A stretch of DNA of 64,000 bases, from the NCBI GenBank assembly GCA_003552125.1, contig PUON01000081.1, positions 4,417 through 68,416 of the forward strand, written 5' to 3'. Both the position numbers and the translations under genes were made by a program. Below are positions 1-64,000 of this stretch, one piece after another. How positions within the stretch are numbered: position 1 is the first letter of the stretch; the number at the start of each line of letters is the position of its first letter. The stretch is from Dehalococcoidia bacterium (lineage in GTDB: Bacteria > Chloroflexota > Dehalococcoidia > GIF9 > AB-539-J10). A model generated the notes under the pieces. The model was not told where the DNA came from, did no database searches, and was given only the letters and a program-made list of their open reading frames with translations.

Positions 1-303
1 GATAACGCCGGCAAGCCTCACAATCCACAGCCACAGCATTGCCCGACTGTTGAGTTCATCGCCCCATTTCTGCGATGCGCGCACAGCGAACGCAAGAAAG
101 TAGATGTCGAGCCACTTATCGAACAACTGGTACTCAACCACCTCTCCAGAGTAGGAGAACACATACGCGTTGAGTCCGTAAACGATTGGTGCGTGCAACC
201 CGTCAATCGCCATACACGCCAGAAACCCCATGATATTGAAGCGGAGAATGGAGAAGGGTAGGCCGAGACGAATGAGCAGAATAATGATTGATCCCGGATC
301 CAT
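1..303 (-). CDS. integral membrane protein, N-terminal part (gene continues beyond window start)
   Basis: Reverse-complement translation from ATG (complement of 301-303) gives MDPGSIIILLIRLGLPFSILRFNIMGFLACMAIDGLHAPIVYGL..., strongly hydrophobic, with no stop before the window edge. The 18..338 track ORF is in another frame and has non-protein-like composition. Confidence 0.35.
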   Translation of the reverse strand, partial: MDPGSIIILLIRLGLPFSILRFNIMGFLACMAIDGLHAPIVYGLNAYVFSYSGEVVEYQLFDKWLDIYFLAFAVRASQKWGDELNSRAMLWLWIVRLAGVI

Positions 304-1088
304 CGGCTCATGCTAGCATCACAGCTGCACAGCAACAACTTGACCGTCTCATCGACTCAATCTCAGGGATTGTCTTGAAGGTTGGAGATTCCAGATGGCA
401 CGTCCGTTGATGATGGCTGCTTCCTGATGGTATTGAAGACTGTATCACGATGGAGCCGGCCATGTGCCGTGCAAGGAAGCACGATTGGAGCTGTCCCTGT
501 CGCGGCGCATTGCGTACTCAGGCACACACGCAACGGTTTGACTCAGCAGCATTCCTGCTGCACGTTTATCTGTACCTTGTCGCCGTGCACGTGTTACGGC
601 AACGATCGTCGCTCCGTGATCCGGAAAGGCCGCAATCGTAGCGGCAGCCGTGTCTGTGAACCTGTGCATCGTCGCCACTCTCGCAGCTAACGATGCCACA
701 CTGAACGACGAGGAACGCGCGCGTCGCGGTGACAACTGCCAGGAGAACATAGCCGTCCGACATGAGAGGCATTACAACAAGGGTAAACGCTGGGTGCGGC
801 GCTTCGCCCTGTTAGCAGTACGAGTGAGTTTCCACATTTCCAGATAAGCCGACGATCTCATCGGCAGCGTTCTGTGGTGTGTATATTGTTAGCGGGGCAG
901 GTTCGCAGCGGCATGACTCGCGCACACGATACCGAAATGGATGCTCTACCCGCCCGCGGGTTATGGGTGGGTTGACGTCACAGTCGCGTGCCACGAGGTG
1001 TAGTGCAAAGAACGGTCTCGCGGGCATGCGAGAAGGCACTGTTCGCGTGGATTCATTGGTTGGCCCCGGCGGTGCTACAATTACGAGT

Positions 1089-1755
1089 CATGAATAAGGA
1101 CTATTATCACGCGCTGGGACTGGAACGTTCGGCTTCGGACGCCGATATCAAGAAGGCCTATCGCCGTCTTGCGATGAAGTATCACCCGGACAGAAACCCG
1201 GGAAAAGAGAAGGAGGCGACCGAGCGTTTCAAAGAAATCAATGAGGCCTACGGTGTGCTCGGCGACCCGGAGAAGCGCAAGCAGTACGACCAATACGGCA
1301 TGGTGGGCGATCCCGGAGACATATTCGGCAGCAGCACCACCCGAGCTGGCTTCGAGAACGTCATGCGCGACTTCGGCGGCCTGGGATTAGGATTCGATTT
1401 CCTTGACAACATATTCGGCGAGACATTGCGCGGCAGGGGCTACCGAGTATCCTTCGGTAACATGGGTAAGCCGGGTGGCACACAGCGGAAAGGTGCTCGC
1501 GGCTTCTCGATGGAAGACCTCTTTGGCGGAGCCCAAACCCAACAGCAGCAACCCATGACGGTGACGTACGAACTCGCCATAACAAAGGATGAAGCTGAGA
1601 AGGGCGCTAAGAAGCGGCTTACACGGAAGGGCCGGCGCCTGGAGGTCAAGGTTCCGCCGGGAGTTCAGACTGGCAGTATCGTTCGTCTACCGAATGCCTG
1701 TACCATCACGGATGGCTGCCAGGGAGACATACTGATTCGAATCAAGGTTAAGTAG
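1089..1755 (+). CDS. J-domain protein (short DnaJ-like co-chaperone, no zinc-finger domain)
   Basis: N-terminus [70 protein letters not shown] is a canonical J domain with an HPD motif, followed by a Gly/Phe-rich segment. Start is placed at the first ATG after the ORF-free region; the track ORF begins at 988. Confidence 0.8.
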
Positions 1756-1758
1756 GCA

Positions 1759-2742
1759 GTGCCCGCGAACTTACCACCACGCTACAAAGCAGCAGAGGAG
1801 CGTTTCAGAGCGGCGAAGGATGTCGATGACAAGATAGCCGCATTACAGGAGATGCTCGCCGTAATGCCCCGCCACAAGGGCACGGACAAGCTGCATGCCG
1901 GCCTTCGAGCAAAGATTGCCAAGCTGACACAGGAATCTGAACGAAAGGCCGCGACCGCCCGCCGCGCCGGCTTCTCAGTGCGCCGCGAAGGGGCAGGCCA
2001 GATCGTTCTCGCAGGGGCGCCAAACACGGGAAAATCGCAAATCATCAATGCGCTTACCAGTGCCACTCCCGAAGTTGCAATGTACCCTTATACCACACAG
2101 AACGTGACCCCGGGGATGATGCGATTCCAGGATATCCAGATACAGCTTGTCGACACCCCACCTCTGGGACAACGTGGTGTGCGACCACTCGTATCCACGA
2201 TTTTCCGCGCAGCGGACATCATAGCCATTGTGGCCGACCTGAGTGGCGATCCTGCATTGGAAGTCGAATGGGCCCTGACAGAACTTGCTGAATGCAGGGT
2301 AACTCCGCGTTCGATGCCTGTAGATGACACATTGACGGGTGGCATATATCCGAAGGATATGGTGATCATCGCCAATAAAAGCGATGCACCGGGTGCATTT
2401 CGCAATCTCAACGTGTTGCGACTCAAGTACGAGGCTTTCTTTCCCATTATACCTCTCTCCGCAACGGAAGGAGAGGGCCTCGAGGAACTCCCTTCCAGAC
2501 TCTTCGAAGCGCTGGACATTATCCGTGTGTACACCAAAGCGCCTGGCCAGAAGGCTGATATGGAAGAGCCGGTGATCCTGCCGAGACACTCTACGGTGGG
2601 CGAGGCTGCAGAGGAGATACACAAGGACTTCAAGAAGGGCATGAAGTACGCGGTCGTCTGGGGCTCCGGAAAGTACGACGCACAGACCGTCAGCAAGACA
2701 CACGTTCTGCAAGACCAGGACATAGTCGAGTTCCACGTGTAG
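1759..2742 (+). CDS. DRG-family (developmentally regulated GTP-binding protein-like) OBG-class GTPase with C-terminal TGS domain
   Basis: N-terminal helix HAGLRAKIAKL matches the DRG HLGLLKAKLAK motif. The G domain shows GAPNTGKSQIINALT, DTPPL and ANKSD motifs. The C-terminus YAVVWGSGKYDAQTVSKTHVLQDQDIVEF is TGS-like. Starts 3 nt after the J-domain gene stop (GTG start). Confidence 0.75.
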   Translation: MPANLPPRYKAAEERFRAAKDVDDKIAALQEMLAVMPRHKGTDKLHAGLRAKIAKLTQESERKAATARRAGFSVRREGAGQIVLAGAPNTGKSQIINALTSATPEVAMYPYTTQNVTPGMMRFQDIQIQLVDTPPLGQRGVRPLVSTIFRAADIIAIVADLSGDPALEVEWALTELAECRVTPRSMPVDDTLTGGIYPKDMVIIANKSDAPGAFRNLNVLRLKYEAFFPIIPLSATEGEGLEELPSRLFEALDIIRVYTKAPGQKADMEEPVILPRHSTVGEAAEEIHKDFKKGMKYAVVWGSGKYDAQTVSKTHVLQDQDIVEFHV

Positions 2743-3088
2743 GTGCGCCAACGCTTGCTTTGGCAACCGCCTAATTGACGCCTGATAGAAATCTACGGCA
2801 GCAAATCTACGGCAACATCTCCGGCCAAGTACAACGATGCACGTTCCTCTTGCACAACATATCGGCACGCTGACGGACTCAGTATCGGCAACCCGGTTGG
2901 GACAGAACATGCCGACACCCTCGAACGAATGGCCCAAACCTGTTGAAAACAACGCGACCATTCTCTATACTTGCGCTCGGTGGTTGCCAGCGTAGGTTAT
3001 CAAGTCTTCCGTAGTATCTATGGCATGTCCCGAGGGTGCACTGGATGACCGAAACCTGGACCAAATCTCAACGAAAGGAGGTCATCCG

Positions 3089-3382
3089 GTGAGTTTCGCA
3101 GACAAGACCCTTCAGTGCGTTGATTGTGGTGCGGACTTCGTGTTCACCGCAGAGGAGCAGGAATTCTTCGACTCCAAGGGATACACGAACGAGCCCAAGC
3201 GCTGCCTCACGTGTCGTCGAACCCGCAGGTCGCAGAAGCCCGACGGCGATGGATTCCAGGGTCGACAGATGTACAGCGCCCTGTGTGCTCAGTGTGGCAA
3301 GGACTGTGAAGTTCCCTTCGAGCCACGCGATGGTCGACCGGTGTACTGCAGCGACTGCTTCGGACGACTCCGCAGCAGATAG
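3089..3382 (+). CDS. duplicated CxxC zinc-ribbon protein (zf-trcl-like probable zinc-binding domain)
   Basis: GTG start 7 nt after AAAGGAGG. First copy is QCVDCGADFVFTAEEQEFFDSKGYTNEPKRCLTCRR and second copy is LCAQCGKDCEVPFEPRDGRPVYCSDCF. Family name is from memory. Confidence 0.65.
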   Translation: MSFADKTLQCVDCGADFVFTAEEQEFFDSKGYTNEPKRCLTCRRTRRSQKPDGDGFQGRQMYSALCAQCGKDCEVPFEPRDGRPVYCSDCFGRLRSR

Positions 3383-3422
3383 TGTCGAAACGGCCTCACA
3401 GCTGGCACCGAAAGCAGGACTA

Positions 3423-3456
3423 AGAAGAGGGGGCCCCTTCAAGGGGCCCCTTCTTG
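3423..3456. terminator. bidirectional GC-rich hairpin terminator between convergent genes
   Basis: Perfect palindrome aagagggggcccctt-caa-aaggggccccttctt between the + gene ending at 3382 and the - gene ending at 3475. Confidence 0.6.
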
Positions 3457-3474
3457 TGCTACATTCGCTCGTGG

Positions 3475-4377
3475 CTATTCGGATGCCACGATGTTCTTGA
3501 TCATTGCACGGGTGATTACGAACAACAGGTCCCGAGTGATAAATGGGAGACCGATCATGGGCAACGCCTCGGTGGTCACCTGTTCAGCCACCGCATCGAG
3601 ATTCTCTGAATCACGGTAACGCTCCAGGACGAGGGACCGAAAGGCAACGGAGCGCTGGAGCGCCAGTTGCAGGAATTCCGGTGCCTGGTCACCCAGCAGT
3701 ACCCCATAATGATCCAAACCGAGAATGTCCACATCGAATGTGTTCAATCGACTCAACGACGCAAGGTACGCGTCAAAATCGAATTGCGCTGACGGATATG
3801 ACAGCTCTCTCCAATCGCGAACCGGATGAGGTGTAGTGTCGGTGGGGAACAGCGCTCTGAGCGCAGGAATGTACGTCGCCAGACAACACCTACTGTGACC
3901 TGGCATCTCATAGAACTCAGCCCTGATACCCCGGCCAAGATCAATTGCCTCGCCGTCCCGAATGATGTCGTCGACCATCAACCCGTCGGCACAATCGCAA
4001 AGATGCAGACACCGGTCCCAAGCGCCCTGCTGCTGCGACATGGCGTCATTCATTCGGGCGTTGTAGTCGAGGACCTTCTGCTTGGAAAGCACCTCGGCTG
4101 CAGCAGCAGAACCCACAACCCTAAGCCCAGGAAAGCGCGAACGGAAGTATGGCAAAGCGCCGCAGTGATCGAAGTGCGAATGGGTGAGCACGAGGTACTT
4201 CACAGTGGATACATCGAGCTCCAGCTTATCCAACTGCTCATCCAGGAATGGAGTGGCGTGACTCATGCCTCCACCAACAATCATTGAATCGTTGCCACGC
4301 ACGAGGTAGAAGCAGAGCTGATGGGTACCCAGGAAGTGGATATTCTCGTTGATCCGGCCTGGCTTCTGCATCCACAC
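3475..4377 (-). CDS. MBL-fold metallo-hydrolase
   Basis: HxHxDH motif (LTHSHFDHCG) and further His/Asp ligands. Start is set at the GTG (VWMQKPG...) 8 nt after AAGGAGG; the track ORF extends to 4485. Confidence 0.7.
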   Translation of the reverse strand: MWMQKPGRINENIHFLGTHQLCFYLVRGNDSMIVGGGMSHATPFLDEQLDKLELDVSTVKYLVLTHSHFDHCGALPYFRSRFPGLRVVGSAAAAEVLSKQKVLDYNARMNDAMSQQQGAWDRCLHLCDCADGLMVDDIIRDGEAIDLGRGIRAEFYEMPGHSRCCLATYIPALRALFPTDTTPHPVRDWRELSYPSAQFDFDAYLASLSRLNTFDVDILGLDHYGVLLGDQAPEFLQLALQRSVAFRSLVLERYRDSENLDAVAEQVTTEALPMIGLPFITRDLLFVITRAMIKNIVASE

Positions 4378-4544
4378 GGTTGGAACCTCCTTATCCTGTT
4401 CACGGAATGCAAACGCCCGACATTCTAACATGGCCCGACACCCCAGTTTCGTACGGAATTCCCGCCTGCGGTACAAACCGTCCAACCATAGGAATTGTCT
4501 GTGTATAATGTGTGCAGCACAGATCGACTGGGGCGTACGATTGG

Positions 4545-5729
4545 ATGGTAACCAAAAAGCTGCTTTCTCGCCTTTTCGATGCTGCGTATATGCAGCGCTG
4601 GAACGACCAGATCCGTCCGGTCGAACTCACCGAGTTGGATAAGCAGGCACACAAGATGGTGGTTGCCTTCGTCCTCGGGAAGTACGAAGAGCGATCAGCC
4701 GATTGGAACTGGGCAGCGCTTATCGAATCCGGCCTGTTCGAGTACCTGCAGCGCCTTGTCCTCACCGATCTCAAGCCACAGGTCTTCTACAAGATCAAAG
4801 AAGATCCCATTCGCTATCGAGAGCTTAATGAGTGGGTGTATTCGGAGTTGGAAGAGCTTATTGGACCTCTGGGCGAATCGTTCTGCACTCGTTTCAGGGA
4901 ATACCTCGCAACTACCGATGAACCGGTGCATCAGCGAGTAGCGAAGGCGGCTCATTTCTTCGCGACGAAGTGGGAATTCGACATCATCAGGCGAGCCAAT
5001 CCGCTCGGGTACGAGATGGAACGAATCAGCACCAGGCTTGGCCATCAGCAGGAACAGTACTACGACCTCGTCGGACTGCGAAACCTCGAACTTTACCCCA
5101 AACTGCGAAGCTTCGTCGACCTGTGCGGACTGCTCCGATTTCAGTTACGATGGAGTCACGTGCACCGCATTCCCAAGACTTCGGTTCTTGGCCACATGCT
5201 CATCGTAGCGATGATCTCCTACCTCTTCTCCATTCAGATTGGTGCGTGCGAACAGCGGAGAGTGAACAACTATTTCACCGGGCTGTTCCATGATCTGCCC
5301 GAGGCACTGACACGCGACATCATCTCCCCGGTGAAACACTCGATAAAGGGCCTGAGCGCATTGATTAAGAGTTACGAGCGCGAGGAGATGCAGGAGAAAG
5401 TGTATCCCCTTCTTCCGGAGACATGGCATGCCCAGTTACAACTCTACACCGAGGACGAGTTCCGAAGCGTAGTGTACTCGGAAGGGCAACGCATCTACTG
5501 CAGTAGCGACGTCATCACGGAGCAATTCAACGAAGATATCTACAATCCACGGGACGGAGAAATGATCAAGGCAATCGATGACCTCGCAGCGTACATGGAG
5601 GCACAACTGGCACGAGAAAACGGAATTGGGGCCCCCGAGTTAGCCAAGGCCCGCCAAGCTATCAGAGGGCGATACGCAAGTGCCAGCATTGCCGGGATAG
5701 ACTTCGGGCAGTTGTATGCTGCGCTCTGA
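4545..5729 (+). CDS. HD-domain phosphohydrolase (YfbR-like nucleotidase family, long form)
   Basis: HD motif at GLFHDLPEALTRDIISPVKH plus upstream conserved His (LGHMLIV). Start is uncertain; 4512 is the alternative. Confidence 0.6.
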   Translation: MVTKKLLSRLFDAAYMQRWNDQIRPVELTELDKQAHKMVVAFVLGKYEERSADWNWAALIESGLFEYLQRLVLTDLKPQVFYKIKEDPIRYRELNEWVYSELEELIGPLGESFCTRFREYLATTDEPVHQRVAKAAHFFATKWEFDIIRRANPLGYEMERISTRLGHQQEQYYDLVGLRNLELYPKLRSFVDLCGLLRFQLRWSHVHRIPKTSVLGHMLIVAMISYLFSIQIGACEQRRVNNYFTGLFHDLPEALTRDIISPVKHSIKGLSALIKSYEREEMQEKVYPLLPETWHAQLQLYTEDEFRSVVYSEGQRIYCSSDVITEQFNEDIYNPRDGEMIKAIDDLAAYMEAQLARENGIGAPELAKARQAIRGRYASASIAGIDFGQLYAAL

Positions 5730-5778
5730 GTGTCGAGGCGTCCATCGCATCTGACTGGCAGGTGATGGGTGTGAGGAG

Positions 5779-6027
5779 ATGAAAGCACAGTATCACCCCA
5801 ACGGCACAGACACAGAGGAAGTGGATGTCCTCGATATCTACATCGATGACGAGGGGCAACCAAGGATGATGTTCGTGCGGGCTGACGGGCGCATCGAAAC
5901 GGCCCCGATAGGGCGCTTCACCGAGCTTCGCAATGGCACCCCACCTGTGAAGCAGCAGTATCGGCTGCGCATACTTGGTGATGGCAAGCCAAACAAACTA
6001 CCTCGCAATCCTGAAGAACGAGCATAG
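5779..6027 (+). CDS. hypothetical small protein (82 aa)
   Basis: ORF preceded by GGAG, in a clean intergenic position. No recognisable motif. Confidence 0.4.
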   Translation: MKAQYHPNGTDTEEVDVLDIYIDDEGQPRMMFVRADGRIETAPIGRFTELRNGTPPVKQQYRLRILGDGKPNKLPRNPEERA

Positions 6028-6124
6028 TATCTGCACGCCAGGATGCGTACCGATATAATGCAAGTGCGCGGCCGTTTACGCGAATACGGTCATCAGCAGC
6101 ATATGCGTGAGGAGGGCCCAGCCC

Positions 6125-6994
6125 ATGCTTACTACCGTAATAGGAAGCTACCCGCTGAAATACAGTGAACACGGCCCGGACGCTGTCCGCATGGCCGTCG
6201 AGGACCAGCTGTATGCGGGCATCGACCTGGTTACTGACGGACAGACACGCTACGACATGGTCGAGTACTTCGCGCGCGCAATCGACGGATACAGCTATGA
6301 AGGTAAGAGCATCATTACTGGCCAGATCGGGCGTGGCCGGCCGGATGAGTTTCTTGAGGATCTATCCATCGCAAGATCTCTTGCCCCAAGGGTAAAAGGA
6401 CTCATTACCGGACCGGTAACCATGATCTTTTCATCGCGCATTAAGGCGAACTACGCAGGCTACAGGGACGAGTCAGTATACGTCGACACTGCGAACTCAC
6501 TGCTGGAGATTGCGCGTGCCCTCGAGGCTGAAGGCGCGGAGTGGATACAGATCGACGAACCTTACCTCTCAGTTGGGGCTCCTATGGCGATTGCGCGCAG
6601 GGCGGTCGAGCACATTGCCACGGGCCTGAGTGTTCCAGTCGCAATGCACGTGTGCGGCACGATCGGCCCGATCCTGCCGGAGCTCCTGGAATGGAAGGGC
6701 CTGTCTCTTCTTTCACACGCATTCATGGGCGACCGGAACGACGCTGTGCTCCAGTCGGATGCCCTGAAGCAGAGCGACAAGATGCTCGGGCTTGGCTGCA
6801 TCGACACCAAGACTACGGACATCGAAGCTGAGGATGCCGTTATCGAATTGATCAGGCGTGGCCTGAAACTACTGCCTCAGGAACGCATCGTGATTCACCC
6901 GGACTGCGGCTTGCGGATTCTGCCCCGTGACATCGTGCAATCGAAACTCAAAGTGATGGTTTCGGCCGCGCGACAGATCACGGCAAACAGTTGA
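6125..6994 (+). CDS. cobalamin-independent methionine synthase (MetE) C-terminal-domain-like methyltransferase, archaeal-type short form
   Basis: MLTTVIGSYP...DLVTDGQ...IQIDEP...HVCG...HPDCGL matches the Zn-binding and substrate motifs of the MetE C-terminal/UroD-like fold. GAGGAGG lies upstream of the 6125 ATG. Confidence 0.7.
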   Translation: MLTTVIGSYPLKYSEHGPDAVRMAVEDQLYAGIDLVTDGQTRYDMVEYFARAIDGYSYEGKSIITGQIGRGRPDEFLEDLSIARSLAPRVKGLITGPVTMIFSSRIKANYAGYRDESVYVDTANSLLEIARALEAEGAEWIQIDEPYLSVGAPMAIARRAVEHIATGLSVPVAMHVCGTIGPILPELLEWKGLSLLSHAFMGDRNDAVLQSDALKQSDKMLGLGCIDTKTTDIEAEDAVIELIRRGLKLLPQERIVIHPDCGLRILPRDIVQSKLKVMVSAARQITANS

Positions 6995-7111
6995 GGGAAA
7001 CTCCACTCGTTACTGCAAACTGCTCGATAGCGCGCCGAAGAGTACGTCATGCTTCCGGCGTGGCCGAGACTGACGCAAGAGGACCGCGTTCGGCGCGAAA
7101 CCCCACAGCAC

Positions 7112-7513
7112 TCATGAGGTTCTGTCAAGCACCTCACGCAGCTTCGCCTCATATTCCGGCCGCGCCGGACTGAAGATGTCGACAATGTGGCAATCTACAT
7201 CGAGCATCTGCGCGCCATGCTCGCGCCCGGCAGGATAGCAGATCAGATCTCCCGGCTTCATACGAAACAGCTTGCCGTCGAGGATCGCATCCAGCTCCCC
7301 GGACAACAGAAGCATGATCTGCTCAATGCCATCATGTGTATGCACAGGGAACAGGGATCCCGCCGCGAGATGGGCGATGCTGAGTGTCATGTTGGTACCA
7401 GCGACAATGTGACTCATCGCACCGGGAGCCAACTGTACCTGGGGAATCGCCGCGTAGCTGATAATGGTAGATTCCTGTTCTTCCTTTGTGGCCCGTTCAA
7501 ACTGATGGCTCAA
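7112..7513 (-). CDS. cupin domain protein
   Basis: Cupin motifs GSLFPVHTHDGIEQIMLLLSGE and PAGREHGAQ. TTG start follows AAGGGAGGGG; the track ORF extends to 7618. Confidence 0.6.
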   Translation of the reverse strand: MSHQFERATKEEQESTIISYAAIPQVQLAPGAMSHIVAGTNMTLSIAHLAAGSLFPVHTHDGIEQIMLLLSGELDAILDGKLFRMKPGDLICYPAGREHGAQMLDVDCHIVDIFSPARPEYEAKLREVLDRTS

Positions 7514-7748
7514 TGAACCCCTCCCTTTCGGCGTCGCACATACGGCGATACGCCACGGTAACTCGAGCAAAGATGATACCATGCCAGGATCGCCGACACG
7601 CGTCCATGGTAGAGACACCGAGTGTCGATACTATTCACACACATCTGAACGTCTCTTCTCCAGTCGCATTCTGTTAGAATTGGGCCACAAAAGTATTGAG
7701 AATTGCGTGGCGGCGGACTTGGATTGGGTCGCGCTATCAGTCAGACAC

Positions 7749-7830
7749 GGGGAAGTGTCGGAATTGGCAGACGAGCATGACTTAGGATCATGTGCCGCAA
7801 GGCGTGCGGGTTCGAGTCCCGCCTTCCCCA
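7749..7830 (+). tRNA. tRNA-Leu (anticodon TAG), type II with long variable arm; CCA not encoded
   Basis: Cloverleaf built by hand: acceptor GGGGAAG/CTTCCCC; 3-bp D stem; anticodon stem CATGA/TCATG with loop CTTAGGA; 13-nt variable arm; T arm GCGGG-TTCGAGT-CCCGC; discriminator A. Confidence 0.85.
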
Positions 7831-8049
7831 TAGGGCAAACTGGACGTCCCCTCGCCTATGCGGGGTGAGAGGCTCACAACGCGATTGCTGCCACGAAATC
7901 GGATACATCGTTGACACAATGAGGCCGGGTTCTGCACGCTGCACAGAATCAGAACCCGACAAATGGGCGACAGGTTGCACAGGCACGACGCTACTTGGCG
8001 TCGCTGAGACTTGACTTAACGTTAACTACTCCGAGGAGCCAGATCAGAA

Positions 8050-9291
8050 ATGCGAAACGGACGAAGAGTCGTGATCACGGGAGTTGGAGCACTCACGCCT
8101 CTTGGCATAGGGGTGAAAGACTCCTGGAATTGCCTTTGCGAGGGACGATCAGGCATCACGCCAATAACCCGTTTCGACGCATCAGGAATGGCCACACAAA
8201 TCGCGGGAGAGGTCAAAGGCTTCCATGCTACGGAGTTCATGCAGAACAAGGTCGCGCGGCGTTCAGACCTATTCGCTCAATATGCCATTGCAGCGACTGG
8301 AATGGCGCTGGAGGATTCGGGCCTCCGGATAGCGGGAGAGCTTTCCGAGCGCACCGGTGTGATATTGGGAAGCGTGGTGGGCGGCATCAGCACGCTCTGC
8401 TATAACATGCGTTCGCCAAGTGAGGGCAACATCGAGGGTGTCTCCAAGATGCTCGCATCGATGTATATGCCAAGTGCAGGGGCCAACGACATCAGCGTCG
8501 TCTTCGGAATTAAAGGCCCCAGTCGAGGTCTGAGCACAGCGTGCGCCACCGGAGGGCACTGTATCGGTGACGCAGTACGATTCATCCAGTACGGAGATGC
8601 GGATGTCATGATTGCGGGTGCATCAGAGGCGCAGATAGTCCCCATATTCATCGACAGCATTTCAAAGCTGCATGCGTCCTCAACCCGTAACGATGATCCG
8701 GAACGCGCCAGCCGACCGTTCGAGAAACACCGTGACGGCCTCGTGAACGGGGAAGGTGCGGGCGTACTCGTACTTGAATACCTTGAACATGCTCTTGCGC
8801 GCGGGGCACACATCTACGCCGAGATAGCGGGATTCGCGTCGAATATCGACGCGTACCATGCAGTTAAGCCGGAGTTTCAAAGCCAGGCCCGATGTATTAC
8901 TTTGGCCTTGCAGGATGGGCGTGTGGACTCGACAGAGGTACAGTACGTCAACGCGCACGGCACCGCAACCATACTGGGAGACCTGTCCGAGACAAGGGCA
9001 CTGAAGCTCGCTTTTGGAGACTCGGCGCGCCACCTCCTGGTGAGCTCCAACAAGTCCATGCTCGGGCACATGTGGAGTGCTTCGGGCGCCGTGCAGGCAA
9101 TCTTCACGGCCCTTACCCTTCAGAACGGAATCGTACCCCCCACGATCAACTACGAGACACCGGATCCGGACTGCGACCTTGACTATGTCCCTAACGTCAA
9201 GCGTAAGGTGGATGTGAGCGTCGCAATCTCCGAGTCATTCGGCTTCGGAGGGATGAATTCCGTGCTTGTGCTCAAACGTTTCGGCGGTTGA
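8050..9291 (+). CDS. fabF: beta-ketoacyl-ACP synthase II
   Basis: Full-length KAS II signature: active-site Cys (GPSRGLSTACATGGHC), His-His (NAHGTAT...LGHMWSASG) and C-terminal GFGGMNSVLVLKR. GAGGAG lies upstream. Confidence 0.9.
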   Translation: MRNGRRVVITGVGALTPLGIGVKDSWNCLCEGRSGITPITRFDASGMATQIAGEVKGFHATEFMQNKVARRSDLFAQYAIAATGMALEDSGLRIAGELSERTGVILGSVVGGISTLCYNMRSPSEGNIEGVSKMLASMYMPSAGANDISVVFGIKGPSRGLSTACATGGHCIGDAVRFIQYGDADVMIAGASEAQIVPIFIDSISKLHASSTRNDDPERASRPFEKHRDGLVNGEGAGVLVLEYLEHALARGAHIYAEIAGFASNIDAYHAVKPEFQSQARCITLALQDGRVDSTEVQYVNAHGTATILGDLSETRALKLAFGDSARHLLVSSNKSMLGHMWSASGAVQAIFTALTLQNGIVPPTINYETPDPDCDLDYVPNVKRKVDVSVAISESFGFGGMNSVLVLKRFGG

Positions 9292-9901
9292 AGTCGCTTT
9301 CACCACGTGACTCACCAGCCTCTTCGTGCGATGATGAGGAGGATGAAGATTTGCCCCGGCGTCGCCTGCTGGACCGTCGACGGCTCCACAGAGAGGAGAA
9401 GAACTGCTTATCAAGCAGGTGGCGTGCATCCGCGACGTTAAAGAGATCGCGCGAAGTGGCGCCCTCAAAATACGCCACCTCGACATGCTTTCCCATGTTC
9501 TTCACTGCCTGCAGTGCATACGCGAAGTCCGCGTCTCCACTAACCAGTATCGCAGTATCGTAGAAGTTGTTCCACGCGAAGTGGAGGAGGTCGGTGCCGA
9601 GCATTATGTCGACACCCTTCTCCATTTGCGTTCCCTGCGCAGTCTTAATGCTCCCGAGGCGCACCTCCAAGTACGGGGTGCGGCGAAGCGTATCGAGGAA
9701 GTCCTGCTGTTCCCGGAATGCATCCGGGCGCTGTGACACGTCCTGCAGCGCATTGTAGTAATAGGTCCGAAACAGACAACGATCACCGCACAGCTTAGCA
9801 ACGAACTGCGTGAAATCGAGGTCATGGCGCCTGAGACTGCCCTCGAGGGCATGATAAAGGTTGCTGCCGTCAATGAAGATCGCAACACGTTCAGGCGCCA
9901 T
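9272..9901 (-). CDS. NYN/LabA-like domain protein with Ser/Arg-rich C-terminal tail
   Basis: VAIFIDGSNLYHALEG...LVSGDADFAYALQ matches the NYN (LabA) fold. ATG is 8 nt after AGGAG. The 3' end overlaps fabF by 20 nt on the opposite strand. Confidence 0.7.
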   Translation of the reverse strand: MAPERVAIFIDGSNLYHALEGSLRRHDLDFTQFVAKLCGDRCLFRTYYYNALQDVSQRPDAFREQQDFLDTLRRTPYLEVRLGSIKTAQGTQMEKGVDIMLGTDLLHFAWNNFYDTAILVSGDADFAYALQAVKNMGKHVEVAYFEGATSRDLFNVADARHLLDKQFFSSLWSRRRSSRRRRGKSSSSSSSHEEAGESRGESDFNRRNV

Positions 9902-9928
9902 GCACAATACTCCTGTAATTGCCTGTGT

Positions 9929-10792
9929 CTAATGAGACGGTTTGGTGTGTTGCTGGCGCGCCGCGAGCGCGTGCGTAATGCGGTCGATGAGGATCGCAAG
10001 CATCACGATGGACAGACCCGCCTCAAATCCCCGCCCGACTTCAATCCGGTTAATCGCGAGTAAGACTTCCATTCCAAGTCCTCGAGCACCGATCATCGAG
10101 GCGATCACGACCATTGCCAACGCCATCATCGTGGTCTGGTTGATACCAACCATGATGGATGGAAAGGCGAGTGGGAGTTGGACCTCCCAGAGGATTTGCC
10201 TGGATGTTGCACCGAACGCCTTAGCTGCCTCGATAACGCTCTGAGATACCCCGCGTATGCCCACGTTGGTGAGGCGGATAACCGGCGGCACGGCGTATAT
10301 CACTGTAGCGAATACCGCAGGGACTTTTCCGAGCCCGAAGAACATCAGCGCCGGAATAAGATACACGAAGCTCGGCATAGTCTGCATGCCGTCCAGGATC
10401 GGCCTGAGGACACCGGCAAAGGTATCGCTCCTTGCCATCGCGATTCCAGTCGGTATTCCGATAAGCAGGGATATCACGACGGCCGCAAAGATCAGCGCCA
10501 GCGTCATCATTGCGAGATCCCAGTACCCAAATGACCCGATGATGACGAGGAAGCCGCCCAGGAGCACAGGAGCCCACCACTTCCGAATTGCGAACCATGC
10601 CAGGACCGCAACACCGATAAGCACCACGAACCAAGGCAACCAGAGCAATGCGCGCTCGAACGCGACCAGGACTCCAAGCAATACGTCGCCTATCACATCG
10701 AGAATCGCGCCCAGATTAACAACTATCCAGCTGACGGCACTGTCAATCCAGCCGGCAAGTGGCAATTTGAGAAACCCGGGAAAATCCATCAT
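9929..10792 (-). CDS. proW: glycine betaine/proline-type ABC transporter permease
   Basis: Polytopic BPD_transp_1 permease. Its start overlaps the upstream ATPase stop by 4 nt (ATGA). Part of a three-gene operon with a CBS-domain ATPase and an OpuAC-type binding protein. Confidence 0.85.
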   Translation of the reverse strand: MMDFPGFLKLPLAGWIDSAVSWIVVNLGAILDVIGDVLLGVLVAFERALLWLPWFVVLIGVAVLAWFAIRKWWAPVLLGGFLVIIGSFGYWDLAMMTLALIFAAVVISLLIGIPTGIAMARSDTFAGVLRPILDGMQTMPSFVYLIPALMFFGLGKVPAVFATVIYAVPPVIRLTNVGIRGVSQSVIEAAKAFGATSRQILWEVQLPLAFPSIMVGINQTTMMALAMVVIASMIGARGLGMEVLLAINRIEVGRGFEAGLSIVMLAILIDRITHALAARQQHTKPSH

Positions 10793-12147
10793 GACTTCGC
10801 TCCTTCGCCGGAGTCACCAGTGGGAGATGAATCCTCGCGCGTAACGCCTGTGTCTTCATCCACGACCTCAGCCTGCTCGACACTGGCTTTCTCTTCTTCC
10901 TCTTCTTCCTCCTCTTCCTGCTCACGTATCATAGTGGCGATGATAGTGCTTACGTATACCTCGCCAAGGAATCGTTCGTCCTCATCCACCACAGCTACCG
11001 GATAACGACTGGCAGCGACCATCGGGACAAGATCCTCGACAACCGCATCGGCACTACACGTGGCCAGGTCCGGATCAAGGGCGTCTCTAAGACGGGTACC
11101 TCTCCTACGGATGAGGCGTACAAGGCCCTCGACCGTAACCATCCCCAGCAGCCTGCCCTTCCTTGCCACCACAAACGCACTGTCGACGTTTGCGTCACGA
11201 AGTATCTGCAGCGCGGCTTTTGGACCCTGCCACGAGTACAACAGTACCGGTGGCTGCTCCATCACGGATCGTGCAGTGAGCACCTTGGTGGGTGACGCAT
11301 CCTGGACGAACTGTCGGACATAGGAGTCACTTGGATTGGTAATCACCTCTTCAGGACTTCCAATCTGTATGATCTCGCCGTCACGCATTATCGCCATCCT
11401 GTCTGCAACCTTCAGGGCCTCAGTGAGATCGTGTGTCACAAACAGCAGCGTCTTCTGCAACTCGGCCTGAAGATCCATCAATTCATCCTGCATCTGCCGG
11501 CGAATAAGAGGATCCAACCCACTGAACGGTTCGTCGAGCAGCAGTATTTCGGGATCACCTGTCAGCGCGCGTGCGATACCGACGCGTTGCTGCATACCGC
11601 CGCTGAGAGCGGCAGGAAGATGGTGCTCCCACCCTTTCAATCCGACCTTCTCGATATACACCTGCGCCCGCTCGTATCGTTCCGCCTCAGGTACGCCACG
11701 CACTTTCAAACCGTAAGCTACGTTATCGAGCACAGAGCGGTGCGGGAGCAAACCGAAGTGCTGAAATACCATGCCGGTAGTACTGCGGCGCAGTTCACCG
11801 AGCTTATCGTCGTCATATGGCACGATATCGTCACCGTTTATGAGTACACTGCCGGCCGTGGGTTCGGCAAGCCGAATCACACAACGGATCAGCGTGGACT
11901 TGCCACTGCCAGACAGGCCCATCAGTACGAAAAACTCACCACGACGCACTTCGAACGACACATCGCGGAGTCCAACCACACAGCCGGTATCCTGCAGAAT
12001 CCTGTCTTTGCTTGCGTTCCTGAGTTCCGGATCCTCAACGACCTGCCGCGGATTGGGGCCAAATACCTTCCAGAGGTTTCTCACCTCGACGCAGACCTCA
12101 CGGTCTGCGTCGAGGATCTGTGTACTGCCTTGTTCTTCTTCAGCCAT
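10789..12147 (-). CDS. proV: glycine betaine/proline-type ABC transporter ATP-binding protein with tandem CBS domains and poly-Glu tail
   Basis: Walker A GLSGSGKST, signature LSGGMQQRVGIAR and Walker B LLLDEPFSGLD. C-terminal CBS pair followed by EQEEEEEEEEEEKASVEQAEVVDED. The start (12147 versus 12153 or 12165) is uncertain. Confidence 0.85.
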   Translation of the reverse strand: MAEEEQGSTQILDADREVCVEVRNLWKVFGPNPRQVVEDPELRNASKDRILQDTGCVVGLRDVSFEVRRGEFFVLMGLSGSGKSTLIRCVIRLAEPTAGSVLINGDDIVPYDDDKLGELRRSTTGMVFQHFGLLPHRSVLDNVAYGLKVRGVPEAERYERAQVYIEKVGLKGWEHHLPAALSGGMQQRVGIARALTGDPEILLLDEPFSGLDPLIRRQMQDELMDLQAELQKTLLFVTHDLTEALKVADRMAIMRDGEIIQIGSPEEVITNPSDSYVRQFVQDASPTKVLTARSVMEQPPVLLYSWQGPKAALQILRDANVDSAFVVARKGRLLGMVTVEGLVRLIRRRGTRLRDALDPDLATCSADAVVEDLVPMVAASRYPVAVVDEDERFLGEVYVSTIIATMIREQEEEEEEEEEKASVEQAEVVDEDTGVTREDSSPTGDSGEGAKS

Positions 12148-12174
12148 TCTCATTACGCCTCGCACGTACTGCGT

Positions 12175-13191
12175 CTACAGGGCGGCCTTCACCGCATCGG
12201 CAACATCGGCTGGTACCCACTGCGTCCACCAGTCTTCGAACTCACGCAGGTAGAACATCGCAGCCTCTTCGTAAGAAGCGTTCATCTCGTCGAGATACGC
12301 AAGCACCACGTTGTGTTGCTCAGTCTCCGTGCGATAGTTCCCCAGGAATTCAACAATTCCAGGATTACGTTCCGCAAACTCGGAATTGACCGCAACGTTC
12401 ACGTTGTTTGACGGATACGCACAAGCGCGCGTAGTCGCCCAGATCTCTTCATCGAACGGTGGCTCCTCGAGCGGATACATATCGAACTTGCCCAGTGCAG
12501 GTGTAGGCGCCCAGTAATAGCCGAACCACGGATCGCCCCGCTCATACGCTCCGGCCATCGATCCGGACAATGCGGCATCGGATCCGGCGATGAAGTCAGT
12601 GAAGTACTCGTCAAGTCCGTATTCAACCAGCTTCTGGGAATTGATGTCTGTTGCTTCCCAGCCGGGTATGCCGTTTACGAAACGTCCCTTGGATGGATCC
12701 TCCGGATCGCGGAACAACTCCCAGTATTCAGGCATGTCAAACACGCTGCGCAGATCCGGAGCCATTGCCTCAATGCCACGATCGGGGTCGCCGTAAATCA
12801 CGTACCTGGGTACCAGCCAGCCCTGCCAGTTGTCGTCGAAGTTGTTGCCCAGGTCGATGATGTCACCGGCGGCAGTGGCCTGATCGAAGGCTTCCTGCTG
12901 GTTTTCAACCCAGACTTCCATGTTGATGTGGACATCACCACGGACAAGGCCCTGATGAATGGTAACGGTGTCACCAGGAATGAACTCGATATCCGTGTAT
13001 CCGTAGCCGTGCTCCAATATGAAGGCAGCGATACGGTTGTTGACAAGTGCACTGTCCCATTGCAAATCACCGAAAATCACCGTTTCGCGGTCTGCATCAG
13101 GAGCGCATCCCATAAGAGGCACTGCAACCAGTGCAACACCCGCTGCGAGCAGCATGGCCCCTCGCCAAAAACGTCTCTTGCTTGTGTTCAT
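12175..13191 (-). CDS. proX: glycine betaine-type ABC transporter substrate-binding lipoprotein
   Basis: Signal peptide with lipobox (LLAAGVALVAVPLMGC). Aromatic-rich OpuAC-like body (W/Y-rich box). GAGGAGG lies upstream. Confidence 0.8.
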   Translation of the reverse strand: MNTSKRRFWRGAMLLAAGVALVAVPLMGCAPDADRETVIFGDLQWDSALVNNRIAAFILEHGYGYTDIEFIPGDTVTIHQGLVRGDVHINMEVWVENQQEAFDQATAAGDIIDLGNNFDDNWQGWLVPRYVIYGDPDRGIEAMAPDLRSVFDMPEYWELFRDPEDPSKGRFVNGIPGWEATDINSQKLVEYGLDEYFTDFIAGSDAALSGSMAGAYERGDPWFGYYWAPTPALGKFDMYPLEEPPFDEEIWATTRACAYPSNNVNVAVNSEFAERNPGIVEFLGNYRTETEQHNVVLAYLDEMNASYEEAAMFYLREFEDWWTQWVPADVADAVKAAL

Positions 13192-13642
13192 TATGTCGAT
13201 TCCTCCTCAGTCTCAATCTGATGTCGCGACACCCCACCCACACACCTCTTCCCTGACGACAGCATAGGAAAACTTGTGAGTCGTGGCCGACGGCTGAAGC
13301 AAACGCGGTAGAACAGGGTCATTCAGGGAACGGGTACAGAGGGGCGATGAGCGGCCAGGAAAGTGAGAATGGCCTCAGGTAAAAGTGTCCACCATGCGCC
13401 CGAATCCTCCTTGCGTGTCCTCGTTCTGGTAGGATGCGTTGGAAAACGCCCTCTCCGGCGTTATCTGCTGCTTTATCCTATGCAATCCGAAAGACTCTGT
13501 CAATTACACGCGGCTACTTCTAACGCCGCCTGCACGTGCAGCATATACGTTAACCACATATAATGGGAAGAGTGCGAAAGAAAACGGCGCCTCATTTTCG
13601 GGGGTCGCACTCTCGGTACTCTGTTATTGCAGGCGGCTAATC

Positions 13643-14128
13643 ATGGGAGCGAATCTCACCGCATTCCTCAAAGCGGAGAAGACTCCATTTAAGTTCGTCG
13701 AGAAAAGCTCGACTCATCATGCATCCGATGCGGCTCGAGCGACAGGTATACCACTGGCACTGATTGCGAAGTCGATCGTGTTCACAGGATCGAACAACTC
13801 ACTGTTGATTGCGGTTGTACGGGCAGATCACATGGTGAGTCGACACAAGCTGGCCACCTGTGCCGGCCTGCGTCAGATCGAAGTCGCACCCGACACCGTC
13901 GCCGAAAAGGCCACAGGGTTCCCCACAGGCGGTATCCCCCCGGTTGGCCATCATAGGAAACTGCCCGTGTTCGTGGACACAATGGTCGCACACATGGAGT
14001 CTGTGTGGTGCGGCGGTGGCACAAGGAACAGGCTGGTGCAATTGTCCACAGCAGATATCATCAGGCTGACCGATGCCTTCGTGTGCGACATTGCCGTGAC
14101 CGATTCCAGAATCCCTGAACGTTCCTAG
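13643..14128 (+). CDS. ybaK: YbaK/ProX-type aminoacyl-tRNA deacylase
   Basis: MGANLTAFLK...GFPTGGIPPVGHH... shows the YbaK editing-domain signature. The track ORF start at 13439 is rejected because its N-terminal extension is not protein-like. Confidence 0.75.
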   Translation: MGANLTAFLKAEKTPFKFVEKSSTHHASDAARATGIPLALIAKSIVFTGSNNSLLIAVVRADHMVSRHKLATCAGLRQIEVAPDTVAEKATGFPTGGIPPVGHHRKLPVFVDTMVAHMESVWCGGGTRNRLVQLSTADIIRLTDAFVCDIAVTDSRIPERS

Positions 14129-14715
14129 AGATCGGCGAAGACCTGCGGCGCCTGCTCTTTCATTATGTCCCGCAATTGACGTGCAACTTCGCGGATCTCC
14201 GGCAATGCTCTTGGCGAAAGACGCAACGTAATAATGTGCCGCAGCTCCCGAAAATTCCACGTACAGATTATGTCCGTGTAGCACGCATTCGGCAGCACAT
14301 AGCGAGCTATCTCGGGCTTCAATCCCTGCCTGAGCAAATCACGATATGCTCCCCATGCATTGTTCATCGCCTGCCGATAAGCAGCAACAGCCTCTTCAGA
14401 TACACGAACTTCGGGAGGGCACAGGTACGATTCCTGATCCTCGCGCACATATCGCTGACTTCGCTGGCTGTAGCTCGCCAGCCGATGACGCACCAGTTCG
14501 TGGGTCATGGCCCTGCTGCCGCGTATACTGAAAGTGGCGCAGGCGTGCTCGATCATTGATTCATGGCCGATGTTGATCCACGAATGAATGCGATCCGGGA
14601 CCGTTCCCGTCTTATCCTGTGTATTCCAACACAGTCGGCCCGCAGACTCGATTACCCGCTCGGCGTCGGGAGTGATGGTAAGCAGTGATACCTTTACATC
14701 GTACGACTCAGACAT
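14125..14715 (-). CDS. thyX: FAD-dependent thymidylate synthase
   Basis: ThyX motif RHRxxSxxxxSxR (VRHRLASYSQRSQRY). The 3' end overlaps ybaK by 4 nt (convergent). Confidence 0.85.
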   Translation of the reverse strand: MSESYDVKVSLLTITPDAERVIESAGRLCWNTQDKTGTVPDRIHSWINIGHESMIEHACATFSIRGSRAMTHELVRHRLASYSQRSQRYVREDQESYLCPPEVRVSEEAVAAYRQAMNNAWGAYRDLLRQGLKPEIARYVLPNACYTDIICTWNFRELRHIITLRLSPRALPEIREVARQLRDIMKEQAPQVFADL

Positions 14716-14779
14716 TCAGTCCCCCGTTGTAGTAGGTTGGGCCGACGCGCCAGCCGCGCCCACAGGAATTATACAGAGA

Positions 14780-14803
14780 GACGGGCGGCAGACGCCGCCC
14801 GTC
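14780..14803 (-). terminator. 10-bp GC hairpin between abfD-like gene and thyX
   Basis: gacgggcggc-agac-gccgcccgtc, a perfect stem lying 42 nt downstream of the 14845 stop on the minus strand. Confidence 0.45.
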
Positions 14804-14844
14804 CCAGTCAGCGGAGTTACAGTTCACCGAATATGGATTCCCGA

Positions 14845-16314
14845 TTAGTCGTACAGGGCTTCGCGTTCATCGATTCCCGCCAGCTTGCGAGCCATCTTCT
14901 TCTTGCTATCCATCTGTGACTGACGCTCGATCATCACCTTCTGAGCCTGCGGTGAACCCGCGCCATGCATGGACTCGGTACGATAACTCGGAGCACTTAG
15001 CCCGAACGTCATGCTGTTGATGAGCGAGAGCATTCGAAGGCGCTCTTCAGCCGACACCTCATTCGAACCCTTGAAGTACTTCTCGACGTACTTGCCGATT
15101 TCCGGGCTGCGGAGATCACACTCGGATGGGATGGTTACCAGTGCACCTCCCGCCAGATCCTCCGCAATGCGGCACAGTTCATAAGGGTACCTCGTGACAT
15201 TCATCTTACACACATTTGCGAGCAGTATATCGGGCAGGAAATTGCCGGCCTTCGTCTTCGTGCCCTGTGTCGAAGCTGCAAGGCCACATGCATGCAGCGT
15301 TTCGATAAGATGGTTCATCTCCGAGATTTTATCGCGAACGTGAGATGCCTTGGCGACGTTACTGTAGTCGGTCATCGTGGCAGTGGCGCCAACAAGCACA
15401 TCTCCAATCCCCGGCTTGCAGCCTCCATAGCTCTGGCGATGGTAGCTCGCGAATCTCTCGACCACCATGCCGGAGAAATCGACCTCGCCGCACATGAATA
15501 CCCTTTCCCATGGCACGAAAACATCATCGAGGACAGTCAGAGCCTCCTGTCCGCCAAACTGGCAGTTGCCAACATCGATGTCGCCTTCCTCAAGCTTTCG
15601 TTTGTCGCAAGATTGCCGCCCATAGATGAAGTGAATGCCCGGCGCATCCGATTGGATAGCGCAACACACAGAGTAATCTTCGTCACCGGGCCGCATTGTA
15701 AGGGTGGGCATTATCAGCATCTCGTGAGAGTTCACGCTACCCGTCTGATGAGCCTTCGCGCCCCGAATGACAATGCCATCGGCTCTGCGTTCTACCACAT
15801 GAACGAACACATCGGGGTCCGGTTGCTCGCTCGGACGCAATGAACGATCGCCCTTAACGTCGGTCATTGCGCCTTGAACGCACAAGTCATTCTGCTGAAT
15901 GTACTTGAGCCACTCTCTGAAGCGTCCATGATACTCGGTGCCGTGTTTCTCATCTATTTCAAATGTGGTGTTGAATACGGCGTTAATCGCGTCCATACCG
16001 ACGCAACGCTGAAAGCAGCAACCGGTCCGCTGTCCCATGATTCGCTGCAACTTGAGCTTCTTAACGAGGTCGTCAACGCTCATGAAGAGCGATGTGAAAC
16101 GATTAATCTTCTCTCCAGTCAGCGAAGATGTAGTTATCGCAAGGTCCTCATACTCAGGCTCATATGCCATCTTGTACGTTAGGGCGATCGAGTTGATGGA
16201 CGGTCTTATCACCGGATGGTCCACGAAGTTTTCTACTCTCTCACCGAACAGCCACACGTCCGATTTCAGCTCGCGCAGGCTGTCGATGTATTGCTGTGCA
16301 GTCTTAAGTCCCAT
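14845..16314 (-). CDS. abfD: 4-hydroxybutyryl-CoA dehydratase / vinylacetyl-CoA delta-isomerase (HpaB-fold flavo/FeS enzyme)
   Basis: Near colinear similarity, from memory, to Clostridium aminobutyricum AbfD: MGLKTAQQYIDSLRELK...RTGCCFQRCVGMDA (C-x3-C Fe-S ligands)...GAKAHQTGS...HGAGSPQAQ. The true ATG at 16312-16314 lies 7 nt after AAGGAGG; the track ORF extends to 16626. Confidence 0.85.
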   Translation of the reverse strand: MGLKTAQQYIDSLRELKSDVWLFGERVENFVDHPVIRPSINSIALTYKMAYEPEYEDLAITTSSLTGEKINRFTSLFMSVDDLVKKLKLQRIMGQRTGCCFQRCVGMDAINAVFNTTFEIDEKHGTEYHGRFREWLKYIQQNDLCVQGAMTDVKGDRSLRPSEQPDPDVFVHVVERRADGIVIRGAKAHQTGSVNSHEMLIMPTLTMRPGDEDYSVCCAIQSDAPGIHFIYGRQSCDKRKLEEGDIDVGNCQFGGQEALTVLDDVFVPWERVFMCGEVDFSGMVVERFASYHRQSYGGCKPGIGDVLVGATATMTDYSNVAKASHVRDKISEMNHLIETLHACGLAASTQGTKTKAGNFLPDILLANVCKMNVTRYPYELCRIAEDLAGGALVTIPSECDLRSPEIGKYVEKYFKGSNEVSAEERLRMLSLINSMTFGLSAPSYRTESMHGAGSPQAQKVMIERQSQMDSKKKMARKLAGIDEREALYD

Positions 16315-16354
16315 TAGATGTATCCTCCTTACGCGCCCGGCGCAACTGTCCGTA

Positions 16355-16383
16355 TTATATTCGCAAACAAATTCGGCAGCAAA
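16355..16383 (-). promoter_or_regulatory. putative sigma-70-type promoter for abfD-like gene
   Basis: On the minus strand, TTGCTG-17 nt-TATAAT upstream of the abfD RBS. Confidence 0.3.
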
Positions 16384-16447
16384 GGGAATCGAGTGCAGTA
16401 GCCGGCCGTGCACGCAGCAACGACAGATCCCGACTCCTTGCCACACT

Positions 16448-16476
16448 TTGAACCGCAGGCATATCTGTACTACAAT
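16448..16476 (+). promoter_or_regulatory. putative sigma-70-type promoter for prfA
   Basis: TTGAAC-17 nt-TACAAT, 30 nt upstream of the prfA start. Divergent from the abfD promoter. Confidence 0.4.
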
Positions 16477-16505
16477 CGAATCCGCCCCAGCACGGAGACC
16501 CCTGC

Positions 16506-17573
16506 ATGAAATACGAGAAACTCGATCGAATGTATCGCCGATACCGGGAAATCGAGCAGCTGATGAGTCAGCCTGAATTCGCGACGAACCCGGCCAGTCT
16601 GCAATCCCTGGGTAAGGAGCACGCATCCCTGCACCCCGCAGCCACGGCCTATGCCGCGTACCTGGATGCTGAGCAAGAGGTTGCGGAGGTTCGTGGACTC
16701 CTTGATGAGACGACAGACTCCGAGATGCGCCAAGTAGCCAAGGAGGAGCTGCAGGCGGTCGAGCAGAACCGCGACGAGCTCGAAGGGGCGCTGACGCCCT
16801 ACATGATCGAGATGGATCCCAACGATGATAAGAACGTCATAGTGGAGATACGTGCGGGAACGGGCGGCGAGGAGGCGTCATTATTTGCGGCCGATCTCTT
16901 CAGGATGTATAGCCGGTACGCTCAGCGCCAGGGATGGGATGTCGAGGTCATCGACAGTACCATGAGTGGTACCAAGGGCTACAAGGAGATCGTCTTCGAG
17001 ATACGCGGACAAGGAGCATACAGCAGGCTGAAATACGAGCGCGGCGTGCACCGCGTACAACGCGTACCAACAACAGAAGCAGCAGGACGAATACATACCT
17101 CGGCGGCAACCGTTGCCATCCTTCCTGCGGTGGAAGACATCGAGCTCGACATCAATCCTGATGACATTCGCACGGACATCTTTCACTCCGGCGGCGCGGG
17201 CGGCCAGAACGTCAACAAAGTGGCGACAGCGGTGCGCCTTACACATCTCCCAACGGGCGTCGTCGCAATCTGCCAGGACGAGCGCTCGCAGTTGAAGAAC
17301 CGCCTTAAGGCCATGGCTGTGCTGCGAGCAAGGCTCTTCGATGCGAAGAATCGCGAACAATCAGACCGGATCGAACAGGATCGGCGAAACCAGGTCGGCT
17401 CTGGAGACCGTTCAGAGAAGATACGCACCTACAACTTTCCACAGGATCGCATCACCGACCACAGAATCAATCAGAGCTTCCACAACATAGAGCGCGTACT
17501 CGACGGGGAACTGGACGACATCATAGATGCACTCAACGCCGCCGCATTGCAGCAAGCCGGCTCAGCCGCTTAG
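16506..17573 (+). CDS. prfA: peptide chain release factor 1
   Basis: RF1 tripeptide region QRVPTTEAAGRIHTSA and GGQ motif (HSGGAGGQNVNK). GGAG lies 8 nt upstream. Confidence 0.9.
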   Translation: MKYEKLDRMYRRYREIEQLMSQPEFATNPASLQSLGKEHASLHPAATAYAAYLDAEQEVAEVRGLLDETTDSEMRQVAKEELQAVEQNRDELEGALTPYMIEMDPNDDKNVIVEIRAGTGGEEASLFAADLFRMYSRYAQRQGWDVEVIDSTMSGTKGYKEIVFEIRGQGAYSRLKYERGVHRVQRVPTTEAAGRIHTSAATVAILPAVEDIELDINPDDIRTDIFHSGGAGGQNVNKVATAVRLTHLPTGVVAICQDERSQLKNRLKAMAVLRARLFDAKNREQSDRIEQDRRNQVGSGDRSEKIRTYNFPQDRITDHRINQSFHNIERVLDGELDDIIDALNAAALQQAGSAA

Positions 17574-18435
17574 CATACAGGGAGCTCTGCAGCGGGCCGC
17601 ACAATTGCTTGCTCGCGCGTCCAGTGACAGCCCTCAACAGGAGGCGCACATCCTGCTTCAGACTGTGACGCGTCAATCACTGACGCAGGTCATGTGCAGC
17701 CTGCAGCGTATTCTGACAACAGATGAAGCGAAACTGCTGGAAGAGTGCCTGCAGAGAAGACTCGCGCGGGAGCCTCTTCAGTACATTCTGGGTCATGCGA
17801 CCTTTCGTGGATGCCACATCCACCTTAATCATCACGTCCTGATTCCCCGACCCGAAACCGAGTTGCTGATAGACGTAGCGCACGACGTGCTGGATCACGC
17901 GACCACGCGGGTTCAAGTCCCACTGATTATCGATGTCGGCACGGGAAGCGGCGCCGTTGCGGTGTCGCTCGCATGTGAGTTACCCCACGCACGCGTAGTG
18001 GCAATCGACACTTCCGCCCAAGCGCTCCAGGTGGCTCGAACAAACATCTGTGCGAACCACGCGGACGATCGTGTCACCCTTATTCGCGGAGACCTCGTGT
18101 CAATGATCGGCCGCAACACAGACGTGGTCGTCGCCAATCTCCCCTACATCCCCACAGACGAACTGTCACACCTTGCTCCAGAGATCTCGCAACACGAACC
18201 ATTGGTGGCATTGGACGGCGGACCTGACGGACTGCGGCTACAGCGCCGGATCTGTGAGGAGGCGATTCACGTACTGAAACCAGGCGGATGGCTGCTTGTG
18301 GAGATCGGCCATTCGCAGAGTCACCCGGTGACGCACATGCTGTCGAGCGTCCATTGGGACCGTGTCGATATTGTACGTGACCTGTCAGGTATTCCACGGG
18401 TAATCGCGGCACGCTCGCGTGATCCGCAAAGGTAA
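17527..18435 (+). CDS. prmC: release-factor glutamine N5-methyltransferase (HemK)
   Basis: SAM-binding IDVGTGSGAVAV and catalytic NLPY(I/P) motif (NPPY variant). The only canonical start in frame is ATG 17527, which overlaps prfA by 47 nt; the start is uncertain. Confidence 0.75.
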   Translation: MHSTPPHCSKPAQPLSIQGALQRAAQLLARASSDSPQQEAHILLQTVTRQSLTQVMCSLQRILTTDEAKLLEECLQRRLAREPLQYILGHATFRGCHIHLNHHVLIPRPETELLIDVAHDVLDHATTRVQVPLIIDVGTGSGAVAVSLACELPHARVVAIDTSAQALQVARTNICANHADDRVTLIRGDLVSMIGRNTDVVVANLPYIPTDELSHLAPEISQHEPLVALDGGPDGLRLQRRICEEAIHVLKPGGWLLVEIGHSQSHPVTHMLSSVHWDRVDIVRDLSGIPRVIAARSRDPQR

Positions 18436-18466
18436 TCAGGCCGCATGGATGGTCCAGGGAGACAGG

Positions 18467-19252
18467 TTACTGGTCAACAACTCGGTGTAGGCGTTCGACC
18501 GCCGTTGCTGCTCCCGTCTCGATGTCTACGGTAACCAGAACAGCGTTGAATTCAACAGGCCCCTTGCCAACGGAGAGACGCCCAGGTATCTGAGTGAGGA
18601 AGCGTTGAATCACGGAATTCGGATCATCGCCGATGACTGAATCGAGTGGTCCGGTCATTCCGATATCCGATACATACCCTGTGCCGTGACGAAGCAGTCT
18701 CAAATCGATAGTTCCCACATGAGTATGGGTGCCGAGAACCGCAGCAACTCTACCGTCGAGATACCGCCCGAGTGCCACCTTCTCAGACGTAGCTTCAGCG
18801 TGAAAATCGATCACGACGGCACGTGTCCCCTCAGGCGGATCTGCCAGAAGTGTGTCCATACAACGAAACGGGCAGTCATAACTGGCCATGAACGTACGCC
18901 CGATGAGATTGACCACGAGCAGCCCTTGGCACAGGTACCACCCACGCCCCGGGGCGGCTGGGGGGTAGTTCAGCGGACGGATGATTGGCCGGTCGCCCTC
19001 GAGCAATTCAATTATCTCGCGGTGATGCCACACGTGGTTGCCGCTGGTCACCACATCGACACCCGCATCATACAATTCTCCAAGCGTCGTGATGGTGATA
19101 CCGAGACCGCCGGCAATATTCTCGCCATTAGCGACGATAAGGTCTATCGAATAGTCACGACGCAACTCGGGCAGCACGGTGGCGAGCGCTCGTCTGCCCG
19201 GCTTGCCGATCACATCGCCGATGCCAAGAATCCTCACAGACGCTTCGCCCAA
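18467..19252 (-). CDS. ymdB: YmdB-family metallophosphoesterase (2',3'-cyclic-nucleotide phosphodiesterase)
   Basis: IDFHAEATSEKVALGRYLDGRVAAVLGTHTHVGT matches the YmdB family (TIGR00282-like). Starts 3 nt after the rny stop, giving the same rny-ymdB order as in Bacillus. Confidence 0.85.
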   Translation of the reverse strand: MGEASVRILGIGDVIGKPGRRALATVLPELRRDYSIDLIVANGENIAGGLGITITTLGELYDAGVDVVTSGNHVWHHREIIELLEGDRPIIRPLNYPPAAPGRGWYLCQGLLVVNLIGRTFMASYDCPFRCMDTLLADPPEGTRAVVIDFHAEATSEKVALGRYLDGRVAAVLGTHTHVGTIDLRLLRHGTGYVSDIGMTGPLDSVIGDDPNSVIQRFLTQIPGRLSVGKGPVEFNAVLVTVDIETGAATAVERLHRVVDQ

Positions 19253-19255
19253 TCT

Positions 19256-20779
19256 CTACTTGGCATAGTCGACCGCCGTCGTTTGTCGAGCTACAACCAC
19301 GCGGATCTGCCCGGGATAGGTAAGACACTCTTCAATGCGTTTGGAGATTTCCCGTGCAAGTCTGACCGCACCGAGGTCATCGGTCTCTTCGGGTTTCACA
19401 AGCACGCGAACCTCGCGGCCGGCCTGTATTGCGTATGCCTTTTCCACACCACCAAATCCGGTGGCGATCTCTTCCAATTCTCTTACCCGTTTGAGATACT
19501 GCTCAAGCGACTCACGGCGCGCCCCAGGACGCGAACCACTGATTGCATCAGAAGCGGCAACTATGAATCCCAAGGTGCTTGTAGTCAGGACCTCGCCGTG
19601 GTGTTCGGTAACCGCTTGAGCGATTTCTTCCGACTTCTCCCACTGACGAATCAAGTTGCCACCAATGATTGCATGAGACCCCTCAACCTCGAAATCCACT
19701 GCCTTTCCAATATCGTGGAGTAATCCGGCTCGACGCGCAGTGGATGCCTCAGCACCGATCTCGTCGGCGATCATGCCAGCAAGATGAGCCACCTCAAGGC
19801 TGTGCTGAAGCACATTCTGACCGTAGCTGGTGCGATACTTCAGTTGCCCGATCAACTTCACAAGCTCAGGGTGCAATCCGGGCACCGAAGCCTCGAAGCA
19901 CGCGTTCTCACCCTCGATCTTAATGGTGGCCTCAACTTCCGTTTTGGCCTTCTCTACGACTTCCTCAATTCGCGCAGGATGAATACGCCCATCGAGGATG
20001 AGTTTGCTTAGCGCCACCCTCGCGATCTCACGACGAACAGGCGCAAAGCTGGAGATCGTCACCATCTCCGGTGTATCATCAATGATGAGATCAACACCGG
20101 TGGCCTGTTCCAGCGCTCGTATATTGCGCCCTTCCCTGCCGATAAGGCGACCCTTCATCTCATCGGAAGGCAGGGGCACCGTGGAGACAGTGGTCTCTGA
20201 GACGACGTCAGCCGTACAACGCTGAATGGCAGTGGCGAGGATGAACTGCGCAGAGCGATCAGCATCCTCTTTTACCTGAGCTTCCCAGATACGAACCTGG
20301 CGTGCGGCCTCTTCCTTGACTTCGTCCTCAAGGGCAGACAGAAGCAGGCGTCGGGCCTCATCAGTCGTCACCCCGGAGATCTGTTCAAGTCTCTGTATCT
20401 CCTGTCGTCTCAGATCATCGATCTCGTCGCGAGAGACCTGCAGTTCCTTCGTGCGATCGTCGAGTTCCTTCTCCCGACGGCCCATAGCAGCCTGTTTACG
20501 CTCGATTGCCGCCTCTTTCTGATCGAGACGGTTTTCAAGTCTCTGCAGCTGGAGTCGATGTTCTTTGTTCTCAGCCTCAGCGGCGTTACGAACCTTTCGT
20601 GCTTCTTCACGCGCATCGCGAAGGAGCTCGCGATGTCGTGTAGTAGCCTCAGTAAGAAGGCGCTCAGCCTCCTTTCGTGTGCCGAGAATCTGCTGATTCG
20701 CAACGAGTTGCCGTAAGTAATAACCTACGAGCCCGCCCAGCAACAGGGAGAGCCCGACCAATATATATATGTAGTCCAT
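19256..20779 (-). CDS. rny: ribonuclease Y
   Basis: N-terminal TM helix ([21 protein letters not shown]), coiled coil, KH domain ([25 protein letters not shown]) and HD domain ([13 protein letters not shown]...LLHDIGKA). Confidence 0.92.
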
Positions 20780-20918
20780 TTTCCCTTCTCATCGGAATAT
20801 CCATACGGGACGACCCCATGTTGACAGAATATTACGACCTTTGCGTACGGACAGTCAACCGATGAGCGTACTTGGACGAAGGGGCAGGCTGAAAAGGTGC
20901 GAAGCAAGGCAAAAGAAA

Positions 20919-20960
20919 ACACCTTAGCAGCTGAATAGTGGAAGGAAGGAAGTGGTTCTT
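20919..20960 (-). other. 3' half of the 16S precursor processing stem (complementary to 22545..22580)
   Basis: The reverse complement of caccttagcagctgaatagtggaaggaaggaagtggttctt matches aagaaccttccttccactattcagctgttaaggtg just upstream of the 16S 5' end. About 35 nt pair with a few mismatches. Confidence 0.7.
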
Positions 20961-21033
20961 ATTGGTGATCAACGGCAGATATCAACCTGCCGACCGACCT
21001 AAGGAATCCGGAGATGTATCTCCGATACTCCCT

Positions 21034-22544
<1,511 letters not shown>

Positions 22545-22548
<4 letters not shown>

Positions 22549-22580
22549 AACCTTCCTTCCACTATTCAGCTGTTAAGGTG
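22545..22580 (-). other. 5' half of the 16S precursor processing stem
   Basis: Complementary to 20919..20960. This is the typical RNase III substrate helix bracketing mature 16S. Confidence 0.7.
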
Positions 22581-22592
22581 CAACGGACAGTA

Positions 22593-22622
22593 ATATTACA
22601 ACCTCTCAGTGAGGTGTGTCAA
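22593..22622 (-). promoter_or_regulatory. putative 16S rRNA promoter
   Basis: On the minus strand, TTGACA-18 nt-TAATAT about 20 nt upstream of the processing stem. Confidence 0.5.
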
Positions 22623-22819
22623 ACCCTCTTCTGACCCTCTACACGTTCATCCCGCCTAGGCGAGGTCACAAGGTGGTGATAGAATAGCACAACCTGCGGA
22701 GTTTCCAATGAATCACGAGTCCGACATTCGACAGATCAAGGTATTCAATCAAGTGGGAGAGCCGCAACCCGCTACAGGGTCATGAGTCGCAGTCGTCCTG
22801 TGGCATCTACAGAGCCGAT

Positions 22820-23599
22820 ATGCTGTTTACCATTGATGTAGGCAACACAAGCATTAACATGGGTCTCTTCGAGGGCGAAGAACTCGTCCATTCCTGGCGA
22901 CTCATGTCCGGCATTGACCGCTCCGCAGATGAGTACGGATCCCTCATTTTCAGCCTGTTGCAACGGCATGGCGTGCCCATTTCCTCAATACGTGGAGCAG
23001 TTCTTTGCAGCGTCGTTCCTCCACTGGTCCCGGTGTTCAGCGAAGTCTGTACACGCTACATCGACACCGACCCGCTGATAGTGGAGCCAGGAATTAAAAC
23101 CGGCCTCAGGCTGCTAGTGGACAACCCGCGCGAACTGGGACCCGACCGGGTCGCCAACGTCGTCGCTGGAACGGCGCTGTACGGCAAACCGCTTGTAGTC
23201 ATCGACTTCGGCACCGCAACCACATTCGACGTTGTCTCTGCAGGTGGTGATTTTCTCGGCGGCGCGATAGCCCCGGGCATCAATATAGCCAGTGAGGCCC
23301 TTTTCCGTAGAACCGCCATGCTGCCGCGAATCGAGCTGCAGCGTCCAAGGCACGCAATCGGAAGAGGAACCGTCACTGCAATGCAGTCAGGAATACTCTT
23401 CGGCTACATAGGCCTCATCGAGAAGATCATCCACGAGATAACTGTGGAACTCGAGACCGAACCATATGTCGTCGCCACAGGCGGCTATGCGAATATGTTC
23501 GCGGAGGTCGTCCCGGCTATACAGGTAGCGAATCCCAACCTGTCACTATTAGGTTTGCGCCTCATCTACCATATGAATACCATAGAGCGGGGAACATGA
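22820..23599 (+). CDS. coaX: type III pantothenate kinase
   Basis: MLFTIDVGNTSINMGLF...VIDFGTATTFD...GGYANMF shows the Bvg-accessory-factor/CoaX fold motifs. Confidence 0.9.
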   Translation: MLFTIDVGNTSINMGLFEGEELVHSWRLMSGIDRSADEYGSLIFSLLQRHGVPISSIRGAVLCSVVPPLVPVFSEVCTRYIDTDPLIVEPGIKTGLRLLVDNPRELGPDRVANVVAGTALYGKPLVVIDFGTATTFDVVSAGGDFLGGAIAPGINIASEALFRRTAMLPRIELQRPRHAIGRGTVTAMQSGILFGYIGLIEKIIHEITVELETEPYVVATGGYANMFAEVVPAIQVANPNLSLLGLRLIYHMNTIERGT

Positions 23600-24783
23600 T
23601 GGGTACATCGAAGAGCATTCTTCTCGGAGTAACCGGTAGTATTGCCGCCTACAAGGCGGCTGAACTTGCGCGTGATTTCGCGCGACGCGGCGTGACAGTA
23701 CGAGTGATGATGACGCCTGCAGCCACGAAGTTCGTCACACCGCTCACATTTGAGGCGCTTATTGGTTCTTCGGTAGTCACCGATCTCTTCGATGACAAGC
23801 CGGCTGGACCGATCCCGCACGTAACGCTCGCTGCTGAGGCAGACGCCATTCTCATTGCGCCGGCCAGCGCCGACTGCATTGCCCGAATCGTTCACGGCTT
23901 TGCAGATGATGTCGTCTGCTGCACCACCATGGCATTTAAGGGGCCACTTATAGTGGCTCCCGCCATGCACGAGAATATGTATATGAGCGCTGCTACCCAG
24001 GACAACATTGACGTTCTTCGCAGCCGCGGTGCCACTATAGTAGGCCCGGAGTCCGGGGACCTGGCATCGGGAGGACGAGGTGCGGGACGGATGTCCTCGA
24101 TTGACACGATCATAGGTTTGACTCTGAAGGTACTCGGCCAGTATGGTGATCTTGCAGGCCGCAAGGTCATCGTGACCGCAGGGGGAACTCAAGAACCCAT
24201 CGACCCCGTGAGGTGCGTTACCAACCGCTCCTCGGGGAGGATGGGCTACGCGATTGCGGAGGCAGCCCGTGATCGCGGAGCGTCGGTGATGTTGATCAGT
24301 GCACCGACTTCGCTCGCCCCTCCGGTAGGAGTCGAAGTGGTCAACGTCACCACTGCGCAGGAGATGTTCGAGGCGACCGAGACAGCCGTAGACAAGGCCG
24401 ACGCGCTCATCATGGCCGCCGCAGTGGCGGACTACAGGCCAGCCGCACCTGCGGCTCAGAAGATCAAGAAGGAACAGTCCACTCTCGCCGTCCCTCTGGA
24501 GCGCACCGTGGATATCCTAGGTTCGCTGACAGGCGCCAGGGTTCGCGTGGGATTCGCAGCAGAGAGCAGCGACCTGGAACGCCACGCGCAGGCTAAGTTG
24601 TCGGCCAAGGGATTGGACCTCATTGTGGCGAATGACATCACAGCCACCGATGCAGGTTTCGGTTCTGAGGCAAACCGTGTGACTATCATCGACCGCAATG
24701 GCGGTATCGATGCACTGCCTTTGCAGTCCAAACGCGATGTTGCGGACTGCGTGCTGGACCGGGTGGTGCGGCTGCTCAGTTGA
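23596..24783 (+). CDS. coaBC: bifunctional phosphopantothenoylcysteine decarboxylase / phosphopantothenate-cysteine ligase
   Basis: N-terminal flavoprotein LGVTGSIAAYKAAEL plus C-terminal CoaB domain. A 4-nt ATGA overlap with coaX suggests translational coupling. Confidence 0.9.
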   Translation: MMGTSKSILLGVTGSIAAYKAAELARDFARRGVTVRVMMTPAATKFVTPLTFEALIGSSVVTDLFDDKPAGPIPHVTLAAEADAILIAPASADCIARIVHGFADDVVCCTTMAFKGPLIVAPAMHENMYMSAATQDNIDVLRSRGATIVGPESGDLASGGRGAGRMSSIDTIIGLTLKVLGQYGDLAGRKVIVTAGGTQEPIDPVRCVTNRSSGRMGYAIAEAARDRGASVMLISAPTSLAPPVGVEVVNVTTAQEMFEATETAVDKADALIMAAAVADYRPAAPAAQKIKKEQSTLAVPLERTVDILGSLTGARVRVGFAAESSDLERHAQAKLSAKGLDLIVANDITATDAGFGSEANRVTIIDRNGGIDALPLQSKRDVADCVLDRVVRLLS

Positions 24784-24866
24784 GGGCAGTCCACAACCAT
24801 CTCGGCAGACTGCTCTCAATAAACGGCACTGGTGTGTCGCCCGACTGGAAAGCGAGGTACACAGCA

Positions 24867-27548
24867 TTGAAACATGACGCTCTTACGAAGGCCTATGAGC
24901 CCGGACATATCGAACGGAAGTGGTACACCTTCTGGCTTGGACGCGGCTACTTCACGCCAAAGATAGAACCGGAGCGAAAGCCATTCGTAATTGTGATGCC
25001 CCCTCCTAACGTAACGGGAGAACTGCACGTCGGACATGCGCTCACAATGACTATCGAAGACGTGCTCATCCGCTGGCGCCGGATGATGGGTGATCCCACT
25101 CTGTGGGTTCCGGGAACCGATCACTCTGGAATCGCGGTACAGGTGCTCGTTGAGAAGGACCTCGCCGCCGAGGGGCTCACCCGCGACCAGGTCGGCCGTG
25201 AGGAGTTCCTGCGTCGAGCGTGGGAGCGGGCGGTTCGCAGCAGAAAGGCAATCGAGCAACAGCAGCATCTCATTGGCGCCTCGTGTGACTGGACGAGAGA
25301 CACGTTCACCCTGGACGACGGGCCAAGCCGGGCAGTGCGAACAGCGTTTGTTAACCTCTATCGAAAGGGCCTGATTTATCGCGGCGACCGGATGGTCAAC
25401 TGGTGTCCCAGATGCCAAACCGCACTCTCGGACCTTGAGGTTGAGCATAAGGAGATAGCAGGGTCCCTCTGGCACTTCCGTTACCCGCTCGCAGACGGCA
25501 GCGGATACGTTACCATAGCCACCACACGACCCGAGACCTGCTATGGCGACACAGCGGTTGCGGTCAACGCATCGGACTCGAGATACGACACACTTATAGG
25601 TCGCTGCGTGATTCTGCCGCTTAACGGTCGCCAGATTCCGCTAATCGCCGACGAAGCTGTCGATCCCGAATTCGGAACCGGCGCACTCAAAATAACACCC
25701 TGCCATGATCCCACCGATCTGGAAGTGGGAGACCGCCACGGCTTACCACGCATAGACGTCTTTAATCCCGATGGCTCTATGAACCTTAACGCAGGCCAAT
25801 GCGAGGGGATGACCCGCGAGCAGTGTCGCGAGTACGTTGTGCGCACTTTCGAGAGCCAGGGATTACTTGAACATACGGCGCCATACGGCCACTCGGTCGG
25901 CTATTGCGGGCGCTGCGGCACCGATATCGAACCACGGATCAGCACGCAGTGGTTTGTGCACACTCAGCCACTGGCCGATGAAGCCATGCGCGTTGTTCGC
26001 GAGGGAGAAATCCGTATCGTCCCTGAGCACTTCGCCCGGGTCTATTTCACGTGGATGGAATCCATCAAGGACTGGTGCATAAGCCGTCAGTTGTGGTGGG
26101 GACACCGCATCCCCGTCTGGTACTGCCGGGACTGCAACGAAATCACAGTGAGCGTTGACACACCCGTGGCCTGCGAACACTGCGCAAGCGGCCAAGTGGA
26201 ACAGGACCCTGATGTTCTGGATACGTGGTTCAGTTCCGCCCTATGGACTCACTCAACACTTGGCTGGCCGGATGACACGGAGGACATGCGTTACTTCTAC
26301 CCCACGAGCGTTATGCAGACTGGCTATGACATTCTCTTCTTCTGGGTAGCACGCATGATCATGATGGGTATAGAGGATACGGGCAGGATTCCCTTTCACA
26401 CCGTGTATCTCAACGGACTCATCCGCGATGAACACGGCCAGAAGATGAGCAAGATGCGAGGCAATGTCATAAGGCCAGATGACGCAATCGGCCAGTACGG
26501 CGTTGACGCCTTGCGCTTCGCACTCACGACGGGCAACTCTCCGGGGAACGATCTGTCACTTGGCCCGGGCAAGCTCGAGGCTGCCCGCAACTTCGTCAAC
26601 AAGCTGTGGAACGCAACGCGATTTGTCGTCCACAGCACCGACGAATGGAGAGAAGCAGGTGACAGGACTGCAGGAATCCCTGCACCTACCCACCTTGAAG
26701 ACCGGTGGATTCTCAGCAGGTCACAGCGTCTTGCCCGCTCCGTTTGGGAACTGATGGAGGAGTACCAGATCGGTGAAGCCGCCAGGCAGATGCACGACTT
26801 CGTGTGGACCGAGTACTGTGACTGGTACATCGAGTTCGCGAAACTCCGCCTGAGGACTTCCACACCGGGCGCCCCAGGAAGCGAGTGCACCACTCCCGCT
26901 CCCTATCTTACCAGTGTCCTGGACAGCTCCCTGCGCCTCCTTCATCCCTTCATGCCTTTTGTGACCGAGGAACTGTGGCAGCATCTCAAATTGCCGTATG
27001 CACCCACAACACCGGATTCGATCATGGTGGCTGAGTACCCGACTCACGACCCTGCGCTCTTGGATCCCAGTGCCGAGCGGGCTATCGAGACAGTAATCGA
27101 TATTGTGCGCGCATTGCGAAACTTGCGTGCGGAGAGAAAGACCGATGCTGCTACGTGGCTCGAAGCTCACCTCTACTCGGCCAGTGTCCTGACCGAACTG
27201 CAACAGATGCTTCCGTCGATCGAGGCACTGTCGCGGACACGAATTCTAGGCCTCAACCACAGGGACGAGCGGCCAGAGCCCAGCAGCGGAGACGTCGCCC
27301 TCATCCTGGCCGATGCCGATATCGTGGTAGCCGCAGGATCGGCGGAAGAGGCCAGCCGGATAAGAGAGCAGTTGCAGAAAGAAATGGAGGCCACCAGATC
27401 ACGACTCGATCCGGTGCGGAAGCGTTTGGCCGACCCTGCCTTCGTGTCCAGGGCACCCGCGGATGTGGTCCAACGACAAAAAGAGCTCGCTGCCGGATTG
27501 CGGGATAAACTGAGTCGGCTCGAGCAGGAACTGAGCGATCTCGAATAA
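24867..27548 (+). CDS. valS: valine--tRNA ligase
   Basis: HIGH (PPPNVTGELHVGHAL) and KMSKS (KMSKMRGN) motifs, CP1 editing domain and C-terminal coiled coil. Start is set at TTG 24867 (GAGG 9 nt upstream) by N-terminal alignment; the track ORF begins at 24780. Confidence 0.88.
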   Translation: MKHDALTKAYEPGHIERKWYTFWLGRGYFTPKIEPERKPFVIVMPPPNVTGELHVGHALTMTIEDVLIRWRRMMGDPTLWVPGTDHSGIAVQVLVEKDLAAEGLTRDQVGREEFLRRAWERAVRSRKAIEQQQHLIGASCDWTRDTFTLDDGPSRAVRTAFVNLYRKGLIYRGDRMVNWCPRCQTALSDLEVEHKEIAGSLWHFRYPLADGSGYVTIATTRPETCYGDTAVAVNASDSRYDTLIGRCVILPLNGRQIPLIADEAVDPEFGTGALKITPCHDPTDLEVGDRHGLPRIDVFNPDGSMNLNAGQCEGMTREQCREYVVRTFESQGLLEHTAPYGHSVGYCGRCGTDIEPRISTQWFVHTQPLADEAMRVVREGEIRIVPEHFARVYFTWMESIKDWCISRQLWWGHRIPVWYCRDCNEITVSVDTPVACEHCASGQVEQDPDVLDTWFSSALWTHSTLGWPDDTEDMRYFYPTSVMQTGYDILFFWVARMIMMGIEDTGRIPFHTVYLNGLIRDEHGQKMSKMRGNVIRPDDAIGQYGVDALRFALTTGNSPGNDLSLGPGKLEAARNFVNKLWNATRFVVHSTDEWREAGDRTAGIPAPTHLEDRWILSRSQRLARSVWELMEEYQIGEAARQMHDFVWTEYCDWYIEFAKLRLRTSTPGAPGSECTTPAPYLTSVLDSSLRLLHPFMPFVTEELWQHLKLPYAPTTPDSIMVAEYPTHDPALLDPSAERAIETVIDIVRALRNLRAERKTDAATWLEAHLYSASVLTELQQMLPSIEALSRTRILGLNHRDERPEPSSGDVALILADADIVVAAGSAEEASRIREQLQKEMEATRSRLDPVRKRLADPAFVSRAPADVVQRQKELAAGLRDKLSRLEQELSDLE

Positions 27549-28220
27549 TCAGGAAGACAACCTGCTCCTGGCTTCAGTGTAGCGATGCAGCACCGTAAGC
27601 GCCCGCTTGGTGTCGCTGGCGACGCGCGACTTATCCGAATTCCGCAGCCGCATCTTGAACAGCCAGTACGTGAATTCCTTCATCTCGGTCAGATTAACCC
27701 GTCTGCGACGCGCTGAGCGTCGCTCGCGCCTGAACGTTTGTAACAACTCGTCCTGAGCGGCTCCATACACGTAACGAAACGCATCATTGACATCAGCATC
27801 GTAATGAGTCAGGCCGGAGGTCCTGCGTCGCTTGCGCAGTTCCTCGAGCACTGCGTGAACAACCATCTCCTCTACCATTACGCCATAAATGAAGTTGAGA
27901 TAGGCCCGATACATCTCCTGCCCTATCATCTCCCTAAGGTTCAAGCCGGACTGTGAGCCTGGAGGCCTGTCGTTGGCGATGAGCGCTATGATCTCGTCGT
28001 GAGGAACGAGGTCAGCGACAGCGAGATGCAGACGCTCGTACAGACGAAGCAGATCGAGCGCCTCGCCATCGATCAGGTACACAAATCGCTCACCATCTAC
28101 TTCCTCCTCCACGAGCGGCCATGCGCGTACCGTACGAAGGAGTGATTCGTACCACATCTCGCCCGCGGATATGCAATCCCGCAGCTCATCAAGTATCGCA
28201 GTCGGATCTACAGCAGACAT
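27549..28220 (-). CDS. hypothetical protein (223 aa), basic C-terminus
   Basis: Intact ORF abutting the valS stop with no spacer, opposite strand. No motif I recognise; the Arg-rich C-terminal third is RRERRSARRRRVNLTEMKEF. Confidence 0.5.
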   Translation of the reverse strand: MSAVDPTAILDELRDCISAGEMWYESLLRTVRAWPLVEEEVDGERFVYLIDGEALDLLRLYERLHLAVADLVPHDEIIALIANDRPPGSQSGLNLREMIGQEMYRAYLNFIYGVMVEEMVVHAVLEELRKRRRTSGLTHYDADVNDAFRYVYGAAQDELLQTFRRERRSARRRRVNLTEMKEFTYWLFKMRLRNSDKSRVASDTKRALTVLHRYTEARSRLSS

Positions 28221-28488
28221 CAGAGTTCAAAGTATAGTACGAACGCAGTCCGTGACGCGCGCCAGGTCCCATCCGCCCACAGGCCATGCGAGCGTGCGCG
28301 CAGTTCGGCAAGCCTCAGAGTGTTCACAAGATGGTACAGGTAACACAAGGCACACCGGACGGTAATGAAATCGCGGTGTGTCATGCGTCGCGGATACTGA
28401 ACTGCGTGGGCACTCCGCCAGATGGATCGCGGGAACTGCGGGAGTGTCTACACGCGCATTGCTGCAGGAACGGCACCCAAACCGTCGG

Positions 28489-31170
28489 TTATCCCCCGCA
28501 ACAGTGTTTGAACTTCCTGCCCGAGCCGCATGGGCACGGGTCATTCCGGCCCGTCTTCCTGCCACCAGCCACTGCAACAGGTCGCGCAGGTGGCCGCGCC
28601 ACCGGACGCGCCTGCGGCTGTTGTGCCGACGGTTGTCGCGTCTTCACCGACACTCGGAACATGGCAGCAGGCACGTCGTGTCGTATTCCGTCACGCAGGC
28701 CCTGGAACAGCGCATGACCCTCCTTCTTATAGACCACCAGTGGCTGCTGCTGTGCAACTGCGCGTAAACCTATGCCCTGTCTCATGTATTCCATCGCCAT
28801 GAGGTGTTCCATCCACAATCGATCAATGACGTGAAGCATGACGAAACGTTCGGCCATACGCATTGCCTCCGCACCGACTTCCGTTTCGCGCTGATTGTAT
28901 GCATCTACTCCGATGGTAGTTACGCGCTCCACCATCTCCTCCAACAGGTCTCCGGGAGGCAGTTCGGCAAATAATCGTGCGGCCTGCTCGTCTGAGACCG
29001 GAACGAAAGCTTTCAGGTCATCGAGCAACCCCTCGCGATCCATTTCCCCCATCTCAGTGTCGACGCGATTCATCACCAGAGAACGGAGCTCGTCACATAG
29101 CATCTGCAGAATGCTGTCTTTAAGGTTCTCCGTGGTGAGAACCTTGCGCCGTTCTGCGTAGATGATCTCACGGTGCTTGTTCAGGACATCATCGTATTCG
29201 ACAAGGTGCTTGCGAATATCGAAGTGATAGCCTTCGGTCTGAACCTGTGCGTTGAGCAGGACCTTGTTGACCATAGAGTGTTCAATAGGTGTCTCATCGT
29301 CCAATCCGGCCCAGTCCATGATTGACCTTACGCGCTCGCCTCCGAAACGCCGCATGATTTCATCATCTAGCGACACATAGAAGACCGTCGAGCCAGGATC
29401 TCCCTGCCGACCAGCACGGCCACGCAACTGATTGTCGATACGCCGGGCCTCGTGGTGCTCCGTGCCGACTACAGCGAGACCACCAAGACCGCCATCTTTC
29501 TCGGGAGTCGCAATCAAGTCGTGCTCTGTTTGCCAGTCGTCGGGATCCCTGTTCTCCTTAACCCCTCCAAGTATTATGTCGACCCCTCGACCGGCCATAT
29601 TAGTCGCTACAGTCACCGCATTTCGGCGCCCTGCCTCGGCGATGATCGCCGCCTCACGTTCATGGTTCTTCGCATTCAGAATCTCGGCACGAATGCCGTG
29701 GCGTACCAGGACATCATTCAACTCCTCGGATGCTTCTATGGACGCGGTGCCGATCAGTACGGGCCTACCCTTCCCATGATATTCCTTCACCTGACGCGCG
29801 ACCGCCTTGAATTTGGCCTGTTGGTCACGGAACACCCTGTCGGAGTGATCCTCTCGAATCATTGGCCGGTGCGTGGGAATCTCCACAACATCGAGCTTGT
29901 AAATCCGGTGGAACTCCTCGGCCTCAGTAACCGCAGTGCCGGTCATGCCTGCCAGCTTGGCGTACATGCGGAAGAAATTCTGAAACGTGACCGTGGCATG
30001 GGTAACGCTTTCGCGCTGCACCTGTACACGCTCCTTCGCTTCCAGTGCCTGGTGCAATCCCTCGGCATACCGTCTGCCCGGCATCAATCTTCCGGTGTGC
30101 TCATCAACGATGATGACCTGACCGTTCTTCACGACGTAGTCCTTGTCCCGCCTGAAGAGCGCATGAGCCCTTAGCGCACTCTGCAGGTAGAACGTCAGGG
30201 CATGATTCGACCGATCGAAGAGATTCGGACTCTTGAGCAGACCCTGGTTACGCAACGCCTGCTCCACACGCGGTATCCCGGAATCGTCTGTCAGATGTAC
30301 CGTTCGAGTACGCTCATCGATGCTATAGTCCCGATCACGAACCAGGGTTGCCACCACCCGATCGAGCAACACGTAATAGTTGGCGGCCTCCTCAGATGGA
30401 GCGCTGATGATGAGCGGTGTCCTCGCCTCGTCAATGAGAATGTTATCCACCTCATCCACGATGGCGTACCGCAATTCACGTTGTACGCACTGATCCAGAT
30501 TCGCGACCATGTTGTCGCGCAAGTAATCGAATCCGAACTCATTGTTGGTGCCATAAGTGATGTGGGCACGATACGCCTCCTGCCTCGATATAGGCCGGAG
30601 CTTTGACCATCGCCCGGAGGGATCCTCGTACCCGGGATCATATATGAATGATGGCTGCATATTTGTGTCGTCCTGCCTGCCGGTGATGCAGGCAACCGAC
30701 AAGCCGAGAAGGTGATACACAGGACCCATCCAAAGGCAGTCGCGCTTGGCAAGATAGTCGTTAACCGTTACCAGATGCGCACCACGTTCCTCCAGCGCAT
30801 TCAGGTAGAGGGGCAGGGTCGCCACCAGCGTCTTGCCCTCACCGGTCTTCATCTCGGCTATGCGTCCCTGGTGCAGCACGATGCCGCCCAGGATCTGTAC
30901 ATCGAAGTGACGTAATCCGATTGTGCGGCGTGAAGCCTCACGAACCGCCGCGAAAGCCTCCAGGAGGATGTCATCAAGTCGAAAGCCAGATGACAGTTGC
31001 GAGCGAAGGGAATCCGTGGTAGCTGCGAGTTCGGAGTCGCTCAATTCCGCAAACTGAGACTCGAGATCGTTGACACCGTGAACGATCGCCTCGAGCTTCC
31101 TCAGTTGCTTTTCGTTGGAATCGAAGAACCCACCGAAGACTCTTTCAATTACCGAGATGAGCTTTGCCAC
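28489..31170 (-). CDS. secA: preprotein translocase ATPase SecA
   Basis: MAKLISVIERVFG...DEAD-like motor, PPXD, and C-terminal zinc finger CPCGSGRKFKHCCG. Confidence 0.95.
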   Translation of the reverse strand: MAKLISVIERVFGGFFDSNEKQLRKLEAIVHGVNDLESQFAELSDSELAATTDSLRSQLSSGFRLDDILLEAFAAVREASRRTIGLRHFDVQILGGIVLHQGRIAEMKTGEGKTLVATLPLYLNALEERGAHLVTVNDYLAKRDCLWMGPVYHLLGLSVACITGRQDDTNMQPSFIYDPGYEDPSGRWSKLRPISRQEAYRAHITYGTNNEFGFDYLRDNMVANLDQCVQRELRYAIVDEVDNILIDEARTPLIISAPSEEAANYYVLLDRVVATLVRDRDYSIDERTRTVHLTDDSGIPRVEQALRNQGLLKSPNLFDRSNHALTFYLQSALRAHALFRRDKDYVVKNGQVIIVDEHTGRLMPGRRYAEGLHQALEAKERVQVQRESVTHATVTFQNFFRMYAKLAGMTGTAVTEAEEFHRIYKLDVVEIPTHRPMIREDHSDRVFRDQQAKFKAVARQVKEYHGKGRPVLIGTASIEASEELNDVLVRHGIRAEILNAKNHEREAAIIAEAGRRNAVTVATNMAGRGVDIILGGVKENRDPDDWQTEHDLIATPEKDGGLGGLAVVGTEHHEARRIDNQLRGRAGRQGDPGSTVFYVSLDDEIMRRFGGERVRSIMDWAGLDDETPIEHSMVNKVLLNAQVQTEGYHFDIRKHLVEYDDVLNKHREIIYAERRKVLTTENLKDSILQMLCDELRSLVMNRVDTEMGEMDREGLLDDLKAFVPVSDEQAARLFAELPPGDLLEEMVERVTTIGVDAYNQRETEVGAEAMRMAERFVMLHVIDRLWMEHLMAMEYMRQGIGLRAVAQQQPLVVYKKEGHALFQGLRDGIRHDVPAAMFRVSVKTRQPSAQQPQARPVARPPARPVAVAGGRKTGRNDPCPCGSGRKFKHCCGG

Positions 31171-31200
31171 AATCAGTCAGTGTACCTCGCGGAGGCAGAC

Positions 31201-32139
31201 CTACTCAAACATTGCTCCAACGGACAGGCCAGTGTGGATTCGGTGGATGGCCTCGCCCAGCAACGATGACATGGATAGCACGGTGACCTTATTGAGAACC
31301 TTCTCGTTCCGGACCGGGATCGTGTCAGTCACCACCACTTCTTTCACCGGACATGTGCTGATTCGCTCGATGGCATGGCCAGAGAGCACCGCATGTGTCG
31401 CACATGCATATACCTCGCGAGCTCCTTTGTTGAGCAGGGTATTCACGACGGCGACGAGGGAACCAGCCGTATCGATCTCGTCATCTACGGTAAGGGCGAT
31501 TCGTCCGTTCACTTCACCGATCACGTTAAGCGCCTCAGTCGAGTCGATGTTGCCCAATCGGCGTTTCTCGATAATGGCAAGGGATGCACCCAGATTGGCC
31601 GCCACATCGCGCGCCCGTTTCGAGATGCCTATGTCGGTGGCAACCACCACCAGATCACCCAGCTTCTTGTTACGAAAGTTCTGGCTGAGAAGCGTGACAG
31701 CAGTTAGCTCATCTACGGGAATGGTGAAGAATCCCTGAATCTGCGGCGCGTGAAGGTCCACGGTCAACAACCGGTTTGCTCCAGCGGTCGTGAGCAGATC
31801 GGCAACCAGCCGCGCAGTGATCGGTACACGAGGCTGATCCTTCTTATCAGTCCTCCCGTATCCATAGTAGGGCACTACCGCGGTTATGCGGCCAGCGGAA
31901 GCGCGCTTCAGCGCGTCCAGCATGATGAGGAGTTCGACGAGGCTGGTGTTGACGGGGTTGCATATGGGCTGTACCACGAACACGTCACGCTGGCGCACAT
32001 TTTCGAGGATACGGGCGAAGGTGTTGCCATTGGAGAACTCAAACACTTCACTCTTTCCAACGGGTATGCCCAGGTAGTCACACACGGAGGCAGCGAGGGC
32101 CGGATGTGCGTTGCCCGTGAACACTTTGAGCTCGTCCAT
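31201..32139 (-). CDS. prs: ribose-phosphate pyrophosphokinase
   Basis: MDELKVFTGNAHPALA...PRPP-binding loop VVDDEIDTAGSL. Confidence 0.92.
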   Translation of the reverse strand: MDELKVFTGNAHPALAASVCDYLGIPVGKSEVFEFSNGNTFARILENVRQRDVFVVQPICNPVNTSLVELLIMLDALKRASAGRITAVVPYYGYGRTDKKDQPRVPITARLVADLLTTAGANRLLTVDLHAPQIQGFFTIPVDELTAVTLLSQNFRNKKLGDLVVVATDIGISKRARDVAANLGASLAIIEKRRLGNIDSTEALNVIGEVNGRIALTVDDEIDTAGSLVAVVNTLLNKGAREVYACATHAVLSGHAIERISTCPVKEVVVTDTIPVRNEKVLNKVTVLSMSSLLGEAIHRIHTGLSVGAMFE

Positions 32140-32227
32140 TGGAACACACCTCAGTCGCGAAGAATTTGCATCAGCATTGTAACAGCAGCAACACCGTTAC
32201 CCACGCGCGCTCCCTCCACCACATCAT

Positions 32228-33493
32228 CTAGAGAGAATCGGCACCGGGTATGGGATGTCGCCTACACATCTCCAGGACCGAGCCGCGTACACGATCTCGG
32301 ACCGAATTACTGGACGGTTCACGAAGTACTGCGATGATGTCGCGCGACACTGTGCGGACTTCCTCAGGAGTGAATCCGCGGGTAGTAATGGCGGGAGTGC
32401 CAAGACGGAGACCTCCCGCAATCATAGCCGAACGCGTGTCATATGGAATCTTGTTCCGATTGGCAACGATGCCGGCACGTTCCAAGGCATCCTGGGCTTC
32501 TTTGCCCGTCATGTTCAGATTCGCCAGATCGATGAGAACCAGATGATTATCAGTCCCGCCACTCACCACACGCAAGTCGGCATCAAGCAATTCCTCAGCA
32601 ATGATTCGTGCATTGGACACAACAGCCTGTGCATATTCCTTGAAGGACGAAAGCAACGCCTCCTGAAAACACACCGCCTTGGCGGCGATGACATGCATCA
32701 GCGGTCCACCCTGGCTGCCGGGGAACACTGCCGAGTCAATCCTGGCACCAAGCTCGGCCTTGCTCAGGATGAAGCCACCTCGCGGACCGCGAAGGGTCTT
32801 CTGTGTAGTTCCTGTGACGATATCGGCGTGAGGCACGGGAGAAGGGTGAGCCTCGCCCGCGATGAGCCCCGCAATGTGGGCTGAATCAACCATGAGAAGT
32901 GCACCGGCCTCACGAGCGATCTCACCAAACACCGCGAAATCAATAACGCGCGGGTACGAGCTCGCACCCGCAATGATGAGAGCAGGCCGCTGATGCAGTG
33001 CAAGTGAACGGACGTGTTCGTAGTCGATTACGTGTGTCTTTCTGTTGACACCGTACGTAGCAGCCCGGAAGAATTTTCCGGAGAAGCTCACCTCAGCACC
33101 ATGAGTAAGATGCCCCCCATGACTGAGATCCATACCCAGAATTGTGGATCCTGTTGGCAGCAATGCGAGATAGGCGGCGAAATTCGCCTGGCTGCCCGAG
33201 TGTGGTTGGACGTTAGCATGTTCCGCGCCAAAGACGTCCTTCGCACGCGCTATGGCGAGAGACTCAACCTCATCGACCACACCGCAGCCACTATAGTATC
33301 GCCGGCCGGGATATCCCTCGGCGTACTTGTCGGTAAGCAAGCTCCCGAGAGCCTCTCGCACAGCCATACTGACGTGGTTCTCTGAAGCAATCAGGTCAAC
33401 AGTTTCGGCCTGACGTTGATGTTCGCGTTGCACAAGGTTGAAGAGTTCAGGGTCGAACGAGCGAAGCGCGTCGCCGCAGAGAGGAGATTCCAT
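32228..33493 (-). CDS. glyA: serine hydroxymethyltransferase
   Basis: ASENHVS...KYAEGYPGRRYYSGC...THKTLRGPRGG (PLP lysine). Start at 33493 chosen by alignment to the E. coli GlyA N-terminus; the track ORF extends to 33571. Confidence 0.88.
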   Translation of the reverse strand: MESPLCGDALRSFDPELFNLVQREHQRQAETVDLIASENHVSMAVREALGSLLTDKYAEGYPGRRYYSGCGVVDEVESLAIARAKDVFGAEHANVQPHSGSQANFAAYLALLPTGSTILGMDLSHGGHLTHGAEVSFSGKFFRAATYGVNRKTHVIDYEHVRSLALHQRPALIIAGASSYPRVIDFAVFGEIAREAGALLMVDSAHIAGLIAGEAHPSPVPHADIVTGTTQKTLRGPRGGFILSKAELGARIDSAVFPGSQGGPLMHVIAAKAVCFQEALLSSFKEYAQAVVSNARIIAEELLDADLRVVSGGTDNHLVLIDLANLNMTGKEAQDALERAGIVANRNKIPYDTRSAMIAGGLRLGTPAITTRGFTPEEVRTVSRDIIAVLREPSSNSVRDRVRGSVLEMCRRHPIPGADSL

Positions 33494-33553
33494 GGAGACG
33501 GTAATATACAACGTCGTCCGTTTGTGGTCAACCTGCATACGTGTGCGTACTCT

Positions 33554-33582
33554 TTGACACTCATGTGCCACCGTGCTAGATT
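33554..33582 (+). promoter_or_regulatory. putative sigma-70-type promoter of the hrcA-grpE-dnaK operon
   Basis: TTGACA-17 nt-TAGATT immediately upstream of the CIRCE element. Confidence 0.5.
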
Positions 33583-33590
33583 ACTTTGAA

Positions 33591-33617
33591 TTAGCAGCCG
33601 ATGAGGTAGAGTGCTAA
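33591..33617 (+). promoter_or_regulatory. CIRCE operator (HrcA binding site)
   Basis: TTAGCAGCC-N9-GAGTGCTAA against consensus TTAGCACTC-N9-GAGTGCTAA. The right arm is perfect; the left arm has 2 mismatches. It overlaps the hrcA RBS and start. Confidence 0.8.
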
Positions 33618-34651
33618 TGACCCTAACACCCAGGAGAGAGGCAATACTTCGGGCGATCGTCAGTGAGTACGTGGCCACAGGTATCCCGGTGGCCTCCAAG
33701 GTGATCGCACTGACGGATCTGCGCGTGAGTCCTGCGACAATTCGAAATGAGGTGACCGCGCTCGAGGACGAGGGTTATGTGACGCGCCCGCATACTTCGG
33801 CAGGTGCCGTTCCCACTGACCGGGCATACCGACTTTTCGTCGAGTCAATTGGCGGCGATGCGCAACTACCACTTGCAGACCAACTCCTGATCGCGGGGGT
33901 CTGTCACGACGCCGGCGACGAGCTTGATAAGCGATTACGTCTAATCGCCACTCTCCTGGCTCACTTCGTTCATAACGCGGCGCTGGTGACACAGCCCAAA
34001 CCAACCAAGGCTACATTGAGGCATCTCCATATTGTTTCACTTCAAGACACCCTTGCCCTCCTCATACTGGTAATGTGCGAACCCGCCGTTGTCCGACAAC
34101 GGACTCTGATACTTCAGGCTCCATACACGCAGGACGAGTTGACCGAGCTATCCAACCGCTTGAGTGCCAGATTAGCGGGCATGTCAGCCAATCAGGTTCG
34201 CAAGGAAGTCGAGGTCGTCGGGCAGGACCGCGAACTGCTGCTACAGATTGGTGACATGATGATGGCCGAGGACAAGCCCGAGCTGGGCCGCGCGTACCTC
34301 GAAGGCCTCCACCTGGTGCTTAGCCAGCCGGAGTTCGCAAAGAGCCACAGAACGCTGACGCTCCTTCGGCTCGTGGAGCGCGAGGATTGGCTTGAGACTG
34401 CACTGGGACCCGAATCTGTGGACGAAGGCATACGCGTCATAATCGGGCAGGAGAATCGGGAAGAGGCACTCCAGGATCTCAGCCTGGTGATTGCCAACTA
34501 TGGACTGACCGGACGGGTGAAGGGGGTCATTGGTGTCGTTGGTCCTAAGAGGATGGATTACACCAAAGCCATTTCATCTGTGAACTATTTGTCAGCAATT
34601 CTCAGTGAGTCGCTGGACGATTCAGCGCAGCAGGAAAGGAGTGATACGTGA
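33617..34651 (+). CDS. hrcA: heat-inducible transcription repressor HrcA
   Basis: N-terminal winged-helix [30 protein letters not shown]. Located behind the CIRCE element and upstream of grpE-dnaK. ATG 33617 (GAGGT 9 nt upstream) preferred over GTG 33611. Confidence 0.85.
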
Positions 34652-35196
34652 ACCAGAACGAACCGCTACGCGGAGACTACGTCGAGGACGACTCCTGTAA
34701 CACGGATGAAGAGGTCACAGTTCTGAAGCAGCGCCTCGAGGAATCCGAGGAAAAGGCACGTTCTTACATGGCGAACTGGCAACGTGCTCAAGCGGACCTC
34801 GAGAACTACAAGCGGAGAGCGCAACTGGAAAGACGTGAGGCAACAGACCTATCCAACAGCACCCTGTTGTCGAAGTTGCTCTCCGCGCTGGATGACCTAG
34901 AACGTACGTTCTCTCGCCCTTCTTCGGAAATGCGCAAGGCCTCTTGGGCTGAAGGGGCACGTATGAGCTACATGAAGCTAAAGGGTGCACTTGAAAGCGA
35001 GGGAATTAAGCCAATAGAGGCGCTTGGACAGCCATTCGACCCGCGCTACCATCAGGCGATAATGCGACAACCCGGAGAAGAGGGAATCGTCATCGAAGAA
35101 GTCCAGAAGGGGTACACGCTGAACGATCGCGTGATTCGCCCCAGCATGGTTGTGGTCGGCACTACAGAATCGAACAATGTAAACGAAGAGGACTAG
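34648..35196 (+). CDS. grpE: nucleotide exchange factor GrpE
   Basis: Coiled-coil [31 protein letters not shown] plus C-terminal beta domain. 4-nt overlap with hrcA. Confidence 0.9.
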
Positions 35197-35220
35197 TTCA
35201 AGAACGTAAGGAGGACAACT

Positions 35221-37107
35221 ATGGGGAAAGCAATCGGAATTGACCTTGGTACAACCCTCAGTGTCGTCGCCGTGATGGAGGGCGGTGAGCCCAAGATCAT
35301 ACCGAGTGCTGAGGGTGGCAACCTGATTCCATCAGTGGTGGCTGTCAGCAAGAACGGAGAACGACTCGTCGGCGAAATAGCCAAGCGCCAGTCGATCGTC
35401 AACCCGGAGAACACCATATTCAGCATTAAGCGATTGATCGGTCGCAAGTACCAGGATTCATCGGTCCAATACGATATTAAACAACTGCCCTACAAGATCG
35501 TGGAGGGAGAGAACGGTGACTGCAAAGTAGTCATGGGCGGCAAGGATTACAGTCCTCAGGAGATCTCCGCGATGATCCTCCAGAAGCTGAAGGCGGACGC
35601 CGAAGCGTACCTCGGCGAGAAGGTTACGGATGCTGTCATTACGGTACCGGCGTACTTCAACGACAGCCAGCGGCAGGCGACCAAGGATGCAGGAGTGATT
35701 GCAGGGCTGAACGTCTTGCGCATCATAAACGAGCCGACGGCTTCATCGCTTGCGTACGGCATGGACAAGACGGGCGATCGTACGATCGCCGTCTACGATC
35801 TTGGCGGCGGGACATTCGACATCTCACTACTTGACATAGGCGAGGGAACCTTTCAGGTGAAAGCCACGAATGGCGACACTCATCTCGGAGGAGACGATCT
35901 CGACCAGCGTGTCATGAACTGGATATGCGATGAGTTTCGCAAGGAGTCAGGCATCGACCTCAAGCAGGATCGCATGGCGCTTCAACGCATCAAGGATGCC
36001 GCGGAGAAGGCTAAGAAAGAATTGTCGACGGTTGCACAGACTGAGGTCAACCTTCCGTTCATTACGGCAGATTCGAGCGGACCAAAGCACCTCGCAATGA
36101 CCCTCACCCGCGCCAAACTCGAGCAACTGGTGGCCGACCTGATTGACAGATCGCTTGAACCCGTCAAGGTAGCGCTCAAAGATGCCGGCATCTCTCCCTC
36201 ACAGGTCGACGACGTCGTACTCGTGGGCGGCCAGACACGGATGCCCAAAGTCCAGGAAGCCATCAAGGAATTCTTTGGCAAGGACCCGGTTAAAGGAGTT
36301 AATCCTGACGAAGCAGTCGGGCTCGGTGCCGCGATACAGGCCGGTGTGCTCAAGGGAGACGTCGGCGAAGTTCTGCTGCTCGACGTTACGCCACTTACCT
36401 TGGGAATTGAGACTCTCGGCGGTGTTGCAACGCCTCTAATACCAAAGAACACCACCATACCAACTGAAAAGAGCCAGATCTTCAGCACGGCGACGGACAA
36501 CCAGCCAAGCGTTGAGATCCATGTAATACAGGGCGAACGACCGATGGCGGCTGACAACAGAACTCTGGGTCGTTTCATACTTGACGGTATCCTGCCTGCC
36601 CCACGCGGCGTTCCCCAGATCGAGGTGACGTTTGAGATCGACGCAAACGGCATTCTCAACGTCAGCGCGCGTGATAAGGGCACAGGCAAGGAACAAAAGA
36701 TCACGATCACTGCGTCCAGTGGTCTCAGCAAGGAAGAGGTTGAGACCATGCGCCAGGAGGCCGAACGACACGCAAACGAGGACCTTCAGCGCAAGGAAGA
36801 GGTGGAAACTCGTAATGCAGCTGATAGCCTGGCATACACGGCAGAGAAGACCGTGAGGGACCACGGCGACAAGCTTCCTGCAGATGTAAAACAGGAGATC
36901 GAGAGCAACACGGCAGCATTGCGCAGCGCGCTGCAGGGACAGGATGTCTCAGGGATCAAGAGCGCCATGCAAACCCTCTCCGATAGCATTCAGAAAGCTG
37001 GCTCCGCGGTATATGGCCAAGGTGAACCGCAACAGGGCCCTGGCACTACCGGCTTTGAGAGTGATTCGGGCGAGGATACAGTCGATGGCGAGTTCAGAGA
37101 GGTCTAG
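35221..37107 (+). CDS. dnaK: molecular chaperone DnaK (Hsp70)
   Basis: IGIDLGTT..., [18 protein letters not shown], and an EEV-like C-terminus. AAGGAGG upstream. Confidence 0.95.
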
Positions 37108-37145
37108 GATTACACCAGCTCTACGCGAATAAAGGAATACCACTT

Positions 37146-37234
37146 GCATGCGCGAGAAGACGAAGACGAGAGACAGGTACGACACAGCATTAACGCGGTG
37201 TTCGCCGGTAAAGAATCCGTCTTCTCGCGCATGC
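37146..37234. repeat. perfect 17-bp inverted repeat with 55-nt loop downstream of dnaK
   Basis: gcatgcgcgagaagacg ... cgtcttctcgcgcatgc; no flanking T tract, so it is not a typical intrinsic terminator. Confidence 0.6.
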
Positions 37235-37680
37235 TAACGAGACCTTCTCACACCACCCGATTCTCCCGGTCCACTGTCTCTTACGCAACAGTGAGTCTGG
37301 GAATTCCAGGAGACTGCTGAATCGTAGAGCATGTCGACAGGGCCGTCTCCATTGTCGACACGCCGTTTGGAAGATCCCCCAAACATGGATAGACTGTGAA
37401 CGGGATCAATGGCGTACGAAATGCCAGCTGGTGACGAAAGACGCCCGGTTGCATTCGGACCGCTCAGCTAGCACAATTGAGTGCGGCAGGACTCAAAATA
37501 ATCTGAACCAGGTGTTTCGCAAGAGATCGACAAGCCGGGATTCTTTCCAAACTCACGAACTATCAGGTGCGAATGCTGGTCGTGACCTCCTTTGCGTCAG
37601 GAACTCTCATATTCGTCGCATCGGGCATTGACACGCGGTATACCAGCGAAGACAAGAGCGCCGGACACCGCGGGTCACTC

Positions 37681-37709
37681 TTGGTATTCGATCGCAGACC
37701 CAGTACAAT
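37681..37709 (+). promoter_or_regulatory. putative promoter for dksA-lspA-rluD
   Basis: TTGGTA-17 nt-TACAAT, 40 nt upstream of the dksA-like start. Confidence 0.35.
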
Positions 37710-37748
37710 AGGGCCATCAGCAGCCAGAAGGTGAGGTAGGACCACAAC

Positions 37749-38117
37749 ATGGCAACAAGAGAAGAGCTACGCGCAAAACTTGAACACGACAAGGCTCAGG
37801 TGCTTGAACGCATCGAGGTGCTCAAAGCCGACAGTGACAACGCGGGCGACTCGCGAGAGGGGAGTCCGTTCGGTAAGCGTGAAGAAGAGGCTACGGAGGC
37901 TTTTGAACTCGAGAAGCGCCTGGCAATGGAGCGCAGGCTGCGCGAGACTCTTGCAGATCTTACACACGCACTCTCCAAGTTTGAGTCTGGAACCTACGGT
38001 ACATGCGAGCGCTGCGGTAACGAGATTGAACCAGATCGACTGGAGGCAAGACCCCAGGCGAGCCTGTGCATGCGATGCAAAGCACAGCAGACGAAGAGTG
38101 TCGCAGGTGCTTCGTAG
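37749..38117 (+). CDS. DksA/TraR-family C4 zinc-finger protein
   Basis: Coiled-coil N-terminus plus CERCGNEIEPDRLEARPQASLCMRC (C-x2-C-x17-C-x2-C). Confidence 0.8.
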   Translation: MATREELRAKLEHDKAQVLERIEVLKADSDNAGDSREGSPFGKREEEATEAFELEKRLAMERRLRETLADLTHALSKFESGTYGTCERCGNEIEPDRLEARPQASLCMRCKAQQTKSVAGAS

Positions 38118-38613
38118 CAGGCTATTCGGCGGCATGGCCGTCATTGGATTGGTCGTCGGTGTCGATCAGATCACCAAGGCTTGCGTTCGAGATTCCCTTG
38201 CATTGGGCGAATCCATTCAACTGTTCGGTCCGGTGTTCCTGACACACGTCCAGAACACAGGTGCCGTGTTCGGTCTCGGACAGGGATATCCTATCGTGCC
38301 GACGATAGCTTCTATCATAATCCTGGCACTAATCCCATTTATCCTACGCTACTTGCACGTACACTATAAGTACAGCCCAAATGTGTTCGAGGTGTGCTCC
38401 ATTGGTCTGATAGCAGGAGGGGCGATTGGAAATCTCATCGACAGGCTCATATTCGGTGCCGTCACCGACTTTGTAGATATTGAGGTACTGCCAGGCCTGC
38501 GTTGGCCAGCGTTCAATGTGGCGGATGCCTGCATAGTAATCGGTACGATACTGGTTCTCATAATCCTCTTCCGCCACTCCGCAGCAGAAGGCACTCACAA
38601 CAATGCACGATGA
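38107..38613 (+). CDS. lspA: lipoprotein signal peptidase II
   Basis: MAVIGLVVGVDQITK..., NTGAVFGL, AFNVADACIVIG (catalytic Asp boxes). Start is GTG 38107 or ATG 38134. The 37780 track start is rejected because it overlaps the dksA-like gene. Confidence 0.8.
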   Translation: MLRSRLFGGMAVIGLVVGVDQITKACVRDSLALGESIQLFGPVFLTHVQNTGAVFGLGQGYPIVPTIASIIILALIPFILRYLHVHYKYSPNVFEVCSIGLIAGGAIGNLIDRLIFGAVTDFVDIEVLPGLRWPAFNVADACIVIGTILVLIILFRHSAAEGTHNNAR

Positions 38614-39571
38614 GACTCCAAGCCTCACTCAAGTTCTGCGAGCATCCGAAGAGTATGACCGCCTCGACATGTACCTCATCCACAAAGTGGGCATAGTGAC
38701 GCGGTCACGCGCACAGCGGCTGATCCGTGAGGGATGCGTGTCTGTTAACTCTGCCTCGTGCAAGCCCGGACAACCGGTCCACGTTGGAGACACCATACAT
38801 GTTCACCTGCCTTCGGAGCCGGGCCCACCAGTTGCGCAAAGCCTCCCGTTAGACATCATATACGAAGATGACGACATGGCAGTGATTGACAAGCCTGCGG
38901 GCCTCGTCGTTCACCCTGCTCCCGGACACTACCAGCATACACTGGTAAACGCGCTCCTCAGCCGCTACCCGGATATCCAGGGCGACGAGGTGGAGAGACC
39001 TGGGATTGTACACCGGCTCGACAAGGACACCTCAGGCCTCATCGTGATCGCACGTCACCCGGATGCCAAGAACTGGCTTGCCTGGCAGTTCAAACAAGGT
39101 GTAGTACAGAAGACTTACCTCGCACTTGTGGTTGGACACCTGCCGCAAGCAGGAACTATCGATGCACCAATCGGGCGCCATCCGGTACACCGCAAGCGTA
39201 TGGCGATCGTGCCAGGAAGCCGGACTGCGGTTACACACTATTCACCTGTCGAACACTTTGACGGCTTTACTCTGATCCAGGCACAACCGGTTACCGGACG
39301 CACCCATCAGATTCGCGTGCATCTCGCATCCACGGGTCATCCGGTGGCGGGAGATCGCACGTATGGCCATCGTGCCAGATGGAGGGCCCTTGAACCACTG
39401 TTGCATCGGCACTTCCTGCACGCCACAACCCTCACATTGAAGCCGAGGGAATCGAAACCGGATATCACCTTCACCTCACCTCTGCCACCAGACCTACGCG
39501 CGGTCCTGGAACTGCTAAGGCACGGTATCGTAAACGACGAGCCTTGCCGCCCAAATCGTGACGTGGTATAG
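38603..39571 (+). CDS. rluD: RluA-family 23S rRNA pseudouridine synthase (RluD-like)
   Basis: S4-like N-terminus plus catalytic HRLDKDTSGLIV motif. Conserved lspA-rluD adjacency. Confidence 0.85.
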   Translation: MHDETPSLTQVLRASEEYDRLDMYLIHKVGIVTRSRAQRLIREGCVSVNSASCKPGQPVHVGDTIHVHLPSEPGPPVAQSLPLDIIYEDDDMAVIDKPAGLVVHPAPGHYQHTLVNALLSRYPDIQGDEVERPGIVHRLDKDTSGLIVIARHPDAKNWLAWQFKQGVVQKTYLALVVGHLPQAGTIDAPIGRHPVHRKRMAIVPGSRTAVTHYSPVEHFDGFTLIQAQPVTGRTHQIRVHLASTGHPVAGDRTYGHRARWRALEPLLHRHFLHATTLTLKPRESKPDITFTSPLPPDLRAVLELLRHGIVNDEPCRPNRDVV

Positions 39572-39870
39572 TGGCCACACTTCGGCTCATGGATAGCAAA
39601 CAGTATCTGGAATCACTCGACCGTCTCGCCGGAGAACAGCAGCGACGAGAAAGCAAGTTGCTGGCCGAGTTGCTCGGTGAGGCGGGATATGACGATCTGG
39701 CGGCCTACGAGGCCAACCTCGCCGAGCAGCAGAGTCGCTTGTTGTTCTCCATACAAGCGGAGCTTGAGGATACAGAGATGGCCCTCAGGAGAACAGAGCA
39801 GCTTGCCCACAAGCTCAAGAAGCACATGGACCGACTTAAGGGACTGCAGAAGGTTCTGTCATCGAAGTAA
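39571..39870 (+). CDS. hypothetical coiled-coil protein (99 aa)
   Basis: Heptad-like Leu/Glu/Gln-rich ORF between rluD and gltX. The start (GTG 39571 or ATG 39589) is uncertain. Confidence 0.4.
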   Translation: MATLRLMDSKQYLESLDRLAGEQQRRESKLLAELLGEAGYDDLAAYEANLAEQQSRLLFSIQAELEDTEMALRRTEQLAHKLKKHMDRLKGLQKVLSSK

Positions 39871-39938
39871 GGTACCGTCAGCGGCCAGACTGATACGTAG
39901 TGATGCGCCAGGATCAGGGCACTCCGGGAGCATCGTTC

Positions 39939-41414
39939 ATGGCAAATGATACCGCAGGTTCCATCAGGGTGCGTTTCGCCCCAAGCCCCACCGGCCACCC
40001 ACACGTAGGCAATATACGCACCGCACTCTTCAACTGGCTGTTCGCACGACACGGGGGTGGCACCTTCCTCCTCAGGATAGAAGACACCGATACTGCACGG
40101 CGTGTCGAGGGAGCAGTCGAATCCATCACCGACGGACTCCAGTGGCTCGGCCTCGACTGGGACGAAGGACCGGTGTTCCAATCTGACCGACTCCCACTCT
40201 ACCGCGACGCCGCAGATGCCCTCATCCAGCGTGGCGCCGCCTATCGGTGTTTCTGCACCCCGGAGCGGCTCGAGCAGGTGCGCGAAGATAAGGCGCGTCA
40301 GCACCTCCCTCCACGATATGACGGACGGTGCCGAGATCTTGATCCTGCTGAGGTAAGTTCGGGCATCACATCCGGCACACCCTCAGTGATCCGCTTCAAG
40401 ACTCCCCGCCATGGTGAAACGACATTTGAGGATCTGATTCGAGGTCCAGTGACGTTCGAGAACGCCACGCTCAACGATTACGTGCTCCTGAAGTCGGACG
40501 GATATCCAACTTATCATCTCGCCAATGTGGTCGACGATCACGACATGCGCGTGACCCACATCATGCGAGCTGACGAGTGGATATCGAGCACGCCCCTTCA
40601 CGTGATGCTGTACTCTTCCTTCGGCTGGAACCCACCGCAATTTGCCCATCTGCCGATGATCCTCGGACCGGACAAGGCGAAGCTCTCCAAACGGCATGGC
40701 GCCACGACGGTAATCGAATACCGCGAACAGGGCTATCTCCCGGAGGCGCTGTTCAATTTCCTCGCGTTGCTGGGATGGTCACTGGATGACAAGACGGAGC
40801 TGTTCAACCGGAACGAACTGGTTAAGGCGTTCACACTTGAACGCGTTGGCAAAACTGCCGCCGTCTTCGACAGGACCAAGCTTGACTGGATGAATGGAGT
40901 CTATATCCGGGCCCTGGACATAGAAGAGTTCGCGCACCACGCTATGCCCTTCCTCGAACGCGATCTCCCGGAATCAGTGCCGCGTCCAATCGATCGACAG
41001 TACGCCAGGCGTGTGCTGACGCTCCTGCAGGAACGCACCAAAGTGCTTTCTGAAGTCGCCGAGCTGAGCACATTCTTCTTTGAGGATGCGGTCTCCTACC
41101 CTGAGCAGCAGCTGATCCAGAAGGGCATGGATGCATCCAAGGTCCAGCAGGTTATCAGGACCGTGCTTGCGGCCGTAGATGGCCTTGAGAAATGGGAGGC
41201 AGAGACGCTCGAAAGCAGTATACGCCCGATCTGTGAGCAACTGGGGTTGTCTCCAAGGCAGGTATTCGGCGTACTCCGGGTAGCCGTTACGGGAAGGACA
41301 GCAGCCCCACCGCTCTTTGATACTATGGAGGTACTCGGCAGGAGCCACTGCCTCTCCCGACTCACCATTGCTTACAGGCGGATGGAGGACAGCTGGTCAG
41401 CTGAGATCGGATGA
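39939..41414 (+). CDS. gltX: glutamate--tRNA ligase
   Basis: HIGH-class motif PSPTGHPHVGN and KLSKRHG (KMSKS). GGGAG lies upstream of ATG 39939. Confidence 0.9.
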   Translation: MANDTAGSIRVRFAPSPTGHPHVGNIRTALFNWLFARHGGGTFLLRIEDTDTARRVEGAVESITDGLQWLGLDWDEGPVFQSDRLPLYRDAADALIQRGAAYRCFCTPERLEQVREDKARQHLPPRYDGRCRDLDPAEVSSGITSGTPSVIRFKTPRHGETTFEDLIRGPVTFENATLNDYVLLKSDGYPTYHLANVVDDHDMRVTHIMRADEWISSTPLHVMLYSSFGWNPPQFAHLPMILGPDKAKLSKRHGATTVIEYREQGYLPEALFNFLALLGWSLDDKTELFNRNELVKAFTLERVGKTAAVFDRTKLDWMNGVYIRALDIEEFAHHAMPFLERDLPESVPRPIDRQYARRVLTLLQERTKVLSEVAELSTFFFEDAVSYPEQQLIQKGMDASKVQQVIRTVLAAVDGLEKWEAETLESSIRPICEQLGLSPRQVFGVLRVAVTGRTAAPPLFDTMEVLGRSHCLSRLTIAYRRMEDSWSAEIG

Positions 41415-41442
41415 TGCTAGACAATGCAAGGAGGTTGCACAG

Positions 41443-42252
41443 ATGGCGGAATTGAGAATGGTTGTCTGCTGCAAACAGACACTTGATCCGGAGGCTCCAC
41501 CTGCGTCCTTCAAGATAGATCCCTCAGGCAACAGAATGACACTGCCTTCGGACATCAAACCAGTGATTGGCCAGTATGATGAATTCGCACTCGAGGCGGC
41601 TCTCCGCTTGAAGGATTCCGGCGGCGGCACCATCACTGTGCTAAGTCTTGGTAACAAACTGGTGAGGGACGTTATCAAGAAGTCGCTCGCAGTCGGGGCG
41701 GATGAACTTGTACTGCTTGAGGATCCGTCATTCGAGGACAGCGATAGCTGGTCAACTGCGTATGCTCTGTCGCTTGCAGCCAGGAAGCTGGAAGGATTTG
41801 ATGTCATATTCTGTGGCAGGCAGTCTTCAGACATGGATTCAGGCCAGGTAGGATTAGGCCTGGCTGAACTGCTTGGCCTTCCTGTAGTCACTCTTGCGAG
41901 AAAGGTCGAGAGGATCGACGGAGGACTGAAGATCGAACAGGTGATACCTGACGGCTATCAGGTGGTCGAAGTCCCGACACCTGCCGTGGTGACCGTAACC
42001 AGCGAGCTAGGCAATCTGCGATATGCGGTACTCAAGGGCATCATGGCCGCAGCGAAGAAGCAACCAATCATCTGGACACCGTCCGATCTCGGAGTTGATT
42101 CAACCGAGGTCGGTGCAGCTGGCCGGAAACTCGATATACAGAGGATGTATCAACCGGTCAAAGAGGCGCGGTGTGAGATCATTGACGGCGAGTCCTCCGC
42201 TGAGGCCGGCGCCAACCTTGCCACGAGACTACGTGAGGCGAAGGTTATCTAG
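41443..42252 (+). CDS. etfB: electron transfer flavoprotein beta subunit
   Basis: MAELRMVVCCKQTLDPEAP... shows the ETF-beta fold. AAGGAGG 9 nt upstream; the track ORF begins at 41317. Confidence 0.88.
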   Translation: MAELRMVVCCKQTLDPEAPPASFKIDPSGNRMTLPSDIKPVIGQYDEFALEAALRLKDSGGGTITVLSLGNKLVRDVIKKSLAVGADELVLLEDPSFEDSDSWSTAYALSLAARKLEGFDVIFCGRQSSDMDSGQVGLGLAELLGLPVVTLARKVERIDGGLKIEQVIPDGYQVVEVPTPAVVTVTSELGNLRYAVLKGIMAAAKKQPIIWTPSDLGVDSTEVGAAGRKLDIQRMYQPVKEARCEIIDGESSAEAGANLATRLREAKVI

Positions 42253-42278
42253 ACTCCCTACAGGAGGAGAGCACGACG

Positions 42279-43274
42279 ATGGAAGATAAGACAGGCGTAC
42301 TGGTGTACGGAGAACTGGCCGGAACGAAGCTTGCGGGCACCACCTGCGAGCTCCTGGAGTGCGGCAGGCGGCTGGCTGCAGATCTCGGACAGAGACTTGC
42401 CTGCGTTCTCGTCGGAGAAGTAAGCGACACCGCGGCCGCCGAAGCGGCCGCGCGAGGAGCAGCTACAGTGTACGTCGCCTCTATCCCGCAGGAATGCGCA
42501 TTCGATGGCGACGTCCATGTTGCCGCAGCCGCAGCGGCAGTCGCAACTGCAGAGCCTGGCATCGTACTACTGGGCCACACACCACTGGGTAGAGAGATAG
42601 GCCCACGACTCGCATTTCGCCTTGGGGCAGCAGTGAGCACCGACTGTATAGATCTGAGAATCGACCCGGATTCAGGTAAGCTGATCATGACGAAGCCAGT
42701 CTACGGCGGTAATGCGCTCCTCGATAGCGTTGCACAGACTGCACCACAACTGGCTACCGTACGGGCAAAGGCCATGCCCACTGGTGAACCCACCGCCGAA
42801 AACACACCAAACGTTGTGCACCTCAGCTTCGAAATGCCGACGACCAGGCTGACCATTACAGACCGCGTCCAGGAAGAGGTAGAAGGTGTCAAGCTTGAGG
42901 ATGCGCCAATCGTCGTCAGCGGTGGCAGAGGGGTGGGAGGCCCCGAACCGTTTACCACCATACTCCAGGATCTCGCGGCCGTACTGCACGGTGCCGTGGG
43001 AGCTTCACGTCCTGCCTGTGATAATGGCTGGGCGCCCGAGGCCATGCACATAGGCCTCACCGGGAAGATCGTTGCCCCTGACATCTACATTGCAGTCGCG
43101 ATTTCAGGCGCCAGTCAGCACATGTCCGGCTGTGCGGGCTCTAAGACAATCATTGCCATCAACAAGGACGCCGAAGCGAACATATTCCGCGAGGCTGCCT
43201 ATGGTGTAGTCGGTCGATACGAGGATGTCGTCCCCGCATTCACCGCCAGGCTTCGTGAGTTGCTCGCAGACTGA
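42279..43274 (+). CDS. etfA: electron transfer flavoprotein alpha subunit
   Basis: C-terminal FAD-binding region PDIYIAVAISGASQHMSGCAGSKTIIAINKD. Confidence 0.9.
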   Translation: MEDKTGVLVYGELAGTKLAGTTCELLECGRRLAADLGQRLACVLVGEVSDTAAAEAAARGAATVYVASIPQECAFDGDVHVAAAAAAVATAEPGIVLLGHTPLGREIGPRLAFRLGAAVSTDCIDLRIDPDSGKLIMTKPVYGGNALLDSVAQTAPQLATVRAKAMPTGEPTAENTPNVVHLSFEMPTTRLTITDRVQEEVEGVKLEDAPIVVSGGRGVGGPEPFTTILQDLAAVLHGAVGASRPACDNGWAPEAMHIGLTGKIVAPDIYIAVAISGASQHMSGCAGSKTIIAINKDAEANIFREAAYGVVGRYEDVVPAFTARLRELLAD

Positions 43275-43300
43275 CAGTCAGGCTCAAGGAATGTATACGA

Positions 43301-43332
43301 GAATTTGCGCGGCTGTCCAACCGCGCAAATTC
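43301..43332. terminator. bidirectional hairpin terminator between etfA and the EF-G paralog
   Basis: gaatttgcgcgg-ctgtccaa-ccgcgcaaattc, a perfect 12-bp stem at a convergent junction. Confidence 0.6.
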
Positions 43333-43357
43333 TTACATGTGTCTCTATTCAACTCGT

Positions 43358-45388
43358 CTAGTCAGACTTCTGAGACTGTTTAGCGATGATCTTCTGGCTT
43401 AGATGCGCGGGTACCTCTTCGTAGTGGCTGAATTCCATATCGAATTCACCTCTACCCTGCAGCATCGATCGCAGATCGATCGCATATCGAAGCAACTCAG
43501 AATATGGCACCTGCGCGGAGATGACATTGTAGCCACCTCCAGGATTCATGCCCTGCACCCTGCCACGTTTAGTGTTCAGATCACTGATTACGTCACCAGT
43601 CATGCCTTCCGGCACGCTGATGCTGACGTTCATAATCGGCTCGAGGAGTACCGGTTGGCCCTGCTGTAAGCCTTTCTTCAACGCCTGCGCCGCAGCGATC
43701 TTGAAGGCGATATCGGATGAGTCGACGGGATGGAAGCTACCGTCGTAGACAATCACCTTAATGTCCACAAGAGGAAAACCTGCCAGCACCCCCTCATGCC
43801 GAGCCTCGTTGATTCCCTTCTCAACAGATGGAAGGAAATTCGATGGGATAGCCCCACCAACGATCTTCGTCTCGTATTCGAACCCTCCCCCCTTGGGTAG
43901 CGGTTGTAGCTCAAGGAGGACATGACCGTACTGCCCGTGACCGCCAGTCTGTTTCTTGTGTTTGTATTCCGCCTTGGTCGGTACAGTCACCGTCTCCTTA
44001 TACGGCACCGCCGGCGGTGTCAAGACAACCTTGACTCCGAACTTTCGGCTCATCTTGTCTTTGACGACTTCGAGATGCGTATCCCCAACACCAGACAACA
44101 GATTCTCTCCTGTGTCAGGATCGCGCTTCAGCACCAGCGATGGGTCTTCTTCGATCATCCGGGGAAGAATGGTGCTCATCTTGTCCAGGTCACCCTTTGA
44201 CTCAGGATGCACCGCCATGCTGTACGTAGCTTTGGGGAAGACAATGCCCGCAAGTGCCTTATGGTCCTTAGCGCCCAGAGTGTCGCCAGTGGCGGTGACC
44301 CCGAGCTTCGCCACAGCACCAATATCACCTGCTGTCACTTTGGAGACAGTGGTCTGGTGTTTGCCCATAGGCACGAATAACTGCCCTATACGTTCCATTG
44401 AGCCCCTACTCAAGTTGGCAACCTGAGAGTTACTCGCTATCTCTCCCGAGAAGACACGGAAGTAGCTGACCTTGCCAGTAAATGGGTCCGCAGTCGTCTT
44501 GAACACCAGTGCAAGAGGAGCACCGGATGGATCACACTCGACCTGAGCTGCAGCTACCTGACGTTCCAAAGGAGAGGGCAACAGAGAGCACAGTGTGTCC
44601 ATTATCGTATCCACACCCGTGTTCTTGCTCGCTGACAGAACTATCACCGGAACGGCAATCCGCTCGCTAGTGGCACGGCGCAACGCACCCTGGATTTCGC
44701 TGGTAGATAACTCCTCACCATCAAGATACTTCGTCATGAGATCATCGTCGGCCTCGACCACGATCTCAATGAGGTTCTCGCGCAATGCAAGCGCCTGATC
44801 ATTGAGCTCCGCAGGCACATCCAGCTCGTCTCCCTGGACAATCGCCTTCATGGTGACGAGGTCGACGTAGCCGCGAAAATCGGACTGGGCACCTACAGGG
44901 AGGTGAATGGCCACGCAACGACTAGAAAGATTGGACTGAATGTCGCTAAGCGTCTTACCGAAATCGGCATTTTCCCGGTCCATCTTGCCCACGGCCACAA
45001 TCGCGGGCACATCCGCCTCACGAGAGTATGCCCACGCCACTTCAGTACCGACCTCAACAGAGTTCGTCGCACAGACGGTAACCACAGCCGCATCGGCGAC
45101 CCTCAGCGCAGCCTTCACCTCTCCACCAAAGTCCATGTACCCAGGGGTATCGAGAATGTTGATCTTATGCCCCTTCCACTCCAGAGGCAGCAACGCAAGA
45201 TTCAGGCTCATATGGCGTTCGACTTCGCTCGGATCATAGTCCGATACAGCCGTGCCGTCATCGACGTTTCCGAGCCGCTTAATTGCTCCAGAACGGAACG
45301 CCATTGCCTCGGCCAGCGTGGTCTTGCCACTCCCGTAGTGGCCAATCAACGCAACGTTGCGTATCTTGTCGGGAGAATATAGTTCCAC
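43358..45388 (-). CDS. elongation factor G paralog (EF-G2-like translational GTPase)
   Basis: N-terminus IRNVALIGHYGSGKTTLAEAM resembles the Thermus EF-G-2 class rather than canonical fusA. The five-domain length (676 aa) is typical. Not in an rpsL-rpsG-fusA-tuf context. GTG start 8 nt after AAGGAG. Confidence 0.85.
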   Translation of the reverse strand: MELYSPDKIRNVALIGHYGSGKTTLAEAMAFRSGAIKRLGNVDDGTAVSDYDPSEVERHMSLNLALLPLEWKGHKINILDTPGYMDFGGEVKAALRVADAAVVTVCATNSVEVGTEVAWAYSREADVPAIVAVGKMDRENADFGKTLSDIQSNLSSRCVAIHLPVGAQSDFRGYVDLVTMKAIVQGDELDVPAELNDQALALRENLIEIVVEADDDLMTKYLDGEELSTSEIQGALRRATSERIAVPVIVLSASKNTGVDTIMDTLCSLLPSPLERQVAAAQVECDPSGAPLALVFKTTADPFTGKVSYFRVFSGEIASNSQVANLSRGSMERIGQLFVPMGKHQTTVSKVTAGDIGAVAKLGVTATGDTLGAKDHKALAGIVFPKATYSMAVHPESKGDLDKMSTILPRMIEEDPSLVLKRDPDTGENLLSGVGDTHLEVVKDKMSRKFGVKVVLTPPAVPYKETVTVPTKAEYKHKKQTGGHGQYGHVLLELQPLPKGGGFEYETKIVGGAIPSNFLPSVEKGINEARHEGVLAGFPLVDIKVIVYDGSFHPVDSSDIAFKIAAAQALKKGLQQGQPVLLEPIMNVSISVPEGMTGDVISDLNTKRGRVQGMNPGGGYNVISAQVPYSELLRYAIDLRSMLQGRGEFDMEFSHYEEVPAHLSQKIIAKQSQKSD

Positions 45389-45471
45389 AGCAGCACTCCT
45401 TTTGGTGACTTCAGCGGTCTTACGACGTAACGAATCAGATTATACGAGTAGCACCTGCAGCTTAGCAAGAA

Positions 45472-45500
45472 TTGCGAGTAGCCGGAGCCGATGTTACAAT
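45472..45500 (+). promoter_or_regulatory. putative promoter for gatCA
   Basis: TTGCGA-17 nt-TACAAT. It overlaps the 45491 track ATG, which argues for the 45521 start of gatC. Confidence 0.35.
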
Positions 45501-45520
45501 GCCGCAGTCCGCCTCATCAC

Positions 45521-45805
45521 ATGCTATCTAACGAACAGGTCCGCCACATCGCATGGCTCGCGCGCCTCGGAGTTACCGACGCCGAGGTCGAGCGATTTCG
45601 GGACGATCTGTCGATCGTTCTGGAACACTTCCATGCGCTCGGTGAGGTTAACACGGACCACGTGCCTGCTGCCGCGCACGCCAGCAGGCTCCAGAACGTA
45701 TTCCGTGAGGATGTCCCACAACCATCGCTCCCCTTCGACGAGGTCCTCGCCAATGCTCCATCCACTCAGGATAGCTGCTTGAGAGTTCCGCCCATCCTGG
45801 AATAG
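45521..45805 (+). CDS. gatC: Asp-tRNA(Asn)/Glu-tRNA(Gln) amidotransferase subunit C
   Basis: MLSNEQVRHIAWLARLGVTDAEVERF... is the GatC signature. Confidence 0.85.
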   Translation: MLSNEQVRHIAWLARLGVTDAEVERFRDDLSIVLEHFHALGEVNTDHVPAAAHASRLQNVFREDVPQPSLPFDEVLANAPSTQDSCLRVPPILE

Positions 45806-45841
45806 TCCGATGCGGCAAGCGGACACGAAAGGAACGACGTA

Positions 45842-47305
45842 ATGGCTGGCGATCAACTCCACCAACTGCGACTCCACGAGGCGCGGAGACTGCTCGAGTC
45901 TCATGAGCTATCCGCACGCGATCTCACGGAGGCATGTCTAGCAAGACTTGATAGTGTGGAACCATACGTCAAGGCAATGATTTCTGTGTGCGCTGAGGAG
46001 GCCTTGCAACAGGCGTCAGCTGCTGACCGCATGCGTGCAGCAGGCAAAGCGAAGCCTCTGACGGGCATTCCATTTATCGCCAAGGATCTCCTCTGTACGC
46101 GTGGTGTTAGGACCACCTGCGGTTCAAGAATGCTTGAGAACTTCGTGCCACCGCACAACGCAACTGTCATAGATAGGTTACTCGAACAGGGATCAGTGCT
46201 TATCGGCAAGACCAATATGGATGAGTTCGCCATGGGCTCATCGACTGAGCATTCTGCCTTCTATCCATCGTGCAATCCGTGGAACCTCGACTGTGTTCCC
46301 GGCGGTAGCAGTGGTGGTTCCGCGGCCGGTCTCGCCGCCGGGGAAGCGCTGTTCGCGCTCGGAACAGATACAGGCGGCAGCATACGTCAGCCTGCCAGTT
46401 TTTGTGGAGTTGTGGGCATGAAGCCCACCTACGGCAGAGTCAGCAGATACGGTGCCGTGGCATTCGCAAGTTCACTCGATCAAATCGGGCCTCTCACGAG
46501 GGATATCCAGGATTGCGCTGTCGTGATGAACGTGATTGCAGGCCAGTGCGAGAAGGACTCGACATCCGCGCCGATCGAAGTCCCCGACTACACTGCTTTC
46601 CTTGGACGCGGTGTTCAGGGTCTTCGCATCGGTGTACCGCAGGAATACTTTGTCGAAGGGCTGCAGCCCGACGTCAGACGGACCATCGAGGATGCAATAC
46701 ACGAACTCGAGAATATGGGCGCAACCATCCGCAGAGACATCTCGTTGCCATCGACCAAGTATGCACTTGCGGCATACTACATCATCGCACCCTCAGAGGC
46801 CTCGGCCAACCTGGCCAGATTCGACGGCGTACGATACGGGTTCTCACGCCAGCTCGCCACCACCGAAGAGTCGGTACTGGCTACGCGCGGGGAGGGCTTC
46901 GGCGCCGAGGTCAAGCGACGCATAATGCTCGGGACGCATGCATTATCCTCTGGTTACTATGACGCCTACTATGTCAAGGCCCTGAAGGTGCGCCATATCA
47001 TCCGTGAGGAGTTTCGCCAGGCCTTTGAGCAGTGCGATCTGCTTGCTATGCCCACATCTCCCACAGTGGCGTTTCCGATAGGTTCCAAGATCCACGATTT
47101 GATGCAGATGTACCTGAGCGATATTCTTACCATCCCCGCCAATATAGCGGGTATCCCGGCATTATCCCTTCCATGCGGGTTCGCACATGGACTACCCGTA
47201 GGCCTGCAGTTGATGGCCAGCAGCTTCAGAGAGGACTTGTTGCTCCAGGTTGGTCATGCATTTCAGCAGGCCTCGGAATGGCACCTGAAACAACCTTTGT
47301 TGTAG
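45842..47305 (+). CDS. gatA: Asp-tRNA(Asn)/Glu-tRNA(Gln) amidotransferase subunit A
   Basis: Amidase signature GGSSGGSAAGLAAG...GTDTGGSIRQPA. Confidence 0.92.
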   Translation: MAGDQLHQLRLHEARRLLESHELSARDLTEACLARLDSVEPYVKAMISVCAEEALQQASAADRMRAAGKAKPLTGIPFIAKDLLCTRGVRTTCGSRMLENFVPPHNATVIDRLLEQGSVLIGKTNMDEFAMGSSTEHSAFYPSCNPWNLDCVPGGSSGGSAAGLAAGEALFALGTDTGGSIRQPASFCGVVGMKPTYGRVSRYGAVAFASSLDQIGPLTRDIQDCAVVMNVIAGQCEKDSTSAPIEVPDYTAFLGRGVQGLRIGVPQEYFVEGLQPDVRRTIEDAIHELENMGATIRRDISLPSTKYALAAYYIIAPSEASANLARFDGVRYGFSRQLATTEESVLATRGEGFGAEVKRRIMLGTHALSSGYYDAYYVKALKVRHIIREEFRQAFEQCDLLAMPTSPTVAFPIGSKIHDLMQMYLSDILTIPANIAGIPALSLPCGFAHGLPVGLQLMASSFREDLLLQVGHAFQQASEWHLKQPLL

Positions 47306-47375
47306 AGGAGAGCATCTGTCTCCAGCGCAAACCGGGCGCATCCGATTTTGAGCAGCATCGAGACTTGAAGGAACC

Positions 47376-47900
47376 ATGGAGGAAGAAGCAGTCACTCAGG
47401 CATCGCGCAGAGCGATGGAGATGGAGAGCCAGTTCTGGGGTTGTTCTCAGGCGGTTCTTGGCGCGCTCCAGGATTCCCTCGACATCGGCAACATTGAGTC
47501 GTTCAGGGCAGGAACGATCCTTTCTGCGGGCGTCGCGAGACGCGGGGAGACATGTGGTGCACTCATCGGTGCCCTGATGGCACTCGGCATCGAGTGCGGC
47601 AGGAGCCGGATGCAGGACAGAGAGGACTACAGCCAGGCCATGGAGCACGCGCAGGATATCGTCGACGCATTCAAGGACGGGATCCGGGCGCACTACAACA
47701 TCGCCGAGCCTCTTCAATCCACCCTGTGCCCTGAGATCCAGACAAATCTGTACGGTCGCGCATTTACCTTCGCCGAGCCTTCGGAACGCCAAGCGTTCAA
47801 TGACGCAGGTGGCCATGATCCCGAGGGATGTCCGCGAGTATGTGCCATTGCCGCGGCAGCAACGGCTCGGAAGATACTGGAGTTGAGAGAAAGGCGCTAG
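47376..47900 (+). CDS. C_GCAxxG_C_C family protein (putative redox-active protein)
   Basis: CGALIGALMALG (C-G-A-x-x-G) core with flanking Cys residues. Family name is from memory. Confidence 0.6.
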   Translation: MEEEAVTQASRRAMEMESQFWGCSQAVLGALQDSLDIGNIESFRAGTILSAGVARRGETCGALIGALMALGIECGRSRMQDREDYSQAMEHAQDIVDAFKDGIRAHYNIAEPLQSTLCPEIQTNLYGRAFTFAEPSERQAFNDAGGHDPEGCPRVCAIAAAATARKILELRERR

Positions 47901-48874
47901 GGCAGCAGATTCATCGCCGTCTTGACTTCGCGGATAGTCTCGCGAGCCACATTTGCCGCACGCCCGGCCCCATCCTGTACAACCTCGCGGACATACTCTG
48001 GCCGGGCCTGTAGTTCAAGACGCCGTTCTCTGAACGGTGCGAAGTAGTCGATTACCGATTCGGCGAGCAGCCTCTTGCAGTCCGTACAACCGATGCCGGC
48101 GTTCCGGCACTCCCTTTCGATCTCGGCAACACGGCCTGCTGTGAACATTTTATGCAGAGTAAATACATTACACACTTCGGGATGTCCGGGGTCGGTGCGG
48201 TACTTACGTGCGGGATCGGTAAAGGCGCTGCTGATCTTCTTCCTGATGTCCTCAGGTGAGGCGGCAATCTCGATGTAGTTGTCCGCGCTCTTGCTCATCT
48301 TCTCAGCGCCATTCAAGCCAACAATCATAGGGAATTCAGTGAGTTTCGCCTGAGGCTCGGGAAACACGTTGCCAAAAATCGAGTTGAAACGCCTTACGAT
48401 CTCGCGCGCGAGCTCAAGGTGCGGCAACTGATCCTCACCAACGGGCACCACCTCACCTTTGTAGAGCGCAATGTCGGATGTCATCAGCACGGGATAGCCT
48501 ACAAGACCATAATTCACATTTTCCGGATGCATCCGGACTTTCTCTTTGAAAGTGGGAACCCGCAGCAGCCAGCTGAGAGGTGTAACCATGCTCATCAGCA
48601 TATGCAACTCGGTGACTTCCGGCACATGGGATTGAACAAATACAACGCTCTTCTGAGGATCAATACCAGCCGCGAGCCAGTCGAGGACCATATTGTGGAC
48701 ATCCTCCCTGAGCGTTACGGTGTTCTCAAGGGTGGTCAACGCATGGAGATCGACGACGCAGTAGAAGCACTCGTACTCCTCCTGGAGCTGGAGGCAATTC
48801 TGGATCGTACCGAAGTAGTTCCCGATGTGCTGGCGACCAGTGGGGCGAAATCCCGAAAACACACGCTTGGACAT
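47897..48874 (-). CDS. trpS: tryptophan--tRNA ligase
   Basis: VFSGFRPTGRQHIGNY (HIGH-like) and KMSKS. The 3' end overlaps the previous gene by 4 nt (convergent). Start at 48874; the track ORF extends to 48916. Confidence 0.88.
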   Translation of the reverse strand: MSKRVFSGFRPTGRQHIGNYFGTIQNCLQLQEEYECFYCVVDLHALTTLENTVTLREDVHNMVLDWLAAGIDPQKSVVFVQSHVPEVTELHMLMSMVTPLSWLLRVPTFKEKVRMHPENVNYGLVGYPVLMTSDIALYKGEVVPVGEDQLPHLELAREIVRRFNSIFGNVFPEPQAKLTEFPMIVGLNGAEKMSKSADNYIEIAASPEDIRKKISSAFTDPARKYRTDPGHPEVCNVFTLHKMFTAGRVAEIERECRNAGIGCTDCKRLLAESVIDYFAPFRERRLELQARPEYVREVVQDGAGRAANVARETIREVKTAMNLLP

Positions 48875-48905
48875 TGTCAGAATCCAGATATGAAAGCAAA
48901 GATAA

Positions 48906-48982
48906 TGGTAGCGCATACCGGATTCGAACCGGTGATCTCCTCCTTGAGAGGGAGGTGTCCTGGGCCGCTAGACGAATGCGCC
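48906..48982 (-). tRNA. tRNA-Glu (anticodon CTC), CCA encoded
   Basis: Minus-strand cloverleaf: acceptor GGCGCAT/ATGCGCT (G1-U72); D arm GTCT-AGCGGCCCAGG-GGAC, identical in architecture to E. coli tRNA-Glu; anticodon stem CCTCC/GGAGG with loop CTCTCAA; T arm ACCGG-TTCGAAT-CCGGT; ACCA 3' end. Confidence 0.88.
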
Positions 48983-49031
48983 ACCGAAACGACCGCCACA
49001 AGTTTATTCTGTCGCGAGTACGCGAGTCAAG

Positions 49032-50657
49032 CTACAAAGGAAGATGTACCTGACTCCCGGGTGGCACGGTGCGAACTGCCGCTTTCATGAACTCGCGAAA
49101 GAGAGGGTGTGGTTGATCAGGCCGCGACTTGAACTCCGGATGAAACTGGCAACCCAGCATCCATGTATGCTGCTTGAGTTCTGCTATCTCGACCAGGGCA
49201 CCATCTTCGGACACTCCGCTGAAGAAGAGGCGATGCTGCAGGAGTTGGCGGAAGTCATTGTTAAACTCAAAACGATGACGATGTCGTTCATGTACCAGCT
49301 CGCATCCATAGGCGGACGATGCCCGGGTGCCGGGAACCAGGCGACACGGATAGCTGCCCAATCTCATCGTGCCACCCATACGGTCAACGCTACGCTGGTC
49401 AGGCAGAAGATCGATCACAGGGTACTGCGTCGAAGGATCAAATTCGGTGGAGTTCACACATTCTGTTCCGAAAGTGGCACGTGCAATCTCTATCACGAGC
49501 ACCTGCATGCCGAGACACAATCCGAGGTACGGTATGTTATTTACCCTCGCGTATCTTGCCGCCTGAATCATCCCTTCAATGCCACGCATTCCGAAACCAC
49601 CGGGCACCACGATTCCCTGCGCGGCGGACAGCATCGCATCCACGTTTTCGGGCGTCAAATGATCAGACTGCACCCAGAAGATCTTGAGCTTGCGATTATG
49701 AAAGAGGGCAGCATGTTTCAGCGCTTCCCTTACCGAAAGATAGGTATCTTCCACTTCGACGTACTTGCCAACCAGCGCGATGGACACAACCTCTTCAGCT
49801 TCGCGCAATCGTGACACCAGATTGTGCCACACAGCGAGGTCACAGTCAGCGTCAGGAAGCCCAAGGCCTCTGGCAATCAGTCCGCCAACTCCGGCATCAG
49901 CCAATACCAATGGCACCTCATATATGCTCTCGACGGTGGGTAACGGGACCACAGCTTCAGCAGGCACATCACAGAACAGCCCTACTTTGTCACGCAACTC
50001 TTCGGGCATCGGAAGGTCACTTCTGCACACGATAATATCCGGCTGGATACCCATGCTCCGCAATTCACGGACACTGTGCTGGGTGGGCTTGGTCTTCAGT
50101 TCTCCGGTTGAGGCAAGGTGGGGAAGGTAGGTTACGTGAACGTACATGACGTTCTGTCTGCCGACATCCTTGCGAATCTGTCTGATAGCTTCGATGAACG
50201 GCTGCCCCTCGATATCTCCAACGGTGCCGCCGATTTCGGTAATCAGCACATCAGCCCCGAGGTTATTCGCACAACTGAGGACGAGTCTCTTGATCTCATC
50301 CGTAACATGTGGCACAACCTGGATCGTGCCACCCAAGAACCGGCCCTCTCGCTCCATGTTTATGACGGAGCTATATACACGACCTGACGTCGCATTAGCC
50401 TCGCACGACAGATCCACACCAATGAAGCGCTCGTAGTGACCAAGATCAAGGTCGGTCTCAGCACCATCCTCGGTTACGTACACCTCGCCGTGCTGATATG
50501 GAGACATGGTGCCAGGGTCGACATTCAAATACGGGTCGAGCTTCTGGACAGCAACGTTGACGCCGCGGGCTTTGAGGAGCGTGCCAATGGATGCGACGGT
50601 GATTCCTTTGCCAACTGAACTGACAACACCACCTGTAACAAAAATATGCTTAGCCAT
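49032..50657 (-). CDS. pyrG: CTP synthase
   Basis: MAKHIFVTGGVVSSVGKGI... and C-terminal class I GATase (GLCLGMQ, HRHR). TATAAT (complement of 50685-50690) lies upstream; the track ORF extends to 50795. Confidence 0.92.
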   Translation of the reverse strand: MAKHIFVTGGVVSSVGKGITVASIGTLLKARGVNVAVQKLDPYLNVDPGTMSPYQHGEVYVTEDGAETDLDLGHYERFIGVDLSCEANATSGRVYSSVINMEREGRFLGGTIQVVPHVTDEIKRLVLSCANNLGADVLITEIGGTVGDIEGQPFIEAIRQIRKDVGRQNVMYVHVTYLPHLASTGELKTKPTQHSVRELRSMGIQPDIIVCRSDLPMPEELRDKVGLFCDVPAEAVVPLPTVESIYEVPLVLADAGVGGLIARGLGLPDADCDLAVWHNLVSRLREAEEVVSIALVGKYVEVEDTYLSVREALKHAALFHNRKLKIFWVQSDHLTPENVDAMLSAAQGIVVPGGFGMRGIEGMIQAARYARVNNIPYLGLCLGMQVLVIEIARATFGTECVNSTEFDPSTQYPVIDLLPDQRSVDRMGGTMRLGSYPCRLVPGTRASSAYGCELVHERHRHRFEFNNDFRQLLQHRLFFSGVSEDGALVEIAELKQHTWMLGCQFHPEFKSRPDQPHPLFREFMKAAVRTVPPGSQVHLPL

Positions 50658-50858
50658 GCTTGTGGCGGAATACCGTCCGCCCGCATTATAGAAAGGTGTA
50701 TCTACGGGTGTCAACGACAGGCGTGAAATTGCCGCTAACGCGCTCATGCCACCGCATCTAACCGGCAATGCACACGCGCCTATATTGCCGTCCAATCACC
50801 GACAGCCAACCGCATCGGCGGTTCGAGTTGATCCTCTATAACTATACGCAGAGATCTC

Positions 50859-50887
50859 TTGACAGCGCTGTGTGCCGATGCTAGACT
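50859..50887 (+). promoter_or_regulatory. putative promoter of the glutamate-synthase-like gene cluster
   Basis: TTGACA-17 nt-TAGACT, 47 nt upstream of the ferredoxin gene start. Confidence 0.45.
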
Positions 50888-50933
50888 CATACGGCAACCG
50901 GTGGCCGGTCGCCGTTTTATTAGGAAGTGAGCT

Positions 50934-51401
50934 ATGAGACGGGTATTAGTGAAGGACGATCTCTGTATAGGATGTGGCTTATGCAGGGTATTCTGCGAGG
51001 CTCACCACGCGGGAAACGACGATCCGTTGAAGTCGCTCAAGCGCCGGCTTTCACCTCCCGCAGGTGGAATACGTGTGGAGTGCAACGGAATACGAAGCAT
51101 TTCTGTGCGGTGTCGCCATTGCGAGGACGCTCCATGTATTCAAGCCTGCCTGACAGGGGCGATGTACCGCGACTATGACAGCGGACTTGTGTTGATCGAT
51201 GCCGATCGCTGCGTCGGATGCGGAACATGCACCCTCGTGTGTCCATTCGGTGCAATACGCAAAGATGAACAGACCGGTATTGCCGTCAAGTGTGACGGTT
51301 GCCTTGATCGGGATATGCCCAGATGCGTCAATGCCTGTCCCAACGATGCACTCGTGATTGAGCTTAAGGCAGCTGTTTCAACGATCGCGACACCAGCCTG
51401 A
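50934..51401 (+). CDS. multi-cluster 4Fe-4S ferredoxin
   Basis: Four Cys clusters: CIGCGLCRVFC, CRHCEDAPCIQAC, CVGCGTCTLVCP and CDGCLDRDMPRCVNACP. AGGAAG lies upstream. Confidence 0.8.
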   Translation: MRRVLVKDDLCIGCGLCRVFCEAHHAGNDDPLKSLKRRLSPPAGGIRVECNGIRSISVRCRHCEDAPCIQACLTGAMYRDYDSGLVLIDADRCVGCGTCTLVCPFGAIRKDEQTGIAVKCDGCLDRDMPRCVNACPNDALVIELKAAVSTIATPA

Positions 51402-51450
51402 GACAGATACACGCAGTGTTTCGGAACTGACCGTGCAAGGAGGATACGGA

Positions 51451-53043
51451 GTGAACCTGAGACGTCCTAATGCGAACGATGCAACGCGCACCGCCAACCG
51501 GTCCCGCGATGTGGTTCCCGTGAGCGGTCTATGCTCCCGGTGTATTGACGGGTGTACCGGCAACTGCGAGGTATTCAAGGCGAGTTTTCGCGCACGGGAA
51601 CTCATCTACCCCGGTCCGTTCGGCGAAGTTACCGCAGGTGCCGACAAAGACTATCCGGTCGACTACTCCCACCTCAACATCCAGGGCTATGCGATGGGAG
51701 CGAAGGGGCTGCCCGAGGGTGTCGATGGCAACTCGGACACCGCAACATTCCCCGCGGTCAGCACGGAAACGAGTTACGGATGGAATTCCAAGGTAAGCAT
51801 GCGCGTCCCGGTGTTCACCGGAGCCCTGGGGTCAACGGAGATTGCGAGAAAGAACTGGGACCACTTCGCGGTGGGCGCAGCGTTGAGTGGTATCACTCTC
51901 GTATGTGGAGAGAACGTCTGCGGCATTGATCCCGAACTGGAGCTGGATTCATACGGTAAGGTTCGGAGTGCTCCAGACATGGACAGACGCATCGAGACGT
52001 ACAGGAAGTACCAGGACGGCTATGGCGAGATTCTGGTGCAGGTGAATGTTGAAGACGCACGGCTGGGTGCGGCGGAGTACGTATACGCCAAACATGGACT
52101 GGAAAGCATCGAGTTGAAGTGGGGTCAGGGTGCCAAATGCATCGGCGGCGAGATCAAGGTCAACTCGCTGGAACGCGCTCTGCAATTGCAGCGGAGAGGA
52201 TATATAGTGACACCTGACCCATCTGATCCGACGAGCCAATCGGCTTTTCGCAGCGGTGCACTGAAAGAGGTCGAACGCCACAGCCGGCTTGGGTTCATAG
52301 ACGAACATGCGTTCTTGCAGGCCGTGGAGAACCTGCGCGATATTGGGTTCAAGCGAATCACGCTTAAAACCGGTGCTTACAGCCTGAGGGAACTGGCAAT
52401 GGCGATTAAGTGGGGTGCGAAGGCACACCTGGACCTGATTACTATCGATGGTGCACCGGGTGGAACCGGCATGAGTCCATGGAGGATGATGGAGGAATGG
52501 GGCATACCGAGTCTCTATCTCCACTCCGCTGCATACGAGTTCTCCGAAAGACTGTCGGCCAGGGGAGAGCGCGTACCAGACCTTGCGCTCGCAGGTGGAT
52601 TCAGCAGCGAAGATGGAATCTTCAAGGCATTAGCGCTTGGTGCGCCCTACGTCAAGGCGATATGCATGGGCCGGGCGCTCATGATACCCGGCATGGTAGG
52701 CAAGAACATAGAGAAGTGGCTCAGCGACGGTAAGTTGCCAAACACCATCAGTCAGTACGGCTCAACGCCCGAGGAGATCTTCATATGCTACGAGGAAGTG
52801 AAACACCTGGTGGGGCCTGAAGAGATGAGCCATATCCCGCTGGGAGCTATCGGGATCTATAGTTACGTACAGAAGCTGAAAGTCGGCCTGCAGCAGATCA
52901 TGGCAGGCAACCGCAATTTCAACGTTTCAACCATAAGCAGCAGCGACCTCATGGCATTGACTGAAGAGGCGGCCAGAGTGACTGGAATTCCCTATGTAAT
53001 GGATGCATACCGCGAGGATGCACTTGCGATACTCGATGGTTAG
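51451..53043 (+). CDS. glutamate synthase FMN-binding-domain (GltB domain 2)-like protein, divergent paralog 1
   Basis: Retains GQGAK and IDGAPGGTGMSP (GxGGTG) of the GltS central domain but lacks the PGxGGxLPGxKV stretch and the 3Fe-4S Cys triad. It carries instead an N-terminal CSRCIDGCTGNCE motif. GTG start 6 nt after AAGGAGG; the track ORF begins at 51358 inside the ferredoxin gene. Confidence 0.7.
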   Translation: MNLRRPNANDATRTANRSRDVVPVSGLCSRCIDGCTGNCEVFKASFRARELIYPGPFGEVTAGADKDYPVDYSHLNIQGYAMGAKGLPEGVDGNSDTATFPAVSTETSYGWNSKVSMRVPVFTGALGSTEIARKNWDHFAVGAALSGITLVCGENVCGIDPELELDSYGKVRSAPDMDRRIETYRKYQDGYGEILVQVNVEDARLGAAEYVYAKHGLESIELKWGQGAKCIGGEIKVNSLERALQLQRRGYIVTPDPSDPTSQSAFRSGALKEVERHSRLGFIDEHAFLQAVENLRDIGFKRITLKTGAYSLRELAMAIKWGAKAHLDLITIDGAPGGTGMSPWRMMEEWGIPSLYLHSAAYEFSERLSARGERVPDLALAGGFSSEDGIFKALALGAPYVKAICMGRALMIPGMVGKNIEKWLSDGKLPNTISQYGSTPEEIFICYEEVKHLVGPEEMSHIPLGAIGIYSYVQKLKVGLQQIMAGNRNFNVSTISSSDLMALTEEAARVTGIPYVMDAYREDALAILDG

Positions 53044-53073
53044 CGGGAAGAGATCGGTGAAGGAGCTGGACAG

Positions 53074-53445
53074 ATGTATCAGTACAACTGGGGTCCGCAT
53101 TTCATGGCGTCAACCGACGCCGCCCGAGTTCTCTCCGGCAGGGTACAACTGAAGGAGGAAGTGGATGAGGGATTGCTGCGGCGCGAATTGGACTTGATGG
53201 GTCTCTCCGGGCCGATAACGCGCATCATGAATCAATGGTTCATTCGCAGAATAGGTGAGAACACATGGCGTCAGTTAGCGGCATCCGACGAAAGGCCTTC
53301 TGATTTCAGAGTTATCTGGGACTCGACATCGGTGGAGAATGGTGACTATGAAGTCCTGGAACAGATGAACGTCTTCGTCAAGACAGGCAGTGAGCAGCAG
53401 GTCATCACACGAACCAACACGGTTAAGGTTGCGGTCGCCAATTAA
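53074..53445 (+). CDS. hypothetical protein (123 aa) embedded in the cluster
   Basis: ORF with GAAGGAG upstream. No motif recognised. Confidence 0.45.
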   Translation: MYQYNWGPHFMASTDAARVLSGRVQLKEEVDEGLLRRELDLMGLSGPITRIMNQWFIRRIGENTWRQLAASDERPSDFRVIWDSTSVENGDYEVLEQMNVFVKTGSEQQVITRTNTVKVAVAN

Positions 53446-53458
53446 CGGGTGGAGCACT

Positions 53459-54106
53459 ATGGATACACGTACAGTGGCAGTGATCGACTACGGCGCGGGC
53501 AACCTGAGGAGCGTACGTTCGGCCCTCTGCAGTCTCGGCTACAATGCATTGATTGTTGACTCAGCGCGCGGAGCCGCGGAGGCCCAAGCGATGATCCTTC
53601 CTGGTGTCGGCGCTGCTGCTGACACCATGCACAACCTGGTACGGAGCGGACTGGCACAGACTGTAATTGACTGGATCGCAGCGGGTCGACCGTTCCTGGG
53701 TATCTGCATGGGGATGCAGATCCTGTTCGAGTATTCCGACGAGGGGGGCGGCCAAAAGTGTCTTGGCGTGTTTCCAGGCAGGGTCGTGAAACTCCCAACC
53801 TCGCACAAAGTGCCGCACATGGGTTGGAATCAGGTGCACTACCGAAGAGATTCGGCGCTCTTTGACGGCATACCGAACGACTCAAACTTCTATTTCATAC
53901 ACAGCTATGTTGTGGAGCCAGAAGACGACGAAATGATCAAAGCTACTACAGAATACTCAGCGCAGTTCTGCAGCGTCATCAATCGCGGGGCAGTAGTTGC
54001 CGCGCAGTTCCATCCGGAAAAGAGCGGTGCGGTTGGGATGCGTTTCTATGAGAACTTCCTGTCGCTCGCTGCAGAGGGACGCTTGCGCCACGGGATATCC
54101 ACATGA
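53459..54106 (+). CDS. hisH: imidazole glycerol phosphate synthase, glutaminase subunit (class I GATase)
   Basis: VAVIDYGAGNLRSV...GVG...GICMGMQ...HMGWNQV...FHPEKS are HisH-specific motifs. Confidence 0.85.
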   Translation: MDTRTVAVIDYGAGNLRSVRSALCSLGYNALIVDSARGAAEAQAMILPGVGAAADTMHNLVRSGLAQTVIDWIAAGRPFLGICMGMQILFEYSDEGGGQKCLGVFPGRVVKLPTSHKVPHMGWNQVHYRRDSALFDGIPNDSNFYFIHSYVVEPEDDEMIKATTEYSAQFCSVINRGAVVAAQFHPEKSGAVGMRFYENFLSLAAEGRLRHGIST

Positions 54107-55446
54107 ACACTTACGAATACGTTATTGTCGGCAATTCCGCCGGCGGCCTTTCGGCCGCGAGAGAAATCCGCACCATCGACCAGTCCGGCGGCCTGTTGAT
54201 ACTGTCGGACGAGCAGTACCCTGCGTACTCACGTCCACTGATCGCAAAGCATATCTCACATACGAAGACAATTGAGGCAATGGAACTGGTCCCAAGAGAA
54301 TTCTACGTGGACAGCCATATGGAATGGTGGCCCGGAACTCGTGCAGTTCGCATCGACTACCCAGAGAGGACGGTTCTGCTGCATGATGGACGTTGCGTCC
54401 ACTGGAACAGTCTGCTATTGGCCACTGGCAGCAGTCCCATCGTGCCGCCGATTGAGGGCGTAACAAGGCAGGGAGTCCACACTTTCACTACCTATTGCGA
54501 CGCCGAATCCATCACAAGACAACTGCCGTCAGTACGACATGTTGTCGTAATTGGAGGTGGGTTCATCGGACTCAGTGCGGCGGATGCACTGCGACACAGA
54601 GAAGTTGACGTGACCATCGTGGAGATGCAGTCCAGGGTACTCAGCACAATGGTCGATGAAGAGGGATCGACACGCATTGAGGAGGCAGTCCGCGCTTCAG
54701 GAGCGGATGTCATCACAGGCAGACGAGTGGTCTCCATAAATGGTGATCACCCGGAATCATCGTCAGTGTCAAGCGTGACACTTGATGACAGGACTCGGCT
54801 CCAGTGCGAAATGGTCATACTGGCCGTGGGCGTCAGGCCACGCACTGAACTTGCGGAAGGCGTCGTGCCCATGAAGCAAGGCATCCTTGTGGACGAATTC
54901 ATGCGAACCGCCACGCCGGGCATCTATGCTTGTGGCGATGTATGCCAGACTCGTGATTTCGCGAGAGATGCAGACGCCGTGCTTCCCGTCTGGCCAAACG
55001 CGGTCGCTGGCGGCGCTGTAGCTGGCGCCACCATGGCAGGAATGCCTCGCAGCTACGAAGGTTCTACCACAATGAATGCAGTGCCATACTTCGGTCTCAG
55101 CGTGGTCTCCGCGGGCGTCGTGGAACACGACCCGGCCCTACACGACGTGTTGACCAGGCGGGATTCGACCGGATACACAAAGGTAGTACTCAAGGAAGGT
55201 GTGATCGTCGGCATGGTGTCGGTCGGCGACACGTCCCGGTGCGGTATCGTTTATCACCTCATGAAGCGCAAGGCAAATGTGGATAACTGGAAAGACATGC
55301 TCGTGCGAGAGGACTTTGGCATTCTCTCACTCCCAGATTCGTTGTGGCGAGATCAACTGACCCCCCTGGACGGGCGGCTACGCGACGAGACGGACAACGT
55401 TGCGAATGGTATAGTGAACCTGACCACAGGCGCGAAGAGATGGTGA
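54103..55446 (+). CDS. FAD-dependent pyridine nucleotide-disulfide-family oxidoreductase (NAD(P)H:acceptor reductase)
   Basis: Two Rossmann GxGxxG motifs, VIVGNSAGGLSAA (FAD) and VVVIGGGFIGLSAADAL (NAD(P)H), plus the C-terminal dimerisation region. ATGA overlap with hisH. Confidence 0.75.
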   Translation: MNTYEYVIVGNSAGGLSAAREIRTIDQSGGLLILSDEQYPAYSRPLIAKHISHTKTIEAMELVPREFYVDSHMEWWPGTRAVRIDYPERTVLLHDGRCVHWNSLLLATGSSPIVPPIEGVTRQGVHTFTTYCDAESITRQLPSVRHVVVIGGGFIGLSAADALRHREVDVTIVEMQSRVLSTMVDEEGSTRIEEAVRASGADVITGRRVVSINGDHPESSSVSSVTLDDRTRLQCEMVILAVGVRPRTELAEGVVPMKQGILVDEFMRTATPGIYACGDVCQTRDFARDADAVLPVWPNAVAGGAVAGATMAGMPRSYEGSTTMNAVPYFGLSVVSAGVVEHDPALHDVLTRRDSTGYTKVVLKEGVIVGMVSVGDTSRCGIVYHLMKRKANVDNWKDMLVREDFGILSLPDSLWRDQLTPLDGRLRDETDNVANGIVNLTTGAKRW

Positions 55447-55449
55447 TCC

Positions 55450-56109
55450 ATGAAAGATGTGACGAGACTCAATAACAGGTACGGAGACGACAAGGTCTTT
55501 GATGGATGCTCGATCTTCGGAGTCATGGACACCTCAGGTGCTCCGATGCCTGCCAATATCGCAGTTCAGGCCATCGATCTCATGCGCGACAGGGACAACG
55601 GGCTCGGTGGTGGCTTCGCTGCTTACGGACTCTACCCGGAGCACCCCAACAAATACGCGATGCATGTCATGTACACCAGCCCGGATGGAAAGCGTCAGAC
55701 AGAGGCTTACCTCGAGCAATGGTTCGATATCGACGTTTCAGAGGCCATGGACACAGATCCAACCGTTATTCAGGACAGTCCTTTGATGCAACGCTACTTC
55801 GCATCCATTCGTCGTGAACAACAGGGATCCAGAGACGAAGCCCAGCGCGTGGCGGACATCACTATGTACGTGAACTCACATATCAGCGACGCATTCATTT
55901 TTTCCGCTGGCAAGAACATGGGTGTCTTCAAAGGCGTGGGGCACCCCTACGATATCGCGCGCTTCTTTAAGCTCGAACAGTACAGCGGCTATATATGGAC
56001 CGCGCACGGCCGCTTCCCGACCAACACCCCCGGATGGTGGGGCGGTGCACATCCATTCAGTCTGCTGGACTGGACCGTAGTACACAACGGTGAGATATCG
56101 TCCTACTGA
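55450..56109 (+). CDS. class II (Ntn) glutamine amidotransferase, N-terminal portion, ending at an in-frame TGA
   Basis: CSIFGV (putative nucleophile Cys20 after a 19-aa leader), RFPTNT and VVHNGEISSY-TGA. The same reading frame continues into 56152..56598. Confidence 0.6.
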   Translation: MKDVTRLNNRYGDDKVFDGCSIFGVMDTSGAPMPANIAVQAIDLMRDRDNGLGGGFAAYGLYPEHPNKYAMHVMYTSPDGKRQTEAYLEQWFDIDVSEAMDTDPTVIQDSPLMQRYFASIRREQQGSRDEAQRVADITMYVNSHISDAFIFSAGKNMGVFKGVGHPYDIARFFKLEQYSGYIWTAHGRFPTNTPGWWGGAHPFSLLDWTVVHNGEISSY

Positions 56110-56151
56110 ATCAACCGGCGAACTCTGGAACAATACGGATACGATTGTGCA

Positions 56152-56598
56152 TTGCAGACAGACACCGAGGTCGTTACCTATGCCATGGATCTGCTTGTGC
56201 GCCGGCACGCCCTCTCCGTCGAGACTGCTGCGAGAGTACTCGCGGCGCCGTTCTGGTCCGATGCACCCCGGATTCAACCTGAGGAAGCAAAGACGATGGA
56301 GGCACTGAGGATTACCTACGGCGGCTTGCTGCTCAATGGGCCCTTCACCGTCATCATCGCTAGAGAAGGGGAAATGATAGGTTTGACCGACAGGATTCGA
56401 CTTCGCCCCCTCGTGGTCGCCTCATCGGGACCACGGGTGTACCTGTCATCAGAGGAATCGGCTATCCGACTTGTCGATCCGGAGATCGATGAGGCATGGA
56501 TACCAGTTGGTGGCCATCCGGTCGTCGCACGACGTGGACACGTCCCGACCCTTGAGGAACAATGGCCCGCAAGCGAGGTGTCTTCCGTTGCTGACTAA
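56152..56598 (+). CDS. class II glutamine amidotransferase, C-terminal portion (same frame as 55450..56109)
   Basis: ...SETDTEVV-like block [14 protein letters not shown] and [11 protein letters not shown] (DRNGLRP motif). There is no SD before the TTG 56152; the two pieces make one domain split only by TGA 56107-56109. Confidence 0.5.
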
Positions 56599-57355
56599 GC
56601 GCATCATAGCTTGCCTCGACGTGAAAGACGGACGTGTCGTCAAGGGAACCAGCTTCGAGTCGCTACGCGACTCCGGCGATCCCGTCGAGCTTGCGCGCCG
56701 CTACTACTTCGAGGGTGCAGACGAACTGGTATTTCTCGACATCACCGCCAGCAAGGAGCATCGAGCCACCATGGCCGCACTGGTGGAGCGTGTCGCTGAC
56801 GCCGTGTTCATACCGCTCACTGTTGGTGGCGGACTGAACTCGGTTGAGGACATGCGGCGACTGCTTCTCTGTGGTGCAGACAAGATCTCGTTGAACACAG
56901 CGGCAGTCAAACAACCCGAGCTTATCAGTCGAGCAGCGGAGCGCTTCGGTAGCCAGTGCGTAGTTGTCGCTATTGACGCCAAGCGCGTGCCAGAACATGA
57001 GCCGTACAGATGGCTGGTACACACGTACGGCGGGAGTGTCGCAACTTCACTCGACGCAGTACAATGGGCCGCTCAGGTAGCAGAGCTTGGTGCGGGGGAG
57101 ATATTGTTGACCAGTATGGACGCAGATGGACACCGCGCCGGATACGACATCGAACTGACGAGAGTGGTTGCCACCTCAGTTCCAATTCCGGTTATCGCAA
57201 GTGGCGGCGCTGGGTCACCGGAGGATCTCCACCGTGCGCTGACCGATGGCAAAGCTGATGCCGTGCTCGCAGCCAGTATTTTTCACTACAGCGAGTTCGC
57301 GATTACACAGACGAAGGAATACCTGCACCACAAAGGCCTGAGTATCAGGCGATAG
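56588..57355 (+). CDS. hisF: imidazole glycerol phosphate synthase, cyclase subunit
   Basis: [39 protein letters not shown]...IPLTVGGG...ASGGAGS forms the HisF (beta/alpha)8 signature. TTG start 9 nt after GCGAGG, overlapping the amidotransferase 3' end. Confidence 0.85.
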
Positions 57356-57364
57356 GGTAGTGAC

Positions 57365-58867
57365 ATGAAGAGTTTCCTGCCGCCCAGGTTCATAGTTGAC
57401 CGCGATCCATCGCGCTGTATCCAGTGCAAGGTTTGCGTTAACCAGTGCAGCTTCGGAGTTCAGAGCTTCGATGAAGACGAACAGGCCCTTAAGTCACGTG
57501 AACAGAACTGCGTTGGATGCCACAGGTGCGTTGCGTTCTGCCCCACAAACGCCCTCATCATACGTCGCAATCCGCTTGATTACCGTGCAAATTTCAACTG
57601 GCGACCGGAGGTTATCGAGGACATCCTGAAGCAGGCCGAGAGCGGTGGCATGCTGCTGACGGGAATGGGCGACGACAAGAACCACACAATCTACTGGGAC
57701 CACCTGCTGCTTAACGCCAGCCAGGTAACCAATCCCTCCATCGATCCTTTGCGTGAACCTATGGAGCTCACGACCTTTCTCGGAAGAAAGCCCGACCGTC
57801 TTCAGTTCGATGAGCGTGGAAACCTGATCACCGTAATGGCGCCTCAGGTGAAGCTGGAGACACCAATTATGTTTGCCGCCATGTCCTACGGCGCAGTCAG
57901 TCTCAACGTCCATACTTCACTTGCTCGGGCTGCAACAGAGCTTGGAACACTTTGGAACACGGGAGAGGGCGGACTGCACCCCACACTCGCACGCTATGCG
58001 CCAAATACAGTTGTACAGGTGGCCTCAGGGCGTTACGGCGTGGATACTGACTACCTACGCAAGGCCCGTATCATCGAGATCAAGATAGGACAGGGTGCCA
58101 AACCTGGTATCGGTGGCCATCTCCCTGGAGAAAAAGTAACCGATGACGTCTCCCGAACACGAATGATTCCCAGCGGGACTGACGCAATCTCGCCGGCGCC
58201 TCATCACGACATCTACTCGATAGAAGACTTGCGCCAATTGATCTATGCGATTAAGGAAGCGACCAATTACGAGAAGCCGGTTTCGGTGAAGGTTGCTGCC
58301 GTGCACAACGTGGCAGCAATCGCCAGCGGGATGGTACGTGCGGGAGCAGATATGATCGTCGTTGACGGGTTGCGCGGGGCCACCGGCGCCGCACCGAAGG
58401 CTATTCGGGACAATGTCGGTATTCCTATCGAGCTCGCGCTCGCATCGGTTGACACCCGCCTGCGACAGGAAGGGATCCGCAATCAGGCTTCTGTCGTAGC
58501 TTCAGGTGGACTCCGTTGCAGTGGCGACGTCGCCAAGGCCATAGCCCTCGGTGCAGACGCGGTCTATATCGGCACCGCTGCGCTTATCGCCCTCGGCTGC
58601 CACGTGTGTCAGCAGTGTCACACAGGAAAGTGCAGTTGGGGCATATGCACCAGTGATCCGGCTCTCACGAAGCGTATCAACCCTGAAATAGGGGCACAAA
58701 GACTTGTGAATCTCGTCAGAGGCTGGAGCCTTGAGATCAAAGATATGCTGGGAGGCATGGGGGTTAACGCAGTTGAGAGTCTCAGAGGGAACCGGCTCCA
58801 TCTCAGGGGAGTGGGTTTGAGCGATACCGAACTGGACGTTCTTGGCGTAAAGATGGCGGGCGGCTGA
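57365..58867 (+). CDS. ferredoxin-fused glutamate synthase FMN-domain (GltB domain 2) protein, paralog 2
   Basis: N-terminal 2x[4Fe-4S] (CIQCKVCVNQC, CVGCHRCVAFCP). Canonical IEIKIGQGAKPGIGGHLPGEKV and VDGLRGATGAAP. Cys cluster CHVCQQCHTGKC is like the GltS 3Fe-4S site. Confidence 0.85.
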   Translation: MKSFLPPRFIVDRDPSRCIQCKVCVNQCSFGVQSFDEDEQALKSREQNCVGCHRCVAFCPTNALIIRRNPLDYRANFNWRPEVIEDILKQAESGGMLLTGMGDDKNHTIYWDHLLLNASQVTNPSIDPLREPMELTTFLGRKPDRLQFDERGNLITVMAPQVKLETPIMFAAMSYGAVSLNVHTSLARAATELGTLWNTGEGGLHPTLARYAPNTVVQVASGRYGVDTDYLRKARIIEIKIGQGAKPGIGGHLPGEKVTDDVSRTRMIPSGTDAISPAPHHDIYSIEDLRQLIYAIKEATNYEKPVSVKVAAVHNVAAIASGMVRAGADMIVVDGLRGATGAAPKAIRDNVGIPIELALASVDTRLRQEGIRNQASVVASGGLRCSGDVAKAIALGADAVYIGTAALIALGCHVCQQCHTGKCSWGICTSDPALTKRINPEIGAQRLVNLVRGWSLEIKDMLGGMGVNAVESLRGNRLHLRGVGLSDTELDVLGVKMAGG

Positions 58868-58898
58868 TATCAGGCTTCGTGAAACTGGAGACACAGCG

Positions 58899-59633
58899 AT
58901 GGAAATCAACGCACGTTTCATGAGCTACCGCGACCTGAACGCAGCCCTGAATCAGGCTGTCGATGCTGGCACAACGCACATCACCGTGCAGAACGTCAAC
59001 GGACAACGTTACATAGGAACAAACCTTCATGGTCGTGTAACAGTGGAACTCCATGGAACACCAGGCAACGACCTTGCTGCATTCATGAATGGGCCAGCGA
59101 TCATTGTGCGCGGTAACGGACAGGACGGCGGTGGCAACACTATGAATGGCGGCGAAATAGTGATCCACGGCCACGCGGGCGATGCGCTGGGCCTCGCGGC
59201 ACGGGGTGGCAGTATACTGGTTCGCGATGATGCCGGGTACCGGGCAGGCATCCACATGAAAGAATATCAGGGGCGTGGCGCGCTCGTTGTGATCGGTGGG
59301 GGCGCGCAGGACTTCCTGGGAGAATACATGGCTGGTGGCACACTGATCGTGTTAGGATTGTCACAGCGGGGCGCCGGGTGGTCACACACCAGATTTGTCG
59401 GAACGGGGATGCATGGAGGTGCGATTTACCTGCGCGGACGCATTGACAGTCACCAGATTGGGAAGGAAGTAGGCATAGCCCCTCCTGATGACAGAGATAC
59501 GCGAATCATCCAGGAAGCAGTCGCGAAATACTCGGAACACTTCGGCACCGACCCCAAGCGAATACTTGATGCCGAGTTCGTTAAGCTGTTTCCGCTGTAT
59601 CTGCGTCCCTACGGTCGATTGTATGCCTATTAA
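58899..59633 (+). CDS. glutamate synthase C-terminal GXGXG-domain protein (GltB domain 3 / FwdC-like)
   Basis: Repeated Gly-rich beta-helix motifs (GNGQDGGGNTMNGGEIVIHG, GGGAQDFLGEYMAGGTLIVLG). GGAG lies upstream. Confidence 0.85.
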   Translation: MEINARFMSYRDLNAALNQAVDAGTTHITVQNVNGQRYIGTNLHGRVTVELHGTPGNDLAAFMNGPAIIVRGNGQDGGGNTMNGGEIVIHGHAGDALGLAARGGSILVRDDAGYRAGIHMKEYQGRGALVVIGGGAQDFLGEYMAGGTLIVLGLSQRGAGWSHTRFVGTGMHGGAIYLRGRIDSHQIGKEVGIAPPDDRDTRIIQEAVAKYSEHFGTDPKRILDAEFVKLFPLYLRPYGRLYAY

Positions 59634-59645
59634 CCAGAGCAAGTC

Positions 59646-60317
59646 GTGAGCTACAAACCGATTACGCACCTGGCACTGATACGTCCTGAACCACCGCCCT
59701 TCCCCGACTGCTACCGTGAATTGACCGAACTAGGTGCGGAGGTGCGTGAAGCACTCATCGGCGGGATTATCGAACACTGTCTAATACCCTCTCCCGCCGC
59801 CATAGTCCTGATGGCGGATTCGGCCGACCATCTTCACAAGGTTCCACCAATCATCAAGGCACTGACGGCCAGCCCTGTTCTTGCGCTCATCACTCCCGAG
59901 TTGCTTCACGCCACCTGGCCAACGGTCGGTGTGGAGGACTTCATGGTCGGCACAGGATCAGGCTCGGAGTTACGGGCACGAGCTATCCATCTGATGCGGC
60001 TACACCCGGAGAGTCGCCACCTGATCCGGCATGGAGACCTTGCTATAGATACGGCATCCTGCGAAGTGAGCGTGGGTGGACGGCTCATCGAACTCACCTT
60101 CAAGGAATACGAACTGCTGAAATTCCTGGCACACGAACCTGGCCGCGTCTTCTCACGACAGGTACTGCTGGACAGAGTATGGGGTTACGATTACTTCGGC
60201 GGCGACCGCACCGTGGATGTTCACATTCGCCGCCTTCGAAGCAAGCTTGAGGATGCAAATCATACTTTCATTGATACGGTCCGCAATATAGGGTACCGTC
60301 TGCATAGGGATAAGTGA
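59646..60317 (+). CDS. OmpR-family winged-helix transcriptional regulator with degenerate receiver-like N-terminus
   Basis: The C-terminus LTFKEYELLKFLAHEPGRVFSRQVLLDRVWGYDYFGGDRTVDVHIRRLRSKL...IDTVRNIGYRL is OmpR/PhoB-type. The N-terminal half lacks a clear DD...D...K phospho-acceptor set. GTG start 12 nt after the GXGXG gene. Confidence 0.6.
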   Translation: MSYKPITHLALIRPEPPPFPDCYRELTELGAEVREALIGGIIEHCLIPSPAAIVLMADSADHLHKVPPIIKALTASPVLALITPELLHATWPTVGVEDFMVGTGSGSELRARAIHLMRLHPESRHLIRHGDLAIDTASCEVSVGGRLIELTFKEYELLKFLAHEPGRVFSRQVLLDRVWGYDYFGGDRTVDVHIRRLRSKLEDANHTFIDTVRNIGYRLHRDK

Positions 60318-60488
60318 GCGACCCGTTCCATTCCGGCTGCATACGAGTGCGTCCGATGTCTGCAGTTGGACTCTGACAGTGCTCATCGCCGGGCAGATTG
60401 TATCCGCCACGTGTGATATTATTGCGCTCGACTCATGCCCAATGGCATGCAGTACTGGTATCCGGCTCAGATTGTGCTGGAGGATTTA

Positions 60489-61934
60489 ATGGTTCACCTC
60501 GACAACTATGAAACAATCATCGGGCTGGAGGTTCATGCGCAGCTACTCACCCGCAGTAAGATGTTCTGCGGTTGTCAGGCAGACTACCAGGACGCACCAC
60601 CCAACACTCGTGTCTGTCCACTGTGCATGGGTATGCCCGGTACTTTGCCAGTCGCGAACCGTGCGGCAATCGAATGCGTGATGACTACGGCGCTGGCCCT
60701 GCACTGCGAATTGCCACTGCACACACGCTTCGACCGGAAGAACTACTTCTATCCAGACCTGATGAAGGGATACCAGATTTCGCAGTACGAGGCGCCTATA
60801 GGGCGAAACGGATGGCTCGACATCGAGGTGGCTGGAGCGGTTAAGCGCATCGGAGTGACGCGCGTTCACCTGGAAGAGGACGTCGCAAAAGCATTCCATA
60901 TGGACGGCTACAGCCTTATCGACATGAACCGGTCAGGCATGCCTTTGATGGAGACGGTCAGTGAACCGGACCTTCGGTCACCCGAAGAGGCGCGCGACTA
61001 CCTCATACGTCTCAGAAACCTGCTGAGGTATCTGGGCGTCTCAACCGGCAATATGGAGGAAGGCAGCTTCCGCTGTGATGCCAATATCAGCCTGCGCCCC
61101 ATCAATGCGAGCGGCTTTGGCGCCAAGATCGAAGTCAAGAACATGAACAGCTTTCGCAGCGTCTATCGCGCATTGAAGTACGAGCAGGAGCGACAGGCCG
61201 AGATACTGAGCAACGGCGGGACGCTTCGCCAGGAGACACGGGGTTGGCAGGACGACGTGGGAGTTACCATTTTACAGCGAACCAAGGAATTCGCAGAGGA
61301 TTATCGGTACTTCCCTGAACCGGACGTTCCTCCGCTCGTACTGACGCCCCTATGGGTCGAAGAGGTTAAGGCGCGTATGCCGGAGCTCCCTGAGGTACGA
61401 CGCTCACGGTTTGTGTCTGAACTGCAGATGTCGCCTCAGGATGCCACCATTCTCGTGTCCTCCAGAGCAATGTCTGACTTCTTCGAAGAATGCGTGGCGC
61501 GATCATCAATCTCACAGGCACGAACCGTAGCCAACTGGCTTCTCGGTGACGTAAGTCACCTCATCAATGCGGATGGAGTGGAGATCTGCGACTGTCCCCT
61601 TACGCCTGACGGCATCGCCGAATTCATCGACCTGATCGATCGTGGAACCCTCGGCGGTCCGGCGGCAAAGACAGTAGTGGAACACATGTATCGTACGGGA
61701 AAGTCACCATCTGCAATTATCGAGGAGATGGATTTGGGTCAGATCAGCGGTTCTGACGCGATCCTTGACGCCGTCCGTCAGGTAATCCAGGAGAATCCGA
61801 AGGCCGTAACGGACTATCGTGCCGGTAAGGCGCAATCGATTACTTTCCTGACGGGTCAGGTCATGCGCCTCACACGCGGCAGGGCAAACCCGGCGCTTAC
61901 TCGCGACATGCTCGAGAGAGAGCTTAGATTCTAA
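60489..61934 (+). CDS. gatB: Asp-tRNA(Asn)/Glu-tRNA(Gln) amidotransferase subunit B
   Basis: YETIIGLEVHAQL...CPLCMGMPGTLPV and a C-terminal YqeY-like domain. GGAGGA lies 5 nt before ATG 60489. Confidence 0.9.
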   Translation: MVHLDNYETIIGLEVHAQLLTRSKMFCGCQADYQDAPPNTRVCPLCMGMPGTLPVANRAAIECVMTTALALHCELPLHTRFDRKNYFYPDLMKGYQISQYEAPIGRNGWLDIEVAGAVKRIGVTRVHLEEDVAKAFHMDGYSLIDMNRSGMPLMETVSEPDLRSPEEARDYLIRLRNLLRYLGVSTGNMEEGSFRCDANISLRPINASGFGAKIEVKNMNSFRSVYRALKYEQERQAEILSNGGTLRQETRGWQDDVGVTILQRTKEFAEDYRYFPEPDVPPLVLTPLWVEEVKARMPELPEVRRSRFVSELQMSPQDATILVSSRAMSDFFEECVARSSISQARTVANWLLGDVSHLINADGVEICDCPLTPDGIAEFIDLIDRGTLGGPAAKTVVEHMYRTGKSPSAIIEEMDLGQISGSDAILDAVRQVIQENPKAVTDYRAGKAQSITFLTGQVMRLTRGRANPALTRDMLERELRF

Positions 61935-62063
61935 TCGGATTGGAACCCTGTCCAGTTTACCCTGCGGTAACCCCTTCGAAACATCACTGCAACAATCCGT
62001 CCCTACAATGTCGCCATTACGCGGGAAGGCGTCACCACTTCCGCAAACAGCAAGGAGGACGAC

Positions 62064-63407
62064 ATGGCCAAGAGAACCCGGGATGAAGCAAAGGAGTATG
62101 TGCTCAAGACAGCCAAGGAGCACGATGTCAAATTCATCAGACTCTGGTTCACGGATATACTCGGTCTTCTCAAGAGCTTCGCAATCACCGTTGAGGAGCT
62201 TGAGGGCGCTCTCGAAGACGGCATGGGATTTGATGGATCTTCAATCGAGGGCTTCTGTCGAATCGACGAGAGCGACATGATGGCACTGCCTGATCCCGAG
62301 ACCTTCCAGCTACTGCCGTGGCGACCCAAGGATCATCACTCGGTGGCCAGGATGTTCTGCGACGTGATGCGGCCCGAAGGAACGCCATTCGAGGGAGATC
62401 CCCGGTACGTGCTGAAGCGGAACCTGCAGAAAGCAGCAGACCTCGGATACACCTTCTACGTGGGTCCCGAACTGGAGTATTTCTACTTCAAGGATAAGTT
62501 TGGGACTGAGCCGCTGGACGAGGGCGGGTACTTCGACATGACGCCACTCGACCTGGCCACTGACCTGAGAAGGGAAACCGTGTTGACTCTCGAGGCAATG
62601 GGTATAGGTATCGAGTATTCACACCACGAGGTGGCTCCCAGCCAACACGAGATCGACATGCGATACACAGACGCGCTTACCATGGCTGATAACGTCATGA
62701 CTTATCGGCTGGTGGTGAAGCAGATCGCCCTGGACCGTGGCGTCCACGCTACATTCATGCCGAAGCCTGTGTTCGGCATGAATGGCAGCGGCATGCACAC
62801 GCACCAGTCCCTCTTCAAGAACGGACACAACGCGTTCTTTGATCCGAACGGACAGTACCATCTCTCGGATGCAGCGCGCTGCTACATCGCCGGCTTGCTC
62901 AAACACGCGCCTGAGTTCACGTCGATCACCAACCAGCTGGTGAACTCTTACAAGCGACTCGTACCAGGATATGAGGCACCGGTCTACCTTTCCTGGGCCC
63001 GTCGCAACCGTTCGGACCTGATCAGGGTGCCGGGCTACAAGCCAGGCAGAGAGGCTTCCACACGCGTAGAATTGCGCTCCCCCGATCCCACATGCAACCC
63101 GTACCTCGCGTTCTCGGTCATGTTGGCGGCCGGTCTGGAGGGCATCGAGAAGGGCTACGATTGTCCGGAGCCCGTCGAGGAAAACGTCTACGTTATGCCT
63201 GAGGAGGAGCGAATCGCACGCGGCATAGGGACATTGCCATCAACTCTGTATGAGGCGGTCAAACTCACCCGGGAGAGCGAGGTTGTTCGCAAAGCCTTGG
63301 GGGATCACGTGTTCAATTCGTTCGTACAGAACAAACTCATCGAGTGGGATAGCTACCGAACGCAGGTAACAGGGTACGAGCTTAATCGCTATCTACCGGT
63401 GTACTGA
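62064..63407 (+). CDS. glnA: glutamine synthetase, type I
   Basis: FTDILGLLKSF, GSSIEGF, and the ATP/glutamate-binding region PKPVFGMNGSGMHTHQS. AAGGAGG upstream. Confidence 0.92.
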   Translation: MAKRTRDEAKEYVLKTAKEHDVKFIRLWFTDILGLLKSFAITVEELEGALEDGMGFDGSSIEGFCRIDESDMMALPDPETFQLLPWRPKDHHSVARMFCDVMRPEGTPFEGDPRYVLKRNLQKAADLGYTFYVGPELEYFYFKDKFGTEPLDEGGYFDMTPLDLATDLRRETVLTLEAMGIGIEYSHHEVAPSQHEIDMRYTDALTMADNVMTYRLVVKQIALDRGVHATFMPKPVFGMNGSGMHTHQSLFKNGHNAFFDPNGQYHLSDAARCYIAGLLKHAPEFTSITNQLVNSYKRLVPGYEAPVYLSWARRNRSDLIRVPGYKPGREASTRVELRSPDPTCNPYLAFSVMLAAGLEGIEKGYDCPEPVEENVYVMPEEERIARGIGTLPSTLYEAVKLTRESEVVRKALGDHVFNSFVQNKLIEWDSYRTQVTGYELNRYLPVY

Positions 63408-63428
63408 AACACATACACGCTGACTAGT

Positions 63429-63458
63429 GAATACGGGGGCGGTACCGCCCCCGTATTC
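63429..63458. terminator. bidirectional GC-rich hairpin terminator between glnA and gdhA
   Basis: gaatacgggggcgg-ta-ccgcccccgtattc, a perfect 14-bp stem at a convergent junction. Confidence 0.6.
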
Positions 63459-63498
63459 AGTTCAGTAGGCAGGATACTTTGAAAGACAGCCAAACCCG

Positions 63499-64000
63499 TC
63501 ACACCCAGCCGCGCAGTCTCATGACTTCTACCACTCGCTCTACTGCTCGCACGTAGGCAGCCTGACGCATGTTGATGCCGTACTCACGACTCGTATTCAC
63601 AACCGAATGATATGCGGCAGTCATCTTCTTATCCAGACGCTCATGCACATCAGCCTCAGTCCACGGGTACAGGTAGAAGTTCTGCACCATTTCGAAGTAG
63701 GACACGGTAACGCCACCTGCATTGCACAGGAAGTCCGGGATCACATGCACGCCATTCTCATACAGGATGTCGTCAGCCTCTGGAGTAGTCGGCCCGTTGG
63801 CGAGTTCTGCCACGATCTTCGCGCGAACCTTTCGGGCATTGCGAGACGTAATGACACCCTCTATCGCTGCGGGAATGAGCACGTCGACATCCATTTCAAG
63901 CAGGTCGTCCCCAGAAATGAGCTCAGTGTCGGGAACTCCGCACACCGTGCTGGTGGACAGTTTGCACTCGCGTGCAGCTTCAGGATCGATGCCATCAGCA
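63499..64000 (-). CDS. gdhA: Glu/Leu/Phe/Val-family glutamate dehydrogenase, C-terminal part (5' end beyond window)
   Basis: ANGPTTPEAD...GVHVIPDFLCNAGGVTVSYFEMVQN is the GDH NAD(P)-binding-domain signature. Stop at 63499-63501. Confidence 0.8.
   Translation of the reverse strand, partial: ADGIDPEAARECKLSTSTVCGVPDTELISGDDLLEMDVDVLIPAAIEGVITSRNARKVRAKIVAELANGPTTPEADDILYENGVHVIPDFLCNAGGVTVSYFEMVQNFYLYPWTEADVHERLDKKMTAAYHSVVNTSREYGINMRQAAYVRAVERVVEVMRLRGWV

Follow-up and report, generated by a model that had tools for sequence, protein, structure and literature searches.

The window, a 64-kb stretch of DNA from an uncultured Dehalococcoidia bacterium, holds the cluster under study at positions 50859-60317. 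The features of this cluster and its immediate flanks are as follows.

49032..50795, - strand: pyrG, glutamine-hydrolysing CTP synthase (TIGR00337, 761 bits), divergent, its intergenic region common with the operon
50859..50887, + strand: predicted sigma-70-like promoter TTGACA-17-TAGACT with an extended -10 TG (consensus match 10/12)
50893..50906, no strand: palindrome GGCAACCGGTGGCC, directly 3' of the -10, candidate operator for a repressor resembling NrpR
50934..51401, + strand: four-cluster [4Fe-4S] ferredoxin of the HycB/DmsB/AorA type, putative electron wire (Fer4_11, 72 bits; four Cys4 motifs)
51451..53043, + strand: GltB paralog 1, a divergent FMN-binding member of the Glu_synthase family (PF01645, 57 bits; cut-off 20.4)
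53074..53445, + strand: 123-aa conserved protein
53459..54106, + strand: hisH, glutaminase subunit of imidazole glycerol phosphate (IGP) synthase (TIGR01855, 232.9 bits against a cut-off of 105.4)
54103..55446, + strand: FAD/NAD(P)H oxidoreductase, AorC/PadH-like, putative electron entry (Pyr_redox_2 and Rubredoxin_C; Pfam 193 bits)
55450..56598, + strand: class-II (Ntn) glutamine amidotransferase, GOGAT domain 1 (GATase_2, 39.9 bits), TGA-interrupted
56588..57355, + strand: hisF, cyclase subunit of IGP synthase (TIGR00735, 375.4 bits against a cut-off of 294.55; TTG start)
57365..58867, + strand: GltB FMN (synthase) domain fused to a ferredoxin, GOGAT domain 2 (PF01645, 467.5 bits; Fer4 dicluster domain)
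58899..59633, + strand: GXGXG beta-helix subunit, GOGAT domain 3 (PF01493, 99.4 bits)
59646..60317, + strand: winged-helix regulator of the OmpR family, its N-terminus receiver-like but degenerate (Trans_reg_C, 99.2 bits)
60435-61934, + strand: gatB (NCBIfam equivalog GatB, 633 bits), after a 117-nt spacer
62064-63407, + strand: type I glnA (NCBIfam equivalog GlnA, 540 bits), after a 129-nt spacer

An ORF check recovered all ten co-directional + strand genes of the sequence-only reading at their coordinates, and Pfam and NCBIfam searches bore out their domains; the exception is the GATase_2 ORF, which is not intact. The packing is as tight as that reading had described, with a range slightly wider than its 0 to 30 nt or overlaps (49, 30, 13, -4, 3, -11, 9, 31 and 12 nt in gene order), and a scan found no + strand terminator-like site inside the ten-gene cluster. 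The same order, including hisH and hisF, recurs in ∼20 species-level loci, so the arrangement is not a product of chance. The proposed nitrogen supercluster is also present: gatB and glnA are followed by gdh on the - strand, and gatA and pyrG complete the nitrogen and glutamine genes around the operon, pyrG holding the same position in three related loci (L002, L004 and L005). Homologous loci of relatives add amt, glnB, nadE, asnB and NrpR-like genes.

Gene-neighbourhood comparison resolved a core of five genes, of which the ferredoxin is the first, followed by the FAD/NAD(P)H reductase, GATase_2, the ferredoxin-fused GltB FMN domain and GXGXG. The set is widespread, with occurrences in Dehalococcoidia, Bathyarchaeia, Anaerolineae, Bacillota and others, and the separate GATase_2, Glu_synthase and GXGXG genes agree with the split archaeal-type glutamate synthase first read from the sequence. 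The FMN subunit matches residues 854-1174 of GltB in PDB entries 1ea0, 2vdc and 6s6s (E 5e-68), and the GXGXG subunit matches FwdC and the C-terminal domain of Fd-GltS. Domain matches likewise uphold the pairing with a non-GltD reductase and a four-cluster ferredoxin: the ferredoxin matches the AorA Fe-S subunit (8c0z_C, E 5e-17) and HycB4 (E 4e-21), and the reductase has 8c0z_E as its best PDB match (E 4e-45) and PadH as its best NCBIfam match (291 bits), with window scores for both PadH and PadI under the equivalog cut-offs.

We interpret the core as a putative five-subunit archaeal-type split glutamate synthase, an assignment of activity and electron path that derives from domain content. 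NAD(P)H would reduce the FAD of the Pyr_redox_2 protein, from which electrons would pass to the small ferredoxin with its four [4Fe-4S] clusters, then to the fused two-cluster part of the GltB FMN subunit, and finally to FMN. Ammonia freed from glutamine by the class-II glutaminase subunit would meet 2-oxoglutarate on the FMN subunit, where the imine would be reduced to glutamate, with the GXGXG protein serving as a structural third domain. The Azospirillum GltB/GltD NADPH-glutamate synthase (1EA0, 2VDC, 6S6S) likewise combines a homologous FMN synthase domain with a class-II glutaminase and a GXGXG domain, and is fed by a pyridine-nucleotide flavoprotein through Fe-S clusters, but here the domains are separate polypeptides without the central domain, and the reductase, which does not resemble GltD, matches PadH, the NirB N-terminus and AorC best. 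The same module of a four-cluster ferredoxin and an FAD/NAD-binding Pyr_redox_2 subunit, which links a catalytic subunit of ferredoxin type to NAD(H), is found as AorA/AorC of the tungsten aldehyde oxidoreductase AorABC (8C0Z) and PadI/PadH of phenylglyoxylate:NAD+ oxidoreductase, whereas its partner here is a GltS FMN subunit instead of a tungsten or TPP enzyme. Also close are the archaeal-type split ORF sets, such as MJ1350-1352 in Methanocaldococcus jannaschii and TM0394-TM0398 in Thermotoga maritima. In these, GATase_2, the ferredoxin-fused Glu_synthase and GXGXG are likewise encoded by separate genes in the same order. In the window, as in many bacteria and Bathyarchaeia, the four-cluster ferredoxin and Pyr_redox_2 reductase accompany these three genes, and the operon of the window's clade further includes hisH, hisF, the gene for the 123-aa protein and a second GltB-like gene. 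Split GltS in Archaea is known only as ORFs (PMC8097209).

The glutaminase gene is interrupted by an in-frame TGA at 56107-56109, a GGA-to-TGA change at the Gly220 codon. A homolog (P0001) is 100% identical to the glutaminase of the window except at Gly220, and this residue is Gly in 81 of 85 homologous loci and Asp in the other 4; the nucleophile Cys20 is kept in 85/85. TGA serves as a normal stop in 17 of the 47 genes of the window. The interruption could stem from an error in sequencing or assembly; otherwise it is a loss at the level of the strain.

Both GltB-like ORFs match PF01645 in the profile-HMM check, but the match of paralog 1 is weak, if above threshold, and covers profile positions 188-302 only, compared with 467 bits for the FMN subunit, to which it is 28% identical over 195 aa. 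NCBIfam and PDB sequence searches returned no match for paralog 1. It begins with GTG behind an AAGGAGG Shine-Dalgarno sequence, carries an invariant N-terminal C-x2-C-x3-C-x3-C motif and has homologs 78-91% identical in >120 clusters. Stand-alone copies adjoin NrpR-like genes in 5/5 contexts, and the gene lies inside the operon only in the sub-clade of the window. Paralog 1 thus appears to be a separate, highly conserved FMN/Fe-S enzyme, normally beside an NrpR-like repressor gene, that would have joined the operon in this sub-clade alone. The 123-aa protein matched no family in Pfam or NCBIfam; homologs hold the same position in L002-L005, L003, L010, L021, L059, L084 and L085, and its single-sequence AF2 model (pLDDT 51) is unusable. 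The OmpR family assignment of the regulator stands, but a profile search for a Response_reg domain gave no match, and there is a weak GlnR_1st match (E 0.035). The regulator is kept 3' of GXGXG in many Dehalococcoidia loci and 3' of hisF in L090.

The promoter-like site proposed earlier is present as described, and its -35 hexamer is invariant in the window and three related species (L002, L004 and L005); promoter-like matches in the region, as a class, were not above shuffles. Transcription probably starts here, and control is probably exerted through the palindrome downstream of the -10, of which GGCAACCGGTGGCC is the window version and GGCAAnCGnTTGCC the family consensus. Of 64 loci, 24 carry the palindrome ≤160 nt 5' of their first gene, where chance alone would give ∼0.7; it mostly lies 39-45 nt ahead of the start codon. 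It also lies upstream of NrpR-like genes (L034, L087 and L092), GltB paralog 1 (L005) and a stand-alone hisHF pair (L090), which suggests that these genes and the operon belong to one nitrogen regulon. Upstream of glnA, amt and nadE it was absent, and because glnA and amt are without it, it is not the general nitrogen operator. A terminator scan flagged the palindrome as a terminator-like hairpin, and it could be an RNA hairpin instead; changes in its stem are not compensatory.

In methanogens, NrpR is a repressor that is released by 2-oxoglutarate and binds the operator GGAA-N6-TTCC. The Dehalococcoidia locus is alike in that its nitrogen genes have a promoter overlapped by a GG...CC palindrome of 14 bp and in that homologous loci encode NrpR-like genes (PF01995) themselves preceded by the palindrome. 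It differs in the sequence of the site, the exact methanogen operator not being found upstream of the operon, in its bacterial host and sigma-70-type promoter, in glnA and amt lacking the site, and in that the operator role here is a candidate one with no NrpR gene in the 64-kb window. We hypothesize that the repressor acting at the palindrome is most likely an NrpR-like, 2-oxoglutarate-sensing protein encoded elsewhere. NrpR homologs exist in Dehalococcoides and have been ascribed to lateral transfer from archaea (PMC1852104).

hisH and hisF are interleaved with the GOGAT genes, as the sequence-only reading noted. The whole 64-kb window has no further his gene, hisA, hisB and hisI included. 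The pair occupy the same two positions in ∼20 Dehalococcoidia species. The Cys-His-Glu triad, Lys and oxyanion Gly of HisH are invariant (21/21 loci), as are the equivalents of R5, D11, K19, E46, D98, K99, D130, E167 and D176 of HisF (23/23 loci; numbering of the T. maritima enzyme). Like T. maritima HisH-HisF, the pair thus combines equivalog-level HMM scores with the catalytic triad, D11/D130 and the R5-E46-K99-E167 gate, but here two GOGAT genes part hisH from hisF within a nitrogen-assimilation operon. Judged by these residues and scores, the two genes most plausibly encode an ordinary IGP synthase and not GOGAT subunits. Other layouts include hisH-hisF with the OmpR-like regulator, amt, glnB and glnA (L090), NrpR-hisF-GltB paralog 1 (L092) and, in a Bathyarchaeon, GXGXG-hisF-hisH-guaA (L063). 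Embedded-hisHF loci are never monophyletic, and a clade lacking hisHF (L018/20/21/59; 199/200 bootstraps) is nested among them; hisHF has left the operon at least once and, on this comparative evidence, is separable from GOGAT.

An unlikely alternative, but the strongest, is that the embedded genes are extra nitrogen-regulated isozymes beside canonical his operon copies, giving IGP synthase (or AICAR) capacity when glutamine is scarce. Joint loss of hisH and hisF with no obvious replacement at the locus would be easier if they were redundant, and both the palindrome they carry where GOGAT is absent and the isolation from further his genes fit such a role. However, scores well over the equivalog cut-offs and invariant functional residues are as for a housekeeping enzyme, HisF homologs at 65-85% identity with sampled context all lie at the nitrogen locus and never in a his operon, and Dehalococcoidia genomes are small.

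The earlier suggestion of a composite ammonia-channelling machine, in which HisH, HisF and perhaps paralog 1 would be physically part of the split GOGAT and share glutamine, ammonia tunnels or the electron module, fares worse, and we consider it improbable. It draws on the conserved interleaved order, on the recurrence of hisF with GOGAT or paralog 1 in different layouts, and on conserved start/stop overlaps compatible with cotranslational assembly: hisH overlaps the reductase gene by 4 nt in the window, and hisF overlaps the glutaminase gene by 11 nt in the window and by 11, 8 or 7 nt in 14 of 22 related embedded loci. Against it, gene overlaps are commonplace in compact genomes, most lineages have the core without hisHF (Bathyarchaeia, Anaerolineae, Armatimonadota, Bacillota, Desulfovibrionaceae and basal Dehalococcoidia), L090 keeps hisHF without any GOGAT gene, nested lineages have shed hisHF, HisF retains its HisH-specific gate and interface residues, and IGP synthase needs no redox partner. 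Nor do HisHF look like paralogs recruited to GOGAT, as had also been raised, since their sequences are orthodox; the GltB paralog normally stands alone beside an NrpR-like gene. More doubtful still is that the split GltS-like genes form a related amine-forming enzyme, such as a three-subunit GltS homolog of the N-methylglutamate-synthase type or another 2-oxoacid aminating enzyme: the literature yielded no biochemical characterization of an archaeal-type split enzyme of such composition, and the glutaminase subunit matched no solved structure, but the FMN subunit matches the GltB synthase domain (467 bits, E 5e-68), many phyla have the cluster next to glnA, amt, glnB and NrpR-like genes, and methylamine-pathway genes are absent nearby.

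We therefore favor, with a probability of roughly 0.68, reading the region as one operon-like unit of a nitrogen-assimilation locus in which hisHF is an ordinary, co-regulated IGP synthase; a co-regulated glutamine-amidotransferase locus is the likeliest verdict, not a new composite enzyme. We propose that hisH and hisF became lodged at fixed positions in one large Dehalococcoidia clade and that joint expression with the glutamine supply system has held them in place. Further glutamine amidotransferase genes at the locus (pyrG, gatCAB, nadE, asnB and guaA) follow the same pattern. Some points weigh against this reading. For subunit genes that are interleaved and not adjacent, there is no neutral explanation simpler than insertion plus block transposition, and the gene order, having persisted while the proteins diverged by ∼40%, may itself be under selection. 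If the TGA is real, the GOGAT of this strain would be without an intact glutaminase.

All ten plus-strand ORFs that the sequence-only reading had placed in one operon, from a ferredoxin to an OmpR-family regulator, were found in the window, where every ORF of ≥150 aa was assigned, and its domain calls were all borne out by Pfam and NCBIfam profile searches. The genes, with their profile scores, are as follows.

Genes of the cluster, in order
50934-51401, + strand, four-cluster ferredoxin
51451-53043, + strand, divergent PF01645 protein, here called paralog 1 (57 bits; GTG start behind AAGGAGG)
53074-53445, + strand, 123-aa protein of no family
+ strand, HisH (TIGR01855, 232.9 bits against a cut-off of 105.4)
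+ strand, Pyr_redox_2/Rubredoxin_C flavoprotein (Pfam and NCBIfam profile searches)
+ strand, class II glutaminase (PF00310, 39.9 bits against a cut-off of 19.9)
+ strand, HisF (TIGR00735, 375.4 bits against a cut-off of 294.55)
+ strand, ferredoxin-fused GltB FMN domain (PF01645, 467.5 bits)
+ strand, GXGXG protein (PF01493, 99.4 bits)
59646-60317, + strand, OmpR-family winged-helix protein (Trans_reg_C, 99.2 bits)

Junctions between these genes range from -11 to +49 nt, a scan of the region found no plus-strand terminator-like sites inside the cluster, and the region's best promoter-like match is TTGACA-17-TAGACT at 50859-50887, whose -35 hexamer is unchanged across three related species. 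The nearest species-level relatives, in a scan with one genome per species, are uncultured Dehalococcoidia, and the exact HisF sequence also occurs on a MAG contig of GCA_003562995.1. Upstream lie, in order, gltX, etfBA, gatA, a Trp/Tyr-tRNA ligase gene and the divergent pyrG; gatB, glnA and a convergent gdh come after the cluster, and the proposed nitrogen supercluster around the glutamate synthase (GOGAT) stands. In the window gatB follows 117 nt after the regulator gene (60318-62063), and the amt-glnB pair or pairs that sit between the regulator and gatB/glnA in the closest relatives (loci L002, 14981-18489, and L005) are absent. The 123-aa protein (53074-53445) has no Cys residues and yielded an unusable AF2 model (pLDDT 51); its operon position is the same in many Dehalococcoidia, and in three homologous loci (L014, L017 and L028) it has moved downstream of glnA or the regulator gene.

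Elsewhere in the window, a complete 16S rRNA gene (21035-22545, minus strand) stands alone between the genes for RNase Y and type III pantothenate kinase; the window holds no 23S or 5S rRNA gene, so the rRNA genes are unlinked. Genes for an HpaB-family protein (14845-16626, minus strand; the family includes 4-hydroxybutyryl-CoA dehydratase in anaerobes), ThyX (14125-14715, minus strand), a short 295-aa protein with the MetE catalytic domain (6107-6994, plus strand) and PRPP synthetase (31201-32139, minus strand) have no link to the findings on GOGAT and hisHF (hisH plus hisF).

The cluster encodes the parts of a glutamate synthase as separate polypeptides. The nucleophile of the class II (Ntn) glutaminase, Cys20, follows Gly or Ala at all 85 loci, and next to the glutaminase are encoded a GXGXG polypeptide and an FMN subunit that joins a 2x[4Fe-4S] ferredoxin domain (Fer4_7/9/10/21 matches at residues 13-64) to PF01645 and that matched the synthase domain of solved GltB in a PDB search (residues 854-1174, E = 5e-68). 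A scan with the glutaminase subunit, at one genome per species and with gene content determined by tblastn with the window proteins, gave 80 loci, most of which keep the order GATase_2, FMN subunit, GXGXG. The longer order of ferredoxin (Fer4), reductase, GATase_2, ferredoxin-fused GltB (FdGltB) and GXGXG recurs in Dehalococcoidia, Bathyarchaeia, Anaerolineae, Armatimonadota, Bacillota (Desulfovirgula, Fuchsiella and Gracilibacter), Desulfovibrionaceae and others. Loci of methanogens, Methanoperedens and Archaeoglobales contain the three GltB-domain genes only, some bacterial loci place the ferredoxin and reductase genes elsewhere within the cluster, and the two are adjacent or nearly adjacent in about 60 loci.

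The reductase had no match to the GltD model in Pfam, NCBIfam and PDB searches, its best matches being PadH, the NirB N terminus and AorC. The GltD-type beta subunit is adrenodoxin-reductase-like with an N-terminal 2x[4Fe-4S] domain, unlike the Pyr_redox_2 plus Rubredoxin_C reductase of the window. The homologous module is instead found in AorA/AorC of tungsten aldehyde oxidoreductase and in PadI/PadH, which link NAD(H) to catalytic subunits of the ferredoxin type: the reductase matched AorC (8c0z_E) at E = 4e-45 and the ferredoxin matched AorA (8c0z_C) at E = 5e-17, and they scored 291 bits for PadH and 76 bits for PadI, respectively, both below the equivalog cut-offs. Given the recurrence of the five-gene order together with the homologies of the FMN subunit, reductase and ferredoxin, the proposal of a split GOGAT with its own ferredoxin and a non-GltD reductase was therefore right as far as homology searches go, and this is a common gene set rather than a peculiarity of the window. 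The split GltS-like genes are predicted from their domains to form a glutamate synthase (glutamine + 2-oxoglutarate + 2 e- -> 2 glutamate), to whose FMN subunit electrons would pass from NAD(P)H via the reductase/polyferredoxin module. An N-methylglutamate-synthase-like reading of the split genes was judged unlikely from context. The searchable literature yielded no enzymology or characterized example of an archaeal-type split GOGAT, and where split GltS genes come up in it, they do so as ORFs and nothing more (PMC8097209).

The glutaminase gene is not the intact ORF it had been taken for, as an in-frame TGA at 56107-56109 cuts it into ORFs of 219 and 148 aa. The difference is GGA to TGA at Gly220, and the protein from another assembly is intact and otherwise 100% identical. 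We rejected recoding of this TGA as Sec or Gly: homologous loci have Gly (81/85) or Asp (4/85) at position 220 and TGA serves as an ordinary stop in 17 of the 47 window genes, and the change is therefore a nonsense change, explained either by an error in sequencing or assembly or by a lesion at strain level (pseudogene).

Both hisH and hisF encode what appear to be ordinary subunits of imidazole glycerol phosphate (IGP) synthase. The window proteins score above the curated NCBIfam equivalog cut-offs and fall below the cut-offs of the WbuZ and AglZ models. Among sequences from embedded loci, that is, those with hisHF inside the GOGAT cluster, the Cys-His-Glu triad of HisH is unchanged in 21 of 21, and the catalytic aspartates and four ammonia-gate residues of HisF are unchanged in 23 of 23, at positions that we take to be functional from those of the T. 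maritima enzyme. ORF annotation and profile searches found no other his genes, either in the window or at the loci retrieved, and no HisA-like sequence in the 64-kb window or in loci L001 to L086. By our own estimate the embedded hisHF genes are probably the sole copies in the genome. For annotation, they are plain IGP synthase genes and not GOGAT subunits.

The interleaved order Fer4-(123 aa)-hisH-reductase-GATase_2-hisF-FdGltB-GXGXG recurs in loci of about 20 Dehalococcoidia species and on further metagenome contigs. Gene junctions are tight throughout the embedded loci, with GATase_2 and hisF overlapping by 11, 8 or 7 nt in 14 of 22 related ones (11 nt in the window). The sequence-only reading had seen in this arrangement a possible composite ammonia-channelling machine, which is not supported, since four lines of evidence set hisHF apart from GOGAT function. 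First, the core occurs without hisHF in about a dozen Chloroflexota loci and in every other phylum except for one Bathyarchaeon. Second, in a tree of GATase_2 plus FdGltB (bootstrapped neighbor joining only, with moderate support) the embedded loci are monophyletic in 0 of 200 bootstraps and a clade lacking hisHF (L018/20/21/59, 199/200 bootstraps) is nested among them; hisH and hisF have therefore both left the operon at least once. Third, metagenome locus L090 (ERZ25039477 contig_16867, 6383-12359) has abutting hisH-hisF followed by an OmpR-like gene, amt, glnB and glnA, and contains no GOGAT genes. Several genes of L090 are fragmented, as in a frameshift-rich assembly. Fourth, other layouts occur: in L092 (JGI Ga0373621_000018, 4033-7593) a bona fide hisF overlaps the stop of an NrpR-like gene and is followed by a paralog 1 homolog, with no hisH beside it, and in L063, from a Bathyarchaeia MAG (12640-16683), hisF, hisH and guaA, the gene of a glutamine-hydrolysing GMP synthase, come after GXGXG; here IGP synthase and a further amidotransferase have independently come to lie next to split GOGAT.

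The simplest reading would be that the genes of glutamine consumers have collected next to the system that supplies glutamine and glutamate and are expressed along with it. Besides hisHF, nadE follows glnA in at least 10 loci, asnB is present in one (L085), and pyrG and gatCAB are present in the clade of the window, and Dehalococcoidia appear to collect amidotransferase genes around GS-GOGAT. The persistence of the interleaved hisHF order remains a mild oddity, and the interleaving could be produced by one insertion of a hisHF pair and one transposition of the reductase-GATase_2 block. Alternatively, the interleaving of hisHF, and of the NrpR-linked paralog 1 in the subclade of the window, might reflect physical or kinetic coupling in a multi-amidotransferase assembly: IGP synthase and glutamate synthase would be built together, with a common glutamine pool or mutual regulation, and paralog 1 would be a new ferredoxin-fed enzyme of nitrogen assimilation on the same electron module. 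We consider this very improbable, at well under one chance in ten. Literature searches on hisHF inside GOGAT operons, Dehalococcoides locus tags and archaeal-type GOGAT found nothing relevant.

Directly 3' of the -10 element lies GGCAACCGGTGGCC (50893-50906), one form of a palindrome with the family consensus GGCAAnCGnTTGCC. Of 64 loci, 24, two Bathyarchaeia included, carry this consensus ≤160 nt ahead of their first gene, where about 0.7 loci would be expected by chance from its overall density. Its usual distance to the start codon is 39-45 nt. The same palindrome precedes NrpR-like genes in L034, L087 and L092 (3984-3997 in the last), stands before paralog 1 inside L005 (5861-5874) and lies 178 nt before the stand-alone hisH of L090 (6205-6218); it was not found upstream of glnA, amt or nadE. 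The methanogen NrpR operator is GGAA-N6-TTCC, to which GGCAAnCGnTTGCC is similar, not identical. Exact GGAA-N6-TTCC has two matches in the window, no more than chance, and neither is near the operon. The 64-kb window encodes no NrpR homolog; NrpR-like genes are present in seven homologous loci (L003, L011, L014, L017, L021, L085 and L091), and lateral transfer has been given as the origin of the NrpR homologs noted in Dehalococcoides (PMC1852104). An RNA element, with the palindrome itself as a leader hairpin, is not favored: the arm variants are not compensatory, which favors protein binding over an RNA hairpin, and Rfam at gathering thresholds gave only the 16S rRNA and two tRNAs in the window, with no riboswitch or leader RNA. 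We regard GGCAAnCGnTTGCC as a candidate NrpR-like operator and infer that it may control a putative regulon comprising GOGAT, hisHF, paralog 1 and nrpR.

The description of the last gene of the cluster as an OmpR-like regulator needs a correction, for it has a good winged-helix domain and an undetectable receiver domain: Response_reg gave no match even at E values up to 1, and the sequence shows no acidic "DD" pocket. The N-terminal 120 residues have a weak, subthreshold match to the N-terminal domain of actinobacterial GlnR (GlnR_1st, E = 0.035). The gene keeps its place behind GXGXG, or behind hisF in L090, and its product could be an orphan nitrogen regulator that works independently of phosphorylation.

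PF01645 matches the divergent paralog 1 at 57.0 bits (gathering threshold, 20.4) over only profile positions 188-302 of 369, its identity to the FMN subunit of the operon is 28% over 195 aa, nothing in it aligned with the Cys-rich stretch that follows the barrel of that subunit, and PDB and NCBIfam searches gave no match. Its AF2 model, from a shallow alignment, is poor (pLDDT 57) and retrieved only generic FMN TIM barrels with Foldseek, and the protein is described from it only as "FMN-barrel-like." An N-terminal C-x2-C-x3-C-x3-C motif (C28, C31, C35 and C39) is invariant. The family is narrow (191 representatives at 50% identity, E up to 1e-30) and extremely conserved: more than 120 clusters with 78-91% identity are labeled "FMN-binding glutamate synthase family protein." Outside the subclade of the window, stand-alone homologs adjoin an NrpR-like gene in all five sampled contexts (L087, L088, L089, L092 and L093), and distant homologs accompany the GOGAT cluster of a Bathyarchaeon and stand among the glnA copies of an Armatimonadota genome. 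Ferredoxin-fed reductive amination is our guess at the reaction, and this very conserved, NrpR-linked protein could supply a missing reaction of nitrogen metabolism.

Anaerobic bacteria and archaea widely carry the five-gene split GOGAT with its NAD(P)H-polyferredoxin module, which is, judging by the searchable literature, biochemically uncharacterized; the window locus, together with roughly 80 relatives, defines the set of GOGAT subunits to express. In the Dehalococcoidia, at least GOGAT, hisHF and a GltB-like enzyme lie behind a shared palindrome that resembles an archaeal NrpR operator, which makes it possible to test whether a nitrogen repressor system of archaea acts on bacterial promoters.

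What the first reader, a model, noticed from the sequence alone, without database searches (positions are those of the whole stretch)
51451..53043. Two divergent GltB FMN-domain paralogs; paralog 1 lacks the 3Fe-4S and substrate-loop motifs and has a novel CxxCx3Cx3C N-terminal motif
Paralog 2 (57365..58867) has the canonical GQGAKPGIGGHLPGEKV and a CxxCxxCx4C cluster site, plus an N-terminal 2x[4Fe-4S] ferredoxin domain. Paralog 1 keeps GQGAK and GxGGTG but replaces the PGxGGxLPG stretch (CIGGEIKVNS). It has no Cys triad and starts with CSRCIDGCTGNCE. This suggests sub-functionalisation: a catalytic versus a structural or alternative-substrate subunit. It may be partnered with the alternative glutaminase HisH and cyclase-like HisF.
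Basis: seen in the sequence. Interest (0 to 1): 0.6.

Follow-up and report, generated by a model that had tools for sequence, protein, structure and literature searches.

The report
Stand-alone iron-sulfur glutamate-synthase-like flavoenzyme
The odd "second GltB" is a member of an uncharacterised, extremely conserved family of iron-sulfur flavoenzymes that strict anaerobes of both domains keep among their nitrogen-assimilation genes; it most likely makes glutamate from 2-oxoglutarate without a glutaminase partner.

Summary
Gene 51451-53043 (P1, 530 aa) and gene 57365-58867 (P2) both match Pfam Glu_synthase. P2 is a canonical archaeal-type GltS FMN subunit. P1 matches weakly and only in part. 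It has GQGAK-CIGGEIKVNS, lacks the Cx5Cx4C 3Fe-4S site, and carries an N-terminal CxxCx3Cx3C.

The "recent sub-functionalised paralog" reading does not hold. P1 belongs to a separate family, with more than 8000 database sequences. Members are 67-86% identical across Dehalococcoidia, Nitrospirota, Planctomycetota, Omnitrophota, Clostridia, Treponema, Desulfobacterales, methanogens, Altiarchaeales, Bathyarchaeia and Asgard archaea. The four Cys are invariant in 446 homologs.

A profile-profile alignment places GltS Gln969, Lys972 and Arg992 on invariant Q226, K229 and R249.

Neighbours in 85 loci are nitrogen genes: NrpR (18 loci), GDH (15), GlnA, PII, split GltS, HisF/HisH and PyrG. NrpR operators sit upstream of P1 in four methanogen loci. 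Varied electron-input modules also flank it.

Best reading (inferred): a nitrogen-regulated, glutaminase-independent reductive aminase of 2-oxoglutarate, fed through the N-terminal cluster. I found no solved structure and no biochemical study. HisH and HisF here are bona fide imidazole glycerol phosphate synthase subunits.

The parts
51451..53043 (+). P1: 530-aa stand-alone GltS-FMN-domain-like Fe-S flavoprotein, 'C-type' (KWGQGAKCIGGEI) member of the family
   Evidence: ORF. Pfam PF01645 partial match, 57 bits; no NCBIfam hit. Homologs 77-91% identical. AF2 model pLDDT 84 shows a TIM barrel. Foldseek top hit is 1OFD GltS.
51437..51443 (+). Shine-Dalgarno AAGGAGG, 7 nt upstream of the GTG start at 51451
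   Evidence: Sequence read. The 530-aa length matches the homologs.
51532..51570 (+). Codons for C28-x2-C31-x3-C35-x3-C39-E40, the putative Fe-S cluster site
   Evidence: All four Cys are 100% conserved in 446 homologs; E40 is E or D. The AF2 model has low confidence here, about 50 pLDDT, as expected for a cofactor-dependent loop.
52117..52152 (+). K223-WGQGAKCIGGE-234, counterpart of GltS KxxQGAKPGEGGQ. Q226 aligns to Gln969, K229 to Lys972 and E234 to Gln978.
   Evidence: hhalign. Synechocystis numbering verified. Conservation.
52195..52197 (+). R249, aligned to GltS Arg992; a candidate binder of the 2-oxoglutarate carboxylate
   Evidence: hhalign and the order of predicted secondary-structure elements. 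R in 322 of 326 homologs of the main and D/N clades, but M or K in the Firmicutes sister clade. BLASTP places the gap differently.
52273..52287 (+). E275-R-H-S-R279, a family-specific charged motif that replaces GltS PHHD
   Evidence: Invariant in the main and D/N clades; KIGK in the sister clade.
52447..52479 (+). D333-GAPGGTGMSP-343, the FMN phosphate-binding loop (GltS DGxxGGTGA(A/S)P)
52591..52644 (+). A381-GGFSSEDGIFKALALGAP, second FMN-binding motif (GltS xGGLRxGxDVxxAxxLGA)
50934..51401 (+). 155-aa DmsB/HydN-type polyferredoxin directly upstream of P1; four Cys motifs, so probably four clusters. Candidate electron wire.
   Evidence: Fer4_11, 72 bits. Best NCBIfam matches are DmsB, the AegA N-terminus and the PadI N-terminus, all below cutoff. 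Adjacent to P1 in L002-L004 and L009.
53074..53445 (+). 123-aa protein with no family match, directly downstream of P1
   Evidence: No Pfam or NCBIfam hit. Found next to or near P1 in 6 other loci.
53459..54106 (+). HisH, the glutaminase subunit of imidazole glycerol phosphate synthase
   Evidence: TIGR01855, 232 bits against a cutoff of 105. The start is inferred from the 215-aa ortholog in L002.
54103..55446 (+). FAD/NAD(P)H pyridine-nucleotide-disulfide-family reductase (PadH/NirB-N/rubredoxin-reductase-like). Candidate electron-input flavoprotein.
   Evidence: Pyr_redox_2, 193 bits, plus Rubredoxin_C. PadH model 291 bits, below its cutoff of 475. Lies next to P1 or the GltS genes in L005, L009, L060 and L084.
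55450..56598 (+). Class-II glutaminase subunit of the split GltS, interrupted by an in-frame TGA at 56107-56109
   Evidence: L002 has GGA (Gly) at that codon, and the gene there is one 382-aa ORF.
56588..57355 (+). HisF, the cyclase subunit of imidazole glycerol phosphate synthase
   Evidence: TIGR00735, 373 bits against a cutoff of 294. The start is inferred from the 255-aa ortholog in L002.
57365..58867 (+). P2: canonical archaeal-type GltS synthase subunit, with a 2x[4Fe-4S] ferredoxin domain plus the FMN domain and Cx5Cx4C
   Evidence: PF01645 467 bits. Matches GltS chains in the PDB at E 5e-68. Invariant C412, C418 and C423.
58899..59633 (+). GXGXG subunit of the split GltS
   Evidence: PF01493, 99 bits.
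59646..60317 (+). OmpR-type winged-helix regulator with no detectable receiver domain; possible nitrogen regulator
   Evidence: Trans_reg_C is the only hit. Relatives lie near P1 in 19 other loci.
62064..63407 (+). Glutamine synthetase GlnA
   Evidence: ORF. The ortholog in L002 carries Gln-synt_N and Gln-synt_C.
63499..63945 (-). Glutamate dehydrogenase, C-terminal part; the gene runs off the end of the window
   Evidence: ELFV_dehydrog, 171 bits. GDH neighbours P1 in 15 other loci.

Best explanation
P1 is not a decayed or recently sub-functionalised copy of GltB. It represents a separate, ancient and very strongly conserved family of stand-alone enzymes.

Architecture. P1 is an FMN (beta/alpha)8 barrel of the glutamate-synthase synthase-domain lineage. 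The C-terminal Cx5Cx4C [3Fe-4S] site is gone. An N-terminal Cys4 motif (CxxCx3Cx3C) takes its place and presumably binds a [4Fe-4S] or [3Fe-4S] cluster. The part of loop 4 that in GltS couples to the glutaminase has been rebuilt.

Most likely mechanism (inferred, not shown). Electrons come from low-potential donors. In this genome the candidate route is NAD(P)H -> FAD reductase (54103-55446) -> four-cluster ferredoxin (50934-51401). In other genomes the candidates are NuoEF-type modules or ferredoxin itself. Electrons enter through the N-terminal cluster and reduce FMN. 2-Oxoglutarate is held by K229 and R249 and condenses with free ammonia. The 2-iminoglutarate is then reduced to L-glutamate. 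This would be a glutaminase-independent, ammonia-dependent glutamate synthase.

Regulation. The gene belongs to the nitrogen regulon (NrpR, OmpR-type regulator, PII) and works beside GS, GDH and the canonical split GltS.
For: Shown:
- Family membership and fold. All 68 diverse members match PF01645. hhalign against canonical GltB gives 98.4% probability. The AF2 TIM barrel has pLDDT 84. The Foldseek top hit is Synechocystis GltS with 2-oxoglutarate bound.
- Active-site residues. The FMN motifs are invariant, as are Q226, K229 and R249, which align to Gln969, Lys972 and Arg992. A sister clade in a non-nitrogen context (NifX/Mrp-like genes) has lost R249, E234 and the RHSR motif. This marks those residues as substrate-specificity determinants.
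- Cys motif. The four Cys are invariant in 446 homologs.
- Purifying selection. Homologs are 67-86% identical across at least 10 phyla in both domains.
- Nitrogen context in 85 loci. NrpR is directly adjacent in 18, GDH is nearby in 15, and GlnA, PII, split GltS, PyrG and CarB also recur. Archaeoglobus profundus has P1 next to glnA. Desulfallas has GlnA, an ANTAR regulator, GDH and P1 together.
- NrpR operators. GGAAN6TTCC lies within 375 nt upstream of P1 in Methanoperedens, Methanoculleus and two Methanothrix loci. That accounts for 5 of the 9 exact hits in 168 kb of archaeal loci. The operator consensus is taken from 10.1101/2024.03.05.583561, and 2-oxoglutarate release of NrpR from PMC11957540.
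- Electron-input modules beside P1. These are Fd155 plus the PadH-like reductase, and NuoE/F/G-like genes in L019 and L053.
- P1 never replaces GltB in the GAT2-GltB-GXGXG triad; wherever those genes are nearby, a canonical GltB is present as well.
Against: - No biochemical data exist for any family member; seven literature searches found none.
- The R249 to Arg992 equivalence depends on the alignment. BLASTP places the gap differently.
- GltS Gln978 is Glu in P1. The extra invariant charged motif ERHSR could bind a different or larger anionic substrate.
- A PPDK_N (ATP-grasp) protein is a frequent neighbour (14-15 loci), and the model does not explain it.
- An ammonia-dependent enzyme would look redundant with the GDH that often sits beside it.
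Confidence: 0.42

Rival explanations
1. P1 is a nitrogen-regulated Fe-S flavoenzyme that acts on a different substrate. It could reduce another 2-oxo or imino acid. It could oxidatively deaminate an amino acid or amine to scavenge nitrogen, as the FMN/[4Fe-4S] amine dehydrogenases do. It could act on a phosphorylated intermediate made by the neighbouring PPDK_N (ATP-grasp) protein.
For: - Gln978 is replaced by Glu234, and there is an extra invariant ERHSR motif and a 14-residue insertion in loop 4.
- A PPDK_N protein is adjacent in 14-15 loci, often overlapping the P1 start.
- GDH is often adjacent, which would make a second glutamate-forming enzyme partly redundant.
Against: - The QGAK Lys and the Arg at the Arg992 position are invariant exactly in the clades with nitrogen and glutamate context, and lost in the clade without it.
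- Neighbours point to the 2-oxoglutarate/glutamate/glutamine node rather than to amine catabolism.
- NrpR senses 2-oxoglutarate (PMC11957540).
Confidence: 0.3
2. P1 is an alternative synthase subunit of the split glutamate synthase. It would dock onto the same glutaminase (GAT2) and GXGXG subunits as P2, with Fd155 playing the part of P2's fused ferredoxin domain. It would be used with another electron donor or under other nitrogen conditions.
For: - P1 lies in one gene string with GAT2, GltB and GXGXG here and in about 10 other loci.
- Fd155 plus P1 resembles P2's ferredoxin-plus-FMN architecture split into two genes.
Against: - Most P1 loci have no GAT2 or GXGXG within 8 kb. Where those genes are present, a canonical GltB is always present too.
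- The loop-4 stretch PGxGGxLPG...YSIE(1013), which in GltS contacts the glutaminase and its ammonia tunnel (stated from my own knowledge), is replaced.
Confidence: 0.12
3. One reading: P1 is a sub-functionalised or structural paralog that teams up with HisH as an alternative glutaminase and with HisF.
For: HisF (14 loci) and HisH (10 loci) recur near P1 in at least four lineages: Dehalococcoidia, Methanothrix, Syntrophales and Omnitrophota. In Methanothrix, hisH is transcribed divergently from P1 and shares the intergenic region that carries the NrpR operators.
Against: - HisH and HisF score well above the equivalog cutoffs for imidazole glycerol phosphate synthase, and they partner with each other.
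- Most P1 loci have no his gene nearby.
- P1 keeps every catalytic-looking motif under extreme conservation, so it is not a structural subunit.
- P1 and P2 are about 25% identical and belong to families that separated long ago.
Confidence: 0.06

Closest known systems
Synthase (FMN) domain of glutamate synthase: Synechocystis Fd-GltS (1OFD/1LLW) and Azospirillum GltS alpha subunit (1EA0)
   Same: - P1 matches Pfam PF01645, and hhalign gives 98.4% probability.
- It is an FMN TIM barrel.
- It shares the QGAK motif and the GGTG(A/M)SP and xGG...LGA FMN motifs.
- Gln969, Lys972 and Arg992 align to invariant Q226, K229 and R249.
   Different: - P1 is a free 530-aa protein with no glutaminase, central or GXGXG domains.
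- It has no Cx5Cx4C 3Fe-4S site and carries an N-terminal CxxCx3Cx3C instead.
- The loop-4 PGxGGxLPG...E1013 segment is replaced and 14 residues longer.
[quoted passage not shown] P2 in this window is of this type.
   Same: Both are separate-subunit designs found in anaerobes and archaea. No GltD small subunit is encoded nearby. Electrons are fed through ferredoxin-type clusters.
   Different: P2-type subunits carry a fused 2x[4Fe-4S] ferredoxin domain and the canonical loop 4 and 3Fe-4S Cys. P1 has none of these and is not tied to GAT2 or GXGXG in most genomes.
FMN/[4Fe-4S] TIM-barrel flavoenzymes of the Old Yellow Enzyme lineage: 2,4-dienoyl-CoA reductase, trimethylamine and histamine dehydrogenase, 2-naphthoyl-CoA reductase
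   Same: Both are FMN barrels with one cubane cluster wired to the flavin. As far as I recall, E. coli DCR uses CxxCx3Cx11C, which shares the first CxxCx3C spacing with P1.
Type-2 IPP isomerase, alpha-hydroxy-acid oxidases/dehydrogenases, IMPDH/GMPR
   Different: They have no Fe-S motif. Sequence matches are weak and sporadic: FMN_dh in 11 and IMPDH in 9 of 68 members. The QGAK and ERHSR signatures are absent.
N-methylglutamate synthase subunit MgsC (GltB-like FMN subunit of methylotrophs; mentioned in PMC6237917)
   Same: It is a GltB-FMN-domain homolog encoded as a separate protein and used in nitrogen metabolism.
   Different: As far as I know, MgsC works with GAT2-like and GXGXG-like subunits and keeps canonical GltB motifs. 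P1 stands alone with an N-terminal Cys4 motif. I did not compare the two sequences directly.

Membership tests
Glutamate synthase FMN/synthase-domain family (Pfam PF01645) | Match to the family HMM above the gathering score | tested here: met
   57 bits against 20.4, but only profile positions 188-302 of 369. All 68 diverse homologs match.
Glutamate synthase FMN/synthase-domain family (Pfam PF01645) | (beta/alpha)8 FMN barrel with the GGTGxSP and xGG...LGA phosphate-binding motifs | tested here: met
Canonical GltS synthase site | Gln969, Lys972 and Arg992 (Synechocystis numbering). Their role as 2-oxoglutarate/2-iminoglutarate site residues is from my own knowledge; the numbering was verified. 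| tested here: met
   hhalign puts them on Q226, K229 and R249, which are invariant in the main and D/N clades. The Arg equivalence is contradicted by the BLASTP gap placement, so this is provisional.
Canonical GltS synthase site | Loop-4 PGxGGQLPG segment with Gln978, and the Ser1011/Glu1013 glutaminase-coupling residues | tested here: not met
   P1 has CIGGEIKVN, with Glu234 at the Gln978 position. YSIE is replaced by FIDEH after a 14-residue insertion.
Canonical GltS synthase site | [3Fe-4S] ligands Cx5Cx4C after the last barrel strand | tested here: not met
   There is no Cys in the aligned region (MGRALMIPGMVGKNIEKW). The family's only universally conserved Cys are C28, C31, C35 and C39.
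Glutamine-dependent glutamate synthase holoenzyme | Class-II glutaminase plus GXGXG (and central) domains, fused or as obligate partner subunits | tested here: inconclusive
   These genes are present in the window, but together with their own GltB (P2). They are absent within 8 kb in most of the 85 P1 loci. Whole-genome presence could not be tested.
Archaeal-type GltS FMN subunit (ferredoxin domain plus FMN domain, about 500 aa) | N-terminal 2x[4Fe-4S] ferredoxin domain (two CxxCxxCxxxCP motifs) | tested here: not met
   P1 has no Fer4 Pfam hit, while P2 has one. The P1 motif is a single CxxCx3Cx3C.
NrpR nitrogen regulon | NrpR operator GGAAN6TTCC in the promoter region, or an adjacent nrpR gene | tested here: inconclusive
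   For the family this is met: operators lie upstream of P1 in 4 methanogen loci, and nrpR is adjacent in 18 loci. For this window it is not met: there is no operator near P1 and no nrpR in the cluster. An OmpR-type regulator is present instead.
Fe-S flavoprotein | Actual binding of FMN and an Fe-S cluster | not testable with these tools
   Inferred only from the conserved motifs.

The most novel reading that the evidence does not exclude
The P1 family is a third, ATP-independent route of ammonia assimilation. It would be a ferredoxin- or Fe-S-fed, glutaminase-less glutamate synthase. Energy-limited strict anaerobes (methanogens, syntrophs, Dehalococcoidia, sulfate reducers, Asgard and Bathyarchaeia) would switch it on under nitrogen limitation via NrpR. 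The low potential of their electron carriers, rather than ATP, would pull ammonia into glutamate. Paired with the adjacent NAD(P)-GDH, it could also act as a glutamate-cycling ferredoxin:NAD(P)+ oxidoreductase.
Probability: 0.3. Interest if true: 0.85.

Novelty: new variant of a known kind. Interest (0 to 1): 0.62.

Why it matters
Textbook ammonia assimilation has two routes: GDH, and GS with GOGAT. Archaeal and anaerobic GOGATs are poorly understood. No small subunit has been identified for the M. maripaludis enzyme, for example (10.1101/2024.03.05.583561).

Here is a protein family more conserved between Bacteria and Archaea (about 70% identity) than most housekeeping enzymes. It sits beside nrpR, glnA, gdh and PII in many phyla. 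Databases name it only 'FMN-binding glutamate synthase family protein', and I found no structure and no biochemistry for it.

If it is a glutaminase-independent, low-potential glutamate synthase, three things follow. Nitrogen budgets and metabolic models for methanogens, Dehalococcoidia and subsurface anaerobes would change. Why these organisms carry 'two GltBs' would be explained. And there would be a new design for wiring an Fe-S cluster to a GltS-type flavin.

If it acts on another substrate, it is still a major unassigned member of the nitrogen regulon.

Tried and rejected
- **PDB by sequence.** phmmer of P1 found nothing relevant. The family profile found GltS only at E 0.012, behind de-novo TIM barrels.
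- **First AF2 run.** A shallow alignment of 35 sequences at about 80% identity gave pLDDT 59 and no N-terminus. I replaced it with a 68-sequence, three-clade alignment.
- **Model coordinates.** They are not exposed to scripts. The Cys4-to-FMN distance and the pocket geometry could therefore not be measured.
- **Pattern search with the 13-sequence alignment.** I redid it with 7 sequences.
- **Exact look-up of the window protein.** It is not on record.
- **Literature.** Seven searches for the family, NrpR targets, ammonia-dependent or archaeal GltS and active-site residues found no paper on this family. The 'GOGAT-like' genes of Calderihabitans in PMC7306483 are a GS-like gene followed by genes for GltB domains 1 and 2. 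I did not establish that this is the same gene as the family member P0419.
- **2-Oxoglutarate:ferredoxin oxidoreductase as a conserved neighbour.** I considered this and rejected it. The enzyme near P1 in L001 scores as PorABCD-like.
- **'Isocitrate dehydrogenase next to P1' in A. profundus.** I considered this and downgraded it. The gene scores as the isopropylmalate/homoisocitrate dehydrogenase subfamily.
- **NrpR operator upstream of P1 in this window.** I looked and found none.
- **The TGA in the GAT2 gene as recoding.** I considered this. The ortholog has GGA (Gly), and nothing suggests selenocysteine, so I treat it as a nonsense mutation or a sequencing error.
Full report
**1. What is in the window**

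Positions 45.5-64 kb hold one + strand string of glutamine and glutamate genes. In order:
- GatC, GatA, then TrpRS and PyrG on the - strand.
- A 155-aa four-motif polyferredoxin (50934-51401).
- P1 (51451-53043).
- A 123-aa protein with no family match.
- HisH.
- A PadH/NirB-N-like FAD reductase.
- The class-II glutaminase subunit of a split GltS.
- HisF.
- P2 (57365-58867).
- The GXGXG subunit.
- An OmpR-type regulator.
- GatB, GlnA and, on the - strand, GDH.

The closest relative (91% identical, L002-L004) has the same order.

**2.

P2 is a textbook archaeal-type synthase subunit:
- It matches PF01645 at 467 bits over the whole profile.
- It has an N-terminal 2x[4Fe-4S] domain.
- It carries GQGAKPGIGGHLPGEKV.
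- It has Cys at Cx5Cx4C spacing, invariant in its relatives.
- It matches GltS chains in the PDB at E 5e-68.

P1 matches PF01645 at only 57 bits, over profile positions 188-302. It has no NCBIfam hit and no PDB hit by phmmer. P1 and P2 share 28% identity over 195 residues. The homology is still real: hhalign of the two families gives 98.4% probability over 378 columns.

P1 has KWGQGAKCIGGEIKVNS and DGAPGGTGMSP. It has no Cys at the GltS cluster site. It carries C28-x2-C31-x3-C35-x3-C39-E40.

The GTG at 51451 is the real start. AAGGAGG lies 7 nt upstream, and the homologs are 530 aa.

**3. P1 is a family of its own**

- The word-index search was saturated, with 8000 hits. The best 120 are 77-91% identical.
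- An exhaustive phmmer search of 1.84 billion cluster representatives found only 1129 hits at E<=1e-3 and about a dozen full-length 50%-identity clusters. The family is therefore compact and well separated from the canonical GltB family.
- In GTDB species representatives, more than 588 loci encode it.
- The best 80 are 67-86% identical to the window protein. They come from Dehalococcoidia, Nitrospirota, Planctomycetota, Omnitrophota, Oscillospiraceae, Treponema, Desulfobacterales, Syntrophales, Methanothrix, Methanoculleus, Methanoperedens, Altiarchaeales, Bathyarchaeia and an Asgard archaeon.
- Cultured carriers include Archaeoglobus profundus, Methanocaldococcus fervens, Desulfallas thermosapovorans, Calderihabitans maritimus and Caldicoprobacter algeriensis.

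About 70% identity between domains implies very strong constraint, probably combined with horizontal transfer. It rules out a 'recent paralog drifting after duplication'.

**4. Anatomy**

A 68-sequence, three-clade alignment gave a confident AF2 model (pLDDT 84, pTM 0.87). It shows a (beta/alpha)8 barrel with a helical C-terminal extension. The Cys-motif region has low confidence.

Fold searches gave two pictures:
- Foldseek ranks Synechocystis GltS first (1OFD, E 2e-9), just ahead of alpha-hydroxy-acid oxidases.

So P1 is a deep branch of the FMN-barrel superfamily whose sequence signature is GltS-like. No member has a solved structure.

The hhalign register gives this mapping (Synechocystis numbering checked):

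| P1 | Synechocystis GltS |
|---|---|
| Q226 | Gln969 |
| K229 | Lys972 |
| E234 | Gln978 |
| R249 | Arg992 |
| ERHSR 275-279 | PHHD |

A 14-residue insertion lies before the helix that carries Ser1011 and Glu1013 in GltS.

The order of predicted secondary-structure elements agrees with this register: loop, helix ending in RR, strand. The pairwise BLASTP alignment places the gap elsewhere, so the Arg equivalence is provisional. The catalytic roles of the GltS residues are from my own knowledge of the GltS structural literature.

Conservation in 446 homologs:
- The four Cys are 100% conserved in every clade.
- GST127-129, E234, R249 and R276-H-S-R279 are essentially invariant in the main ('C-type') clade and in the 'D/N-type' clade.
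- A Firmicutes sister clade (about 40% identical) has lost them. GST is deleted, E234 becomes M, R249 becomes M or K, and RHSR becomes KIGK.
- That sister clade sits among NifX-like and Mrp/MinD-Fer4 genes instead of nitrogen genes.

Those residues therefore behave as substrate-specificity determinants tied to the nitrogen context.

**5. Genomic context**

I called and clustered ORFs in 84 related loci plus the window. I annotated the recurrent clusters with Pfam and NCBIfam.

| Neighbour of P1 | Loci |
|---|---|
| NrpR (PF01995 plus wHTH), usually directly adjacent | 18 |
| OmpR-type regulators | 20 |
| Glutamate dehydrogenase | 15, plus the window |
| PPDK_N (ATP-grasp) protein of 420-990 aa, often overlapping the P1 start | 14 |
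| HisF | 14 |
| HisH | 10 |
| Split or large GltS genes | 10-12 |
| GlnA | 8 |
| PadH-like reductase | 8 |
| PII | 6 |
| PyrG | 6 |
| Fd155 | 5 |
| CarB | 4 |
| NuoE/F/G-like genes directly upstream | L019, L053 |

These counts include the window wherever it carries the gene.

Other contexts:
- A. profundus has NpdG, then P1, then GlnA.
- Desulfallas has GlnA, an ANTAR regulator, GDH, IclR, P1, IclR and a PPDK_N protein.

NrpR operators. The consensus GGAAN6TTCC is quoted in 10.1101/2024.03.05.583561. It lies upstream of P1 at these positions:
- -116 in Methanoperedens.
- -35 in Methanoculleus.
- -275 in one Methanothrix locus.
- -375 and -180 in a second Methanothrix locus.

These are 5 of only 9 exact occurrences in 168 kb of archaeal loci. 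The expected frequency is about 1% per 300-nt window. NrpR releases DNA when 2-oxoglutarate rises under nitrogen limitation (PMC11957540).

In this window there is no such operator. An OmpR-type regulator without a recognisable receiver domain is present instead.

Two further points bear on the mechanism:
- P1 never substitutes for GltB in a GAT2-GltB-GXGXG triad.
- In four loci a C-type and a D/N-type P1 lie in tandem, 50-58% identical.

**6. Interpretation**

Shown:
- P1 is an intact, strongly constrained FMN-barrel protein of the GltS lineage with a relocated Cys4 metal site.
- It belongs to a pan-anaerobe family embedded in nitrogen-assimilation loci.
- In methanogens it sits behind NrpR operators.

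Inferred:
- The Cys4 motif binds an Fe-S cluster that replaces the GltS 3Fe-4S centre as the electron gate to FMN.
- Electrons come from interchangeable modules. Here that would be the FAD reductase plus the four-cluster ferredoxin, a split analogue of the GltS beta subunit.
- The substrate pocket still takes 2-oxoglutarate via K229 and R249.
- The glutaminase-coupling part of loop 4 is replaced, and most loci lack a glutaminase. Ammonia would therefore come from solution, making P1 an ammonia-dependent glutamate synthase.

I put about 0.4 on that specific reaction and about 0.9 on the classification. The main rival (0.3) is a different substrate. The reasons are the Gln978-to-Glu change, the extra ERHSR motif, the unexplained ATP-grasp neighbour and the apparent redundancy with GDH. 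An alternative-synthase-subunit role (0.12) and the HisH/HisF partnership (0.06) are less likely, for the reasons given under the rivals.

**7. Comparison with the known, and novelty**

P1 meets the family-level tests for PF01645 and the FMN barrel. It fails two defining features of a canonical GltS synthase site: the loop-4 PGxGGxLPG/E1013 segment and the Cx5Cx4C cluster. It also fails the ferredoxin-domain test for the archaeal-type subunit.

It should therefore not be annotated 'glutamate synthase subunit' by transfer. It is a new variant of a known kind: a stand-alone GltS-like Fe-S flavoenzyme. Sequence databases hold it under a generic name, and seven literature searches found no functional study.

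**8. Side observation with consequences**

The glutaminase gene of the canonical split GltS carries an in-frame TGA at 56107-56109. The ortholog has GGA (Gly) there, in the conserved HNGEISSYGIN motif. If the stop is real, the canonical GOGAT is broken in this organism, and glutamate must come from P1 and/or GDH. It may equally be a sequencing error.

Noticed in passing
window 56107-56109 (within 55450-56598, + strand): There is an in-frame TGA in the class-II glutaminase subunit of the split glutamate synthase. The 91%-identical relative L002 has GGA (Gly220 of the conserved HNGEISSYGIN motif), and its gene is one 382-aa ORF. This is either a nonsense mutation that inactivates the canonical GOGAT or a sequencing error.
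   Followed up: partly
window 45491-64000: Almost every gene in this 18-kb stretch uses or makes glutamine or glutamate: GatC, GatA, PyrG, HisH, the GltS glutaminase, HisF, GltB, GXGXG, GatB, GlnA and GDH. It is an unusually dense amidotransferase and nitrogen 'supercluster'. HisH and HisF are interleaved between the GltS subunit genes and lie apart from any other his gene.
   Followed up: partly
window 59646-60317 (+): This OmpR-type winged-helix regulator (Trans_reg_C, residues 146-219) has no detectable receiver-domain Pfam match. It lies between the GltS genes and gatB/glnA. Related regulators are near P1 in 19 other loci. It may be an orphan nitrogen regulator.
   Followed up: no
window 53074-53445 (+): This 123-aa ORF lies directly downstream of P1 and has no Pfam or NCBIfam match. 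It is conserved next to or near P1 in 6 other loci (L002-L005, L007, L076). It may be a small partner subunit.
   Followed up: no
L057 3552; L065 7963; L068 56; L078 6538 and 6733: NrpR operator consensus GGAAN6TTCC lies 35-375 nt upstream of the P1 homolog in Methanoperedens, Methanoculleus and two Methanothrix loci. L078 has two operators. In L078 the upstream gene is the divergently transcribed hisH-hisF pair.
   Followed up: yes
L022 8001-11258; L030 8001-11258; L036 410-3800; L053 5997-9590: These loci carry tandem pairs of two P1 subtypes, 50-58% identical. One is 'C-type' (KWGQGAKCIGGEI, as in the window) and one is 'D/N-type' (KWGQGAK[DN]IGGEV). Both keep the ERHSR motif. All but the truncated second copy in L030 also keep the Cys4 motif. 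They occur in Nitrospirota and Altiarchaeales and could be a heteromer or isozymes.
   Followed up: partly
e.g. L076 2650-5262; L009, L013, L018, L031, L089 10472-13063: A large protein with a PPDK_N (PEP-synthase-type ATP-grasp) domain and no other recognisable domain is a recurrent neighbour of P1. In several loci it lies directly upstream and overlaps the P1 start. It occurs in Dehalococcoidia, Nitrospirota, Desulfobacterales, Syntrophales and Desulfallas. Its function is unknown.
   Followed up: partly
L088 4691-9940 (Sedimentibacter sp. MB31-C6): The Firmicutes sister clade of P1 (516 aa) keeps the Cys4 motif but has lost R249, E234, GST and RHSR. It sits in a cluster of DUF134, NifX-like (Nitro_FeMo-Co) and three Mrp/MinD-type ATPase genes (CbiA/ParA families), two of which carry Fer4 domains. 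This is a different and equally uncharacterised system.
   Followed up: partly
L019 and L053, genes directly upstream of P1; L001 3271-6186: NuoE-, NuoF- and NuoG/HoxU-like genes precede P1 directly in L019 and L053. This is the NADH-flavin/Fe-S module typical of bifurcating or NADH-linked complexes. In L001 they lie about 4 kb upstream, after PorABCD-like genes. They are an alternative electron-input module to the ferredoxin plus FAD-reductase pair of the window.
   Followed up: partly

Follow-up and report, generated by a model that had tools for sequence, protein, structure and literature searches.

The closest described relatives of the gene studied here are the amidotransferase domains of the GltS alpha subunit and of Fd-GltS (1ofe, 1ea0 and 6s6s). 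These domains belong to the GATase_2 family and have a propeptide ahead of a Cys nucleophile, an HNG motif and an (S/T)DTE motif, all of which are shared by the complete reading frame of the gene described below. The roles of the Cys nucleophile and of the Asn-Gly oxyanion hole are taken here to be those established from PurF, GlmS and GltS. Whereas the GltS amidotransferase is one domain of a ~1,500-residue protein, the present one is a separate 382-residue polypeptide, clustered with genes for FMN-synthase and GXGXG subunits, and it resembles the archaeal-type stand-alone form that carries the JGI name "glutamate synthase domain-containing protein 1". GltS also has no break like the one reported here, a stop codon in place of Gly220.

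In-frame stops have been described in two other settings. Ordinary internal-stop pseudogenes and segregating null alleles in bacterial genomes and MAGs have a single-base stop in a gene that is otherwise intact and conserved; relatives keep the sense codon and there is no recoding signal. The same is seen here and nothing sets this case apart: it is an ordinary nonsense change, or else an error in the consensus sequence of a MAG. Bacterial selenoprotein genes such as fdhF have a UGA followed immediately by a SECIS element, and the in-frame UGA is the sole likeness to them. At the present locus the homologous residue is Gly rather than Cys, no hairpin follows, the UGA is unconserved, and no other change accompanies it relative to alleles that have GGA.

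The gene lies in a 64-kb stretch of DNA, referred to as the window, that very probably comes from the MAG "Dehalococcoidia bacterium B1Sed10_135" (PUON00000000). This MAG comprises 2.09 Mb in 175 contigs at 10.7x coverage, with a GC content of 57.6% and one 16S gene (Vavourakis et al. 2018, PMC6146748). T3Sed10_181 (PWZS) and CSSed11_172 (PWTB) are sister Dehalococcoidia MAGs of group GIF9 (PMC6146748, Supplementary file 4). The source MAG is also counted with GIF9. The reads, 150-bp pairs from Illumina HiSeq, came from hypersaline soda-lake sediments in Siberia at pH 10 and were assembled with MEGAHIT (PMC6146748). A complete 16S rRNA gene stands alone in the window at 21035-22545 on the minus strand; no 23S or 5S gene is found within the 64 kb, which suggests that the rRNA genes are unlinked. 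The features that bear on the interrupted gene are as follows.

53459..54106, plus strand: hisH-like amidotransferase of class I, with which the conserved cluster opens
54103..55446, plus strand: Pyr_redox_2 NAD(P)H/FAD oxidoreductase, presumed electron-input subunit; its TGA ends 4 nt before the GATase start
55450-56598, plus strand: class II (Ntn) glutamine amidotransferase (GATase) gene, 382 codons, interrupted by an in-frame TGA
55450..56109, plus strand: N-terminal ORF of 219 codons, from ATG 55450 to the premature TGA
56107..56109, plus strand: premature stop TGA; GGA (Gly220) in both sister assemblies
56110..56598, plus strand: in-frame remainder of the GATase gene, 162 codons plus TAA 56596-56598, with QTDTEV (D238) and the second half of the Ntn fold
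56621..57355, plus strand: hisF-like gene, directly downstream of the interrupted gene
57365..58867, plus strand: glutamate synthase FMN subunit with an N-terminal 2x[4Fe-4S] domain, intact (PF01645, 467 bits)
58899..59633, plus strand: GXGXG subunit, like the GltS C-terminal domain (PF01493 domain match), intact
62064..63407, plus strand: type I glutamine synthetase glnA (TIGR00653, 540 bits, above cut-off)
63499..64000, minus strand: glutamate dehydrogenase, C-terminal part, running off the window (GdhA_Arch, E = 8e-61 on the partial product)

The translation that continues through the TGA matches Pfam GATase_2, GATase_6 and GATase_7, with 39.9 bits against a cut-off of 19.9 for GATase_2 (PF00310), and all homologs carry precomputed matches to PF00310, PF13522 and PF13537. 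Its predicted structure displays a four-layer Ntn fold like that of the GltS amidotransferase domain, on a model of moderate confidence (mean pLDDT 67, pTM 0.70) in which residues 189-237 score below 50 and from which no residue-level claims are drawn. The top Foldseek matches are the GltS chains 1ofe_A, 6s6s_A and 7mfm_G (query-normalised TM-score 0.63-0.65, E ~1e-13, best 7e-14), followed by PurF and GlmS, and the HNG motif aligns with the HNG of both of these enzymes. The GltS-like fold matches and the conserved gene cluster together identify the gene, as a sequence-based prediction, as the glutaminase subunit of an archaeal-type split glutamate synthase (GOGAT). No second copy of the GATase gene is present within the 64-kb window.

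A first-pass annotation of this DNA had reported a single in-frame TGA in a class II amidotransferase, with both flanks in one frame. Both statements hold: the TGA at 56107-56109 interrupts 382 codons that are homologous to one family, and 56152 lies 702 nt from 55450. By sequence comparison, the homology of the two flanks to a single protein family (E = 3e-261) is well past chance. The 219-codon N-terminal ORF carries a 19-residue propeptide, the nucleophile Cys20 and the HNG oxyanion motif (N213-G214). The TGA follows six codons past this motif and 18 codons ahead of D238 in QTDTEV, and alignments to PurF (6lbp) and GlmS (1xff) span the site with no gap, in agreement with the earlier description of a stop within a contiguous conserved block. 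The aspartate of (S/T)DTE is thus not on the same polypeptide as the nucleophile, since D238 is encoded past the TGA and is absent from the 219-residue product; the residue is present in the sister alleles P0001 and P0125. The remainder, 56110..56598, is without a credible start of its own, as had also been noted. The first in-frame start after the stop is TTG 56152, with no Shine-Dalgarno-like sequence upstream, and the second is ATG 56185, with GAGG 14 nt upstream; both lie near or past the QTDTE block. A promoter and terminator scan of 55300-56800 gave nothing above shuffle expectation.

The neighbouring genes are those expected of a predicted split glutamate synthase, with separate genes for the GATase, the FMN-synthase subunit (PF01645) and the GXGXG subunit (PF01493) plus a reductase. 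An identical FMN subunit protein is encoded in two sister MAGs. The gene order hisH, Pyr_redox_2, GATase_2, hisF, FMN subunit, GXGXG subunit and regulator, sometimes followed by glnA (53459-60317 in the window), recurs in many Dehalococcoidia-type loci, including L004, L025, L042, L051, L076, L088, L124, L165, L193 and L221. Directly after the GATase gene stands hisF in 45 of 235 loci and the FMN gene in 106.

Several other features of the region deserve description. The GOGAT cluster, glutamine synthetase and glutamate dehydrogenase place all three ammonium-assimilation enzymes within 10 kb. Upstream, at 50934-53043 on the plus strand, a second, divergent glutamate-synthase-like FMN protein of 536-561 residues gives a weak PF01645 match and is 28% identical to the true FMN subunit; a 4Fe-4S ferredoxin-like gene precedes it. 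A 123-codon ORF at 53074-53445 (plus strand), between the GltB-like gene and hisH, has no Pfam or NCBIfam match, and its position is kept in several related loci. Between the GOGAT cluster and gatB/glnA lies a gene for an OmpR/PhoB-family regulator (59646-60317, plus strand). Family models match its C-terminal winged-helix part only (residues ~94-220), the receiver domain looks degenerate from its sequence, and the protein may be a GlnR-like orphan nitrogen regulator.

Two sister assemblies establish the polarity of the change. The read-through product differs from the 382-residue protein P0001 at the stop alone and is otherwise 100% identical to it; P0001 has Gly220, and its gene lies on Logan contig SRR490150_22389 (locus L001). 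By its run number, SRR490150 may be one of the 2012 SRA0520xx submissions from the soda-lake study. Over window positions 50078-58837 (8,760 bp) L001 is 99.92% identical, with seven mismatches and no gaps: five synonymous differences, one Arg to Ser change in the upstream GltB-like gene, and GGA in L001 against TGA in the window at 56107. The second sister, L242 (PWZS01000135, from MAG T3Sed10_181), is 99.39% identical to window positions 53885-60322 and also has GGA at the site. The window, L001 and L242 belong to the same species-level population, and L001 and L242 were assembled independently. With GGA in both of these nearest relatives, the TGA is a one-step G to T transversion at 56107.

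The sister sequences also show how the rest of the window has diverged. The window lineage has nine substitutions of its own: five synonymous changes, one stop-to-stop change (TGA to TAA), two missense changes in the GXGXG gene, and the nonsense change itself. Synonymous alleles private to the window include 55065 T, 57748 T, 57769 C and 58255 G. Random single-base changes in the GATase gene would be synonymous in 23% (0.233) and nonsense in 3.9% (0.039) of cases. Silent changes make up six of the nine against the 23% expected, which shows the window to be a genuine sister lineage filtered by selection and not sequence full of errors. Besides the TGA, no lineage-specific change is present in the GATase gene, so the event, if real, would be very young. 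Exact look-ups of the hisF and Pyr_redox products returned L001 only, and those of gatB, dnaK and the Ser503 variant of the upstream GltB-like protein gave no match.

The sister loci have peculiarities of their own. L242, from a MAG with 4.4x coverage, has a separate GGA to TGA change in hisH codon 207 (window-equivalent 54077) that trims nine codons and falls in a cluster of differences at 54044-54077, and its GATase has Glu at the otherwise invariant Gly307 (window-equivalent 56369). L243 (PWTB01000016) has a 1-bp deletion at the hisF stop (window-equivalent 57355), relative to the window, L001 and L242; its hisF is called at 255 rather than 244 residues.

Homologs of the read-through product number in the thousands; the best 120, from Dehalococcoidia and other Chloroflexota, are single polypeptides of ~357-402 residues, mostly 382. 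Position 220 is Gly in every member of an alignment of 21 orthologs (58-100% identical). In a second alignment, of 30 sequences, Gly220 is present in 29 of 29 aligned full-length orthologs, and C20, N213 and G214 are invariant across all 30. The comparison with orthologs that had been proposed as a check on the stop therefore returns a sense Gly at this column, never Cys or Sec. Searches with the back-translated motif HNGEISSY-TGA-IN found nothing in 241 million metagenome records or in genomes representing 185,579 species, while the positive control, HNGEISSY-NNN-IN, was found at 120 or more loci in each of the two collections. Among the matches listed for the control motif, all 240 loci have GGN at the codon (115 GGC, 51 GGG, 49 GGA and 25 GGT). 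The stop thus stands where glycine is otherwise invariant, and this sequence is the only one to have it.

The first-pass annotation had left three options for the TGA: pseudogenisation, an assembly or sequencing error, or programmed recoding. The former two are supported by the present data, whereas recoding is effectively refuted. Recoding, by selenocysteine, efficient read-through or a suppressor tRNA, would yield a full-length active enzyme; the halves do share a frame and are both intact, and a UGA with A after it is a rather leaky stop in bacteria, which makes trace read-through possible. However, the homologous residue is Gly in every ortholog examined, the motif contains TGA at no other genome or metagenome contig scanned, and insertion by tRNA-Trp would place Trp at an invariant Gly. 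Past the stop, the first difference from either GGA-bearing sister is at 56284, 177 nt downstream; the 176 nt between are identical, indicating that no co-evolved RNA element accompanies the TGA. The weak stem pointed out earlier is present at ~56130-56148 and is not exceptional against shuffled sequence. Compared with dinucleotide shuffles, the downstream RNA gave minimum free energy z-scores of +0.75, -1.08, -1.13 and -0.48, with 13-78% of shuffles folding equally well or better, and hence no stable hairpin. The 64-kb window contains no tRNA-Sec, although tRNA-Leu and tRNA-Glu were found, and an Rfam scan, from a database that may not hold bacterial SECIS models, returned the 16S rRNA and these two tRNAs and no recoding element. 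Selenocysteine was rejected on the invariant Gly, the lack of TGA in orthologs, the missing hairpin and the identical downstream sequence of GGA alleles, and recoding in any form is highly improbable. Just as improbable is a functional split gene, whose two pieces would be made separately and reassemble into an active amidotransferase. The family already occurs as separate domain-sized glutamate synthase subunits, but the break lies within the most conserved block, orthologs are all ~382 residues with none split here, and a downstream piece started at TTG 56152, which has no ribosome-binding site, or at ATG 56185 would lose residues 221-234 or 221-245. An independent downstream gene was rejected on the same grounds. 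An alternative code has in its favour that the expected residue, Gly, is the table 25 assignment of UGA (Trp in table 4). It is contradicted by stop-codon usage, which excludes both tables: more ORFs of the window end in TGA than in either of the other stops (27 of 58 crude ORFs), among them complete gltX, coaBC, coaX and hrcA as well as fabF (8050-9291) and etfA (42279-43274), which end in TGA after complete domain architectures, as the first-pass annotation had argued against a reassigned code. The neighbouring Pyr_redox_2, hisH and FMN-subunit genes also end in TGA, the sisters use GGA at the site, and the organism belongs to Dehalococcoidia rather than to Gracilibacteria or SR1, leaving a reassigned UGA exceedingly improbable. 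Even jointly, the recoding, split-gene and alternative-code readings are very unlikely.

The reading that we favour, with a probability of roughly 0.7, is a young GGA to TGA nonsense allele, a real null variant in the sampled population. We infer that the T was present in cells rather than in the assembly only. Scaling the six silent changes by the opportunity ratio 0.039/0.233 gives an estimate of about one nonsense mutation in the ~8-kb region over the divergence time, before selection, and catching one segregating null allele would then be unsurprising. The competing reading is an assembly or sequencing artefact, in which the cells carry GGA. Thin coverage at this spot, read errors multiplied by duplication, or a k-mer path from a minority or foreign sequence would then have brought the T into the MEGAHIT consensus. 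The source MAG has a mean coverage of only ~10.7x, possibly lower locally, and both sister assemblies have GGA. The 219-residue product on record (P0124) comes from the NCBI contig only, and no second assembly with the T allele turned up in an exact-product look-up of this fragment. Outside the stop the gene is fully intact, the residue is invariant and the gene is strongly conserved in all relatives, which suits an artefact but equally a very recent mutation. Similar oddities occur in the lower-coverage sister MAG T3Sed10_181, namely the hisH stop and the Glu at Gly307. Glutamate synthase, moreover, is usually central to nitrogen assimilation, and a fixed null allele would be costly. Against an artefact, the other window-specific differences are mostly synonymous and look like real variation, same-frame stops split none of the other conserved genes in the 64-kb window, and the sequence context of 56107 is neither a homopolymer nor a repeat. 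By default MEGAHIT drops k-mers seen once, which should keep a lone read error out of a contig, and isolated read errors seldom get through de Bruijn assemblers that require a k-mer multiplicity of at least 2. An artefact is on these grounds possible but unlikely.

If the nonsense allele is real, its consequences may be outlined as follows. A G to T transversion in this lineage would have turned the GGA of the invariant Gly220 into TGA, and with UGA read as an ordinary stop, translation would end after 219 residues. The released fragment would keep the Cys20 nucleophile and the Asn-Gly oxyanion hole; lacking the glutamine-binding aspartate of QTDTE and the second half of the alpha-beta-beta-alpha sandwich, it should be inactive as a glutaminase. 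Premature termination may also lower expression of the downstream hisF and synthase genes. The null allele may nonetheless be tolerated: with glutamine synthetase and glutamate dehydrogenase genes nearby, glutamate could still be made via glutamate dehydrogenase, especially in an ammonia-rich setting at pH 10, perhaps with free NH3 contributing.

For annotation, the gene is best flagged as an internal-stop pseudogene, or given its GGA back should the reads show one; neither a selenoprotein nor a pair of genes should be recorded. Unless the reads have been checked, glutamine-dependent GOGAT activity should not be taken for granted in metabolic reconstructions of this MAG. Past such annotation hygiene the significance is small. 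A stronger proposal, which seems unlikely at present, is that the TGA is a real null allele, fixed or at high frequency among the Bitter-1 cells, and that the GOGAT glutaminase subunit is dispensable at pH 10, where ammonia is largely un-ionised. In that case free NH3 would feed the FMN and GXGXG subunits, or glutamate dehydrogenase would take over, and the locus would capture an early step in the environment-driven loss of glutamine-dependent glutamate synthesis in haloalkaliphilic Dehalococcoidia. An allele that is both real and frequent would thus hint, weakly, that cells in high-pH sediments rich in ammonia can do without the GOGAT glutaminase.
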